Of a stretch of 64,000 nucleotides of DNA, positions 1 through 64,000 are shown piece by piece. The notes under the pieces were generated by a model. It saw only the letters and a program-made list of their open reading frames with translations. It ran no database searches and was not told the DNA's origin. Numbering within the stretch: position 1 is the stretch's first letter; each line of letters starts with the position of its first letter. The translations under genes were made by a program, and so were the position numbers. Source of the stretch: Eledone cirrhosa (Eukaryota); NCBI GenBank assembly GCA_964016885.1, contig OZ024742.1, positions 44,330,001 to 44,394,000 on the forward strand. The letters are read 5' to 3'.

Positions 1-527
1 CAAGCGATGCCTGTGCTTGAAGCTTTTTTAAGTGAGGAAAGGCTTTGCACGGGGCCAAACCCACTCTCTGAACATGGAATGCATTTGCCCAAAAAGAACT
101 GGTTCACATCATTGGATGTAAATGAAGTTGCACATTTTATATCCGAGTAACCTTCTCCCATAGGGATGTCTTAATTACGACTAGGAGTCTCTCACTCCAC
201 AAAATGAAAAAAACAAAAAAAACAAAAAAAAACTATTGGATGGTCGTTGACTCTCCTGAGTTCTTCTGCCCTTTGACGGGTTTTGTCACATACACACACA
301 CTGAAACAACAAAGCAAACAACATAGTACAATGAAGAAATACATCAGTTTAACTCTTGGTGTAGTAGGAAAAGAGCCTTTACATTTCAGACTCTAGTCCT
401 TCAGCAGAAGCTAGAATGAGAAATAAAAGATGAAATAGAGAGAGTAGGAAAAGGAAGGAATGGAAAACATTTTTTTTGTATAAAAGCATGTGTGTGTGTA
501 TGTATGGAAGCACACACACACACACAT

Positions 528-532
<5 letters not shown>

Positions 533-579
<47 letters not shown>
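533..579. repeat. (TA)n microsatellite preceded by (CA)n
   Basis: direct reading. Confidence 0.9.
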
Positions 580-581
<2 letters not shown>

Positions 582-770
582 TCATCGTCGGGCATTAAAT
601 AATAGTGATTTATTTATATATGTATATATATATGTATGCATTTTGAAAAAAATGAAATATATATGTTTCATATTTTCAAAATGTAGATGCATATATAGAT
701 ATTTATGTTTTTATATATGTAATGTAGAAAAAATATTTGTTAATAAATGATTTTCTCGTATTTGTTTCAG

Positions 771-911
771 AACATGAATGTCCAGAAGGGAAATTTGGCT
801 GGAATTGTTTGTCTAACTGTAATTGCCGCCATCAAAAGCGATGTGATCCTCTGACAGGTTTTTGCCCTGATGGCTGTAAACCTGACTTCTATGGCAATAA
901 CTGTCTTTTAA
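771..911 (+). CDS. Internal exon, EGF/laminin-EGF-like module of a multiple-EGF (MEGF10/11/SCARF-like) protein
   Basis: tttcag acceptor and gtaagt donor; 141 nt, phase 1-1; HECPEGKFGWNCLSNCNCRHQKRCDPLTGFCPDGCKPDFYGNNCLL has the 8-Cys CxxGxxGxxC..C.C...C....G.C..GC..G..G..C pattern. Confidence 0.9.
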
Positions 912-1759
912 GTAAGTAAAAACTTTTCACATTTTACAAATGTAGTTTCGAGTGTGTTGTTGTTGGAAAAATTATTTTGTGGTTGCTTAAATCAATCATA
1001 GAAAAAAAATGTTTAGATTTTAAACCACATATTGAAACAATTTCCATTTATCATCAGCTACCATTCTAGTGAGTTGTGATTGAACTAAACAAAAACAACC
1101 TTTATTTCCTGCCAACTTCTAATGTCCTTTGCTTGCTGTATTTTACAGTAAAAATGAAAATTATTTCAATTGTTTTAATATGAATTACTATTACATGCAG
1201 TAGTATTAGATAACATATTGAACTAGAAATTTCTGCACTGAAAGTTCAAATCTATTCAGTTGTTCATTGCTTTATTTCCTTTAATTTTGGGAAAAGGTGT
1301 TTTTGTAGCCAAGTTAAATATAATAGGAAAGTCCAGCAGGTAATATATCTCTCACCCATTTAGCATTATAGTCATTTTAGAAGAGAAGGGAATTTCATAT
1401 TGGAAATATTTGTAAGGTTTTTTACTCTCCCACTTGGGCAAAATTTCTTAATGCTTTTATTACTATATCTCTAATTGTTTTGATACCAAACTTCCTGAAA
1501 CTGCCTCTGGTTCTATGATATGAAACTTCTTATTTTAAAGGGTATATATTTATCTAAAATCCTTCCTACATAATTTTATGTAAATAGGAGAGAGGTAGTG
1601 ATAATGATATTGGACATGATAATGGTAATGAGTGATGATGATGATGGTAGTAGTAAGAAGTATAGGTGAGAGAGTGGTAGTGATAAAGTAGGAGATGAAG
1701 ACAATGGATAGTTCAATAGAAAGCAGATGTTCACCCAAACCTGGAAGGTGATAGGTGAA

Positions 1760-2600
1760 TGGAAAGCACATAGAGCAATAGATGGAGATACCATAGGTGT
1801 GTAGTGGACAAAGGCCTGCCACATCCAGCTTCCATCTCTATCACCTTAATGACCATTTTGCCATGCCTGCACCATTAGGCTTGTCTTTCCTCCACACAGC
1901 ATATCATTAATTGTCACCATCCTCAGTTATCTCCTTTGAAAAGTTCAACCTCTTTAGGTCAGTCTTCACCATTTTGTCCCAAATTTTCTTTAGTCTCCAT
2001 CTTCTACAGGTTCCTTTTATTTAATACTTTTTAATAAAACTGGCATCCTCCATATGCATCACGTCTGCACCAGTTTTCTCTCTTATACAATTCATATAAT
2101 TCCTATTTTATCCAACCTTTCTCTCAATTCATTTGTGCTCCATCACACTAACATTATACATCTAGCACAACATGCATACTTCATTTCTTTCAATCTGTTG
2201 CAAATCTTCTGCAGTCAAGTGCCACATCTTGCTACCATGTACTATCACAGTTTATACACAATCATCATTATCTGTTCTTCACTATCTGTTCGTCACTATG
2301 AGATTTCTACCTATGTCTTTTCTGCATATTGAGTGTAGTCATTTCTTTGATGGAGTCAGGGCCCTACCTTCTTTCCTACTTACTACAACTTCAGTCTTTG
2401 CTAGATTTACACTGAGGCTTTTTGATTCCAGGTTTTGTTTCCAGTCTGGAATTTCTCTTCTCATTTTTCTACAAATTCTGCTATGAGCATACAGGAGTCC
2501 TCAAAGATAGCAAGTCTTGAATTCCTCTGTTATGGCCTGGAGGACTATAATAAACAGAAGAGTACCGTGATCTGAACCCTGATGGATTCCTGTATGTGCA
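1760..2600 (-). mobile_element. Decayed RTE LINE fragment (RT/3' region)
   Basis: minus-strand GIHQGS...LLFIIVLQAITEEFKT matches the RT of the copy at 7237-11425; boundaries approximate. Confidence 0.7.
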
Positions 2601-2617
2601 TATTTTTCAATGAAGTA

Positions 2618-3681
2618 CGAGGTGCATTCAAAAAGTATCTGACCTTTGGTTATTAAAAAAAAAAACAATTTTGTATATTTCATAAACTTTATTTAATCAC
2701 CTACTAAACTCTCCTTGGGTGTTCACACACTTCTCCCTGCAGTTCTGCCACTGCTGATAAGACCTAGAATACCTTCTCTGGAATGCTATGGAGCTCCGCC
2801 ATCACTTTTCTCATAATTTCCTAAGTAGTATTCCTTATTGATTGTTTGGCCTTGTGGTGCATATTCATGATACACAATACCATAGGAGTCAAAGAAATGG
2901 GTTAACATTATCTTTACATTGCTATGAACCTGTCAAGCTTTTTGGGGCCTTGGTGATGATGTATGCTTCCATTGGCAGGACTGGAGACTTAGTTTCCAGG
3001 ACATAACCATAAACCCATGTCTCATTGCCAGTGATGATGGTCTTCATGAAGTCTGAGTTGTGGTTTTCACAGTCCAGCATGGCCTGTGTGATTTCCATGC
3101 AGAATTGCTTCTGCTGCTCTGCCAGCACCTTGGAGAAGAATTTCAACGACATTCTCTGCATCTACAAACCCTTCATTAAAATGGAATACACTAATCCTGT
3201 GCTTATTCCTACTTTGTGAACAATTTCCTGGATTGTTACATAATGACCTTCCATAACTATTCGCTGAACCTTCCCAATTGGCTTCTTGTTTTGGCTTGTG
3301 GATGGCCTGCCCGTGCCTCACTCTCCACTGAGGTGCAGCCATGTTTGAAATGGTTGTAACATTCCTTGATCTGAGTTTTGCTCATGGCATCATCATGAAA
3401 GGCCTGCTGAATCTTCTGGATAGTTTGAGCTTGAGTATCACGAAGCTTTTGTCAAAACTTGATGCAATATCTCTCTGCTCAATGCATTGTCATTTTGTTT
3501 GAAAACGAAAATCCAACAAATGCACAATACACGTCTGTACTCTAGGTGTAACAGCCAGGAACTGACATGGCCTACCGGCACAAAACTTTTCAAACATGCG
3601 CAGGAAGGGTGGTGTTACCTCTCATTGAAAGGATTTTGTTCATGTGGCAAATAAAATCAGATACTTTTTGAATGCAACTCG
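2618..3681 (-). mobile_element. Internally deleted, non-functional mariner (Tc1/mariner) transposon
   Basis: TIRs cgaggtgcattcaaaaagtatctga / tcagatactttttgaatgcaactcg flanked by TA; minus-strand FMKTIITGNETWVYGYVLETK resembles the mariner TGDETWVYGYDPETK motif. Confidence 0.85.
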
Positions 3682-6479
3682 TATATGCGTGAAAATGTAA
3701 ATATCAGTGAAATAACTGGGAAACCGATGCAATTTGAATAAAAATACCTTGTGTGTTATTTGTTCTGTCCAAGTGACACACATAGTCCATTGTCACTCGT
3801 TGCAGAGATATGGTGAATCCATTGAGAAGCTGTATTGCGCAACATTATTGTTCACTAAGATGCGATATAAAATAAGTGTATGAGGAGTGTATTAACAATG
3901 ACATATATTGACTTCAGCTGTCAAAGAAGCATACTACAACACAATCTTTTCCATTCTTGTGAATGACAAATAACTATGTTTCAATTAGTTCAGTCTCTGA
4001 TCATCACCATTCTATGTTCATTTTTCCATGTTGGCATAGGTTAGAGGTCTCTGAGTATCTCTCCACTTGTAGTTCTTCATCATTTGGCACTTATAGCAGC
4101 TAAACAAGTCATCTCCAACAAGACTAAAGTATCCTCTCTATACACTTTATGTAGTTTATGTTTGTTCTTTTCTTCACCATAATATTTTTGGATGCTCTTC
4201 GCATCTCCAACTTCTTTACAGTGTGGAGTGGATGGATTTTATTGTGCCATTCGCATAGTTTTTTATTTTTTATTTTCTAGACATGTGGCAATTTAGAGTC
4301 ACTGAAAATAATCTGTCTTCCTGATGTGTTTGTTGGGGTATTAGTTATAGCTACTACTATGGCTCATTGGGACATAGCTTGTTCAATGTTTTCTCTATCC
4401 TGTATTAACTTTTATTCAGGGATTTTGCTTACTTAGATGGCTTGTTTTTACTTCTGCTTGCAGAACCCTCTGTATACTGATGGGCTCAGAGAAGACATCA
4501 TGCACTTTGTAAGGAGGGCTGAACTACTATAGGACTAGGAATAAGAGGTTTAATTGTACTATATAGGTGGAAAGAGGCTGATGGCAGTTTTGCCAGCCAT
4601 TAGAGTAGGAGAATATAAAGTATAAAAATTAAAATATTTAAATGATTTATTTTAAAATTTCATTTCATCTTGCTTAGAAACAGAGTTATTTAAATTGTCC
4701 TGCTTAAGAAGACAGAATGTGTTTGTAGCAAATCACTTATAAAGAGAAACTATATTCTTGGCATGCTAACAAAATGAGCTTTCACTCACAGTTGGTTTAC
4801 AACTTATTTGAGACAGCAGCAGTATTATGGTGGTGTGGAGTTAGGGTAGCATGTTGAAAGAGAGCTTATAGATGGGAAAGAAAATCACTTACCTTGCTGG
4901 GTTTCCCTGAATGTAACTGTTGCCTAGCTGTGTAATCCATCATCCATATTCACTTCAAAACTCTGGCCAGGAATCATGTTCTTTGCATGAGCTCACAGGC
5001 ACACAACCGTTAACATCAAGTCCCCATGAAGAAAAAGACCATCTTGTTTTGCCCTTCTGATCATGTAACATTGTTGCTCCTGTTACTTTTGGCATGCCAC
5101 TCATAACTCCACAGGCAGCTAATTTATAAGTGTGGTGATGATGAAGTTCACCACCTATACATTTCCTTTTGAAATACATATGCCTCTAAAAAATGAAGCC
5201 TTTTGAATGAAAATTATTTGTTGATTGCAGTTTTGTAACATGAATTTGAACCATAGGTATTCTGGATTGAATATTGCTTACTCTTGCCACAAAAGCTTAC
5301 TCTCAACAGAATGTCACTGACTTTTAGTAGCTCTCATCTCAGATTTCCCCCACCCCCACCATCATGTACCCTGGAGTTTTCACTAAAGGCTCCTGCTTCT
5401 TATCTGCCCATTACATCCACAACATGCAGCTTACTTACCACTTCTTTGCAGACAGTTATAGTGCCAGTTGAGAATTTACACATAGTTGGTCATGATAGAC
5501 CAGGAATCAACCATTTGCAGCTACACAGCTTTGATTTCTCTGTGCAGACTAAGCCAACTTCAACAAGTTGCATGAATATTGATGTAGAATTATTACATTC
5601 ACAACCACTGCAGCTTACACAACTTACAATTTTCAGGCCATTGCAGGTTACACAATGTACAACCACAAACCATCATGGCTTACATACGTTACACGTACAC
5701 ATACTTCCACTTTCATTGCATTAACCCCTTCATCACCATATTTCTAATAAAAGACTGCCTATAATTTTTAAATAATTTTGAAAAATCATCAAGAATTTGA
5801 ATGGATTTACTAATATTAACTTTCTTCTTATTAAGCTGGTGTTTCCAAGAAAACTTAACAAAGGCTCTTACATAAAATTATGATGGAAGGTTTTTAGATA
5901 AATATAATCACTTAAAAACAAACAGCTTTGTATTGCAGAACTGGGGGTTAAGACGTTTAGAGTTAGAAGCCATTGCAGCTTACCTTACAGGTATACATAC
6001 TTACACTTTCATTACATTAACAGAATGATTACTCTCCATTCAGCTAATCTCATGTAAATCACATGCTTAACTGAATGAATATTCAAAGCAGTAACTAGAT
6101 TTTGTCACTTCCTCTTAAAAAGTATATTTACTATCTGTCTCCCTCATTATTACCACAAAGAAATTAGCAGTAGTACTAACAGAATGGTCCAGGATAGAGA
6201 CAGATTAAAATATTCATAGCAAGAGATTTGTGTGTCTATTATGCATACACGTATCATATTTGCTTTCATATACACCACTGTCAAAGAAATTATCTGCTTT
6301 AACCATGTGTGGCATTCAAAATAAACTTGAATTATTTTAAACTAGTTATGTATTGCTTTTCAATTCAAATTTGTATTCACAAACTTTCAAAATAACACAT
6401 GAACTGTTGGTTTATATTACTTTGAATTATTCCAACATTTAGATTAGACTGATTTACACTAATACAAGAAATGGAAAAT

Positions 6480-7065
6480 GGTGCCATGATAAAATGCTCC
6501 CAGTCCATATTGTAAATTGGTAGTGTAGATGCCATGACAAAATGTGCCCAATCCACACTGTGCCCAATCCACACTGTAAAGTGGCAGTGTAGGTGCCCCA
6601 ATAAAATGTACACAGCCTATTCTGTAAAGTGGCAGTGTAGGTGTTGTGATAAATTGCACCCAGCCTACTCTTTAAAGTGACAATATAGGTGCCACGATAA
6701 AATGCTCTTAATCAACACTGTAAAGTCATAGTACTGGTTCTGTGATAAAAAGTACTGTTTTTACTTTGCTAAATGGTAGTGCTCGTGCCACGATAATAAT
6801 AATAAAAAAACAAAACAAAAAAAAAACAGGACCTGGTCCACCCTGTTAGTGGGTAGTGCTGATACCAGAATAAAAAGCTCCCAGTGCATATGTGTTAGAA
6901 AGGGTATCCAGCTGCAGAAAACACAGCAGAAATGGCATGTACGAGCTAAACATGGTCTCCTGGCTGGTCTAACTTCAGAATGTGACAACCCTTCTATTTC
7001 ATGTGAGCATAGAAAATAGATGTTAAATAGTGATGATGATGATGATGATGATGGTGATGATATTG
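6480..7065 (+). mobile_element. RTE-type 3' UTR/SINE-tail fragment with several ~45-bp internal repeats and a (GAT)n tail
   Basis: repeated ctgtaaagtggcagtgtaggtg motif, gttagaaagggtatccagctg motif and gatgatgat tail, shared with the other RTE 3' ends. Confidence 0.6.
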
Positions 7066-7236
7066 TAATGTAAGCATTTCTATATGTAACCAAAAATCTA
7101 AGCCTTTTGGACTAATCCAGAACAATAGTAAAAGCTTTAAAATTCCAATTTTAATACATCTTAATAATTATTGTTGCTATTGTCCACTTTAAACATGATT
7201 ACTCCAGACCCACAGCTCTCTCTCTCTCTCTCTATA

Positions 7237-10200
7237 TCATCATCATTATCGTTTAACGTCCATGTTCGATGCTTGCATGGGTTTGGACGGGAGTTTTCCC
7301 ACTTGGAGCAAGAGTGGTTGTCTTGCTCGCATAGGACTGTCTGGCGGGTTTTCTACAGTTGGATGCCCTTCCTAACACCAACCACATTTACAGTGTGGGG
7401 CTGGGAGGTTTTTACCGTGTTGCCTACACGGCCACATTACAGCGTGGACTGTCTGGCAGGTTTTCTACAGCTGGATGCCCTTCCTAACACCAACCACATT
7501 TACAGTGTGGGACTGGGACGTTTTTACCGTGTTGCCTACACAGCCACATTACAGCGTGGACTGTGTGTTTTTTTTTTCGTGACACCTACACGATCTCATT
7601 TGTTTCGGCCTGGATTTTGTGGCACCAACATAACTTTACATTGAAAGGGGCGGTGTGGATGGGGTGGGGGTGGTGGGACAGGGGTGTATTTTGTTAGAGA
7701 TGCCTACTGACTGTAGTAGGTTTTACTTTGTATTTAGGTAATGCTGGTCTTCTCTGTTACTGAGTACCGCCAAAGGTCTCGGTCCAGTGACATTGTCTTG
7801 GAGAGGTGTAAGTGTGTGAGGTCGGAATTTATCAGCTCGTCCCAGGTTTTTCTGGGTCTGCCTACTCCGTGGCTACCATCTATCTTTATTGCCCTGCACT
7901 TTGTTATACAGCTGTCGTCTTTCATGCGCATCACGTGACCATACCAACGTAGCCTTCTCTCGAGTAAACAACATCTGATCCCTCTTATTTCTAATTTTTT
8001 CTCTTAGTTCATATATGCTTTGCCGTTCGCGTATATTACTATTACACATCCAGCGGAGCATGCAAGCTTCGTTCCTCTCTAGTCTGCGTATATCCTCTGC
8101 ACACAATGCCCAGGTCTCACTGCCATGCAACATTGCTGTTCGTATGCAGGCATCATACAACCTGCCTTTCACTTTTAGGGAGAACCCTTTAGCGGCTAAT
8201 AGTGGTATAAGCTCTCTGAACTTTTTCCATCCAGTTCTGACTCTAGCTACTGTACTTTCGGAGCACCCTCCCCCACTGCTGATTTTGTCACCCAGGTAAC
8301 GGAAGCTGTCCACTATTTCTATAGAACCCTCTGCGCAGTTGAAAGAGCTAGTATTTTGTGGGCACTTGCTGCTACTTATTGCACCAGAGCACCGGCCACA
8401 TGTAAAATCTGTGTTCTTAGTTAGCTTACCTGTGATCCCACTACATCTTTTATGCACCCATACTTTGCATTTGGGACATAAAATGGAGTTTCTACCTACG
8501 CCTTTCCTACACACTGAGCATGGCCATTTCCCGGAAGGGACCGGCACCTTATTTTCTTTCCTACAAACTAGAACTTTAGTCTTAGCCATGTTAATTTTAA
8601 GGCCTTTTGATTCTAAGCCGTGCTTCCATGTTTGGAATTTCTTCTCTAGCTCGGCCATTGATTCAGCTATGAGCGTTAGGTCATCTGCGTATAGGAGTTC
8701 CCATGGGCAGCCGGTCTTGAACTCCTCTGTTATAGCCTGAAGAGCAATAATGAATAGTAGGGGGCTAAGAACAGAGCCCTGATGGACACCAACTTTTACG
8801 CTAAACTCTTCACTATATTCGTTGTTAATTCTAACCTTGCTGACTGTTTCTTTATACATGGCTTGTATAGCTCTCACAAGCCATTCGTCAACACCTAGTT
8901 TTCTAAGAGCCCACCAGATAATGGAACGGGGGACTCTGTCGAAGGCTTTCTCCAAGTCAACAAAGGCTAAGTATAGGGGTTTACTTTTAGCTAGGTACTT
9001 CTCCTGTAGTTGTCGTACAATGAAAAGAGCGTCTGTGGTACTTTTACCTGACACAAACCCGAACTGCATTTCATCTAGATCAATTCGCTCTCTGATTAGT
9101 TGTGCTATTACTTTTTCCGTGACCTTCATGACCTGGTCGATTAATTTAATCCCTCTATAGTTACTCCTATCTAGGGCGTCTCCTTTACCCTTGTAACAGT
9201 TAATGATGATGCTGCTACGCCAGTCCTTCGGAACAACCCCATTCTATATGACTTGGTTTACTATCCGGGTGACCATGGTGTGTCCCACCGTTCCAGAGGC
9301 CTTCAGCATCTCAGCGACTATTTCCGAAGGCCCAGCCGCCTTACCCGTCTTCATATCTTTGATCGCCTTACTTATTATACTACCTTCAACTAACACTGCT
9401 GGTCCCTCTATTGGATCGATCTGGGGGAGACTATCCTTCTCCCATTTATTCTCCTCATTTAGTAGCCTCTCGTAGTGACACTTCCAAGCGACCTTCTTAT
9501 CAGCGTCAGTGATGGCGAGTACGCCATCATCATCTAGTACACACTTCTCCCCAACAATATCACGGTTTTCCTTGACACATTGCCTAGCAATCCTGAACAC
9601 CTCACGTTTTTGGTCCTCGCGTTGTAGAACATGCTTGAACTTTCTTTCCTCTGCTTCCCTTCTTGCGAAGTACACTTGTCTCCTAGCTTCCCTCCTGGCC
9701 ACTTGATAGTCTTCTCTACTTCCCCCATCCCGCCATATTTTCCAAGCCTGCTTTTTGGCCTTAATCGACTCCTCCACCTTACTGTTCCACCACCATGTTA
9801 CTCTCCTCCTGCCTATAGGCCTGCTCCGGCCACAGACTTCGTCTGCCGCCATCAGCAGGTTTGCTTTCAGGAATTCCCACTGTCCCTCTATATTGTCCGA
9901 CTCTAAATGCTCTTCCTTACTGTCGAAAGCGTCAAGTAATATGCTTTGAAATTTATTTCTGGCTGTGGGGTCCTTTAGCTTCCATATTTTTCTCCTGAGG
10001 ATAGTCCTCTTCTGCTGTCGAGTGCGTCTCGTCCTGTCTATGAGGTCGCTAATTATCAGTCTATGTTGGGAGGTGCATTCTTCATGGGGGAGGGATTTAG
10101 TGTTTACAACAGTCACTCTGTCACGTCTTCTGGTAAGGATATAATCTACCTGGCTGGTATGTTCCCCTGATCTGTAGCTGATCAAGTGATTGTCTCGTTT

Positions 10201-11425
10201 TTTGAAGTTAGTGTTACAGATTGTTAGGTTATTTGCGTCACAGAATTCCAGGATTCTGGAGCCTTCCTCATTTCTAGTACCAAACCCATAGCCTCCATGG
10301 ATTTCATCATAGCCATCACAATGTTGTCCAACGTGACCATTTAGGTCGCCAGCAATAATTATATAGTCACTGTCGGTTATTTGGGAGGTAGTGAGCATCA
10401 GTGTCTCATAGAAAGTGTCTTTTATAGCGCCAGGCAGTCCGGATTGGGGCGCGTACGCAGATATTATCGTCACAGTAGTTCTATTTAGAACAAGTCTTAT
10501 TTTAATTATTCTGTCGTTTACTTTATTTACGTCTATTATCTTATCCACCCATTTTTCTGCTAACATGATTCCTACCCCACCCAGCCCATTGTCATTTCCC
10601 ACCCAGAAAAGCTTATAGCATCGTTTTTTACCCACAATGAATCTAGCAGACCCGCCCCTCCACCTGGTCTCTTGGATGCAGCAGACATCAACCTCCTTAC
10701 GTTCAAGCATTTCTACAACCTCGTTTGAGCGGCCTTTTAAGGTCCCTACATTCATGGTACCAACTCTGAAGTTTTGGATTGCGTTTGGTGGGTGGGGTGC
10801 AGGGAGGGGTGTGGTTGATGGGGTTGGGGTTATGTTGGCCATCCGCGGCCGCAACAAAGAGGGTGGGGCTTTGCCCTTTCGTCCGGCAGCATGAGGTGAA
10901 TTTGTCGTTATCTTTTGCATTGTCTTCGGGTGTCCAGATTCTTCTGACTCTCCAGAAATTCCCTAGTTCACCCATCATATCGAACGGTGAGACAGAACAG
11001 AATTATAGAAAGCCAATTTTGAATACGATTTTTTGATTCTGGGGGATTGTAAGATATATAGATGAATGAACCGAATGTGGAGAGTTGAGAAGAAATGGAT
11101 ATGTACGTTACATTTCGTAGAAGAAAACTGAACAAGCGACCATCAATAATAGGAGACAAATTCTGGGTTTAGTCCCCTGTAGCATGGCTTATTTATATTT
11201 GGTTGGCAAGGAGTGAGGGGGAGTGTGAGACCAGCGTATATGATAGAGAGAGTGAGGGGGTGAGAGGCGATTTCAGCAGGCCAAGAGAGAGAGAGGGCAA
11301 TCCCTAATTTAACCTGGCATAATTTCTTTTTTCGGCCAAAATGGTTGCAGGAATATTATTTAGAATTGTAGAAAGACAAACAATTATGAACATGATTTTT
11401 TGATTCTGGGGGATTGTAAGATATA
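7237..11425 (-). mobile_element. Near full-length RTE-clade LINE (AP endonuclease + RT + Cys/His finger), disabled by one nonsense codon and one frameshift
   Basis: ORF 9244-10920 has the APE motifs VGTMNVGTL, IQETRW, AYAPQ, GDLNGH and SQHR; ORF 7873-9129 is in the same frame after a TAG at 9244-9246 and has the RT motifs QFGF, FVDLEKAFD, GVHQGSVLSP and YADD; frameshift near 7995; C-terminus GRPRKTW ends at 7734; ATC tail at ~7237; 5' limit approximate. Confidence 0.93.
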
Positions 11426-12423
11426 CTGCAATTGCCACCTTTCTTTTTTCCTGTCTCTATCTATAAATTTACCATATACACTTGTGTAACAGTGAATCCC
11501 ATGTAAAAGCCAACACCCTATTTTTTGCCAAACAATTTAGATTTTTCCATGTATCTCACATAAAATCAACTCTAGTTCTTTACAGATCAGTATTTGTGAA
11601 TCAAGGAATTATATTAACATAAATGTTACAACGAAGAAATGATTTTTTTTCTTTGGTATCATGTTTTGATGTATGCAAGTGGAAATAGTTATAAGATTTA
11701 TGTGACCTTATGTATTTTGGTAGTAGGAAATGTGTTTTGATGTATAGAAACATAGGTGTTGTTACTGGAATTGATTTTCTTTTTTGTTTAATCCATTTGG
11801 GTTTCTGTTTATTGATACAGAAATTTGGATTGTGGTGTAAATTTCAGTCCTTCGAGTAGTACTTATGTAACAGTTAACCCCATAAATTTAGCCTTTTCAT
11901 TACCATATATTCTAATAGATTTTAATTAATTTTGAAAAGTTGAAAATTTTGAGGGATTTAGCAATATAGCCTTCACATTATTTGGCTGGTGTTTGGAGCA
12001 TAACTTAAAGAAATGTTCTTACATAAAATAATGATGAAAGGTTTCCAGATAAATATAAACATTTTAAGATAAACAGCTTAGTACAACAGAGCTAGGTGGT
12101 TTGGTAACCAAAAAATAGTCTAATATATATGACTTTTATGCTGGTATATACAATAGTTTCACCTCTTGATCACTAGTATCCATTTTGCTGTTATGAAAAT
12201 ATTGATCACATATATAGGAAGACCATCAAATCAAAATACTTTCACATTTCACTATTTTATAACTTGTTTATAACAATGTTTCAAAGTTATTTCAATCATT
12301 TTTTTTGTTCCTTTTTTATAAAATTATTACATTATATATTTTGATTTTTTTAAAAATCTTTTATTTTTATTGTTCAGAAGTTATTTCATTAATATTTTTG
12401 TTTCTCTTTTCTATTTCATATTG

Positions 12424-12750
12424 TGAAGGCACATGGTTTAGTGGTTAGGGTGTTGGGATCACAATCATATGCCTGTGAGTTCAATTCCAGGATTAGACAG
12501 TTCATTGTGTACTATTTTTCATGTTGCTCCAATTTCTTGCTGAAAAAATGAGCTGTGACTAGTGCCAAGCTGTATTGGCTGGTCATTACTTTTCACTTGG
12601 ACAACATCAGTAGCATGGAGTTGGGAAGCTTGCATGCATAGTCAATTGCTGGTCTTCCACAAAAACACCCTGCCCAAACTTGTGCCTCCAAGAGGCAAAC
12701 CCATGGTTAGTCAGTCATGGATGTCGAACACATGACCAATCCTGACCATA
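12424..12750 (+). mobile_element. Degenerate tRNA-headed SINE
   Basis: A-box tggtttagtgg and B-box gtgagttcaattcc, similar to 34612-35003. Confidence 0.55.
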
Positions 12751-13172
12751 TATATTTCAATAACTTTCTATCTAAGTTATTTTATTTTAATTATTTCAAA
12801 CTATCATATTTTTTCAATAATATATTTGTTTCTTATAAATGTTATTCTTTTACTAGTTTCAGTCATTAAACTACATTTATGCTGGGATTTAGGCAATCAT
12901 TTTGACCCGATTAGTAGCAATAGTACATAGACAGTTCAGATATATTAACAGTGCATGAATGCTACATTCATCATAAAAAGATATTTCAGTATTTATTTAT
13001 TCTTGTTTGTATGTATCATCATTCATGTATTTTTCTTTTTGCTATTCCTTTCAACTTAAATACATGTGTGACATCCACCTAAAAATTTATTTTAGATCCA
13101 GTTTAATAATATAATTTAATGTTTTGTCAGTTCATTACATGATTTATGTCTATTTGAACTCTGTTACCTTAG

Positions 13173-13412
13173 AGGATTCTTGTATGTATGACAATCGTGG
13201 CGTAACTTATGCTGGAAGTGTTAATGAATCCTTGAGCCGAACACGTTGCCTAAAATGGAAGAGCCTAAATGGAATAAGGAAAGATATGTTTCCTAATGGT
13301 GTTTATCCAGAGAACTACTGTCGCAATATCAACATGACAACTGGTTATTCTTCAAAGCCATGGTGTATGGTAGCATCGTCTAAATATGAAAATTGTAATA
13401 TTACAGTTTGTA
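13173..13412 (+). CDS. Internal exon encoding a kringle domain
   Basis: ccttag acceptor, gtaagt donor; 240 nt, phase 1-1; DSCMYDNRGVTYAGSVNESLSRTRCLKW...ENYCRN...KPWC...ENCNITVC has six Cys and the kringle motifs GxxYxG, CxxW, NYCRN and PWC. Confidence 0.9.
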
Positions 13413-14238
13413 GTAAGTATTGCAGTCTTTTTATATCAATATATCATCATCATCATCATCAACAACTACAACATTACTAATGTTCGCTTTTCCATGCTCC
13501 AATTAAGTCAGTACTTAATTGGAACTACTATCTTGCAAGACAGGTTGGCAGACTACATTTTGCTCAAATACATTTAATTTTAATACAGTCTCCACAGCTA
13601 GATGCCCTTCCTAAAGTTAGCTGTAGTGTTCTGGGTGCATTTTATCGTGGTACTAGCACTATCATTAGACAGTGTGCTGGGTGCACTTTATCATGGCGCT
13701 ACTACTACCACTTAAGTGTACTGGGTGCATTTCATTGTGGTGCTATATCAATTCAGTTAACTCAAGAAGGAGTAAAAAAAATGTTGGGGCTCTTATCCCT
13801 TTAACCATCTTGTGATTCTGTGACTATATTTCTATTGAAACACACCTTATTTCAGTTATTTAATGAAGAATTTTGAATGATTTACTAAAACTATTAATTA
13901 TTCCATCACAAAAATAGTAACTTAACATTTGGTTCATGTAGAAAATTATGTTGGAATATTTTAATTTAAAATGGATGGTTTTATTTCGTAAAACCAGATC
14001 CAGTTTGGGGTGGATTGGTAACAAAAGGGTTAAGCTCATGTTTGGAAGCATAATTTAAATGTTCTTACATTTTATTTAGATATATATAAACACTTCAAAA
14101 TAAACAGCTTAGTATCATAGAACCAGAGCTAGTTTGGGCTGGGTTGGTATAAAAAAGGTTAAACGAGCATAGAACACTAGAGTTATGTATTTTCCTATAC
14201 ATTGATCTTTTTCCTTATTTTGCTGTTTTTATTTTCAG

Positions 14239-14370
14239 AGTGTCCTGACTATTGGTTTGGAACTTCTTGCAGATATGAATGTCACTGTAGTAATAAGGAA
14301 GACTGTGATAGAAATGGTATCTGTAAGTTAGGTTGTGTTGCTGGCTGGACTGGACACAACTGCCAAAAAA
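14239..14370 (+). CDS. Internal exon, EGF-like module
   Basis: tttcag/gtaagt; 132 nt, phase 1-1; CPDYWFGTSCRYECHCSNKEDCDRNGICKLGCVAGWTGHNCQK. Confidence 0.9.
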
Positions 14371-14460
14371 GTAAGTGCTGCTTTAAATATTTATCATCAG
14401 CATTGTCATCATTATCGTTGTCATCATCATCACCATCATCATCACCATCATTGTCATCAT

Positions 14461-14660
14461 TGGTAGAGCGTCAGACACCATGCTTCACGACATAGTTATA
14501 TCCCTTTAAGTTCTGAGTTCAAATCCTGCTGAGGTTAACTTTGCCTTTCAACCTTACAGGGTTGATAAAATAATGTACCAGTAATACACTGGGGTTAATT
14601 TATTCAACTTTCCCTCCCTAAAATTGTTGGCTTTGTGCCTAAAGCAGAAACTATTATTAT
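14461..14660 (+). mobile_element. SINE family 2 (tRNA-like head, GCCTTTCATCC...GATAAAATAAGTACC core, ATT tail)
   Basis: homologous to copies at 58060-58256, 60878-61490 and 62156-62370. Confidence 0.7.
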
Positions 14661-14819
14661 ACAGGTAAAATTCTGTTCTAACGAACACCATTATAACAAA
14701 TTTTTCAGTGTAACATTTTTTCAATCCCCAGCCACAAGTTCGAGGTGTTTCGCTTGATCTCGTTATAAACAATTTATTTTTATACCCCGGGAATTTCGTT
14801 ATAACGGAATTACACTCTA
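14661..14819. mobile_element. Short MITE-like element with imperfect TIRs (Tigger-like)
   Basis: acaggtaaaattctgttctaacgaa versus ttcgttataacggaattacactct, TA-flanked. Confidence 0.45.
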
Positions 14820-14919
14820 CTTACCATTGTCATCATTATTGTCATCACCATCATCGTTGTCCTCATCAGTATTGCTGTCATCATCATCTTCACCACTTGT
14901 CACCACTATTGCTGTCACC

Positions 14920-16630
14920 ACCACCACCGCCATCGTCTTCACCATCATCGTCCTCACCACCACCACTGCCATCGTCCTCACCACCGCCATCGTCCTCACC
15001 ACCGCCATCGTCCTCACCACCGCCACCGTCCTCACCACCGTCGTCCTCACCACCGCCATCGTCCTCACCACCGCCACCGTCCTCACCACCGTCGTCCTCA
15101 CCACCGCCATCGTCCTCACCACCGTCGTCCTCACCACTGCCATCGTCCTCACCACCGCCATCGTCCTCGCCACCGCCACCGTTCTCACCACCGTCGTCCT
15201 TACCACCGCCACCGTCTTCACCACTGCCACCGTCCTCACCACCGCCATCGTCCTCACCACCGTCGTCCTCACCACCGCCACCGTCCTCACCACCGCCATC
15301 GTCCTCGCCATCGTCCTCACCACCGCCACCGTCCTCGCCATCGTCCTCACCACCGCCATCGTCCTCACCACCGCCATCGTCCTCGCCACCGCCACCGTCC
15401 TCACCACCGCCATCGTCCTCACCACCGTCGTCCTCACCACCGCCATCGTCCTCACCACCGTCGTCCTCACCACCGCCATCGCCCTCGCCACCGCCATCGT
15501 CCTCACCACCGTCGTCCTCACCACCGCCACCGTCCTCACCACCGCCACCGTACTCACCACCGCCATCGTCCTCACCACCGTCTTCCTCACCACCGCCACC
15601 GTCCTCACCACCGCCACCGTCCTCACCACCGCCATCGTCCTCACCACCGCCATCGTCCTCACCACCGTCGTCCTCACCACCGCCATCGTCCTCGCCACCG
15701 CCATCGTCCTCACCACCGCCACCGTCTTCACCACCGCCACCGTCCTCACCACCGCCACCGTCCTCACCACCGCTATCGTCCTCACCACCGCCGTCCTCAC
15801 CACCGCCACCGTCCTCACCACCGCCATCGTCCTCACTACCGCCACCGTCCTCACCACCGCCATCGTCCTCACCACCGCCACCGCCATCGTCCTCACCACC
15901 GTCGTCCTCACCACCGCCACCGTCCTCACCACCGCCACCGTCCTCACCACCGCCATCGTCCTCACCACCGCCATCGTCCTCACCACCGTCACCGTCCTCA
16001 CCACCGCCACCGTCCTCACCACCGCCATCGTCCTCACCACCGCCACCGTCCTCGCCATCGTCCTCACCACCGCCATCGTCCTCACCACCGCCATCGTCCT
16101 CGCCACCGCCACCGTCCTCGCCACCGCCACCGTCCTCACCACCGCCATCGTCCTCACCACCGTCGTCCTCACCACCGCCACCGTCCTCACCACCGCCATC
16201 GTCCTCACCACCGTCGTCCTCGCCACCGCCATCGTCCTCGCCATCGCCATCGTCCTCGCCATCGCCATCGTCCTCGCCATCGTCCTCACCACCGCCACCG
16301 TCCTCGCCACCGCCATCGTCCTCGCCACCGCCACCGTCCTCACCACCGCCATCGTCCTCGCCATCGTCCTCACCACCGCCATCGTCCTCGCCATCGTCCT
16401 CACCACCGTCACCGTCCTCACCACCGCCATCGTCCTCGCCACCGCCATCGTCCTCACCACCGTCGTCCTCACCACCGCCACCGTCCTCACCACCGCCACC
16501 GTCCTCGCCACCGCCACCGTCCTCGCCACCGCCATCGTCCTCACCACCGCCACCGTCCTCACCACCGCCACCGTCCTCGCCACCGCCATCGTCCTCGCCA
16601 TCGTCCTCACCACCGTCACCGTCCTCACCC
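14920..16630. repeat. GC-rich minisatellite, unit ~18 bp (GTCCTCACCACCGCCATC) with 12- and 15-bp variants
   Basis: direct reading; produces the low-complexity ORFs in all frames. Confidence 0.9.
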
Positions 16631-16702
16631 ATCATCACATTCATCGTTCTAAGCACCACCATTGTTATCACGTATGTCATCTTCATCATCACCATCGTCA
16701 CC

Positions 16703-16736
<34 letters not shown>

Positions 16737-17212
16737 TCATCACTACCACCATCACCATCATCATCACCGCCACCACCACCACCACCATCATCATCATCAC
16801 TACCACCATCACCATCGTCACCACCACCATCATCATCACTGCCACCACCATCATCATCATCATCACTACCACCATCGCCATAGTCCTCACCACCACCACC
16901 GTCATCATCACCGCCACCACCATCATCATCATCACTACCATCATCACCATCGTCAACACCATCATCTTCATCACCATTGTTGTAAGTACCACCATCGTCA
17001 TCATCACCATCCCTGTTGTCACTACCATTGACATTGTCATCAATATTGTCATAGACATCGTCATTATTATTATTATCATCATCATCATTGCCATCAGCAT
17101 CATCTTCATCATCATTGCTTTCATTACCATTGTTATTACCATCATCATCGTTATAGCCATCATCGTCACCATTGGGATTATTGATATTGTTATCATTGCC
17201 ATCATCATCATT
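16631..17212. repeat. Degenerate (CAT/CAC)n trinucleotide tract
   Basis: direct reading. Confidence 0.9.
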
Positions 17213-17342
17213 GACGAAAGTACAAAGGTGACCCGCCCTCCCAAAAAACAAATACAAAAAAAAACACAAACAAACAAACACAGGTAAACAAATGCCACCA
17301 GCGGCATTAGTGATGTTAGCTATGAAAAGATAAAATTGAATT

Positions 17343-17394
17343 CTTAAAATCAAAACGGCTCAGAATAAACTTAGTACAGATCAATGTTTTAGTA
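17343..17394 (+). mobile_element. Left remnant of the RTE LINE that hosts the 51-bp satellite
   Basis: translates LKSKRLRINLVQINVLV(SR), homologous to LESKGLKINMAKTKVLVCR of the LINE at 7237-11425. Confidence 0.7.
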
Positions 17395-20300
17395 AGTAGA
17401 GGACAAGACTCTGATAGCAGCAGGGATATGGCCATGTTTGATGTAGAAAGAGGACAAGACTCTAATAGCAGCAGGGATATGGCCATGTTTGATGTAGGAA
17501 GAGGACAAGACTCTGATAGCAGCAGGGATATGGCCATGTTTGATGTAGGTAGAGGACAAGACTCTGATAGCAGCAGGGATATGGCCATGTTTGATGTAGA
17601 AAGAGGACAAGACTCTGATAGCAGCAGGGATATGGCCATGTTTGATGTAGAAAGAGGACAAGACTCTGATAGCAGCAGGGATATGGCCATGTTTGATGTA
17701 GAAAGAGGACAAGACTCTAATAGCAGCAGGGACATGGCCATGTTTGATGTAGAAAGAGGACAAGACTCTGATAGCAGCAGGGATATGGCCATGTTTGATG
17801 TAGGAAGAGGACAAGACTCTGATAGCAGCAGGGATATGGCCATGTTTGATGTAGAAAGAGGACAAGACTCTAATAGCAGCAGGGACATGGCCATGTTTGA
17901 TGTAGAAAGAGGACAAGACTCTGATAGCAGCAGGGATATGGCCATGTTTGATGTAGGAAGAGGACAAGACTCTGATAGCAGCAGGGATATGGCCATGTTT
18001 GATGTAGGTAGAGGACAAGACTCTGATAGCAGCAGGGATATGGCCATGTTTGATGTAGAAAGAGGACAAGACTCTGATAGCAGCAGGGATATGGCCATGT
18101 TTGATGTAGAAAGAGGACAAGACTCTGATAGCAGCAGGGATATGGCCATGTTTGATGTAGAAAGAGGACAAGACTCTAATAGCAGCAGGGACATGGCCAT
18201 GTTTGATGTAGAAAGAGGACAAGACTCTGATAGCAGCAGGGATATGGCCATGTTTGATGTAGGAAGAGGACAAGACTCTGATAGCAGCAGGGATATGGCC
18301 ATGTTTGATGTAGAAAGAGGACAAGACTCTAATAGCAGCAGGGACATGGCCATGTTTGATGTAGAAAGAGGACAAGACTCTGATAGCAGCAGGGATATGG
18401 CCATGTTTGATGTAGGAAGAGGACAAGACTCTGATAGCAGCAGGGATATGGCCATATTTGATGTAGAAAGAGGACAAGACTCTGATAGCAGCAGGGACAT
18501 GGCCATGTTTGATGTAGAAAGAGGACAAGACTCTGATAGCAGCAGGGATATGGCCATGTTTGATGTAGAAAGAGGACAAGACTCTGATAGCAGCAGGGAC
18601 ATGGCCATGTTTGATGTAGAAAGAGGACAAGACTCTGATAGTAGCAGGGATATGGCCATGTTTGATGTAGAAAGAGGACAAGACTCTGATACCAGCAGGG
18701 ATATGGCCATGTTTGATGTAGAAAGAGGACAAGACTCTAATAGCAGCAGGGATATGGCCATGTTTGATGTAGGAAGAGGACAAGACTCTGATAGTAGCAG
18801 GGATATGGCCATGTTTGATGTAGAAAGAGGACAAGACACTGATAGCAGCAGGGATATGGCCATGTTTGATGTAGAAAGAGGACAAGACACTGATAGCAGC
18901 AGGGACATGGCCATGTTTGATGTAGAAAGAGGACAAGACTCTGATAGTAGCAGGGATATGGCCATGTTTGATGTAGAAAGAGGACAAGACTCTAATAGCA
19001 GCAGGGACATGGCCATGTTTGATGTAGAAAGAGGACAAGACTCTGATAGCAGCAGGGACATGGCCATGTTTGATGTAGAAAGAGGACAAGACTCTGATAG
19101 TAGCAGGGATATGGCCATGTTTGATGTAGAAAGAGGACAAGACTCTAATAGCAGCAGGGACATGGCCATGTTTGATGTAGAAAGAGGACAAGACTCTGAT
19201 AGCAGCAGGGACATGGCCATGTTTGATGTAGAAAGAGGACAAGACTCTGATAGTAGCAGGGATATGGCCATGTTTGATGTAGAAAGAGGACAAGACTCTG
19301 ATACCAGCAGGGACATGGCCATGTTTGATGTAGAAAGAGGACAAGACTCTGATAGCAGCAGGGACATGGCCATGTTTGATGTAGAAAGAGGACAAGACTC
19401 TGATAGCAGCAGGGACATGGCCATGTTTGATGTAGAAAGAGGACAAGACTCTGATAGCAGCAGGGATATGGCCATGTTTGATGTAGAAAGAGGACAAGAC
19501 TCTAATAGCAGCAGGGACATGGCCATGTTTGATGTAGGTAGAGGACAAGACTCTGATAGCAGCAGGGATATGGCCATGTTTGATGTAGAAAGAGGACAAG
19601 ACTCTGATACCAGCAGGGACATGGCCATGTTTGATGTAGAAAGAGGACAAGACTCTGATAGCAGCAGGGATATGGCCATGTTTGATGTAGAAAGAGGACA
19701 AGACTCTGATAGCAGCAGGGATATGGCCATGTTTGATGTAGAAAGAGGACAAGACTCTGATAGCAGCAGGGATATGGCCATGTTTGATGTAGAAAGAGGA
19801 CAAGACTCTGATACCAGCAGGGATATGGCCATGTTTGATGTAGGTAGAGGACAAGACTCTGATAGCAGCAGGGATATGGCCATGTTTGATGTAGGTAGAG
19901 GACAAGACTCTGATAGCAGCAGGGATATGGCCATGTTTGATGTAGAAAGAGGACAAGACTCTGATAGCAGCAGGGATATGGCCATGTTTGATGTAGAAAG
20001 AGGACAAGACTCTGATACCAGCAGGGATATGGCCATGTTTGATGTAGGTAGAGGACAAGACTCTGATAGCAGCAGGGATATGGCCATGTTTGATGTAGGT
20101 AGAGGACAAGACTCTGATAGCAGCAGGGATATGGCCATGTTTGATGTAGGTAGAGGACAAGACTCTGATACCAGCAGGGATATGGCCATGTTTGATGTAG
20201 AAAGAGGACAAGACTCTGATACCAGCAGGGATATGGCCATGTTTGATGTAGAAAGAGGACAAGACTCTGATAGCAGCAGGGATATGGCCATGTTTGATGT

Positions 20301-23300
20301 AGAAAGAGGACAAGACTCTGATACCAGCAGGGATATGGCCATGTTTGATGTAGAAAGAGGACAAGACTCTGATACCAGCAGGGATATGGCCATGTTTGAT
20401 GTAGGTAGAGGACAAGACTCTGATAGCAGCAGGGATATGGCCATGTTTGATGTAGGTAGAGGACAAGACTCTGATAGCAGCAGGGATATGGCCATGTTTG
20501 ATGTAGGTAGAGGACAAGACTCTGATACCAGCAGGGATATGGCCATGTTTGATGTAGAAAGAGGACAAGACTCTGATACCAGCAGGGATATGGCCATGTT
20601 TGATGTAGAAAGAGGACAAGACTCTGATAGCAGCAGGGATATGGCCATGTTTGATGTAGAAAGAGGACAAGACTCTGATAGCAGCAGGGATATGGCCATG
20701 TTTGATGTAGAAAGAGGACAAGACTCTGATAGTAGCAGGGATATGGCCATGTTTGATGTAGAAAGAGGACAAGACTCTGATACCAGCAGGGATATGGCCA
20801 TGTTTGATGTAGAAAGAGGACAAGACTCTGATACCAGCAGGGATATGGCCATGTTTGATGTAGGTAGAGGACAAGACTCTGATAGCAGCAGGGATATGGC
20901 CATGTTTGATGTAGGTAGAGGACAAGACTCTGATAGCAGCAGGGATATGGCCATGTTTGATGTAGGTAGAGGACAAGACTCTGATACCAGCAGGGATATG
21001 GCCATGTTTGATGTAGGTAGAGGACAAGACTCTGATACCAGCAGGGATATGGCCATGTTTGATGTAGAAAGAGGAGAAGACTCTAATAGCAGCAGGGATA
21101 TGGCCATGTTTGATGTAGAAAGAGGACAAGACTCTGATACCAGCAGGGATATGGCCATGTTTGATGTAGAAAGAGGACAAGACTCTGATAGCAGCAGGGA
21201 TATGGCCATGTTTGATGTAGGTAGAGGACAAGACTCTGATAGCAGCAGGGATATGGCCATGTTTGATGTAGGTAGAGGACAAGACTCTGATACCAGCAGG
21301 GATATGGCCATGTTTGATGTAGAAAGAGGAGAAGACTCTAATAGCAGCAGGGATATGGCCATGTTTGATGTAGAAAGAGGACAAGACTCTGATACCAGCA
21401 GGGATATGGCCATGTTTGATGTAGAAAGAGGACAAGACTCTGATAGCAGCAGGGATATGGCCATGTTTGATGTAGGTAGAGGACAAGACTCTGATACCAG
21501 CAGGGATATGGCCATGTTTGATGTAGAAAGAGGACAAGACTCTGATAGCAGCAGGGATATGGCCATGTTTGATGTAGAAAGAGGACAAGACTCTGATACC
21601 AGCAGGGATATGGCCATGTTTGATGTAGAAAGAGGACAAGACTCTGATACCAGCAGGGATATGGCCATGTTTGATGTAGAAAGAGGACAAGACTCTGATA
21701 GCAGCAGGGATATGGCCATGTTTGATGTAGAAAGAGGACAAGACTCTGATACCAGCAGGGACATGGCCATGTTTGATGTAGAAAGAGGACAAGACTCTGA
21801 TAGCAGCAGGGATATGGCCATGTTTGATGTAGGTAGAGGACAAGACTCTGATAGCAGCAGGGATATGGCCATGTTTGATGTAGGAAGAGGACAAGACTCT
21901 GATACCAGCAGGGATATGGCCATGTTTGATGTAGAAAGAGGACAAGACTCTGATACCAGCAGGGATATGGCCATGTTTGATGTAGAAAGAGGAGAAGACT
22001 CTAATAGCAGCAGGGATATGGCCATGTTTGATGTAGAAAAGAACAAGACTCTGATACCAGCAGGGATATGGCCATGTTTGATGTAGAAAGAGGACAAGAC
22101 TCTGATAGCAGCAGGGATATGGCCATGTTTGATGTAGAAAGAGGACAAGACTCTGATAGTAGCAGGGATATGGCCATGTTTGATGTAGGAAGAGGACAAG
22201 ACTCTGATAGTAGCAGGGATATGGCCATGTTTGATGTAGAAAGAGGACAAGACTCTGATAGTAGCAGGGATATGGCCATGTTTGATGTAGAAAGAGGACA
22301 AGACTCTGATAGCAGCAGGGATATGGCCATGTTTGATGTAGGAAGAGGACAAGACTCTGATAGTAGCAGGGATATGGCCATGTTTGATGTAGGAAGAGGA
22401 CAAGACTCTGATAGTAGCAGGGATATGGCCATGTTTGATGTAGAAAGAGGACAAGACTCTGATAGCTGCAGGGATATGGCCATGTTTGATGTAGGAAGAG
22501 GACAAGACTCTGATAGCTGCAGGGATATGGCCATGTTTGATGTAGGAAGAGGACAAGACTCTGATACCAGCAGGGATATGGCCATGTTTGATGTAGGAAG
22601 AGGACAAGACTCTGATAGCAGCAGGGATATGGCCATGTTTGATGTAGAAAGAGGACAAGACTCTGATACCAGCAGGGATATGGCCATGTTTGATGTAGAA
22701 AGAGGACAAGACTCTGATACCAGCAGGGATATGGCCATGTTTGATGTAGAAAGAGGACAAGACTCTGATACCAGCAGGGATATGGCCATGTTTGATGTAG
22801 GAAGAGGACAAGACTCTGATACCAGCAGGGATATGGCCATGTTTGATGTAGAAAGAGGACAAGACTCTGATACCAGCAGGGATATGGCCATGTTTGATGT
22901 AGGAAGAGGACAAGACTCTGATACCAGCAGGGATATGGCCATGTTTGATGTAGAAAGAGGACAAGACTCTGATACCAGCAGGGATATGGCCATGTTTGAT
23001 GTAGAAAGAGGACAAGACTCTAATTGCAGCAGGGATATGGCCATGTTTGATGTAGAAAGAGGACAAGACTCTGATACCAGCAGGGATATGGCCATGTTTG
23101 ATGTAGAAAGAGGACAAGACTCTAATTGCAGCAGGGATATGGCCATGTTTGATGTAGAAAAGGACAAGACTCTGATACCAGCAGGGATATGGCCATGTTT
23201 GATGTAGAAAGAGGACAAGACTCTGATAGCAGCAGGGATATGGCCATGTTTGATGTAGAAAGAGGACAAGACTCTGATACCAGCAGGGACATGGCCATGT

Positions 23301-26300
23301 TTGATGTAGAAAGAGGACAAGACTCTGATAGTAGCAGGGATATGGCCATGTTTGACGTAGAAAGAGGACAAGACTCTCATAGCAGCAGGGATATGGCCAT
23401 GTTTGATGTAGAAAGAGGACAAGACTCTGATAGTAGCAGGGATATGGCCATGTTTGATATGTAGAAAGAGGACAAGACTCTGATAGTAGCAGGGATATGG
23501 CCATGTTTGATATGTAGAAAGAGGACAAGACTCTGATAGTAGCAGGGATATGGCCATGTTTGATGTAGAAAGAGGACAAGACTCTGATAGCAGCAGGGAT
23601 ATGGCCATGTTTGATGTAGAAAGAGGACAAGACTATGATAGTAGCAGGGATATGGCCATGTTTGATGTAGAAAGAGGACAAGACTCTGATAGTAGCAGGG
23701 ATATGGCCATGTTTGATATGTAGAAAGAGGACAAGACTCTGATAGTAGCAGGGATATGGCCATGTTTGATATGTAGAAAGAGGACAAGACTCTGATAGTA
23801 GCAGGGATATGGCCATGTTTGATGTAGAAAGAGGACAAGACTCTGATAGCAGCAGGGATATGGCCATGTTTGATGTAGAAAGAGGACAAGACTCTAATAG
23901 CAGCAGGGATATGGCCATGTTTGATGTAGAAAGAGGACAAGACTCTAATAGCAGCAGGGATATGGCCATGTTTGATGTAGAAAGAGGACAAGACTCTGAT
24001 ACCAGCAGGGATATGGCCATGTTTGATGTAGAAAGAGGACAAGACTCTGATAGCAGCAGGGATATGGCCATGTTTGATGTAGTAAGAGTACAAGACTCTG
24101 ATACCAGCAGGGATATGGCCATGTTTGATGTAGAAAGAGGACAAGACTCTGATAGTAGCAGGGATATGGCCATGTTTGATGTAGAAAGAGGACAAGACTC
24201 TGATAGTAGCAGGGATATGGCCATGTTTGATGTAGGAAGAGGACAAGACTCTGATACCAGCAGGGATATGGCCATGTTTGATGTAGAAAGAGGACAAGAC
24301 TCTGATAGTAGCAGGGATATGGCCATGTTTGATGTAGAAAGAGGACAAGACTCTGATACCAGCAGGGATATGGCCATGTTTGATGTAGAAAGAGGACAAG
24401 ACTCTGATAGTAGCAGGGTTATGGCCATGTTTGATGTAGAAAGAGGACAAGACTCTGATACCAGCAGGGATATGGCCATGTTTGATGTAGAAAGAGGACA
24501 AGACTCTGATACCAGCAGGGATATGGCCATGTTTGATGTAGAAAGAGGACAAGACACTGATAGCAGCAGGGATATGGCCATGTTTGATGTAGAAAGAGGA
24601 CAAGACTCTGATAGCAGCAGGGATATGGCCATGTTTGATGTAGGAAGAGGACAAGACTCTGATAGTAGCAGGGATATGGCCATGTTTGATGTAGAAAGAG
24701 GACAAGACTCTAATAGCAGCAGGGATATGGCCATGTTTGATGTAGAAAGAGGACAAGACACTGATAGCAGCAGGGATATGGCCATGTTTGATGTAGAAAG
24801 AGGAGAAGACTCTAATAGCAGCAGGGATATGGCCATGTTTGATGTAGAAAAGAACAAGACTCTGATAGCAGCAGGGACATGGCCATGTTTGATGTAGAAA
24901 GAGGACAAGACTCTGATAGCAGCAGGGATATGGCCATGTTTGATGTAGAAAGAGGACAAGACTCTGATAGCAGCAGGGATATGGCCATGTTTGATGTAGA
25001 AAGAGGACAAGACTCTGATAGCAGCAGGGATATGGCCATGTTTGATGTAGAAAGAGGACAAGACTCTAATAGCAGCAGGGATATGGCCATGTTTGATGTA
25101 GAAAGAGGACAAGACTCTAATAGCAGCAGGGATATGGCCATGTTTGATGTAGAAAGAGGACAAGACTCTGATAGCAGCAGGGATATGGCCATGTTTGATG
25201 TAGAAAGAGGACAAGACTCTGATAGCAGCAGGGATATGGCCATGTTTGATGTAGAAAGAGGACAAGACTCTGATAGCAGCAGGGATATGGCCATGTTTGA
25301 TGTAGAAAGAGGACAAGACTCTGATAGCAGCAGGGATATGGCCATGTTTGATGTAGAAAGAGGACAAGACTCTGATAGCAGCAGGGATATGGCCATGTTT
25401 GATGTAGAAAGAGGACAAGACTCTGATAGCAGCAGGGATATGGCCATGTTTGATGTAGAAAGAGGACAAGACTCTGATAGTAGCAGGGATATGGCCATGT
25501 TTGATGTAGAAAGAGGACAAGACTCTGATAGCAGCAGGGATATGGCCATGTTTGATGTAAAAAGAGGACAAGACTCTGATAGCAGCAGGGATATGGCCAT
25601 GTTTGATGTAGAAAGAGGACAAGACTCTGATACCAGCAGGGATATGGCCATGTTTGATGTAGAAAGAGGACAAGACTCTGATAGCAGCAGGGATATGGCC
25701 ATGTTTGATGTAGAAAGAGGACAAGACTCTAATAGCAGCAGGGATATGGCCATGTTTGATGTAGAAAGAGGACAAGACTCTGATAGCAGCAGGGATATGG
25801 CCATGTTTGATGTAGAAAGAGGACAAGACTCTGATACCAGCAGGGACATGGCCATGTTTGATGTAGAAAGAGGACAAGACTCTAATAGCAGCAGGGATAT
25901 GGCCATGTTTGATGTAGAAAGAGGACAAGACTCTGATAGTAGCAGGGATATGGCCGTGTTTGATGTAGAAAGAGGACAAGACTCTGATAGCAGCAGGGAT
26001 ATGGCCATGTTTGATATGTAGAAAGAGGACAAGACTCTGATACCAGCAGGGATATGGCCATGTTTGATGTAGAAAGAGGACAAGACTCTGATACCAGCAG
26101 GGATATGGCCATGTTTGATGTAGAAAGAGGAGAAGACTCTGATACCAGCAGGGATATGGCCATGTTTGATGTAGAAAGAGGAGAAGACTCTAATAGCAGC
26201 AGGGATATGGCCATGTTTGATGTAGAAAGAGGACAAGACTCTGATAGCAGCAGGGATATGGCCATGTTTGATGTAGAAAGAGGACAAGACTCTGATATCA

Positions 26301-29300
26301 GCAGGGATATGGCCATGTTTGATGTAGAAAGAGGACAAGACTCTGATAGTAGCAGGGATATGGCCATGTTTGATGTAGAAAGAGGACAAGACTCTGATAG
26401 TAGCAGGGATATGGCCATGTTTGATGTAGAAAGAGGACAAGACTCTGATATCAGCAGGGATATGGCCATGTTTGATGTAGAAAGAGGACAAGACTCTGAT
26501 ATCAGCAGGGATATGGCCATGTTTGATGTAGAAAGAGGACAAGACTCTGATAGTAGCAGGGATATGGCCATGTTTGATGTAGAAAGAGGACAAGACTCTG
26601 ATATCAGCAGGGATATGGCCATGTTTGATGTAGAAAGAGGACAAGACTCTGATAGCAGCAGGGATATGGCCATGTTTGATGTAGAAAGAGGACAAGACTC
26701 TGATAGTAGCAGGGATATGGCCACGTTTGATGTAGAAAGAGGACAAGACTCTAATAGTAGCAGGAATATGGCCATGTTTGATATGTAGAAAGAGGACAAG
26801 ACTCTGATAGCAGCAGGGATATGGCCATGTTTGATGTAGAAAAGAACAAGACTCTGATACCAGCAGGGATATGGCCATGTTTGATGTAGGAAGAGGACAA
26901 GACTCTGATACCAGCAGGGATATGGCCATGTTTGATGTAGAAAGAAGACAAGACTCTGATAGCAGCAGGGATATGGCCATGTTTGATATCTAGAAAGAGG
27001 ACAAGACTCTGATAGCAGCAGGGATATGGCCATGTTTGATGTAGAAAGAGGACAAGACTCTGATAGTAGCAGGAATATGGCCATGTTTGATATGTAGAAA
27101 GAGGACAAGACTCTGATAGCAGCAGGGATATGGCCATGTTTGATGTAGAAAAGAACAAGACTCTGATACCAGCAGGGATATGGCCATGTTTGATGTAGGA
27201 AGAGGACAAGACTCTGATACCAGCAGGGATATGGCCATGTTTGATGTAGAAAGAAGACAAGACTCTGATAGCAGCAGGGATATGGCCATGTTTGATATCT
27301 AGAAAGAGGACAAGACTCTGATAGCAGCAGGGATATGGCCATGTTTGATGTAGAAAGAGGACAAGACTCTGATAGTAGCAGGGATATGGCCATGTTTGAT
27401 GTAGAAAGAAGACAAGACTCTGATAGCAGCAGGGATATGGCCATGTTTGATATCTAGAAAGAGGACAAGACTCTGATAGCAGCAGGGATATGGCCATGTT
27501 TGATGTAGAAAGAAGACAAGACTCTGATAGCAGCAGGGATATGGCCATGTTTGATGTAGAAAGAGGACAAGACTCTGATAGTAGCAGGGATATGGCCATG
27601 TTTGATGTAGAAAGAGGACAAGACTCTGATAGTAGCAGGGATATGGCCATGTTTGATGTAGGAAGAGGACAAGACTCTGATACCAGCAGGGATATGGCCA
27701 TGTTTGATGTAGAAAGAGGACAAGACTCTGATAGTAGCAGGGATATGGCCATGTTTGATGTAGAAAGAGGACAAGACTCTGATACCAGCAGGGATATGGC
27801 CATGTTTGATGTAGAAAGAGGACAAGACTCTGATAGTAGCAGGGTTATGGCCATGTTTGATGTAGAAAGAGGACAAGACTCTGATACCAGCAGGGATATG
27901 GCCATGTTTGATGTAGAAAGAGGACAAGACTCTGATACCAGCAGGGATATGGCCATGTTTGATGTAGAAAGAGGACAAGACACTGATAGCAGCAGGGATA
28001 TGGCCATGTTTGATGTAGAAAGAGGACAAGACTCTGATAGCAGCAGGGATATGGCCATGTTTGATGTAGGAAGAGGACAAGACTCTGATAGTAGCAGGGA
28101 TATGGCCATGTTTGATGTAGAAAGAGGACAAGACTCTAATAGCAGCAGGGATATGGCCATGTTTGATGTAGAAAGAGGACAAGACACTGATAGCAGCAGG
28201 GATATGGCCATGTTTGATGTAGAAAGAGGAGAAGACTCTAATAGCAGCAGGGATATGGCCATGTTTGATGTAGAAAAGAACAAGACTCTGATAGCAGCAG
28301 GGACATGGCCATGTTTGATGTAGAAAGAGGACAAGACTCTGATAGCAGCAGGGATATGGCCATGTTTGATGTAGAAAGAGGACAAGACTCTGATAGCAGC
28401 AGGGATATGGCCATGTTTGATGTAGAAAGAGGACAAGACTCTGATAGCAGCAGGGATATGGCCATGTTTGATGTAGAAAGAGGACAAGACTCTAATAGCA
28501 GCAGGGATATGGCCATGTTTGATGTAGAAAGAGGACAAGACTCTAATAGCAGCAGGGATATGGCCATGTTTGATGTAGAAAGAGGACAAGACTCTGATAG
28601 CAGCAGGGATATGGCCATGTTTGATGTAGAAAGAGGACAAGACTCTGATAGCAGCAGGGATATGGCCATGTTTGATGTAGAAAGAGGACAAGACTCTGAT
28701 AGCAGCAGGGATATGGCCATGTTTGATGTAGAAAGAGGACAAGACTCTGATAGCAGCAGGGATATGGCCATGTTTGATGTAGAAAGAGGACAAGACTCTG
28801 ATAGCAGCAGGGATATGGCCATGTTTGATGTAGAAAGAGGACAAGACTCTGATAGCAGCAGGGATATGGCCATGTTTGATGTAGAAAGAGGACAAGACTC
28901 TGATAGTAGCAGGGATATGGCCATGTTTGATGTAGAAAGAGGACAAGACTCTGATAGCAGCAGGGATATGGCCATGTTTGATGTAAAAAGAGGACAAGAC
29001 TCTGATAGCAGCAGGGATATGGCCATGTTTGATGTAGAAAGAGGACAAGACTCTGATACCAGCAGGGATATGGCCATGTTTGATGTAGAAAGAGGACAAG
29101 ACTCTGATAGCAGCAGGGATATGGCCATGTTTGATGTAGAAAGAGGACAAGACTCTAATAGCAGCAGGGATATGGCCATGTTTGATGTAGAAAGAGGACA
29201 AGACTCTGATAGCAGCAGGGATATGGCCATGTTTGATGTAGAAAGAGGACAAGACTCTGATACCAGCAGGGACATGGCCATGTTTGATGTAGAAAGAGGA

Positions 29301-31707
29301 CAAGACTCTAATAGCAGCAGGGATATGGCCATGTTTGATGTAGAAAGAGGACAAGACTCTGATAGTAGCAGGGATATGGCCGTGTTTGATGTAGAAAGAG
29401 GACAAGACTCTGATAGCAGCAGGGATATGGCCATGTTTGATATGTAGAAAGAGGACAAGACTCTGATACCAGCAGGGATATGGCCATGTTTGATGTAGAA
29501 AGAGGACAAGACTCTGATACCAGCAGGGATATGGCCATGTTTGATGTAGAAAGAGGAGAAGACTCTGATACCAGCAGGGATATGGCCATGTTTGATGTAG
29601 AAAGAGGAGAAGACTCTAATAGCAGCAGGGATATGGCCATGTTTGATGTAGAAAGAGGACAAGACTCTGATAGCAGCAGGGATATGGCCATGTTTGATGT
29701 AGAAAGAGGACAAGACTCTGATATCAGCAGGGATATGGCCATGTTTGATGTAGAAAGAGGACAAGACTCTGATAGTAGCAGGGATATGGCCATGTTTGAT
29801 GTAGAAAGAGGACAAGACTCTGATAGTAGCAGGGATATGGCCATGTTTGATGTAGAAAGAGGACAAGACTCTGATATCAGCAGGGATATGGCCATGTTTG
29901 ATGTAGAAAGAGGACAAGACTCTGATATCAGCAGGGATATGGCCATGTTTGATGTAGAAAGAGGACAAGACTCTGATAGTAGCAGGGATATGGCCATGTT
30001 TGATGTAGAAAGAGGACAAGACTCTGATATCAGCAGGGATATGGCCATGTTTGATGTAGAAAGAGGACAAGACTCTGATAGCAGCAGGGATATGGCCATG
30101 TTTGATGTAGAAAGAGGACAAGACTCTGATAGTAGCAGGGATATGGCCACGTTTGATGTAGAAAGAGGACAAGACTCTAATAGTAGCAGGAATATGGCCA
30201 TGTTTGATATGTAGAAAGAGGACAAGACTCTGATAGCAGCAGGGATATGGCCATGTTTGATGTAGAAAAGAACAAGACTCTGATACCAGCAGGGATATGG
30301 CCATGTTTGATGTAGGAAGAGGACAAGACTCTGATACCAGCAGGGATATGGCCATGTTTGATGTAGAAAGAAGACAAGACTCTGATAGCAGCAGGGATAT
30401 GGCCATGTTTGATATCTAGAAAGAGGACAAGACTCTGATAGCAGCAGGGATATGGCCATGTTTGATGTAGAAAGAGGACAAGACTCTGATAGTAGCAGGA
30501 ATATGGCCATGTTTGATATGTAGAAAGAGGACAAGACTCTGATAGCAGCAGGGATATGGCCATGTTTGATGTAGAAAAGAACAAGACTCTGATACCAGCA
30601 GGGATATGGCCATGTTTGATGTAGGAAGAGGACAAGACTCTGATACCAGCAGGGATATGGCCATGTTTGATGTAGAAAGAAGACAAGACTCTGATAGCAG
30701 CAGGGATATGGCCATGTTTGATATCTAGAAAGAGGACAAGACTCTGATAGAAGCAGGGATATGGCCATGTTTGATGTAGAAAGAGGACAAGACTCTGATA
30801 GTAGCAGGGATATGGCCATGTTTGATGTAGAAAGAAGACAAGACTCTGATAGCAGCAGGGATATGGCCATGTTTGATATCTAGAAAGAGGACAAGACTCT
30901 GATAGCAGCAGGGATATGGCCATGTTTGATGTAGAAAGAAGACAAGACTCTGATAGCAGCAGGGATATGGCCATGTTTGATATCTAGAAAGAGGACAAGA
31001 CTCTGATAGCAGCAGGGATATGGCCATGTTTGATGTAGAAAGAGGACAAGACTCAATAGCAGCAGGGATATGGCCATGTTTGATGTAGAAAAGAACAAGA
31101 CTCTGATACCAGCAGGGATATGGCCATGTTTGATGTAGAAAGAGGACAAGACTCTGATAGCAGCAGGGATATGGCCATGTTTGATATCTAGAAAGAGGAC
31201 AAGACTCTGATAGCAGCAGGGATATGGCCATGTTTGATGTAGAAAGAGGACAAGACTCTGATAGCAGCAGGGATATGGCCATGTTTGATGTAGAAAGAGG
31301 ACAAGACTCTGATAGCAGCAGGGATATGGCCATGTTTGATGTAGAAAGAGGACAAGACTCTGATAGCAGCAGGGATATGGCCATGTTTGATGTAGAAAGA
31401 GGACAAGACTCTGATAGCAGCAGGGATATGGCCATGTTTGATGTAGAAAGAGGACAAGACTCTGATAGCAGCAGGGATATGGCCATGTTTGATGTAGAAA
31501 GAGGACAAGACTCTGATACCAGCAGGGATATGGCCATGTTTGATGTAGAAAGAGCTCAAGACTCTGATAGTAGCAGGGATATGGCCATGTTTGATGTAGA
31601 AAGGGGACAAAACTCTGATAGCAGCAGGGATATGGCCATGTTTGATGTAGAAAGAGGACAAGACTCGGACACCAGCAGGAATATGGCCATGTTTAATATG
31701 TAGAAAA
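17395..31707. repeat. 14.3-kb satellite of ~280 units of 51 bp (GTAGAAAGAGGACAAGACTCTGATAGCAGCAGGGATATGGCCATGTTTGAT), derived from an RTE LINE
   Basis: direct reading; the ATACCAGC variant matches the reverse complement of the LINE segment at ~49349-49403 at 45 of 51 aligned bases. Confidence 0.97.
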
Positions 31708-32120
31708 GAAGTTGGTATGAATTTTATATGATGTACACAAATGTAAAATATCATTATACAAGAGGTGTAGTGGGATACCATACAGGCAAACAGAAAAAGT
31801 AGTCTTTGTATGTGTAGATACATAAGGATAATTGGTATTAAAAAACTTTTTCAATGCAGGGAAGGTTCCATATAGGTGGTTACCTAGATGATCTAATTAG
31901 CAGTAGAGGAGGTTGTTCTGAAAGCATAGTAGCTAGAATAAGAACAGGATGAAAAAAGTTCAGGGAGCTATTGCCACTTTTGACAACAAAGGGATTTTCT
32001 CTCTGAGTGAATGGCAGATTGTGCAAAGTACAATGCTGCATAATAGTGGGACTTCGGCAGTAATTGAACAGGATATGCAAAGACTGGACAGAAATGAATT
32101 GTGCATGCTCTGATGGATGT
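31708..32120 (+). mobile_element. Right remnant of the host RTE LINE
   Basis: reads (WPCLICRK)EVGMNF...KRCSGI...ISSRGGCSESIVARIRTG*KKFRELLPLLTTKGFSL...RLDRNE..ML*WM, colinear with the other RTE copies. Confidence 0.85.
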
Positions 32121-32124
32121 TTAA

Positions 32125-32345
32125 CCTTTTAGCATTTACATTACTCTATATTTACTTTTGTATTTTCACGGTAAACATTATTTCACATAATTATCTCACA
32201 TAATAGCAAATCTATGAGATTTTGATATTTATTTATCTTGAGAACAATACCATAACATCAGTATGAGCAGTTGGTTATAGCTGGTTCAAAAAGGAAAAAG
32301 GTGAGAGAATTCTGGCTGGATACAGCTGGCTTAAATACTGTAAGG
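32125..32345. mobile_element. piggyBac-like MITE with TTAA target duplication, inserted in the RTE remnant
   Basis: ttaa|ccttttagcattta ... taaatactgtaagg|ttaa; homologous to 60352-60572. Confidence 0.7.
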
Positions 32346-32624
32346 TTAAAGCTAGTGCGCATGACCACATCTTATACCCAGTTTTTTCTTTCAGCTCATC
32401 CATGCTTTTTCATTCATTACACTTCCATCAGAATATTCTTAACTTGTTTGTGTCCAGCCTTTGCACTCTCCATGTCTCACTCCCATATAACAATACATTT
32501 CACTTGCAGGCATCTCACAATCTGCCTTTTGTATAATAAAACCAGTGATTATAGTTGTACATTCTAAGATTGATACCATTTGTATTTTAAACTTCGCTGA
32601 ATTGCATTGTTTTTATTTTTGTAG

Positions 32625-32759
32625 GATGTAAGAGTGGAACATATGGAGAAAGCTGCCGTAAGAAGTGTGGTAATTGTGAAAATAATAGTTGCAACCCAAA
32701 ATCTGGTGAATGTGAACAATCTTGTAGAGCTGGTTACACAGGAAAACATTGTGATAAAT
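32625..32759 (+). CDS. Internal exon, EGF-like module (not in the ORF track)
   Basis: ttttgtag/gtaagt; 135 nt, phase 1-1; CKSGTYGESCRKKCGNCENNSCNPKSGECEQSCRAGYTGKHCDK. Confidence 0.9.
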
Positions 32760-33809
32760 GTAAGTTGGACAATGGTTTGTTAAAGTAATAAATGTATGCA
32801 CACACATACACATAAATTCTTTTCTATGTGAGTGTATGGAATTATGGATGACTGCATGTATGTGAATGTCTATATATTTGTGTGTATATATATATATATA
32901 TATACACACGTGTGTGTGTGTGTATATATACATCATCATCATCATCATTTAACGTCCATCTTCCATGCTAACATGGGTTAGATGGGTTTGTCCCATTTAG
33001 AGGCAAGTTGGGTCATGTATGCATGTACGTGTATGCATGTACACATGTAAGCACACACATATGGGTACATATATATATGTGTACATCCCTATACACTAAT
33101 CAGCCACCCCTACCCATCCTCACAAACACCTATAACTTAATAACTATATCTCTTCTGTATTGCTCCGTCCCTAGACTAAGAGGGCTCTAAGTTGGGCCTA
33201 TGACAAACAACCTCTCGAGTGATGGTGCCATGAAAATCCACTTGGTACACTCCATATGGGTGGTTGGCGATAGGGAGGGCACCTCGTTGTAGAAACCATG
33301 CTTAAAAAGGTTGAGAGGACACTTTAGCTGTATCAAAGACACAACAACCGCTCTAGTGTTGGTGATCTACATGATAAACACACTCAGTACACACAGTAAA
33401 GTGGTTGGTGATAGGAAGGGCATCTTGCTGTAGAAAGCATGCCAAACAAGGGGTTGGGAGGATCCTTCATTTTGGGTCAAAAGACAAGACAACTTTTCCT
33501 CTGCACTTGATAATAACCATACATAAGAGGGGTACAAACCTCCTCGGCCTGTCTGGGATGTCAGTGACCCCGCTTGAGTACTGCCTTGGTCAATGTAGAC
33601 CCATGCAACCTTTGCAAGCTGGGAAAGCTTATGTTAAATGATGATGCTATATATGCATGTATATGTGTAAGTATATTATATATACTAGCAGAAAAACCGC
33701 CCTGGGTGGTTTTCTGTTAGCATATGTAGTGTGCATATTGGTTTTATATGCAAATATGGATGCTTATAGATATGATATGTAAATTGAAAAGTAAATTGAA
33801 AATATCTTC

Positions 33810-34430
33810 TTCTTCACCCACTTATTTCTGAGAAGGTCGTGGGGGCAGAGTTCTCCTCAAACACTCCTTCCAGTTAGTCTGTCAGAAGCAAACATCTCTA
33901 ACTGATTGAGCTGGATCCCAAAGCGTGACCAGCCAAGCTCATGGATGTTATCCATCTATCTTGTTCGGGGTCTACCTCTGGGTCTCTTACTGGTTGGTTT
34001 TGCCTGTAATTTCTGTCTAATGATTCTTTCCTGAGACATTCTAACCACATGCCAATTGTATCGGAGCTGTGATCTCTCAATTCGGAGAAGTAGCGGCTCT
34101 ACCAGAAGTGACTCTCTGATCTCTGAGCTATGCCCTTTATCAAGTAACGTTACTCCAAAGACCCTGCTGATGAACCCTATTTCTGCCGTTTGTATTTGTA
34201 ATTGTATTCTTTCGGTCATTACCCAAGGTTCATGACCCTCAGTAAGGGTTGACAAAAATACCAGGAAGACAGCGAGTTTGGCTTTTACACCTACCTCCCT
34301 TACTGAATGCTGAAGCTGGCGCATTACTGCATCAGCTTTTGCAATTCTTGCACTTAATTCAGCCTCCTGCCTTCCATCACTCATAATACTTGAACTTCTC
34401 CAGCTGCTTCAGTGGAACTCCATTTGCATG
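33810..34430 (-). mobile_element. 3' fragment of a second, distinct RTE-like LINE family
   Basis: EPLLLRIERSQLRYNWHVVRMSQERI...RPRGRPRTR resembles an RTE C-terminus; (AAG)n tail near 33810. Confidence 0.75.
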
Positions 34431-34553
34431 TATATAAATTTGAGCGACTTCTGTCCAACCGTCCATCACAAAATGTGTATGTGTGTTTGTGTGAATATAT
34501 GTGTGTGTAAAAGGAAGGAAGGGGATACACACGTCTCTAACTTAACAACGGCA

Positions 34554-34611
<58 letters not shown>

Positions 34612-35003
34612 GGAGTCACATGGCTTAGTGGTTAGAGCATTGGCCTTGCAATCGAAAGGTTGTGAGTTCAATTCTCAGACCAGGTGCTGTGTTGTTTCCT
34701 TGAGCAAGATACTTTATTTCACATTGCTCCAGTTTACTCAGCTGTAGAAATGAGATGATAGGACTGGGGTCCCTATCATTCCACTGCAAAGTGGTTGTGG
34801 AGGTGCCATGGCAAAAAAGCACCCAGCCCAAACTGTAAAGTGGACGTGTAGGCGCCATGGTAAAAAAAGCACCCAGCACTCACTGTAAATGAGGTTGGTG
34901 TTAGGTATGGCATCCAGCTGTAGAAATCAAGCCAGAATCAGTTCCCGTCCCACCCTTGCAAAGAGGGAAAAGCGGACGTAAAAGGAAATGATGAGGATGA
35001 TGA
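34612..35003 (+). mobile_element. tRNA-headed SINE family 1 with an RTE-derived 3' tail
   Basis: A-box TGGCTTAGTGG, B-box GTGAGTTCAATTCTC, central ccttgagcaag(a/g)cacttt motif; tail ggttggtgttagg..ggcatccagctgtagaaa and (GAT)n shared with the RTE 3' UTR. Confidence 0.85.
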
Positions 35004-35129
35004 TATATATATGACACACACACACACACGTCTCTAATTTAAGAATGCCGACAAACTCACGCGCACACATACACACACACTATTCTATTACCACTGAAGA
35101 GCTTTGGCCGGGCAAACATCCCCTCAATT

Positions 35130-35480
35130 TTGAAACCGTCTGGATTGTCCAGAATTTATGGGAAAAGACCTGACGGTCTAACCCTGTGTCAAGAGGCAGA
35201 TGCCTTGTCTGGGACATCACAGTTAGTGACTCTTTTACTTCTTCGCACATCCTGGATGCAGCAGTAAGGGCGAGAGCTACAACATCCACAGCTGAACAGA
35301 ACAAAATCCTAAAATACTGTGTTCTGTTGGCTAACTACATTTTCCAGTCTGTGGCGTTCGAGACGTTTGGAGGAGTTGGGCTATTGACAGTGAGGTTCTT
35401 ATCTTCACTGCCTAACAGAGGTAATTGGTGAAGCTCGTGAAGGAGAGGTTTCCCAGTGCTCACCGCGATATTGTTATCTT
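35130..35480 (+). mobile_element. Remnant of a CRE-like non-LTR retrotransposon restriction-like endonuclease domain
   Basis: GKRPDGLTL / GRCLVWDITVSD...AEQNKILKY...FQSVAFETFGG fits the RLE PD...D...KY...E pattern. Confidence 0.7.
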
Positions 35481-35526
35481 TTGCTCTGGTAGTAGCTCAT
35501 TTGTCCACCCCTTTTGCCTGCCTTTT

Positions 35527-36278
35527 GTTGTATGTGGTCCTAGATGTATGTATTACCTGCTTGTGTGTTGTATGTGGTCCTAGATGTATGTATTACCTGC
35601 TTGTATGTTGTATGTGGTCCTAGATGTATGTATTACCTGCTTGTGTGTTGTATGTGGTCCTAGATGTATGTATTACCTGCTTGTGTGTTGTATGTGGCCT
35701 AGATGTATGTATTACCTACTTGTGTGTTGTATGTGGTCCTAGATGTATGTATTACCTACTTGTGTGTTGTATGTGGTCCTAGATGTATGTATTACCTGCT
35801 TGTGTGTTGTATGTGGCCTAGATCTATGTATTACCTACTTGTGTGTTGTATGTGGTCCTAGATGTGTGTATTACCTGCTTGTGTGTTGTATGTGGTCCTA
35901 GATGTATGTATTACCTGCTTGTGTGTTGTATGTGGCCTAGATCTATGTATTACCTACTTGTGTGTTGTATGTGGTCCTAGATGTATGTATTACCTGCTTG
36001 TGTGTTGTATGTGGCCTAGATGTATGTATTACCTACTTGTATGTTGTATGTGGTCCTAGATGTATGTATTACCTGCTTGTGTGTTGTATGTGGCCTAGAT
36101 CTATGTATTACCTACTTGTGTGTTGTATGTGGTCCTAGATGTGTGTATTACCTGCTTGTGTGTTGTATGTGGTCCTAGATGTATGTATTACCTGCTTGTG
36201 TGTTGTATGTGGCCTAGATCTATGTATTACCTACTTGTGTGTTGTATGTGGTGCTAGATGTGTGTATTACCTGCTTGT
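35527..36278. repeat. 39-40 bp minisatellite (GTGTTGTATGTGGTCCTAGATGTATGTATTACCTGCTTGT), ~19 copies
   Basis: direct reading. Confidence 0.92.
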
Positions 36279-36457
36279 AATGTATGTTTATGCACATACG
36301 CACACATATACACATATGCACACACACATACATGTCAGCACATTGAAAAACATCCTAATCTCTTCATTTCTCTCTCTTTCTATATATATATATATATATA
36401 TTTCGTTTCTGAATTTGTTTAGCAAGATTCTTTATCTGAAATCGTGTGTTGAAACCG

Positions 36458-37033
36458 ATATTGTTATACTTTGGGAGGGTCATGTTGCCAATAAGAAACA
36501 CACGCACCAGTTGCTTTCACTTCAATTTAATTTAATATATATTTATAAATTTACAAATTTATAAATTTCTGGTTGGTTGGTTGGTTCCACAACCAGATAG
36601 TTGTTTATATATATATAGTCATAGTTCTTTCGTCACACACTCTGTGACCTCTTCAGTGACTGGGGATTTCTTTCTTCGTTTCTGTGCCTTTCCTTTCTTC
36701 TATCCTACGCCATTTTTCCGCACACACAGACACCCGGATGTGGCGCATGCGCAAACTGAGCACACAACACACACACAGAAACAAAATGGCGTAGGATAGA
36801 AGAAAGGAAAGGCACAGAAACGAAGAAAGAAATCCCCAGTCACTGAAGAGGTCACAGAGTGTGTGACGAAAGAACTATGACTATATATATATAAACAACT
36901 ATCTGGTTGTGGAACCAACCAACCAACCAGAAATTTATAAATTTGTAAATTTATAAATATATATTAAATTAAATTGAAGTGAAAGCAACTGGTGCGTGTG
37001 TTTCTTATTGGCAACATGACCCTCCCAAAGTAT

Positions 37034-37041
<8 letters not shown>
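36458..37041. repeat. Inverted repeat with 259-bp arms (36458-36716 / 36783-37041) and a 66-bp spacer; Penelope-like inverted pLTR
   Basis: the arms are reverse complements, and the ORF track shows the same peptide start on both strands. Confidence 0.92.
36838..36882 (+). ncRNA. Minimal type-I hammerhead ribozyme motif (mirror copy at 36617-36661 on the - strand)
   Basis: AGTCA-CTGAAGA-g-GTCACA(gagtg)TGTGAC-GAAA-GAAC-TA-TGACT. Confidence 0.65.
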
Positions 37042-37093
<52 letters not shown>

Positions 37094-37151
37094 CGTTGTT
37101 TTGAAAATTAGCTTTATTTACAGACAGCAGAAGTTCTATTTCACTATCTAG

Positions 37152-37193
<42 letters not shown>

Positions 37194-37287
37194 GTCACAT
37201 AGTCACTTTGTATCTCTCTCTTCACACACACACTCTCTCTCTCTCTATCTATCTCTCTCTATCTCTCTCTATATATATATCTCTCTT

Positions 37288-37955
37288 AAGATAGAACATG
37301 CTAAGATAGAACACAGGGGTAGATTAGAGAGCATAGAAATAAAAATAGAATCCACACACAGAAAAGACGCAATGTTTAGGCAAATTACAGAGGCAGTAAG
37401 CATAAAAGAATTAAAACCAAAATTAAGTAGAAAATATGAGTGGAACAGCAACATCACAACTTACAATTAAGGACAAAATGAAAACACACACACACATAGA
37501 ACAAACAACTTACAATTAAGGACAAAATGAAAACACACACAAAATGAAAACACACACACACATAGAACAAACAACCAAACAACAATAAATAAATAAATAA
37601 ATAAACAAATAGATAAATGAACACAAACACACACAGACACCCGGATGTGGCGCATGCGCAAACTGAGCACACAACACACACACAGAAACAAAATGGCGTA
37701 AGATAGAAGAAAGGAAAGGCACAGAAACGAAGAAAGGAATCCCCAGTCACTGAAGAGGTCACAGAGTGTGTGACGAAAGGACTATGACTATATATAAACA
37801 ACTATCTGGTTGTGCAACCAACCAACCAACCAGAAATTTATAAGTTTGTAAATTTGTAAATTTATAAATTTATAAATATATAATAACTTGAAGTGAAAGC
37901 AACTGGTGCGTGTGTTTCTTATTGGCAACATGACCCTCCCAAAGTATAACAATAT
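37288..37955 (+). mobile_element. 3' end of a Penelope-like element: GIY-YIG-type C-terminus plus pLTR
   Basis: 37288-37470 translates EHAKIEHRGRLESIEIKIESTHRKDAMFRQITEAVSIKELKPKLSRKYEW*; followed by a direct copy of 36721-37041 that includes the hammerhead motif. Confidence 0.7.
37745..37789 (+). ncRNA. Minimal type-I hammerhead ribozyme motif
   Basis: AGTCA-CTGAAGA-g-GTCACA(gagtg)TGTGAC-GAAA-GGAC-TA-TGACT. Confidence 0.65.
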
Positions 37956-38006
37956 ATATATATCTATATATATATATCTATATATATATATCTATATATA
38001 TATATA

Positions 38007-38077
<71 letters not shown>

Positions 38078-38196
38078 TGTTATACTTGGGGAGGGTCATA
38101 TTTGCGTAATATTGCCAGAATATGCCCCAAGTATAACAATATCTGTTTCGACACACGATTTCATATAAAAAACCTCGCAAAACTAATTCATTGCCG

Positions 38197-38197
<1 letters not shown>

Positions 38198-38250
<53 letters not shown>

Positions 38251-38289
38251 ATATCTATATATATATCTATATATATATCTATATATATA

Positions 38290-38324
<35 letters not shown>

Positions 38325-39151
38325 ATATCTATATATATATCTATATATATATCTATATATATATCTATATATATATCTATATATATATATATATATATAT
38401 CTATATCTATATATATATCTATATATATATCTATATATATATCTATATATATCTATATATATATCTATATATATATCTATATATATATCTATATCTATAT
38501 ATATATATATATATATATATCTATATATATCTATATCTATATATATATATATATCTATATATATATATATCTATATATATATATATATCTATATATATAT
38601 ATATATATATATATCTATATATATATATATATATATATATCTATATCTATATATATATATCTATATATATATATATCTATATATATATATCTATATATAT
38701 ATATATCTATATATATATATCTATATATATATATATATATATATATATCTATATATATATATCTATATATCTATATATCTATATATATCTATATATCTAT
38801 ATATATCTATATATATATCTATATATATATCTATATATATATATATATCTATATATATATATATATATATCTATATATATATATCTATATCTATATATAT
38901 ATATATATATAGATATATCTATCTATATATATATATCTATATATATATGTATATATAGATATATATATCTATATATATATCTATATCTATCTATATATAT
39001 CTATATATATATCTATATCTATCTATATATATATATATATATATATATAGATATATATATCTATATATATATATATCTATATATATATCTATATATCTAT
39101 ATATATATATATATATATATATATCTATCTATATATATATATATATATCTA

Positions 39152-39190
<39 letters not shown>

Positions 39191-39263
39191 ATATATATAT
39201 ATATCTATATATATATCTATATATATATATATATATATATCTATATATATATATATATATATA

Positions 39264-39358
<95 letters not shown>

Positions 39359-39537
39359 ATATATATATATATCTATATATATATCTCTATATATATATAT
39401 CTATATATATATATATCTATATATATCTATATATATCTATATATATATATATATATCTATATATATCTATATATATCTATATATAGATATATATATATCT
39501 ATATATATCTATATATATATATATCTATATATATATA

Positions 39538-39572
<35 letters not shown>

Positions 39573-39573
39573 A

Positions 39574-39606
<33 letters not shown>

Positions 39607-39717
39607 ATCTATATAGATATATATATATATATATATATATATCTATATAGATATATATATATATATCTATATATATAGATATATATATATCTATATATAT
39701 ATATATATATATATATA

Positions 39718-39750
<33 letters not shown>

Positions 39751-39792
39751 ATATATATATATTATATATCTATATATATATATATATATATA

Positions 39793-39825
<33 letters not shown>

Positions 39826-40000
39826 ATATATCTATATATCTATATATATATCTCTATATATATATATCTATATATATATATATCTATATATATCTATATA
39901 TATCTATATATATATATATATATCTATATATATCTATATATATATATATCTATATATAGATATATATATATCTATATATATATATATCTATATATATATA

Positions 40001-40093
<93 letters not shown>

Positions 40094-40173
40094 ATATAGA
40101 TATATATATATATATCTATATATATATCTATATATAGATATATATATATATATCTATATATATATCTATATAT

Positions 40174-40215
<42 letters not shown>

Positions 40216-40268
40216 ATATAGATATATATATATATATATATATATCTATATATAGATATATATATATA
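38198..40268. repeat. ~2-kb (TA)n tract with mostly TATC interruptions
   Basis: direct reading. Confidence 0.95.
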
Positions 40269-40970
40269 TGCTCCGCTGGATGTGTAACAGTAATATACGT
40301 GAACGGCAAAGCATAAACGAACTAAGGAAAAAATTAGAGATAAGAGGGATCAGATGTTGTTTACTCGAGAGAAGGCTGCGTTGGTATGGACATGCGTTGG
40401 TATGGACACACGATGCGCATGAAAGTCGATAGCTGTATAACAAAGTGCAGGGCAATAAAGATAGACGGTATCCACGGAATAGGCAGACCTAGAAAAACCT
40501 GGGATGAGCTGATAAACTCCGACCTCACACACTTACACCTCTCCAAGACAATGTCACTGGACCGAGACCTTTGGCGGTACTCAGTAACAGAGAAGACCCG
40601 CCTTGCCAGTAGGCATCTCTAACAAAATACACCCCGTCCCGCCACCACCCCCACCCCATCCACACCACCCCGTTCTATGTAAAGTTATGTTGGTGCCGCG
40701 CCATCGAGGCCGAAACAAATGAGATCGTGTAGGTGTCACGACAAAAAAACACACAGTCCACGCTGTAATGTGGCCGTGTAGGCAACACGGTAAAAACCTC
40801 CCAGACCCACACTGTAAATGTGGTTGGTGTTAGGAAGGGCATCCAACTGTAGAAAACCTGCCAGACAGTCCTATGCGAGCAAGACAATCACTCTTGCCTC
40901 AAGTGGGACTACGCCCGTCCAAACCCATGCAAGCGTGGAACACGGACGTTAAACGTTGATGATGATGATG
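40268..40970 (+). mobile_element. 5'-truncated RTE LINE 3' end
   Basis: RWYGHTMRMKVDSCITKCRAIKIDG...GRPRKTWDELINSD plus a 3' UTR and (GAT)n tail closely matching 7237-8060. Confidence 0.9.
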
Positions 40971-41012
40971 ATATATATATCTATATATATATATATATAT
41001 ATATCTATATAT

Positions 41013-41053
<41 letters not shown>

Positions 41054-41090
41054 TATATATATATATCTATATATATAGATATATATATCT

Positions 41091-41650
41091 ATCATCATCA
41101 TCATCATCATCAACGTTTAACGTCCGTGTTCCACGCTTGCATGGGTTTGGACGGGGGTAGTTCCACTTGAGGCAAGAGTGATTGTCTTGCTCGCATAGGA
41201 CTGTCTGGCAGGTTTTCTACAGTTGGATGCCCTTCCTAACACCAACCACATTTACAGTGTGGGTCTGGGAGGTTTTTACCGTGTTGCCTACACGGCCACA
41301 TTACAGCGTGGACTGTGTGTTTTTTTGTCGTGACACCTACACGATCTCATTTGTTTCGGCCTCGATGGCGCGGCACCAACATAACTTTACATAGAACGGG
41401 GTGGTGTGGATGGGGTGGGGGTGGTGGTGGTGGGACGGGGTGTATTTTGTTAGAGATGCCTACTGGCTGGAGTAGGTTTTACTATATATTTAGGTAAGGC
41501 GGGTCTTCTCTGTTACTGAGTACCGCCAAAGGTCTCGGTCCAGTGACATTGTCTTGGAGAGGTGTAAGTGTGTGATGTCGGAGTTTATCAGCTCGTCCCA
41601 GGTTTTTTCTAGGTCTGCCTATTCCGTGACTACCGTCTATCTTTATTGCC
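41091..41650 (-). mobile_element. 5'-truncated RTE LINE 3' end, inverted relative to 40268-40970
   Basis: begins with an (ATC)n tail; near-identical to 7237-7892. Confidence 0.9.
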
Positions 41651-41654
41651 ATAT

Positions 41655-41689
<35 letters not shown>

Positions 41690-41777
41690 TATATATATAT
41701 ATATATATATATATCTATATATATCTATATATATATATAGCTATATATATCTATATATAGATATATAGATATATATA

Positions 41778-41808
<31 letters not shown>

Positions 41809-42221
41809 ATATACATATAGATATATATATATCTATATATATATATATAGATATATATATATCTATATATATATATATAGATATATAGATATATATATAT
41901 ATATATAGATATTTTTAGATATATATATATATATAGATATATATATATATGTATATATATATATGTGTGTGTATGTGTGTGTGCATGCTACTGTACGTCT
42001 GTATACATATATGTATGTACGTATACATACATACTTACATTTAAGTAAGTGCCGTACTAAGAGTGAGAAATGAAATTTCGTTTTCATTTTATTACAACTC
42101 ATCGTTTTCGGTGCGCCTGACCGATTTAACTCACTCGATATGCAAATTAGGCTGCTCAGCCGTTAATTTTCATAAGGAAAGTATATACTTTCGAACGTTC
42201 AACTATCTGGCAGATGGGTAT

Positions 42222-42264
42222 ACGGTGCTGATGATAGCTAACAAGCTTGAAACTAGTACATCGT
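42222..42264 (+). ncRNA. Type-I minimal hammerhead ribozyme, copy 1
   Basis: ACGGTG-CTGATGA-tAGCT(aaca)AGCTt-GAAA-CTAG-TA-CATCGT; predicted cleavage after GUA at 42258. Confidence 0.8.
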
Positions 42265-42437
42265 TCCTGTGTCAGTGTTGAACAAAAAGGTGACGTGGTT
42301 GCCTTAACACCGTGCGGCATAAATTCAGGCTGTTCAGTTTGTTTACAAACGAACAAAGCGGGCGCTATAATAAGCGTCCGCTAAACTGATACGTACATAT
42401 ATGTATGTGTACCTGTATGTATATGTGTGTATATGTG

Positions 42438-42484
<47 letters not shown>

Positions 42485-42741
42485 GTGTGTGTATGTGTGT
42501 GTGCATGCTACTGTACGTCTGTATACATATATGTATGTACGTATACATACATACTTACATTTAAGTAAGTGCCGTACTAAGAGTGAGAAATGAAATTTCG
42601 TTTTCATTTTATTACAACTCATCGTTTTCGGTGCGCCTGACCGATTTAACTCACTCGATATGCAAATTAGGCTGCTCAGCCGTTAATTTTCATAAGGAAA
42701 GTATATACTTTCGAACGTTCAACTATCTGGCAGATGGGTAT

Positions 42742-42784
42742 ACGGTGCTGATGATAGCTAACAAGCTTGAAACTAGTACATCGT
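42742..42784 (+). ncRNA. Type-I minimal hammerhead ribozyme, copy 2
   Basis: identical to copy 1. Confidence 0.8.
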
Positions 42785-42957
42785 TCCTGTGTCAGTGTTG
42801 AACAAAAAGGTGACGTGGTTGCCTTAACACCGTGCGGCATAAATTCAGGCTGTTCAGTTTGTTTACAAACGAACAAAGCGGGCGCTATAATAAGCGTCCG
42901 CTAAACTGATACGTACATATATGTATGTGTACCTGTATGTATATGTGTGTATATGTG

Positions 42958-43004
<47 letters not shown>

Positions 43005-43261
43005 GTGTGTGTATGTGTGTGTGCATGCTACTGTACGTCTGTATACATATATGTATGTACGTATACATACATACTTACATTTAAGTAAGTGCCGTACTAA
43101 GAGTGAGAAATGAAATTTCGTTTTCATTTTATTACAACTCATCGTTTTCGGTGCGCCTGACCGATTTAACTCACTCGATATGCAAATTAGGCTGCTCAGC
43201 CGTTAATTTTCATAAGGAAAGTATATACTTTCGAACGTTCAACTATCTGGCAGATGGGTAT

Positions 43262-43304
43262 ACGGTGCTGATGATAGCTAACAAGCTTGAAACTAGTACA
43301 TCGT
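43262..43304 (+). ncRNA. Type-I minimal hammerhead ribozyme, copy 3
   Basis: identical to copy 1. Confidence 0.8.
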
Positions 43305-43477
43305 TCCTGTGTCAGTGTTGAACAAAAAGGTGACGTGGTTGCCTTAACACCGTGCGGCATAAATTCAGGCTGTTCAGTTTGTTTACAAACGAACAAAGCG
43401 GGCGCTATAATAAGCGTCCGCTAAACTGATACGTACATATATGTATGTGTACCTGTATGTATATGTGTGTATATGTG

Positions 43478-43524
<47 letters not shown>

Positions 43525-43783
43525 GTGTGTGTATGTGTGTGTGTGCATGCTACTGTACGTCTGTATACATATATGTATGTACGTATACATACATACTTAC
43601 ATTTAAGTAAGTGCCGTACTAAGAGTGAGAAATGAAATTTCGTTTTCATTTTATTACAACTCATCGTTTTCGGTGCGCCTGACCGATTTAACTCACTCGA
43701 TATGCAAATTAGGCTGCTCAGCCGTTAATTTTCATAAGGAAAGTATATACTTTCGAACGTTCAACTATCTGGCAGATGGGTAT

Positions 43784-43826
43784 ACGGTGCTGATGATAGC
43801 TAACAAGCTTGAAACTAGTACATCGT
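43784..43826 (+). ncRNA. Type-I minimal hammerhead ribozyme, copy 4
   Basis: identical to copy 1. Confidence 0.8.
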
Positions 43827-43999
43827 TCCTGTGTCAGTGTTGAACAAAAAGGTGACGTGGTTGCCTTAACACCGTGCGGCATAAATTCAGGCTGTTCAGT
43901 TTGTTTACAAACGAACAAAGCGGGCGCTATAATAAGCGTCCGCTAAACTGATACGTACATATATGTATGTGTACCTGTATGTATATGTGTGTATATGTG

Positions 44000-44046
<47 letters not shown>

Positions 44047-44181
44047 GTGTGTGTATGTGTGTGTGCATGCTACTGTACGTCTGTATACATATATGTATGT
44101 ACGTATACATACATACTTACATTTAAGTAAGTGCCGTACTAAGAGTGAGAAATGAAATTTCGTTTTCATTTTATTACAACT

Positions 44182-44414
44182 TATAGATATATAGATATAT
44201 ATATATATAGATATATATAGATATAGATATATAGATATATATAGATATATAGATATATATATATAGATATATATATATATATATATATAGATATATATAG
44301 ATATAGATATATATATATATATATATATAGATATATATAGATATATATATATATATATATAGATATATATATATATATAGATATAGATATATATAGATAT
44401 ATATATATATATAT

Positions 44415-44453
<39 letters not shown>

Positions 44454-44882
44454 TATATATAGATATATATATATATATATATATAGATAGATAGATAGAT
44501 ATATATATATATATAGATATATATATATATAGATATATATATATATATAGATATATATATATATAGATATATATATATATAGATATATATATATATAGAT
44601 ATATATATATATAGATATATATATATATAGATATATATATATATAGATATATATATAGATATATATAGATATATATATAGATATATATATATATATATAG
44701 ATATATATAGATATATATATATATATAGATATATATAGATATATATAGATATATATATATATATAGATATATATATATATAGATATATATATATATAGAT
44801 ATATATATATATAGATATATATATATATAGATATATATATATATATAGATATATATATATATATAGATATATATATATATAT

Positions 44883-44929
<47 letters not shown>

Positions 44930-45227
44930 TATATATATATATATAGATATATATATATATATAGATATATATATATATATATAGATATATATATATATAT
45001 AGATATATATATATATATATATATAGATATATATATATATAGATATATATATATAGATATATATATATATAGATATATATAGATATATATATATAGATAT
45101 ATATATATAGATATATATATATATAGATATATATATATAGATATATATATATATAGATATATATATATATAGATATATATATATCTATATAGATATATAT
45201 ATATATATATATAGATATATATATAGA

Positions 45228-45259
<32 letters not shown>

Positions 45260-45484
45260 TATATATATCTATATATATATATATATAGATATATATATAT
45301 ATCTATATATATATATATATAGATATATATATATATATATAGATATATATATATATCTATATATATATATATATAGATATATATATATATATCTATATAT
45401 ATATATATATAGATATATATATATATATATATAGATATATATAGATATATATATATATATATATATAGATATATATATATATAT

Positions 45485-45552
<68 letters not shown>
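44182..45552. repeat. ~1.4-kb (TA)n tract with mostly TAGA interruptions
   Basis: direct reading. Confidence 0.95.
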
Positions 45553-45554
<2 letters not shown>

Positions 45555-46299
45555 TGGTGGTTGTTGTGGCGATATACCGGAAGTATTGAAATTTGAATCC
45601 TTTAAAAGAAGTGAATCTTGAAACATGCAATAAAATTATTTATGATTAATCATTTGTTACGAAATTTAGTAGATAAATTATGTAATATTCATTCATTATC
45701 TATTCAAAGTAATCCAACTTATTTTACAAACGGGATTTAAAAATATATTCTAGACGCTGTCCTGCACTCCTTACTTTATTATAGTATAGATATGTATGTT
45801 TATATATCATCATTATCATCACATATCTATTTTCTATGCTGGCACAAACATACACACATAGACAGGTGTATGTATGTGTGTATGCATAAAACAAATCCAA
45901 ATTTTGAAAAAGGAGTGTGTTACTATAAATATATTGTATCGATAAAATCCCTTATGACAAAGGCATTCTAATTTTAGGATGCACTAAGGAAAATATGTTG
46001 AGATAATCTGAAATATTTTGTACTAGGTTATTAGTTATATTTCTTGGGTGATTGGTCGTGTTTATGGGTTTGATGCTATATAATTTAACAACTATTTTTC
46101 AACACTTGTGATCTATTTATTTATACATTTAAAAAATAATAATGTCATTGCAATGAAAATCAGCTGTGTGTTGTTACACATTGATGTTTTCAAGAAGGTC
46201 AAGGATAACGCAAGAACATAAAGGAAAAGTCAATACTCAAATTTCTGCATGGCTCTAATGACAGAAAGGTGCAGCTATATCTGTTCTGGTGTTATATAT

Positions 46300-46600
46300 A
46301 TATACTGGTGTTCTGAAGCCATATTGCATCAACGAATAAATGTCCTGATCTTATGGCATTAGCTAACTTGACAAAAAAATGTCCGGATTGTTGAAGGCAA
46401 CATAATGTAGGCAGGTGAAAGGAAGATGTTCAAATATGAAAGACTTAAGGATTTGTGTGAAGTGAAAGGATGGTGTTACCAGTAGAGGTTAGATGTTGTA
46501 GGTTTGTAACTAGATCAGCAATGTCTCACTTGGTTGGCATTGGACTTAGAAAGGATAGCAGAACAGTAATGTGTGAACAGGAGAGGGAAGCAGAAAATAC
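46300..46600 (+). mobile_element. Highly decayed R2/Hero-like RLE remnant
   Basis: fragments read as PD..., EGNI..AGERKMFKYERL..LCEVKGW, PVEV; broken by stops and frameshifts. Confidence 0.45.
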
Positions 46601-47192
46601 TTCATCATGAATGTGACAGGCACATTTGAGAGAAAGACTAAAGCAAATAGCAAAGGACAAACCCTCAGTAGGTAGTGAAACAAATAGGTGTATGGTTGGA
46701 ATAGATACACCCCCTCCTGGTTTGCTGTGGGGGATAACAGATGAGTGGGGAATGTGTTATGTGCCCTAAAACCTAAACATTCCTTGGCAGAATCAATGCT
46801 GCTTGGCACTGCTGGAGATAAGGATATTGTGAGAAGGTGCTAAAATAGTTTTGATTTTTAACTGATAACTGGAGCATCCTGGAATGCAAGTAGTCCATAA
46901 AATAATTTCTAACACACTGTCTTAAAGATAACCAGTTTTTTTCTCATAATATACCCCATATTTACATTTCTTCCTTTTTTATGAATACATACATAAAGTT
47001 TAAGCCATCACTAATTTCCTGAATACTATGAATACTAAATAATTCACCATATATCTTCTGAAAGCCTTTTTCCCTTTTATGCTAATATTTTCTTCTAAAA
47101 ATATTAAAAATAATTTATAGTTTTCAATACTAGCTGAATAGGTGCAAGAGGTGAAATTTAAAGTTCTCATTAACTAACCAACCAACTAAATA

Positions 47193-47218
<26 letters not shown>

Positions 47219-47224
<6 letters not shown>

Positions 47225-47602
47225 TAGTAAAAGGAAAAGAAAATGCTGACAAATTTTTTCCAGTGAAAAATAGTTTAATTAGGAATAAGTATAAATTAGT
47301 AATAAGTATTGGTTAGTATTCAGTTTTAGTTTTAAGTTTTTATCGGTTACGCATTTCTAATGTTTTTCAAAAATAATTTTGAGATAGAGCGCTCATGATG
47401 TTTGCTCTAATCTGATTAGAGCAAACATCACGAGCGCTCTATCTCAAAATTATTTTTGAAAAGCATTAGAAATGCGCAACCGGTAAAAACTTAAAACTAA
47501 AACTGAATACTAACCACTACTTATTACTAATTTATACTTATTCCTAACTATTTTTCACTGGGAAAAATTTGTCAGCATTTTCTTTTCCTTTTACTAATAT
47601 AT
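47219..47602. repeat. Near-perfect ~190-bp-arm palindrome centred at 47413
   Basis: ...tttgctctaatc-t-gattagagcaaa...; the arms differ by a few substitutions and one small indel. Confidence 0.9.
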
Positions 47603-47643
47603 CACAACTCGTGTGTTACACCTCTATTTTTAAAAATATATAT

Positions 47644-47985
47644 GGAGGCACATGGCTTAGTGGTTAGAGCATTAGCCTTGCAATCGAAAGGTTGTGAGTT
47701 CAATTCTCAGACCGGGTGATGTGTTGTTTCCTTGAGCAAGACACTTTATTTCACATTGCTACAGTTTACTCAGCTGTAGAAATGAGATGATAGGGACTGG
47801 GGTCCATATCATTCCACTGCAAAGTGGTCGTGGAGGTGCCTCGGCAAAAAAGCACCCAGCACTCACTGTAAATGAGGTTGGTGTTAGGAAGGGCATCCAG
47901 CTGTAGAAATCAAGCGAGCATCAGTTCCCGTCCCACCCTTGCAAGCAGGGAAAAAGCGGACGTAAAATGAAATGATGATGATGAT
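47644..47985 (+). mobile_element. tRNA-headed SINE family 1
   Basis: near-identical to 34612-35003. Confidence 0.85.
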
Positions 47986-48992
47986 ATATATATATATATA
48001 TCTATATATATATATATATATACATATACACATATATACATATAACGAAGGAATTGTGGTAAGGAACTAGATGGACCATAACGCACGAAAGTACTCAATA
48101 CTTAGGGTAGTAGAGTGGGTAATAGGAACAAGTATGATCCCGACGGCAGAGCTCAAGCCGTTTCGACAGCTGTTTCTGGACTAAATAAGAATTTTTAGCC
48201 TGGTAAATAGGTAAATAAATAGCCGAACTTCTCAGGGGGTATTTCCTTATATGGGAAGATAGTAATTGTCAAGAGGATTGGTCAAAAATTTGTTGTAAAG
48301 ACAGATAAATCTATCATGGCATTTGGTGGGAGGTAGGGGTGGCTGAACTTGCCAGTAGAACAAAGAGGGAGTGGGAGAAACCCAGTCAAGCGTTGAAAGT
48401 GAAATCTATACAGCATATTCTAAGGATAGTGTATAAAAGGTCGAAAAAAGTGTACTGGAGAAGAGGGGGGGGGGGGGTAGTTGAAAGAATAGGTAAATTG
48501 AAAGGGAGTAAAAAAACACTGCTACTATAGATAGTTAGTAATCAGCCAATGCTATCTTACAATGACAGGTTAATAAGTTGAGAATGAAAATACTAAAATA
48601 CTACTACAGAGATACTAATACAAAATATTAATACAAAAATACTAATACAAAAATACCACTAAGAAATTTAGAAACCATAGAAATGAAGCAGCAACCAAGC
48701 AACCAGAAAGAAAAAAAATTACTGGGGTCTAACACATCTGCTATAAAAAGCGTGATCATCCAATCCTATCTTAAAATTAGGGGTAGGGGGTACTGAGGCT
48801 ACAGAGGGCCGATGGGCTGCAATCGGGGTAGGCGAAAGGTGAAAAAAAGACGAGGAAGGAGATCTGGGGTGGAAGGACTAGGAAGAGATGGCGGGAAGAA
48901 GGAAACATAGAGGAAACGATAAAAAAGTTACGTCTACCTTTGTAAGCAGGGGTTACCCCTTACAAAATCGGCAAGTGGAGGGTATCGGCCCT

Positions 48993-51725
48993 TGTCATCA
49001 TATAACCGGCCTTTCGTACGCAGGGAGAAACCCTTCTTCGTCAACAGAGGAAGCAGCTCCCTAAACTTCTTCCAACCCGTCCTTATTCTAGATACTATGG
49101 CCTCGGAACACCCCCCTGCCATGCTAATCTGATCTAGGTACCGGAAGCTATCCACCACTTCTATAGCACCCGCCTGCATTTGAAAAATGTGTCTATCAAT
49201 GCGACTTCTACTGTCTAATTTCCCTGTACATCTAGTGCATACATATTTCTCCCTACCTGTTAGTTTGCCTGCTATCCCACTACATCTCTTGTGTACCCAG
49301 GATCTGCATTGTGTGCATTTTATAGAATTTATGCGAGTTCCTTTTCTGCATATCGAACATGGCCATTTCCCTGACGGAATCAGAGTTTTGTCCTCTTTTC
49401 TACTCATCAACACTTTTGTCTTAGCTAGGTTCACTCTCAGTCCTCTTGTTTCCAACTGCTGTTTCCAGAGCCGGAATTTATTCTCTAGCTCCTCTACTGA
49501 TTCTGCTATAAGAACCAGATCATCAGCATAGAGAAGTTCCCATGGACAGCCAGTCTTAAACTCCTCTGTTATGGTTTGGAGGACTATAATGAACAAGAGC
49601 GGGCTGAGGACTGAACCTACTTGTATCTGGAATTCTCATTTTACTGACAGCTCTTCTGTACATAGCTTGCACTGTCCTCACAAGCCATTCCTCTACACCT
49701 AGTTTCCTTAGGGACCATCAGATGACAGATCAGGGTACCCTATCAAAGGCCTTCTCTAGGTCAACAAAGGCTAAGTATAGTGGCTTATTTTTCTCTAAGA
49801 ACCTCTTTTGTAATTGTCTCACCAAGAAGAGGGCATCTGTTGTACTCTTCCCAGGCACAAAACCAAACTGCATCTCATCTAGTTTGACCCTTTCTCTAAT
49901 TAGTTGTGTTAATATCCTTTCTGCCACTTTCATAACCTGATCCATCAGTTTTATACCCCTATAGTTGCTCCTCTCCAGAGCATCTCCTTTACCTTTGTAG
50001 CAATTTATGAGAATACTGTTGCACCAGTCTTTGGGTATGACACCACCATAAATAGCCTGATTGATGATGCGTGCAACCAGTTTAGTGCCTACGTCCCCTG
50101 ATGCCTTCAGCATCTCAGCAACTATCCCTGATGGTCCAGCAGTCTTACCATTTTTCATTTCCTTAATAGCCTCTTGGACCCTATATTCGTCAATCTCAAT
50201 AGCTGGTCCCTCTGTCGGATCTACTGAGGGTAATTTCTCTCTCTCCCATTTGTTCTCCACATTCATCAGTCTCTCATAATGACATTTCCAGGTCTTCTTT
50301 TTCTGGTCATTCGTGACACTAAGTACACCGGCATCATTCAGGACACATTTATCTCCAACAACATCCTGATTTGCATTGACACACTGCCTTGCAATGTGGA
50401 ACACCGCATGCCTCTGATCTTCCCGTCGCAGAACATTGACAAACCTTCTACTCTCAGCCTCCCTGCGTGCTAAGTACACCTGACGTCTAGCTTCTCTCTT
50501 AGCGGCTGTATATCCTTCTCTACTCCCACCCTTTTTCCAAGCCTTCCATGCTAGTCTTTTGTCTCTAATAGCCTTATCTACTGTGCTGTTCCACCACCAG
50601 GTCACTCTCTGTCTGGTTGGAGCTTTGCTCCAGCCACAAGTTTCATCAGTAGCCTGCAGTAAGTTGTCACGTAAGAAATTCCAGTTATTATCTATGCCAT
50701 ACGTCTCTAAATCGTTTTCTTTTTCGTCATACACATCTTGAAGGGCTTTACTAAATTTGTATTTTAGTGAAAGGACTTTTAGCTTCCAGACCTTTCTTCT
50801 CCACACCTTCCTGTATGTCTCATTCCATATCTTGCTTACTGAGATATCACTAACAACTAACCTATGCTGTGGGGTACATTCTTCCCCAGGGTATGCTTTG
50901 GTATTAGACACTATCTGCCAGTCCCGCTGCCTAACTAGTAAGAAGTCAATCTGGCTTATGTGCTCGCCAGATTTGTATGTTATTAGGTGGTTGGCAGGTT
51001 TCTGGAAGTTAGTGTTGCAAATAGTCAGTGTACTTGCATCACAAAATTCAAGAAGTCTCACTCCTTCTTCATTTCTTGAGCCGTAACCGTGCCCACCATG
51101 TACCCCAGTGTAACCATCCGGGAGCTGTCCAACATGACCATTGAAGTCTCCTGCTAGAATAACGATGTCTCCGTCCTCTGTCATTGCGGTTGTTTGTAAA
51201 AGTTGCTCGTAAAAGCAGTCTTTCTCTTCTTTGCCTAGGCCTGCTTGGGGAGCATAGGCCGAGATGATTGTCAGTAGTCTCCTGCCTACAACTAATCTAA
51301 GCTTAATTTTTCGATTACTAACTCGAACTACCTCTATTGTCTTATTGATCCATCTCTCAGCCAGGAAAATGCCTACTCCCCTAAACCATCATCCTTACCT
51401 ACCCAGAAAAGCTTATAGCTAAGATGTTTGCCTACGACTAGTCTCGCAGAGGCACCTCTCCAACTCACCTCTTGCATGCAGCACACATTCACATGCCTTC
51501 TCTCCAGCATCTCCGCTATTTCAGCAGATGTACCTCTGAGAGTGCCAACATTAAGTGTTGCAACTCTGAGATGCGACGTCTTCATATTTTGTTGTTCCTA
51601 TGTACTTGTTGCTGTGCTAATAATCATTTTGGCATTGATACACTGGGTGGATGCCCTTCCTAACACCAGCGCCACTTTACAGAATGAACTGGGTGCTTTT
51701 ATTTGTGCCACCAGCACTAGAGAGG
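48993..51725 (-). mobile_element. RTE LINE, second subfamily (APE + RT + Cys/His finger), frameshifted and 3'-truncated
   Basis: ORFs 51373-51585, 49730-51184 and 48934-49596 are colinear with the LINE at 7237-11425. Confidence 0.92.
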
Positions 51726-51924
51726 ATGTCTTACTAGACTCAATGGCTCTCTCTACCCCTCCATTTTACACCATGGTTATAAGAAAAAACCCCCCCAAAA
51801 AACACTTATTGACACTCACGGCACACACACACACACACTCACACACCAACACTCATGCATACAAACTACAAACACACACGCCACTCACACACCAACACTC
51901 ATGCATACAAACACACACACCACT

Positions 51925-51957
<33 letters not shown>

Positions 51958-52253
51958 TAGTGTCAGTACTGTTACAATATTTATATATATATATATATAT
52001 ATATAATATATTAACAAATGGAAACTATATTTATAAAACCATATTTATTTCATTATACATATTTCAAGGACACCAAACCAAATTATGGTGCGCTTTCATC
52101 AGATAAAATATAATATAGATCAGTTTTATAAACAAATATTGACATACCCTTAAAGAATGCGACCATGTCGGTTGGAAGCTCCCGGATAGTGTATTTTTAC
52201 TCCAAAAGTTTGTTGAGTGCTTTATATCGGTTATAAAAATATTTGCTTGTTGT

Positions 52254-52599
52254 CATCATTTCATTTTTCATTTCATTTTACGTCCGCCTTTTCCCTGCTT
52301 GCAAGGGTGGGACGGGAACTGATTCTCGCTTGATTTCTACAGCTGGATGCCCTTCCTAACACCAACCTCATTTACAGTGAGTGGTGGGTGCTTTTTTGCC
52401 GTGGCACCTCCACGACCACTTTGCAGTGGAATGATAGGGACCCCAGTTCCTATCATCTCATTTCTACAGCTGAGTAAACTGGAGCAATGTGAAATAAAGT
52501 GTCTTGCTCAAGGAAACAACACATCACCCGGTCTGAGAATTGAACTCACAACCTTTCGATTGCAAGGCCAATGCTCTAACCACTAAGCCATGTGCCTCC
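52254..52599 (-). mobile_element. tRNA-headed SINE family 1
   Basis: reverse complement of 47644-47985. Confidence 0.85.
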
Positions 52600-52704
52600 C
52601 AACAAATTAAATATCCCAACAAATTAAATATAACTTCTTCATATATATATATATATATAGTGACGAAACATAAGTCAATTGCATGAACTCATAATCCTTT
52701 ATTT

Positions 52705-52760
52705 ACTGCTATATATATTTCGATGATAGCCATTGAATGGCTATGACCTCATCAGGCAGT
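52705..52760 (-). ncRNA. Type-I minimal hammerhead ribozyme motif
   Basis: minus strand ACTGC-CTGATGA-GGTcATAGCCAT(tca)ATGGCTATcATC-GAAA-TATATA-TA-GCAGT. Confidence 0.75.
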
Positions 52761-53989
52761 TAGTCAGTTCTTAGATATGCCAGCTCTGTGTTTATAGTGT
52801 TGATGGTATCATAGCCTTGGGACATATTATGTATCATCATCATATATATATATAAAGTCTGGGATGCTGAAACCAGGAAGACCACAAATCAGGATAGTAC
52901 TCTATGTATGGAAAAAAGTAGATATAAAGAAAGGTAAAAACCCAACAGTTTTGGCTTGTATTTGGCAGTCTTTTCAAGGGTGTACTAGGATATGAAGAAT
53001 TTTTGGCAAATGTATGTAGGAAGCAATTTGGGGGAATATGTGGAATTGGGTCACTTTTTGGGGCTGGTCAATTCTATCTCAGCCATTAATGGTATGGTGT
53101 GGTCAGAGGTATCAGCAGGAGAAGCAATTTTCACCATAGAATGCCTTTCTTTCAGTTTTTTTTTAATTCCACATCAGACCATGTTTCCTCCATGCCTCAT
53201 CTCCCATTATTTATTTCCTCTGGCCTATCCCCATGAATCAGCAATTGTCCCCCAATGTAGTTTCTATGGAAATTTACTGAGTGGAGCTGAATGTTGAAGT
53301 GGTATTAATGGGTTGTTGTGTATTTTAGTGTGAGTATCTTCATGTAAACATCAGGTGACCTCTGTGAGGACAACTCTTTGCCTCATAGTGAAAACAATGC
53401 CCTCTGCTGATGGTATAGATCAACAGAATAATGAGGTCGTGTTGAAGGAATACATGAGATGATCAATAAAAGCTAGATTTCTTAAATTGTCCAATCCAAT
53501 CCAGGGCCTTCTCACTCCTGTTGGAGGAACCCCTCCCTATTTGAATTCCACTGCTTTCTGTTTGGTTTTAGTTATGTCAGGGGTGTAGCTGTACTCACTA
53601 CACTTGACCGATTGCGGGTTGATGAGGCTATTTAACCCATAGTTGGGGTGGATGGCAGTTGACTCTGATGAGTTCATCTGCCCTTTTAACAGCTCTTGTT
53701 TTTTTTGCTGCTGACCAGAGTATGGCAGGGAAGCTGGCTTAGTTGCTGGTCACTCAACCATAAAGCAGGTTGTACTGGGTTACATGGTACTAGTAGCAGG
53801 CAGAACCCTGTTAATAACTGATAATAAATATCAATTTGTCAATACATCCTGCAAGCAATAAAAATATTAAAGATGTTTGAGAAGATAAACTTTCATGTCT
53901 CACTGGGACAAAATTGTGCTGAAATATAATTAAAGAAGGTCATATGTTAGAGGATGAGATTAGTATGAATCAGCAACAACAGCCTTGTA

Positions 53990-54210
53990 GAAATGGTGCT
54001 GGTAATAATGGAATTTGAAGAAGTTGATGCAGGTGATATTCAGGATTTATTACATGCTGATAACAGGAATTTCACCTATGAAAACCTTAAGGAGTTAACA
54101 GAATCCCAAGTGTCTACTTCAGATAGTGAAGAAGATGCTCCTCTACATCTGGTTTTGATAATAGAAATCTTATCTAAAAACCACAGTGGAATAACTCATG
54201 CTTTAGAGTG
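53990..54210 (+). mobile_element. Possible Tigger/pogo transposase C-terminal remnant
   Basis: FEEVDAGDIQDLL...FTYENLKEL...SDSEED resembles the acidic C-terminus of Tigger transposases. Confidence 0.45.
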
Positions 54211-54859
54211 ACCCATAGAAAATTATCCAAATTTTGTGTAAACATGAAATTGAAAAATATTTAAGGCAGTGCTGAATTATTATTGAGATGAATTAGAGGT
54301 TTGGAAGAAGTAGGAAAAACTGTCAAACCTTTGGTACCTTTTTATAAAATAAAACACCAAACAAAACTAGCAATACTATATTTATTTTTTGTGTTGCATT
54401 TTTTACTTGTATCAACTAAAGGAAGTGTGTATAGTTTTTTGATTGAATTACATATAATTTTGCTCAAAAGATTTTTTAATATAAGTGTACTCCTGGCATT
54501 AATGGTCTTGGTTATGTGCAGAATTTTCCTTAGAACCTAACTAATAATTGTTTGTGGAAACCAGCATATTAGCAGAATTGTAAATATCTTCCACGATTTT
54601 TTAATAACTTTTTTGTGGTAACATATATTTTTTCATATTTTTAATGCTAAATTATTAATAACAATATACCATATTTGCTGGCCTATATTTTACGTTATGT
54701 TTTGACGTTTATAGGCATTTTTATGGACCACGTCCAATATTTGCAGTTTTTCACTCATCGCAAGTGCTGTAAGAATACTGGGGGACAACTGTATAGGCAT
54801 TGTATGTTTACTGTATTTTAAATAATTAATTAAACTTAGTTGCATTGGCCACAAATCAC

Positions 54860-55112
54860 AGTACTGCAGATTGCAATACAGAAGACAAGCAAATACCAGA
54901 GGTTGTCTGGCTGCTTCCTCTTTGCACCGGTCACCATTGAGACCTCAGGCATCCTCAAACCCCAGGCAGCTGACCTCCTCTGTAAAATCGGATTGATAGC
55001 AGCCAGTCCGAGGAAGGACACCCACAAGGTGGAGTGGCTGTTGCAGCGGTTGTCGCTGGCCACTGTTGATGAAAATGCCTTTGCCATTTTGTCTTCGGAG
55101 TTACCGCTGTAA
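54860..55112 (+). mobile_element. Remnant of a CRE-like RLE C-terminus
   Basis: KTSKY..L...FLFAPVTIETSG...WLLQRLSLA...NA. Confidence 0.65.
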
Positions 55113-55255
55113 CCTAGGTGTAGAGTCGCCCTCGCTCCTTCCCCCTTTCTTCTTTTGTTCAGTAGTCCGTGCTCTTCCCTCCTTTTCCTCTCATTTATGG
55201 CATTTATAGTCCTTTCCAATGTTAATTTCTTTTTCTGTATATTTAACCAATCTAT

Positions 55256-55524
55256 AGTTAGAGTATTGGCCTTGCAATCGAAAGGTTCTGAGTTCAATTC
55301 TGGGTGATGTGTTGTTTCTTTGAGCAAGACACTTTATTTCACATTGCTCCAGTTTACTCAGCTGTAGAAATGAGATGATAGGGAATGGGTCCCTATCATT
55401 CCACGGCAAAGTGGTCGTGGAGGTGCCATGGCAAAAAAGCACCCAGCACTCACTGTAAATGAGGTTGGTGTTAGGAAGGGCATCCAGCTGTAGAAATCAT
55501 AAAATGAAATGAAAATGAAATGAT
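55256..55524 (+). mobile_element. SINE family 1, 5'-truncated
   Basis: matches 47660-47910. Confidence 0.8.
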
Positions 55525-55551
55525 AGTTATATCAATAATAGATAAACACTT

Positions 55552-56730
55552 TAGTCTTTGCTAGGATTACTCTCAGTCCTCTTGACTCCGACTGCTGTTT
55601 TCATAGCCAGAATTTATTCTCTAGCTCCTCTACTGATTTTCCTATAAGTACCAGATCATCAGCATAGAGAAGTTCCCATGGGCAGCCAGTCTTAAACTCC
55701 TGTTATGTCTTGGAGAACTATAATGAATAAGAGTGGGCTGAGGACCGAACCCTGATAAACTCCTACTTGTATCTGGAATTCCTCATTAAACACCATTCCT
55801 ACTCTCATTTTACTGACAGCTCTTCTGTACATAGCTTGTACTGTCCTCACAAGTCATTCCTCTATACCTAGTTTCCTTAGGGACCACCAGATGACAGATC
55901 GGGGTACTCTATCAATGGCCTTCTCGAGGTCAACAAAAGCTAAATATAGTGGCTTATTCTTCTCAAATAACCTCTCTTGTAGTTGTCTCACTAAGAAGAG
56001 GGCATCTATTGTACTTTTCCCAAGTACAAAACCAAACTGCATCTCATCTAATTTGACTCTTTCTCTAATTAGTTGTGCTAGCACTCTTTCTGTCACTTTC
56101 ATAACCTGATCCATCAGTTTTATACCTCGATAATTGCTCCTCTCCAGAGCATCCCCTTTACCTTTGTAGCAATCTACAAGAATACTGCTGCACCAATCTT
56201 TAGGTATGACTCCACCATATATAACTTGATTGACTGTGTGTGCAACCAGTTTGGTTCCTACTTATGATGCCTTCAGCATCTCAGCAACTATCCCTGATGG
56301 TCCAGCGGCCTTACCATTTTTCATTTCCTTAATTGTCTCTTTGGCCCTATAGTTGTTAACCTCAATAGCTGGTCCCTCTGTTGGGTCTAGTTTCTCTCTC
56401 TCTCCCATTCACCAGTTCTCTCATAATGATATTTCCAGGCCTCCTTTTTCTGGGCATCAGTGACACTAAGTGCACCAGCATCATTTCAGACACACTTATC
56501 CAACAACATCCTGATTTACACTGACACACTGCCTTGCAATATGAAACACCTCACGTTTCTGATCCTCTTGTCGCAGAACATTGGCAAACTGCCTACTCTC
56601 AGCTTCCCTGTGTGTTAAGTATACCTGACATCTAGCCTCTCTTTTCGTGGTTGGATGCCCTTCCTATCACCAGCACCATTTTACAGCATGGACTGGGTGC
56701 CTTTATTCGTGCTACCAGCACTAGAGAGTA
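55552..56730 (-). mobile_element. Internal RTE LINE fragment of the second subfamily
   Basis: MDQVMKVTERVLAQLIRERVKLDEMQFGF...DLEKA; colinear with 49420-50505. Confidence 0.88.
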
Positions 56731-57002
56731 TGTATGTATAAATAACATACAGGATTAATAGTATGAGTAACTTTGGAGAAATACCTATGTACAGTTAGAA
56801 CTCAGAACCTTGTGATAGGAAAGTGAACTTCTTATTGTAGCAACATGGCTGAGACAGGAAATGCATTGTGTGTGTAAATTTTAAAGAGTTACAGTCAGAA
56901 GTATATATACAAGCACATCCTGTATTATTATGGTTGATTACGTACATATTTTCATTATTTCTTTACCTAAACACCCTCTCAAATATTCATTTTCAACCTG
57001 TC

Positions 57003-57690
57003 TACATAAATATATGTTACATGGTAGTGAAACCTGTCTACATAAATATATGTTACATGATAGTGAGACCTGGGCGCTGTCTGTAGAAGACTTGCGTAGA
57101 TTAGAAAGAAACGAAGCTTGCATGCTCCAATGGATGTGTAACAGTAATATACGCGAATGGCAAAGCATAAACTGAGCAAGAAACTAGGCATAAGAGGAAT
57201 CAAATGCTGGGTGCAGGAGAGGAGGTTGCGTTGGTATGGACATATGATGTGTATGAAGGATGACAGCTGCATAAAAAGGTGCAGAGCACTAAAAGTCAGT
57301 GGAAGCTTTGGATGAGGTGATAAAAGCTGACCTTACCCAATTGCATCTCTCAAAGGCGATGACACAGGACTGTGACCTCTGGCATCACGCAGTAATACAG
57401 AAGACCCGACTTCACGTGGGAACAAGCCGAAGCTAAAGCATATAGACAACCCCCCCCCCCCCCCCCCCCCCGCAAAGTGGTCGTGGAGGTGTCACGACAA
57501 AAAACCACCCACCACTCACTGTAAATGAGGTTGGTGTTAGGAAGGGCATCCAGCTGTAGAAATCAAGCCAAAATCAGTTCTCATATAAGCAAGACAAGGT
57601 CACCCGGCCTGGCATTGCCCACAACAGGACTATCTGTCCAACTCATGCTAGCGTGGAAGAATGGACGTAAAATGGTGATGATTATGATTC
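57003..57690 (+). mobile_element. RTE LINE 3' fragment with a SINE-like tail
   Basis: [38 protein letters not shown]; tail motif and (GAT)n. Confidence 0.8.
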
Positions 57691-57728
57691 ATATATATTT
57701 AAAATTTACTTTTTTCTTTATATTTCAG

Positions 57729-57866
57729 TATGTCCACAAGGTGCATATGGCCGAAATTGTAAATTGCGTTGTGGGAAGTGTCGTTTAAATTATGACTGTG
57801 ACATGAAAACTGGCAACTGTAAATATGGGTGTGAAATTGGATTTACTGGGCCAAAATGTAAAATAA
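57729..57866 (+). CDS. Internal exon, EGF-like module
   Basis: tttcag/gtatgt; 138 nt, phase 1-1; CPQGAYGRNCKLRCGKCRLNYDCDMKTGNCKYGCEIGFTGPKCKI. Confidence 0.9.
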
Positions 57867-58059
57867 GTATGTATAGCAAATATGCATATATACGTATATG
57901 TGTGTATTGAATTTATTTGTGTTCTGAAATAGCTGTTGCCACTGCTGCTACAACCACCTTTGTACGTTAGTGCCAATTATACTTTATTTTATGAACCATG
58001 GAAAGAGGAAAGGCTCAGCCAACCTCAGTGAGATATAATAAAAATGACTACTATATTTA

Positions 58060-58256
58060 AGGTGGTGGATTGGCAGAACGTTGGATAAAATGTAATTGCA
58101 ATATTTTTTCTGCTTTTTAACATTCTGAGTTCAAATCCTGCTGAGGTCAAATTTGTCTTTCATCTTTGTGAAGTTGATAAAATAGAGTAACAGTCAAATA
58201 ATGGGGTTGATTTTATCCCTAAATTTGCTGGCCTTGTGCCTGAATTAGAAATCAAT
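58060..58256 (+). mobile_element. SINE family 2
   Basis: ggtggattggcagaa...ctgagttcaaatcctgctgaggtc...ggccttgtgcc. Confidence 0.7.
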
Positions 58257-60351
58257 AAATCTTTATTGGTTACTTCAGCAACAACAATAATGATCAAGAG
58301 GAAAAGAGACAGACAAGCAGAATCTAATCCTTTCTAAGCCATACTGTATACACTGACAAGAAGTGTGAAACTTCGCAAATCCATTCCCAGTTATGTGAAC
58401 TGGGCCATTTGACAGTTCATTGCTTTTTAGTAGAACTTAATTTACTGCCATTACCAGGATAGCAGCCTTTCTTATTTCAGTTGACAGTCCTATTTCCCAT
58501 TCATTTGGGCTTTCACACCCTAGTTGATTATACTCTAAACTTAAAAAAATATAGTTGTTTATTGAAGTAATTAATGACTTTCTAGAAATACGGTCATTAA
58601 TTCAAACCTCTGCTGTAACAGCCAGTTCTTTGGACAAGGTACATAACTCTGTATTTCAACAACAATATTTATTTTAGAAATGTCTTGACTCCAAAATGAT
58701 TTGATATTCAAACAACAAACATTTAAGGCCATTTCCCTGTTAAAGCTGAAGTTAACTTTATGGTTTCATACAAATCATGGATTCCTTTTGAGTCAGCATT
58801 GTACAACTGGATGCCCTTCCTTGTGCCAACTTTTTCTGCCATTTTTACAACATGCAGGGATACAATGTACCTATTTTAAACCAGATGTATGTATGGACCT
58901 GTAACCCCCGAGGGCGTTGTAGGGACTCCATCATGCTGTGTCTTGGGATTTAAAACCTGGCAGAGTCTATCACCTCTTTAGGTCTTTACACAGCTGATTT
59001 CTTCAGAGAGAGAGAGAGAATCGGGCTCAGTATTGAACTGATACTTTTTTAATCAACCTCAAAAAGATGAAAGACAAGGTTGACTTTGATGGGATTTGAA
59101 CTTTGAGTGCAGAGACCTGGAATGACTAACACAATCATTTTATTGACATTCTAATGACTTTGCCAATTTGCCACCTATTCTAAACCATATATGCACAATA
59201 AATTCAAATGTGCTGAAATCTGAATCTTTAGCTGCTAGCTTGACACTGAACCATCTGTGATTCCTGGCAGCATTGATTATCTGTATCTCAACTTGAGCCC
59301 TGCCTGTGACTGGGAATTAACTTGCATCACATTGTTGGCAATAACAGCTGTTAATTCTGCCAACAATTTTCCAGGTCTTCCTGTAGCTATGACTGTCTCA
59401 TAAGGTAAACACCGGTTTCTTTCTTTTATATTTGCTGGAATATAAGGAAGAGTTTGCAAGTGAAAGGTATCAACTGTCTCAACCTACCAGATGCCATTAA
59501 TTAGCCACCTTTAGTCTGTGTGGTAGGCAGTTTTCGACAGTGGATTGGCAGAATTTTCAAAGAGTTGGACGTGATGCTTTATGGTATCTGATCTGGCTCT
59601 GTGCATTCTAAGTTCTAATCTTACCTCCTTTTGGTAGGTGAAATAACCAAAAATTAAGAAAGATGTAGCAATATAACTAACTTTCTCATTATTAAGATGG
59701 TGTTTGGAATATAACTTAACAAGGGTTCATTCATAAAATTATGATGGGAGGTCTTGAGATAAATATATTAACACTTATCTTCGAATTTTTAATGAGAAAC
59801 AGTGCCTTTGATTTCAAAATAATTTGAAAATAATCAAGAGTTTAGAAATATAAATTTCTCATTTTTAAGCTGGTGTTTACATATTTTTGTGGAGATTTTT
59901 AGATATATATGAATGGATAATAAATCCCATCCTTATGGTTGAGGGTTGGGGACCTCAGACACAACCACCACTCTTCTAATCATTCATTGTGTCTTCATGT
60001 TTTCTTCAGGATGAATAAAGTTAGTGGGTCCTGAGTTCCCTTCCAAACTGATTAACTGTTGAAGTTGACTTCTTTAGCCTTCATCTCTACACAGGCGCAC
60101 ACAAGCAGTGAGGGTTTATGCTGGGAGTTGTCCTTCTAGTCTAGCTACCTTCCAGGGCTGCTGAGCTAAGACCACCTGCCCAGTTACACTGCACAGGAAC
60201 TTGTGTCCTGCATACTGTTAGACCACTGAGGCACCATGTAGCTTCTGTTAAAGTATGTCACTCAGCATATTGGAATAATGTTTCTTTAAATTGTTTCACT
60301 ATGCTTTCGTCAAAAAAAAAACACCTGATAAACACCTGATAAACACTTTAA

Positions 60352-60572
60352 CCCTTTAGCATTTACATTACTCTATATTTACTATTATATTTTCATGGTA
60401 AAGGCTTTACCTCACATTATTATCTCATATAATATCAATTCTATGAGGTTCTGATATTATTTATTTTGAGAACAATACCTTAACATGAGTATGAGTGGCC
60501 AGTTACAGGTGGTTTGAACAGAAAGATGTGAGAGAATTCTGGCTGGATATTGCCAGTTTAAATGCTAAAGGG
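60352..60572. mobile_element. piggyBac-like MITE
   Basis: perfect TIR CCCTTTAGCATTTA / TAAATGCTAAAGGG with TTAA on both sides. Confidence 0.85.
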
Positions 60573-60707
60573 TTAAAGCAAATAGTTTTGTATCGTAGGA
60601 GCAATGGCAATTTCAGGCACTTTGGTACCAAAAGAGTTAATGTGATTATAAAATACTCAGTTTATTAGAATTTTTATTGCTTTACCATGTTTTTCATTTT
60701 GTTCTAG

Positions 60708-60845
60708 AATGTACCATCCATTATTATGGAGATAATTGTTCATATCCATGTGGACACTGTGCAAAAGGGGAAAGTTGTCACTATGAAACTGGTATATGCC
60801 CTCATGGCTGTGACTCTGGTTATACGGGAGACAAGTGCAGAACAG
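60708..60845 (+). CDS. Internal exon, EGF-like module
   Basis: ttctag/gtaatt; 138 nt, phase 1-1; CTIHYYGDNCSYPCGHCAKGESCHYETGICPHGCDSGYTGDKCRT. Confidence 0.9.
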
Positions 60846-60877
60846 GTAATTGTCATGTTCATTATTCTATGTGTATA

Positions 60878-61490
60878 TGGATTGGCAGAGTCAGGAGAGC
60901 GTCGGACACCCTGCTTCACAAGCATAGAGTTACAACCCTTTATGTTCTGAGTTCAAATCCCACTGAGGTTAGCTTTGCCTTTCATCCTTATGGGTCAATA
61001 AAATAAAGTACCAGTAATGCACTGCGTCGATTTAATTGACTTTTCCTTCCCCCAAAATTGTTGGCCTTGTGCCTAAATCAGAAATCATCATTATTATTAT
61101 GATGTCATGCTTTGCAGCAAAGAGTTACGGCCCTTTATGGTCTGAGTTCAAATCCCGCCGAGGTTAACTTTGCTTTTCATCCTTACGGGTTGATAAAATA
61201 AAGTACCAGTAATGTATTGGGTAATTGCTGGCCTTGTGCCAAAAGTAGAAACAATTATTATTATATTACAAAGGCGGTGGATTGGCAGTATTGGAAGAGT
61301 TGGATAACATGCTTTGTGGCATAGAGTTATGGCCCTTTATGCTCTGAGTTCAAATCCTGCCAAGGTTAGCTTTGCCTTTGATCCTTACGGGGTTGATAAA
61401 ATAAGCACAAGTAATGCACTGGTGTCAATTTTATTCACTTTCTCATCTTCCAAAACTGTTGGCCTTGTGCTTAAATCATAAACCATTATT
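60878..61490 (+). mobile_element. Three head-to-tail copies of SINE family 2
   Basis: ctgagttcaaatcc...ctttgcctttcatcctta...ataaaataaagtacc...ggccttgtgcc...attatt occurs three times. Confidence 0.8.
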
Positions 61491-62155
61491 CTATGTATGT
61501 GTATCTTGATGTGTGGCCTGATATTTAGGAGGCTGGGTAAAGCAAATGGCCCTTAACTCCTGATGGAGTTGTAGGGGCACCATCCTGCAATGTAGCATGT
61601 ATTGGGAATTTAAAAACTGGTGGGTCCATCTCTCTCTAGGTCAGAATGCAGCTGATTTCTTCCAGAAGAAAAAGAAAACAAACAAATTCCAGTTCTGGAC
61701 TAATACTCTATTTATTGATCTTGAAAGTATCAAAGGGACTTTGATGGGATTTGAACTCAGAGCACAGTTAGCTGGAACAAATATTGAGGCATTTTTAATC
61801 TGATGCCCAATTCAACACCTTTTTAGGAACTTGGATTCACTGTCATAAGGTCGTAGGTTCAATTCCTGGACCAAGCGATATATTGTATTCTTGAGCAAGA
61901 TGCTTTTTTTTATGTTGCTTTTTCATGATAGGATGGAGAATCCTATCATTAAAACACTTGAAAAACCTATGAGATGCAGCCTCATAGAAGGCTAGCTAAA
62001 CTTGCATAAATTTGAACTGTAAAAATTAAAAGGAAAAAAAAACTCTCTGTGTGTGATACTACTGAGAGGTTTGTTACAACTTGGTAACAGATGTGAAATA
62101 TTCTCTGTGAGAGCCCTTACTTTATTCTCTTTGGGGATGTCTGTGTAAGGGGGAA

Positions 62156-62370
62156 TGGAATGGCTGAATTATTAGAGCGTCAGACAAGTGCTTTGCATTA
62201 TTTCTTCTGGCTCTTTATGTTCTCTGTTCAAATCCCGATGAGGTCAACTTTGCCTTTCACCGCACTGTGGTCAATAGAGTAAAATACCAGTCAGGTACTG
62301 GGGTCAATATAATTGACTCCTCCCTCCCACCAATTACTGACCTAGTGCCTAAATTACAAATCATTATTAT
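62156..62370 (+). mobile_element. SINE family 2
   Basis: same motifs as 60878-61099. Confidence 0.7.
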
Positions 62371-62512
62371 CTTTTTTTTTATTTTTTCATCAGTAACATT
62401 TTCAACTATATAATTTCATTTGTAAATTATGTGAAAAAATAAAAACAACCAAAAAAACATGAACAAAACATGAAGAAATCTTCAATTGAGTTATTATTTC
62501 TTATTTTGTCAG

Positions 62513-62652
62513 TTTGTGAGTATGGTTTCTATGGTCAAAACTGCAATATGACCTGTGGATGGTGTATTAAGGGGAAAAAGAATGTCATTTTGTAACTGGC
62601 AAGTGTGTAAATGGATGCCAAAAAGGCTATGAAGGAACTACTTGTGCTAAAG
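62513..62652 (+). CDS. Internal exon, EGF-like module, with an apparent 1-nt frameshift
   Basis: ttgtcag/gtcagt; 140 nt; CEYGFYGQNCNMTCGWCIKG then a shift in the GGGG-AAAAA run, continuing ECHFVTGKCVNGCQKGYEGTTCAK. Confidence 0.8.
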
Positions 62653-64000
62653 GTCAGTATACAATCATACTAATGTAGGGCTTCCCTACATGGACTAAAT
62701 TTACCTGCTAGGGTATAAATTTAGCCTATGTAGAGTGAATTTGTTGATTCTTGATTTGTAGGTATTTAAAAAAAATATAATTAATCCTATTGATACCAAC
62801 CTGCCCAGAACCATCTCTGTCCCTATGAAACAAAACCACCCATTTTAAAGGGTTCCTAAATTAATTAAAATCTCCCCCCCCCAACATAATTTGATATAAA
62901 AACCTTTTATTGTGTTACAGATACTATCTTAATGAAACAATGTATAATTTTAGTAAATCTCTCCAAGTACTTCATTAGTTAATTCAAACACAGTGTATTT
63001 CATTAGAAATACAGTAATAAACCATCCTATACAGCGTGAAACCACAATATTAAGACATTCTTGAAAAGTATAAAACAATGATCTGTTCACTAGTAAAGAT
63101 ATTATAACCATCTAGACCAACAAGCCTGTTAAATCATACAGATTGTTAAGAGTTAAAAGCAGTCTGAAGTTAAGAAAATTTAAAGAAGATTTTGTTTATT
63201 AAATTTTGTTTCCAACCTTTCCAAACCTGCTTCTGGTTCTATGACAGCAGCCTCTGGTTCTGGCAGCAGCTCTGAGGATATCACAAAGCTGTGTGTCCTG
63301 ATGGTAATTAAGCAGAAGTCTTGACATGGTCATATGTATATCGCAGAAAAATACTTCTTGTTGTGATTGGAAGACTTGGGTTGCTGTTGTTTGATGATGT
63401 CCTTCAATAGGAGTGGTAGCGGAAGACACGGTCATCGATTTTTGTTGTTGTTCAACAGCAATGGTAGAGGCAGACATACAAACCAGGCACTGAAAGGACC
63501 AATTTGGTAGCTGGACCATTTCCCAGAGTTCATCCATCATAGAAATATGGTGAATCTTTTTCTGACCTGGGATCTTTCAAAAGTTTGTGGCACATTGAAG
63601 GCAAACAGAAACATGACATTTACCACATTCAACTCATCGATTTCGGAAGGAGTTCTCTGGTTCTGTACGTGATTTTCTGGGCAATGTTCTATTTTGGAAC
63701 ATGGACCAGTTTTATCACACACTTCATCCATGGATGTCACAATAGCAATTTTTGTTCTGTCTGTCTATCCGTACAGTAGAACAAAATGTAAACAAATAGA
63801 TATGTTGCGTAAGTTTAGCACACTCGTTAACGAGATAAATAAAATGTTTGTTTATGTTTCGCGTTTTTATTTTTGTTTCCATTTTCCTATGCATTGTGTG
63901 TATGTATACACAAAGAAAAGGTGTATGTGGGTTAGAAATGAAGTCAATGTTCAGAATGGTTTTATAATTTATGTAAGATTGGCTGGTATAGTGTCTCACT

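Follow-up and report, generated by a model that had tools for sequence, protein, structure and literature searches.

Tandem repeats that derive from transposable elements and stay at a single locus are well documented in principle. In the sections of the human survey used here (Ahmed and Liang 2012, PMC3389668), 5,747 of 5,932 clusters of such repeats were found at one locus, flanking direct repeats of 5–20 bp were observed for a minority (300/7,276), and most cases comprised two to three units, with means of 2.3–2.4 for Alu. LINE-derived satellites include HinfI of chicken (CR1), PROsat of Phodopus (L1 ORF2), and the common satellite of cetaceans (L1 3' end), according to the part of PMC9659126 that concerns them. 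A literature search of incomplete coverage, based on titles and the beginnings of abstracts, returned no description of the array reported here or of LINE-derived arrays in cephalopods.

For most long arrays, the origin is unreadable because the ancestor has been lost. We analyzed a stretch of 64,000 nucleotides from Eledone cirrhosa (hereafter the window), which contains an array with intact flanks and a one-copy state preserved in thousands of paralogues, and thus the seed, the old shared mutations, and the block duplications can be put in order. With a probability of roughly 0.88, this is a single-locus array of a 51-bp LINE fragment within an old truncated LINE, generated by microhomology-assisted duplication in place and subsequent expansion in multi-unit blocks, with no predicted function. 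It represents a clean example of a known route of repeat-array birth. The features are listed in Table 1.

Table 1. Features of the window around the 51-bp array.
Feature	Position	Strand	Details
Second paralogous LINE copy, endonuclease + RT + PHD	7876..10962	-	Two same-frame open stretches, 572 + 456 aa
Predicted kringle exon, same host gene	13175..13412	+	Pfam PF00051, E 2.6e-9, over cut-off
Upstream EGF-like exon, host gene (predicted)	14241..14370	+	Donor GTAAGT at 14371; Pfam DSL, E 8e-4, under curated cut-off
Left host-LINE remnant, end of RT domain	17343..17397	+	LINE recognisable from here; 5-nt junction deletion vs family
Tandem array, 280 units, consensus 51 bp	17398..31705	+	Source: LINE RT-to-PHD-finger linker
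67-unit (3,426-bp) block, two copies	24105..30750	+	3,220 bp identical, 24105-27324 = 27531-30750; recent real duplication or assembly artefact
Terminal unit	31653..31705	+	Retains ancestral AT + C20; 5/53 differences vs 53-bp variant
Right host-LINE remnant, PHD finger + following region	31706..32115	+	Decayed, stops + frameshifts; 68-72% to best full-length paralogous matches
Very high-copy short element terminating the LINE remnant	32120..32345	.	TTAA-CCCT-like ends; 82.6% to 60347-60579
Predicted downstream EGF-like exon	32625..32759	+	Acceptor AG 32623-32624, phase fits upstream exon; Pfam EGF_laminin, E 6e-4, just under cut-off
Younger paralogous LINE copy, endonuclease + RT + PHD, broken	48937..51388	-	Reference copy of the preliminary description

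TRF reported the array at 17398–31694 with a period of 51, 279.8 copies, and 96% matches, and parsing of the window yielded 280 units of approximately 51 bp, which agrees with the approximately 280 copies given in the preliminary description. The parsed units were 51 bp (252 units), 53 bp (18), 50 bp (8), and 49 bp (2) in length, with a GC content of 0.43–0.46, and comprised 50 distinct sequences. The 51-bp units (n = 252) differed by 2.1% from the consensus and by 3.7% pairwise. Against the LINE copy at 49.35–49.40 kb, the unit showed 43/51 identities with a 2-nt gap, instead of the 45/51 reported earlier, and other LINE copies matched it at 84–89%. Together with the LINE on both sides, these identities place the array within the class of Ahmed and Liang with regard to transposon similarity or overlap (at least 70%), and its units lie within their limits for length (20 bp or more), GC (40% or more), and mutual similarity (95% or more). 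The one-unit state was found at 4,567 single-copy sites of the motif in the LINE family. In the copy at 7876–10962, the Pfam domains Exo_endo_phos and RVT_1 were located in one frame with one stop between them, as for an endonuclease and RT in one ORF. By domain architecture alone, the family fits the label RTE-like.

To the left of the array, only approximately 55 bp of the LINE survive. This remnant was identical to the paralogue L046 at 44 of 50 positions, and the left flank alone (17330–17396) reached a score of 80 on L046, compared with at most 40 among 300 shuffles. The significance was obtained because paralogues closer than the 49-kb LINE copy were used; on that copy, the left flank alone was not significant (99 of 1000 shuffles reached its score). 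Of 59 paralogous loci, 38 had their best left-flank match 45–70 nt ahead of the right-flank start, with a mode of 57 nt (20 loci), and the claim that the host LINE is colinear on both sides of the array was thus borne out. The flank gap in the collapsed host was 52 nt, and the difference from the modal 57 nt equals the 5-nt deletion of the host. Left- and right-flank identities were uncorrelated across the paralogues (rho 0.13, p 0.35, n = 53), so that the correlation test gave no sign of one common subfamily for both flanks. The flank translations claimed previously (LKSKRLRINLVQINVLVSR, WPCLICRKEVGMNF, KRCSGI, and GGCSESIVARIRTG) were all found, in differing frames. Short-read contigs contained both the left junction (17287–17427, 1 difference) and the right junction (31686–31910, 2 differences). 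The short element at which the LINE remnant terminates, a putative piggyBac-type MITE, had a summed depth above 10^6, and loose ends were numerous at 32120 and 32336.

Searching for other arrays of the unit throughout the genome returned none, as all 230 unit-junction matches in 3.0 Gb were inside the array of the window. The other 39 matches among those listed for a four-unit query were single matches of 56–74 bp at 84–89%. The assembly search thus places the array at a single locus of 14 kb in a predicted intron, in contrast to the several, typically heterochromatic loci of a classical satellite family. The colinear flanks, the single locus, and the junctions in short-read contigs make an in-place origin inside one LINE copy well supported. 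The family-atypical bases G23 and T30 were present in all array units, the terminal unit included, and therefore predate the seed. Colinear flanks would also be predicted by homology-directed insertion, that is, if the array had formed elsewhere (at another locus or as an extrachromosomal LINE circle) and been integrated by homologous recombination. A looser junction pattern gave five matches outside the window (216 vs 211), with two for the reversed-pattern control. The unit was nearer to some young-subfamily copies (42–43/51 ungapped columns) than to the best left-flank matchers (32–38/51), but those young copies had been picked by searching with the unit itself. Considering that the assembly holds no second array, and that the diverged terminal unit is continuous with the right flank and shares G23 and T30 with all units, such an integration is very unlikely.

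The ends of the array coincide with a direct repeat of a rare type, GTAG(G/A)AAAG, which is present in the LINE family at a 54-nt spacing. In the two LINE copies of the window, 8-of-9 matches at this spacing were observed at 1 of 2,540 and 7 of 2,830 positions, whereas similar 8-of-9 direct repeats at spacings of 20–100 nt were common (49 and 46 per copy), which counts against the seeding model. The family majority at the 5' motif was AGTAGGAAAGAG, with G in 34 and A in 14 of 55 copies. The 5' microhomology AGTAGAAAAGAG, previously ascribed to the host, was absent from it and came from a paralogue; the host left junction reads AGTAAGTAGAGG, which is 5 nt shorter than in the family. As the host 5' site lacks these 5 nt, the seeding register is not directly readable from the array period of 51/53. 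The earlier proposal of seeding by slippage or unequal exchange at the microhomology was retained as plausible and no firmer, because the 5' site carries this deletion and a 53-bp register accounts for the junctions equally economically. The exact 54-bp duplication junction had 0 matches elsewhere, compared with 4,567 for a positive-control pattern, and a duplication hot spot at this repeat was thereby ruled out for junctions fitting the pattern.

Exact block repeats were identified within the array at lags of 259, 309, 357, 459, and 3,426 bp. Six of the 18 copies of the 53-bp variant sit 3,426 bp from another, indicating that these copies were made by block duplication. The two copies of the 3,426-bp block agree over 3,220 bp without a single difference, as would be expected if a real array had been inflated in length by misassembly, chiefly through this exact duplication. 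The smaller nested duplications, however, mark the process as natural in the array. In short reads, a cyclic 81-nt unit contig had a depth of 1039, compared with 8.2–9.6 in three near-identical single-copy contigs; the resulting ratio of 108–127, where contig depth is not equal to copy number and the run is possibly from the sample of the assembly itself, can be compared with 126 predicted from the assembled array and 94 without the 67-unit block. Two other single-copy contigs (depths of 6.3 and 3.9) gave ratios of 165 and 267. The short-read contigs thus hint, roughly and to an order of magnitude, at the assembled size, and an inflated length was considered unlikely.

Variant maps were used instead of a unit tree, for which no resolution was expected from 50 types with differences at 1–3 sites and shuffled in blocks. 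The 53-bp variant was confined to 23453–31180 (units 119–270), which is right-sided as described previously, and its enrichment there is inflated by the 67-unit block duplication. GACAAAACT, also cited as a LINE-like variant, was observed in one copy (31606) and is non-ancestral, as the family majority is G and not A (41/55). The GT-junction variant was found only in units 3–87. These restricted distributions would be consistent with polar growth in single-unit steps away from the right end, as would the edge asymmetry, in which unit 1 equals the consensus and the right terminal unit (280) is diverged with ancestral bases; polar change in minisatellites is described in the relevant part of PMC3389668. 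However, the ancestral C20 was spread over 66 units between unit 26 and unit 277, with the highest density in the second fifth, and C20 and AT occurred together in none of the 279 internal units; AT may also reflect secondary dinucleotide slippage. Position did not correlate with the ancestral-state count (rho 0.07, p 0.22; rho 0.12, p 0.09 when one copy of the 67-unit block was dropped), and the distance between units increased merely from 1.6 differences at lag 1 to 1.9 at lag 250. In this one allele, an edge asymmetry was seen and an ancestral-state gradient was not. The directional expansion suggested earlier was not supported by the cited variants, and polar growth is doubtful, with perhaps a modest chance of being correct.

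The predicted intron (14371–32624) is 18,254 bp long, of which the array represents 78%. TRF also detected many unrelated arrays in the same intron and region. A contig of a related organism matched 32505–32799 with 23 differences. The array fills most of a predicted intron and is on the sense strand, which might suggest that selection maintains it, for example, as a spacer or splicing regulator of the kringle/EGF gene. The contigs of a related organism (organism A), which show presence and not absence, contained the neighbouring exon and neither a unit contig at 95% or above nor a high-depth unit contig, and the unrelated arrays share the same surroundings; maintenance by selection thus appears extremely improbable. 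Amplification in place can account for the greater part of a predicted 18-kb intron, and there is no indication of a function.

The preferred course of in-place expansion would begin with the entry of an RTE-like LINE fragment into the intron, followed by its decay. Slippage or repair would then, quite probably, have duplicated the 53–54 bp that lie between two sites resembling GTAG(G/A)AAAG. Blocks of 5, 6, 7, 9, and 67 units were then copied, presumably by unequal exchange or template switching, which would have homogenised the interior and left the right terminal unit out and free to drift. The outcome would be an 18-kb predicted intron inflated neutrally. The preliminary description had attributed most of this intron to one event, which is incorrect: a single seed was followed by numerous block duplications. 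From the divergence of the last unit, the seed appears to be old, and the locus is the birthplace of the array rather than its birth. Neither the organism A contigs nor RAD runs of another organism (organism B) yielded an allele with one unit or an orthologue. Among the pieces listed for the organism A contigs, which show presence only, there was no orthologous LINE remnant. In the two RAD runs, 0 of 167 and 0 of 173 aligned reads reached 95%, a reduced-representation result that cannot demonstrate absence, and the differences and loose ends listed for these reads were those of LINE paralogues.

Three further in-place duplications of the LINE family were found in the genome (L066, L068, and L069); their short direct repeat is a different one, GTACACAA. 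L066 comprised 46 copies of 32 bp, with 32 of 32 pattern matches at one locus, and L068 and L069 were short 20-bp duplications. Other minisatellites in the 59 loci (L026, L028, L035, and L038) and the 40-bp array of the window did not match the two LINE copies convincingly, and two of these arrays matched other dispersed repeats. We tentatively suggest that the family could be a recurring nursery of single-locus arrays, with seeds of two to three copies, arrays of 46 and 280 copies, and a known one-copy ancestor. If true, it would offer thousands of natural replicates for studying array-seeding direct repeats and the contribution of arrays to intron size. The array itself is a good teaching case and likely a hypervariable marker.

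Compared with the sources as far as they were available, the array resembles the human single-locus minisatellites of PMC3389668 in being transposon-derived, overlapping its transposon, restricted to one locus, and formed by local duplication, and differs from them in its 280 units, its 14-kb length, its LINE coding sequence, and its invertebrate host. The Haber–Louis model of microhomology-mediated tandem duplication, as presented in Wei et al. 2026 (PMC13167724), likewise starts from single-copy DNA between short direct repeats, which duplicates and then expands, mostly neutrally; here, in contrast, the 5' arm of the host carries a 5-nt deletion, so that the arm is inferred from paralogues, and the expansion has gone far past a doublet. 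As in the LINE-derived satellites covered in PMC9659126, the monomer originates from a LINE, sometimes from an ORF, but those are described as satellite families, whereas the present array, whose two flanks can be read, occurs only within its parent LINE copy. The longer LINE copies of the window resemble in architecture the octopus RTE-2_OV (PMC9115989), which is described with a single ORF of approximately 1,100 aa containing an endonuclease, RT, and zinc finger; the finger is called C2H2 there and is a PHD by Pfam in the window. The satellites associated with plant retrotransposons in Lathyrus (PMC7004042) and maize CRM (PMC3648361) are similarly located inside retrotransposons, occasionally expand to satellite length, and have a block-like higher-order structure. 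However, these are LTR elements, and in Lathyrus, according to the portion consulted, the mobile element already contains a short array, whose expansion takes place near centromeres, whereas a single unit is present in the LINE family here (4,567 sites) and the array is located within a predicted intron.

Within the array, 280 units of 50 types were parsed, 67 of which had the consensus sequence; the 252 units of 51 bp differed by 2.1% from the consensus and by 3.7% from one another. The array occupies 78% of a predicted intron of 18,254 bp, and the surrounding exon–intron structure, judged from splice ends and phase, would belong to a gene with a kringle domain plus repeated EGF-like modules, the predicted kringle exon lying upstream of this intron. 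The same predicted intron holds an 18-bp × 99 array (CACCACCGCCATCGTCCT, 14922–16629) passing gradually into a CAC/CAT microsatellite, and tandem repeats, the main array included, make up about 90% of it.

The left and right LINE flanks of the array were placed separately on 59 paralogous loci of the genome (L051, being a duplicate, was excluded, as were L066–L069 and the loci of the array itself). The left flank lay 45–70 nt ahead of the right flank in 38 of the 59 loci (mode of 57 nt), and the collapsed host has 52 nt between the flanks because of a 5-nt deletion at the left junction. The right flank aligned over ~410 bp at 68–72% to the best full-length paralogous matches and stops at a very high-copy short element. 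This element also terminates the LINE remnant in the paralogous locus L066, at a different site and in a different orientation. The left flank comprises only ~55 bp; its similarity to the paralogous copy near 49 kb was not significant, and it was identical at 44 of 50 positions to L046, a locus retrieved by a query containing this flank, with a score of 80 vs. a shuffle maximum of 40. A test for a shared subfamily of the two flanks was not significant. The colinearity and the left-flank score support the preliminary description of an array in place within one LINE copy; the array is real and its in-place origin is well supported, with a probability of about 0.88.

A genome search for further arrays of the unit agreed with this origin, as all 230 genome-wide matches of the junction pattern (≤1 mismatch) were in the window. 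A looser pattern gave 216 matches, of which 211 were in the window and five outside (reversed control, 2). Contigs from a short-read run contained the left junction with one difference and the right junction with two; another contig of the run, cyclic and 81 nt long, represented the unit at a depth of 1039. From the array as assembled, 126 copies of the average consensus word would be expected. Relative to three single-copy contigs the observed depth ratio was 108–127, and relative to two more it was 165 or 267, which supports an array of such order of size, with reads that are possibly from the assembly's own sample and not independent of it. Among contigs of a related organism, the neighboring exon was found but no unit contig at ≥95%, which hints at lineage restriction and proves nothing.

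Features of the array, its surroundings, and related loci (window positions unless a locus is named; L-numbers, paralogous LINE loci; G000, the genome; C5, C12, and C18, its contigs)
Feature	Position	Strand	Remarks
51-bp tandem array	17398–31694		279.8 copies, 96% matches; TRF
Predicted EGF-like exons, either side of array	14241–14370; 32625–32759	+	GT/AG ends, phase compatible
Predicted exons, one gene	~770–916; 13175–13412; 14241–14370; 32625–32759; ~57725–57865; ~60700–60850; ~62500–62660	+	
Very high-copy short element	32120–32345; 60347–60579		TTAA-CCCT-like ends
LINE regions with PHD finger after RT	48937–49635; 7876–9243	-	Pfam PF00628
40-bp × 19 array	35526–36278		
32-bp × 46 array in old copy of the LINE family	L066:753–2233 (L065/L066; G000:C12, ~20061752–20063232)		In place, independent
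20-bp tandem duplications, 2–3 copies	L068 and L069, ~1480–1531 (G000:C5 and C18)		Colinear flanks

Both longer LINE copies in the window matched endonuclease, RT, and PHD-finger domains, with the PHD finger straight after the RT domain and above the Pfam cut-off. The unit matched the RT–PHD linker of the 49-kb copy at 43 of 51 positions with a 2-nt gap, the first two cysteines of the finger fall within the amplified unit, and its one-copy site occurred at 4,567 places genome-wide in a pattern search. An apparent inverted piece of the family (~32380–32520) directly precedes the predicted exon to the right of the array; BLAST showed only 49 bp at 75%.

In the LINE family, AGTAG(G/A)AAAGAG and TGTAGAAAAGG, 54 nt apart, bracket the amplified segment, and the 5' site in the host is AGTAAGTAGAGG. 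Direct repeats of such quality are common in the LINE at some spacing of 20–100 nt but rare at exactly 54 nt, where they occurred at 1 of 2,540 (not necessarily the array-end site) and 7 of 2,830 LINE positions. Two routes fit the data. By a 54-bp route, the intact arms would pair, after which all junctions would drop one base and the left junction would separately drop five. By a 53-bp route, the deletion would come first and bring GTA of both sites into register; a crossover after GTAGAA would then give the common junction TGTAGAAAGAGG exactly, and one after GTAG the variant junction TGTAGGTAGAGG, which is present in 19 left-hand units. Microhomology, as originally proposed, probably seeded the array. 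For junctions fitting the searched pattern, a hot spot at the seeding site was ruled out because the exact 54-bp junction was found nowhere else in the genome.

Exact repeats within the array had lags of 259, 309, 357, 459, and 3,426 bp, with 3,220 bases identical at the longest lag; the array therefore grew in blocks ranging from 5 to 67 units. Support was lacking for the directional expansion claimed earlier, and no position gradient was seen (rho 0.07, p 0.22). Among the LINE-like variants cited for it, GACAAAACT is a single copy and not the family state; the 53-bp variant exists in 18 copies, six of them block copies. It never shares a unit with C20, another ancestral state found across units 26–277. 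Polar growth is unlikely. The two edges of the array are asymmetric: unit 1 equals the consensus, and unit 280 departs from the 53-bp variant at 5 of 53 positions, of which three are private, one is ambiguous, and one is ancestral. Two family-atypical bases are common to all units. Small as these numbers are, they suggest a seed considerably older than the 2–4% internal diversity, with a right edge that homogenization after seeding left untouched.

One of 59 other loci (L065/L066) also had an in-place array; the LINE picks up again to its right, apparently after a short deletion, and 32 of 32 pattern matches were at this locus. A targeted pattern retrieved two further LINE copies in which a short stretch of 20 bp is duplicated in tandem at a direct repeat, GTACACAA; both are seed-stage examples. 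These loci are a non-random sample and yield no rate. No source of the 40-bp array was found in the window or the retrieved loci. A segment of ~520 bp stands in about four tandem copies at 42398–44069, with TRF rows recurring at 42398, 42918, 43438, and 43960.

A transposon origin was reported for 23% of human minisatellites, nearly all of them single-locus and locally expanded (Ahmed and Liang, PMC3389668), and microhomology-mediated duplication was described as a source of tandem repeats that is general and mostly neutral (PMC13167724). Satellites derived from LINE ORFs are catalogued in a review (PMC9659126), and plant retrotransposon arrays were reported to expand into satellites (PMC7004042, PMC3648361). 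The array is a fresh instance of a process already known, and it is unusually long and legible.
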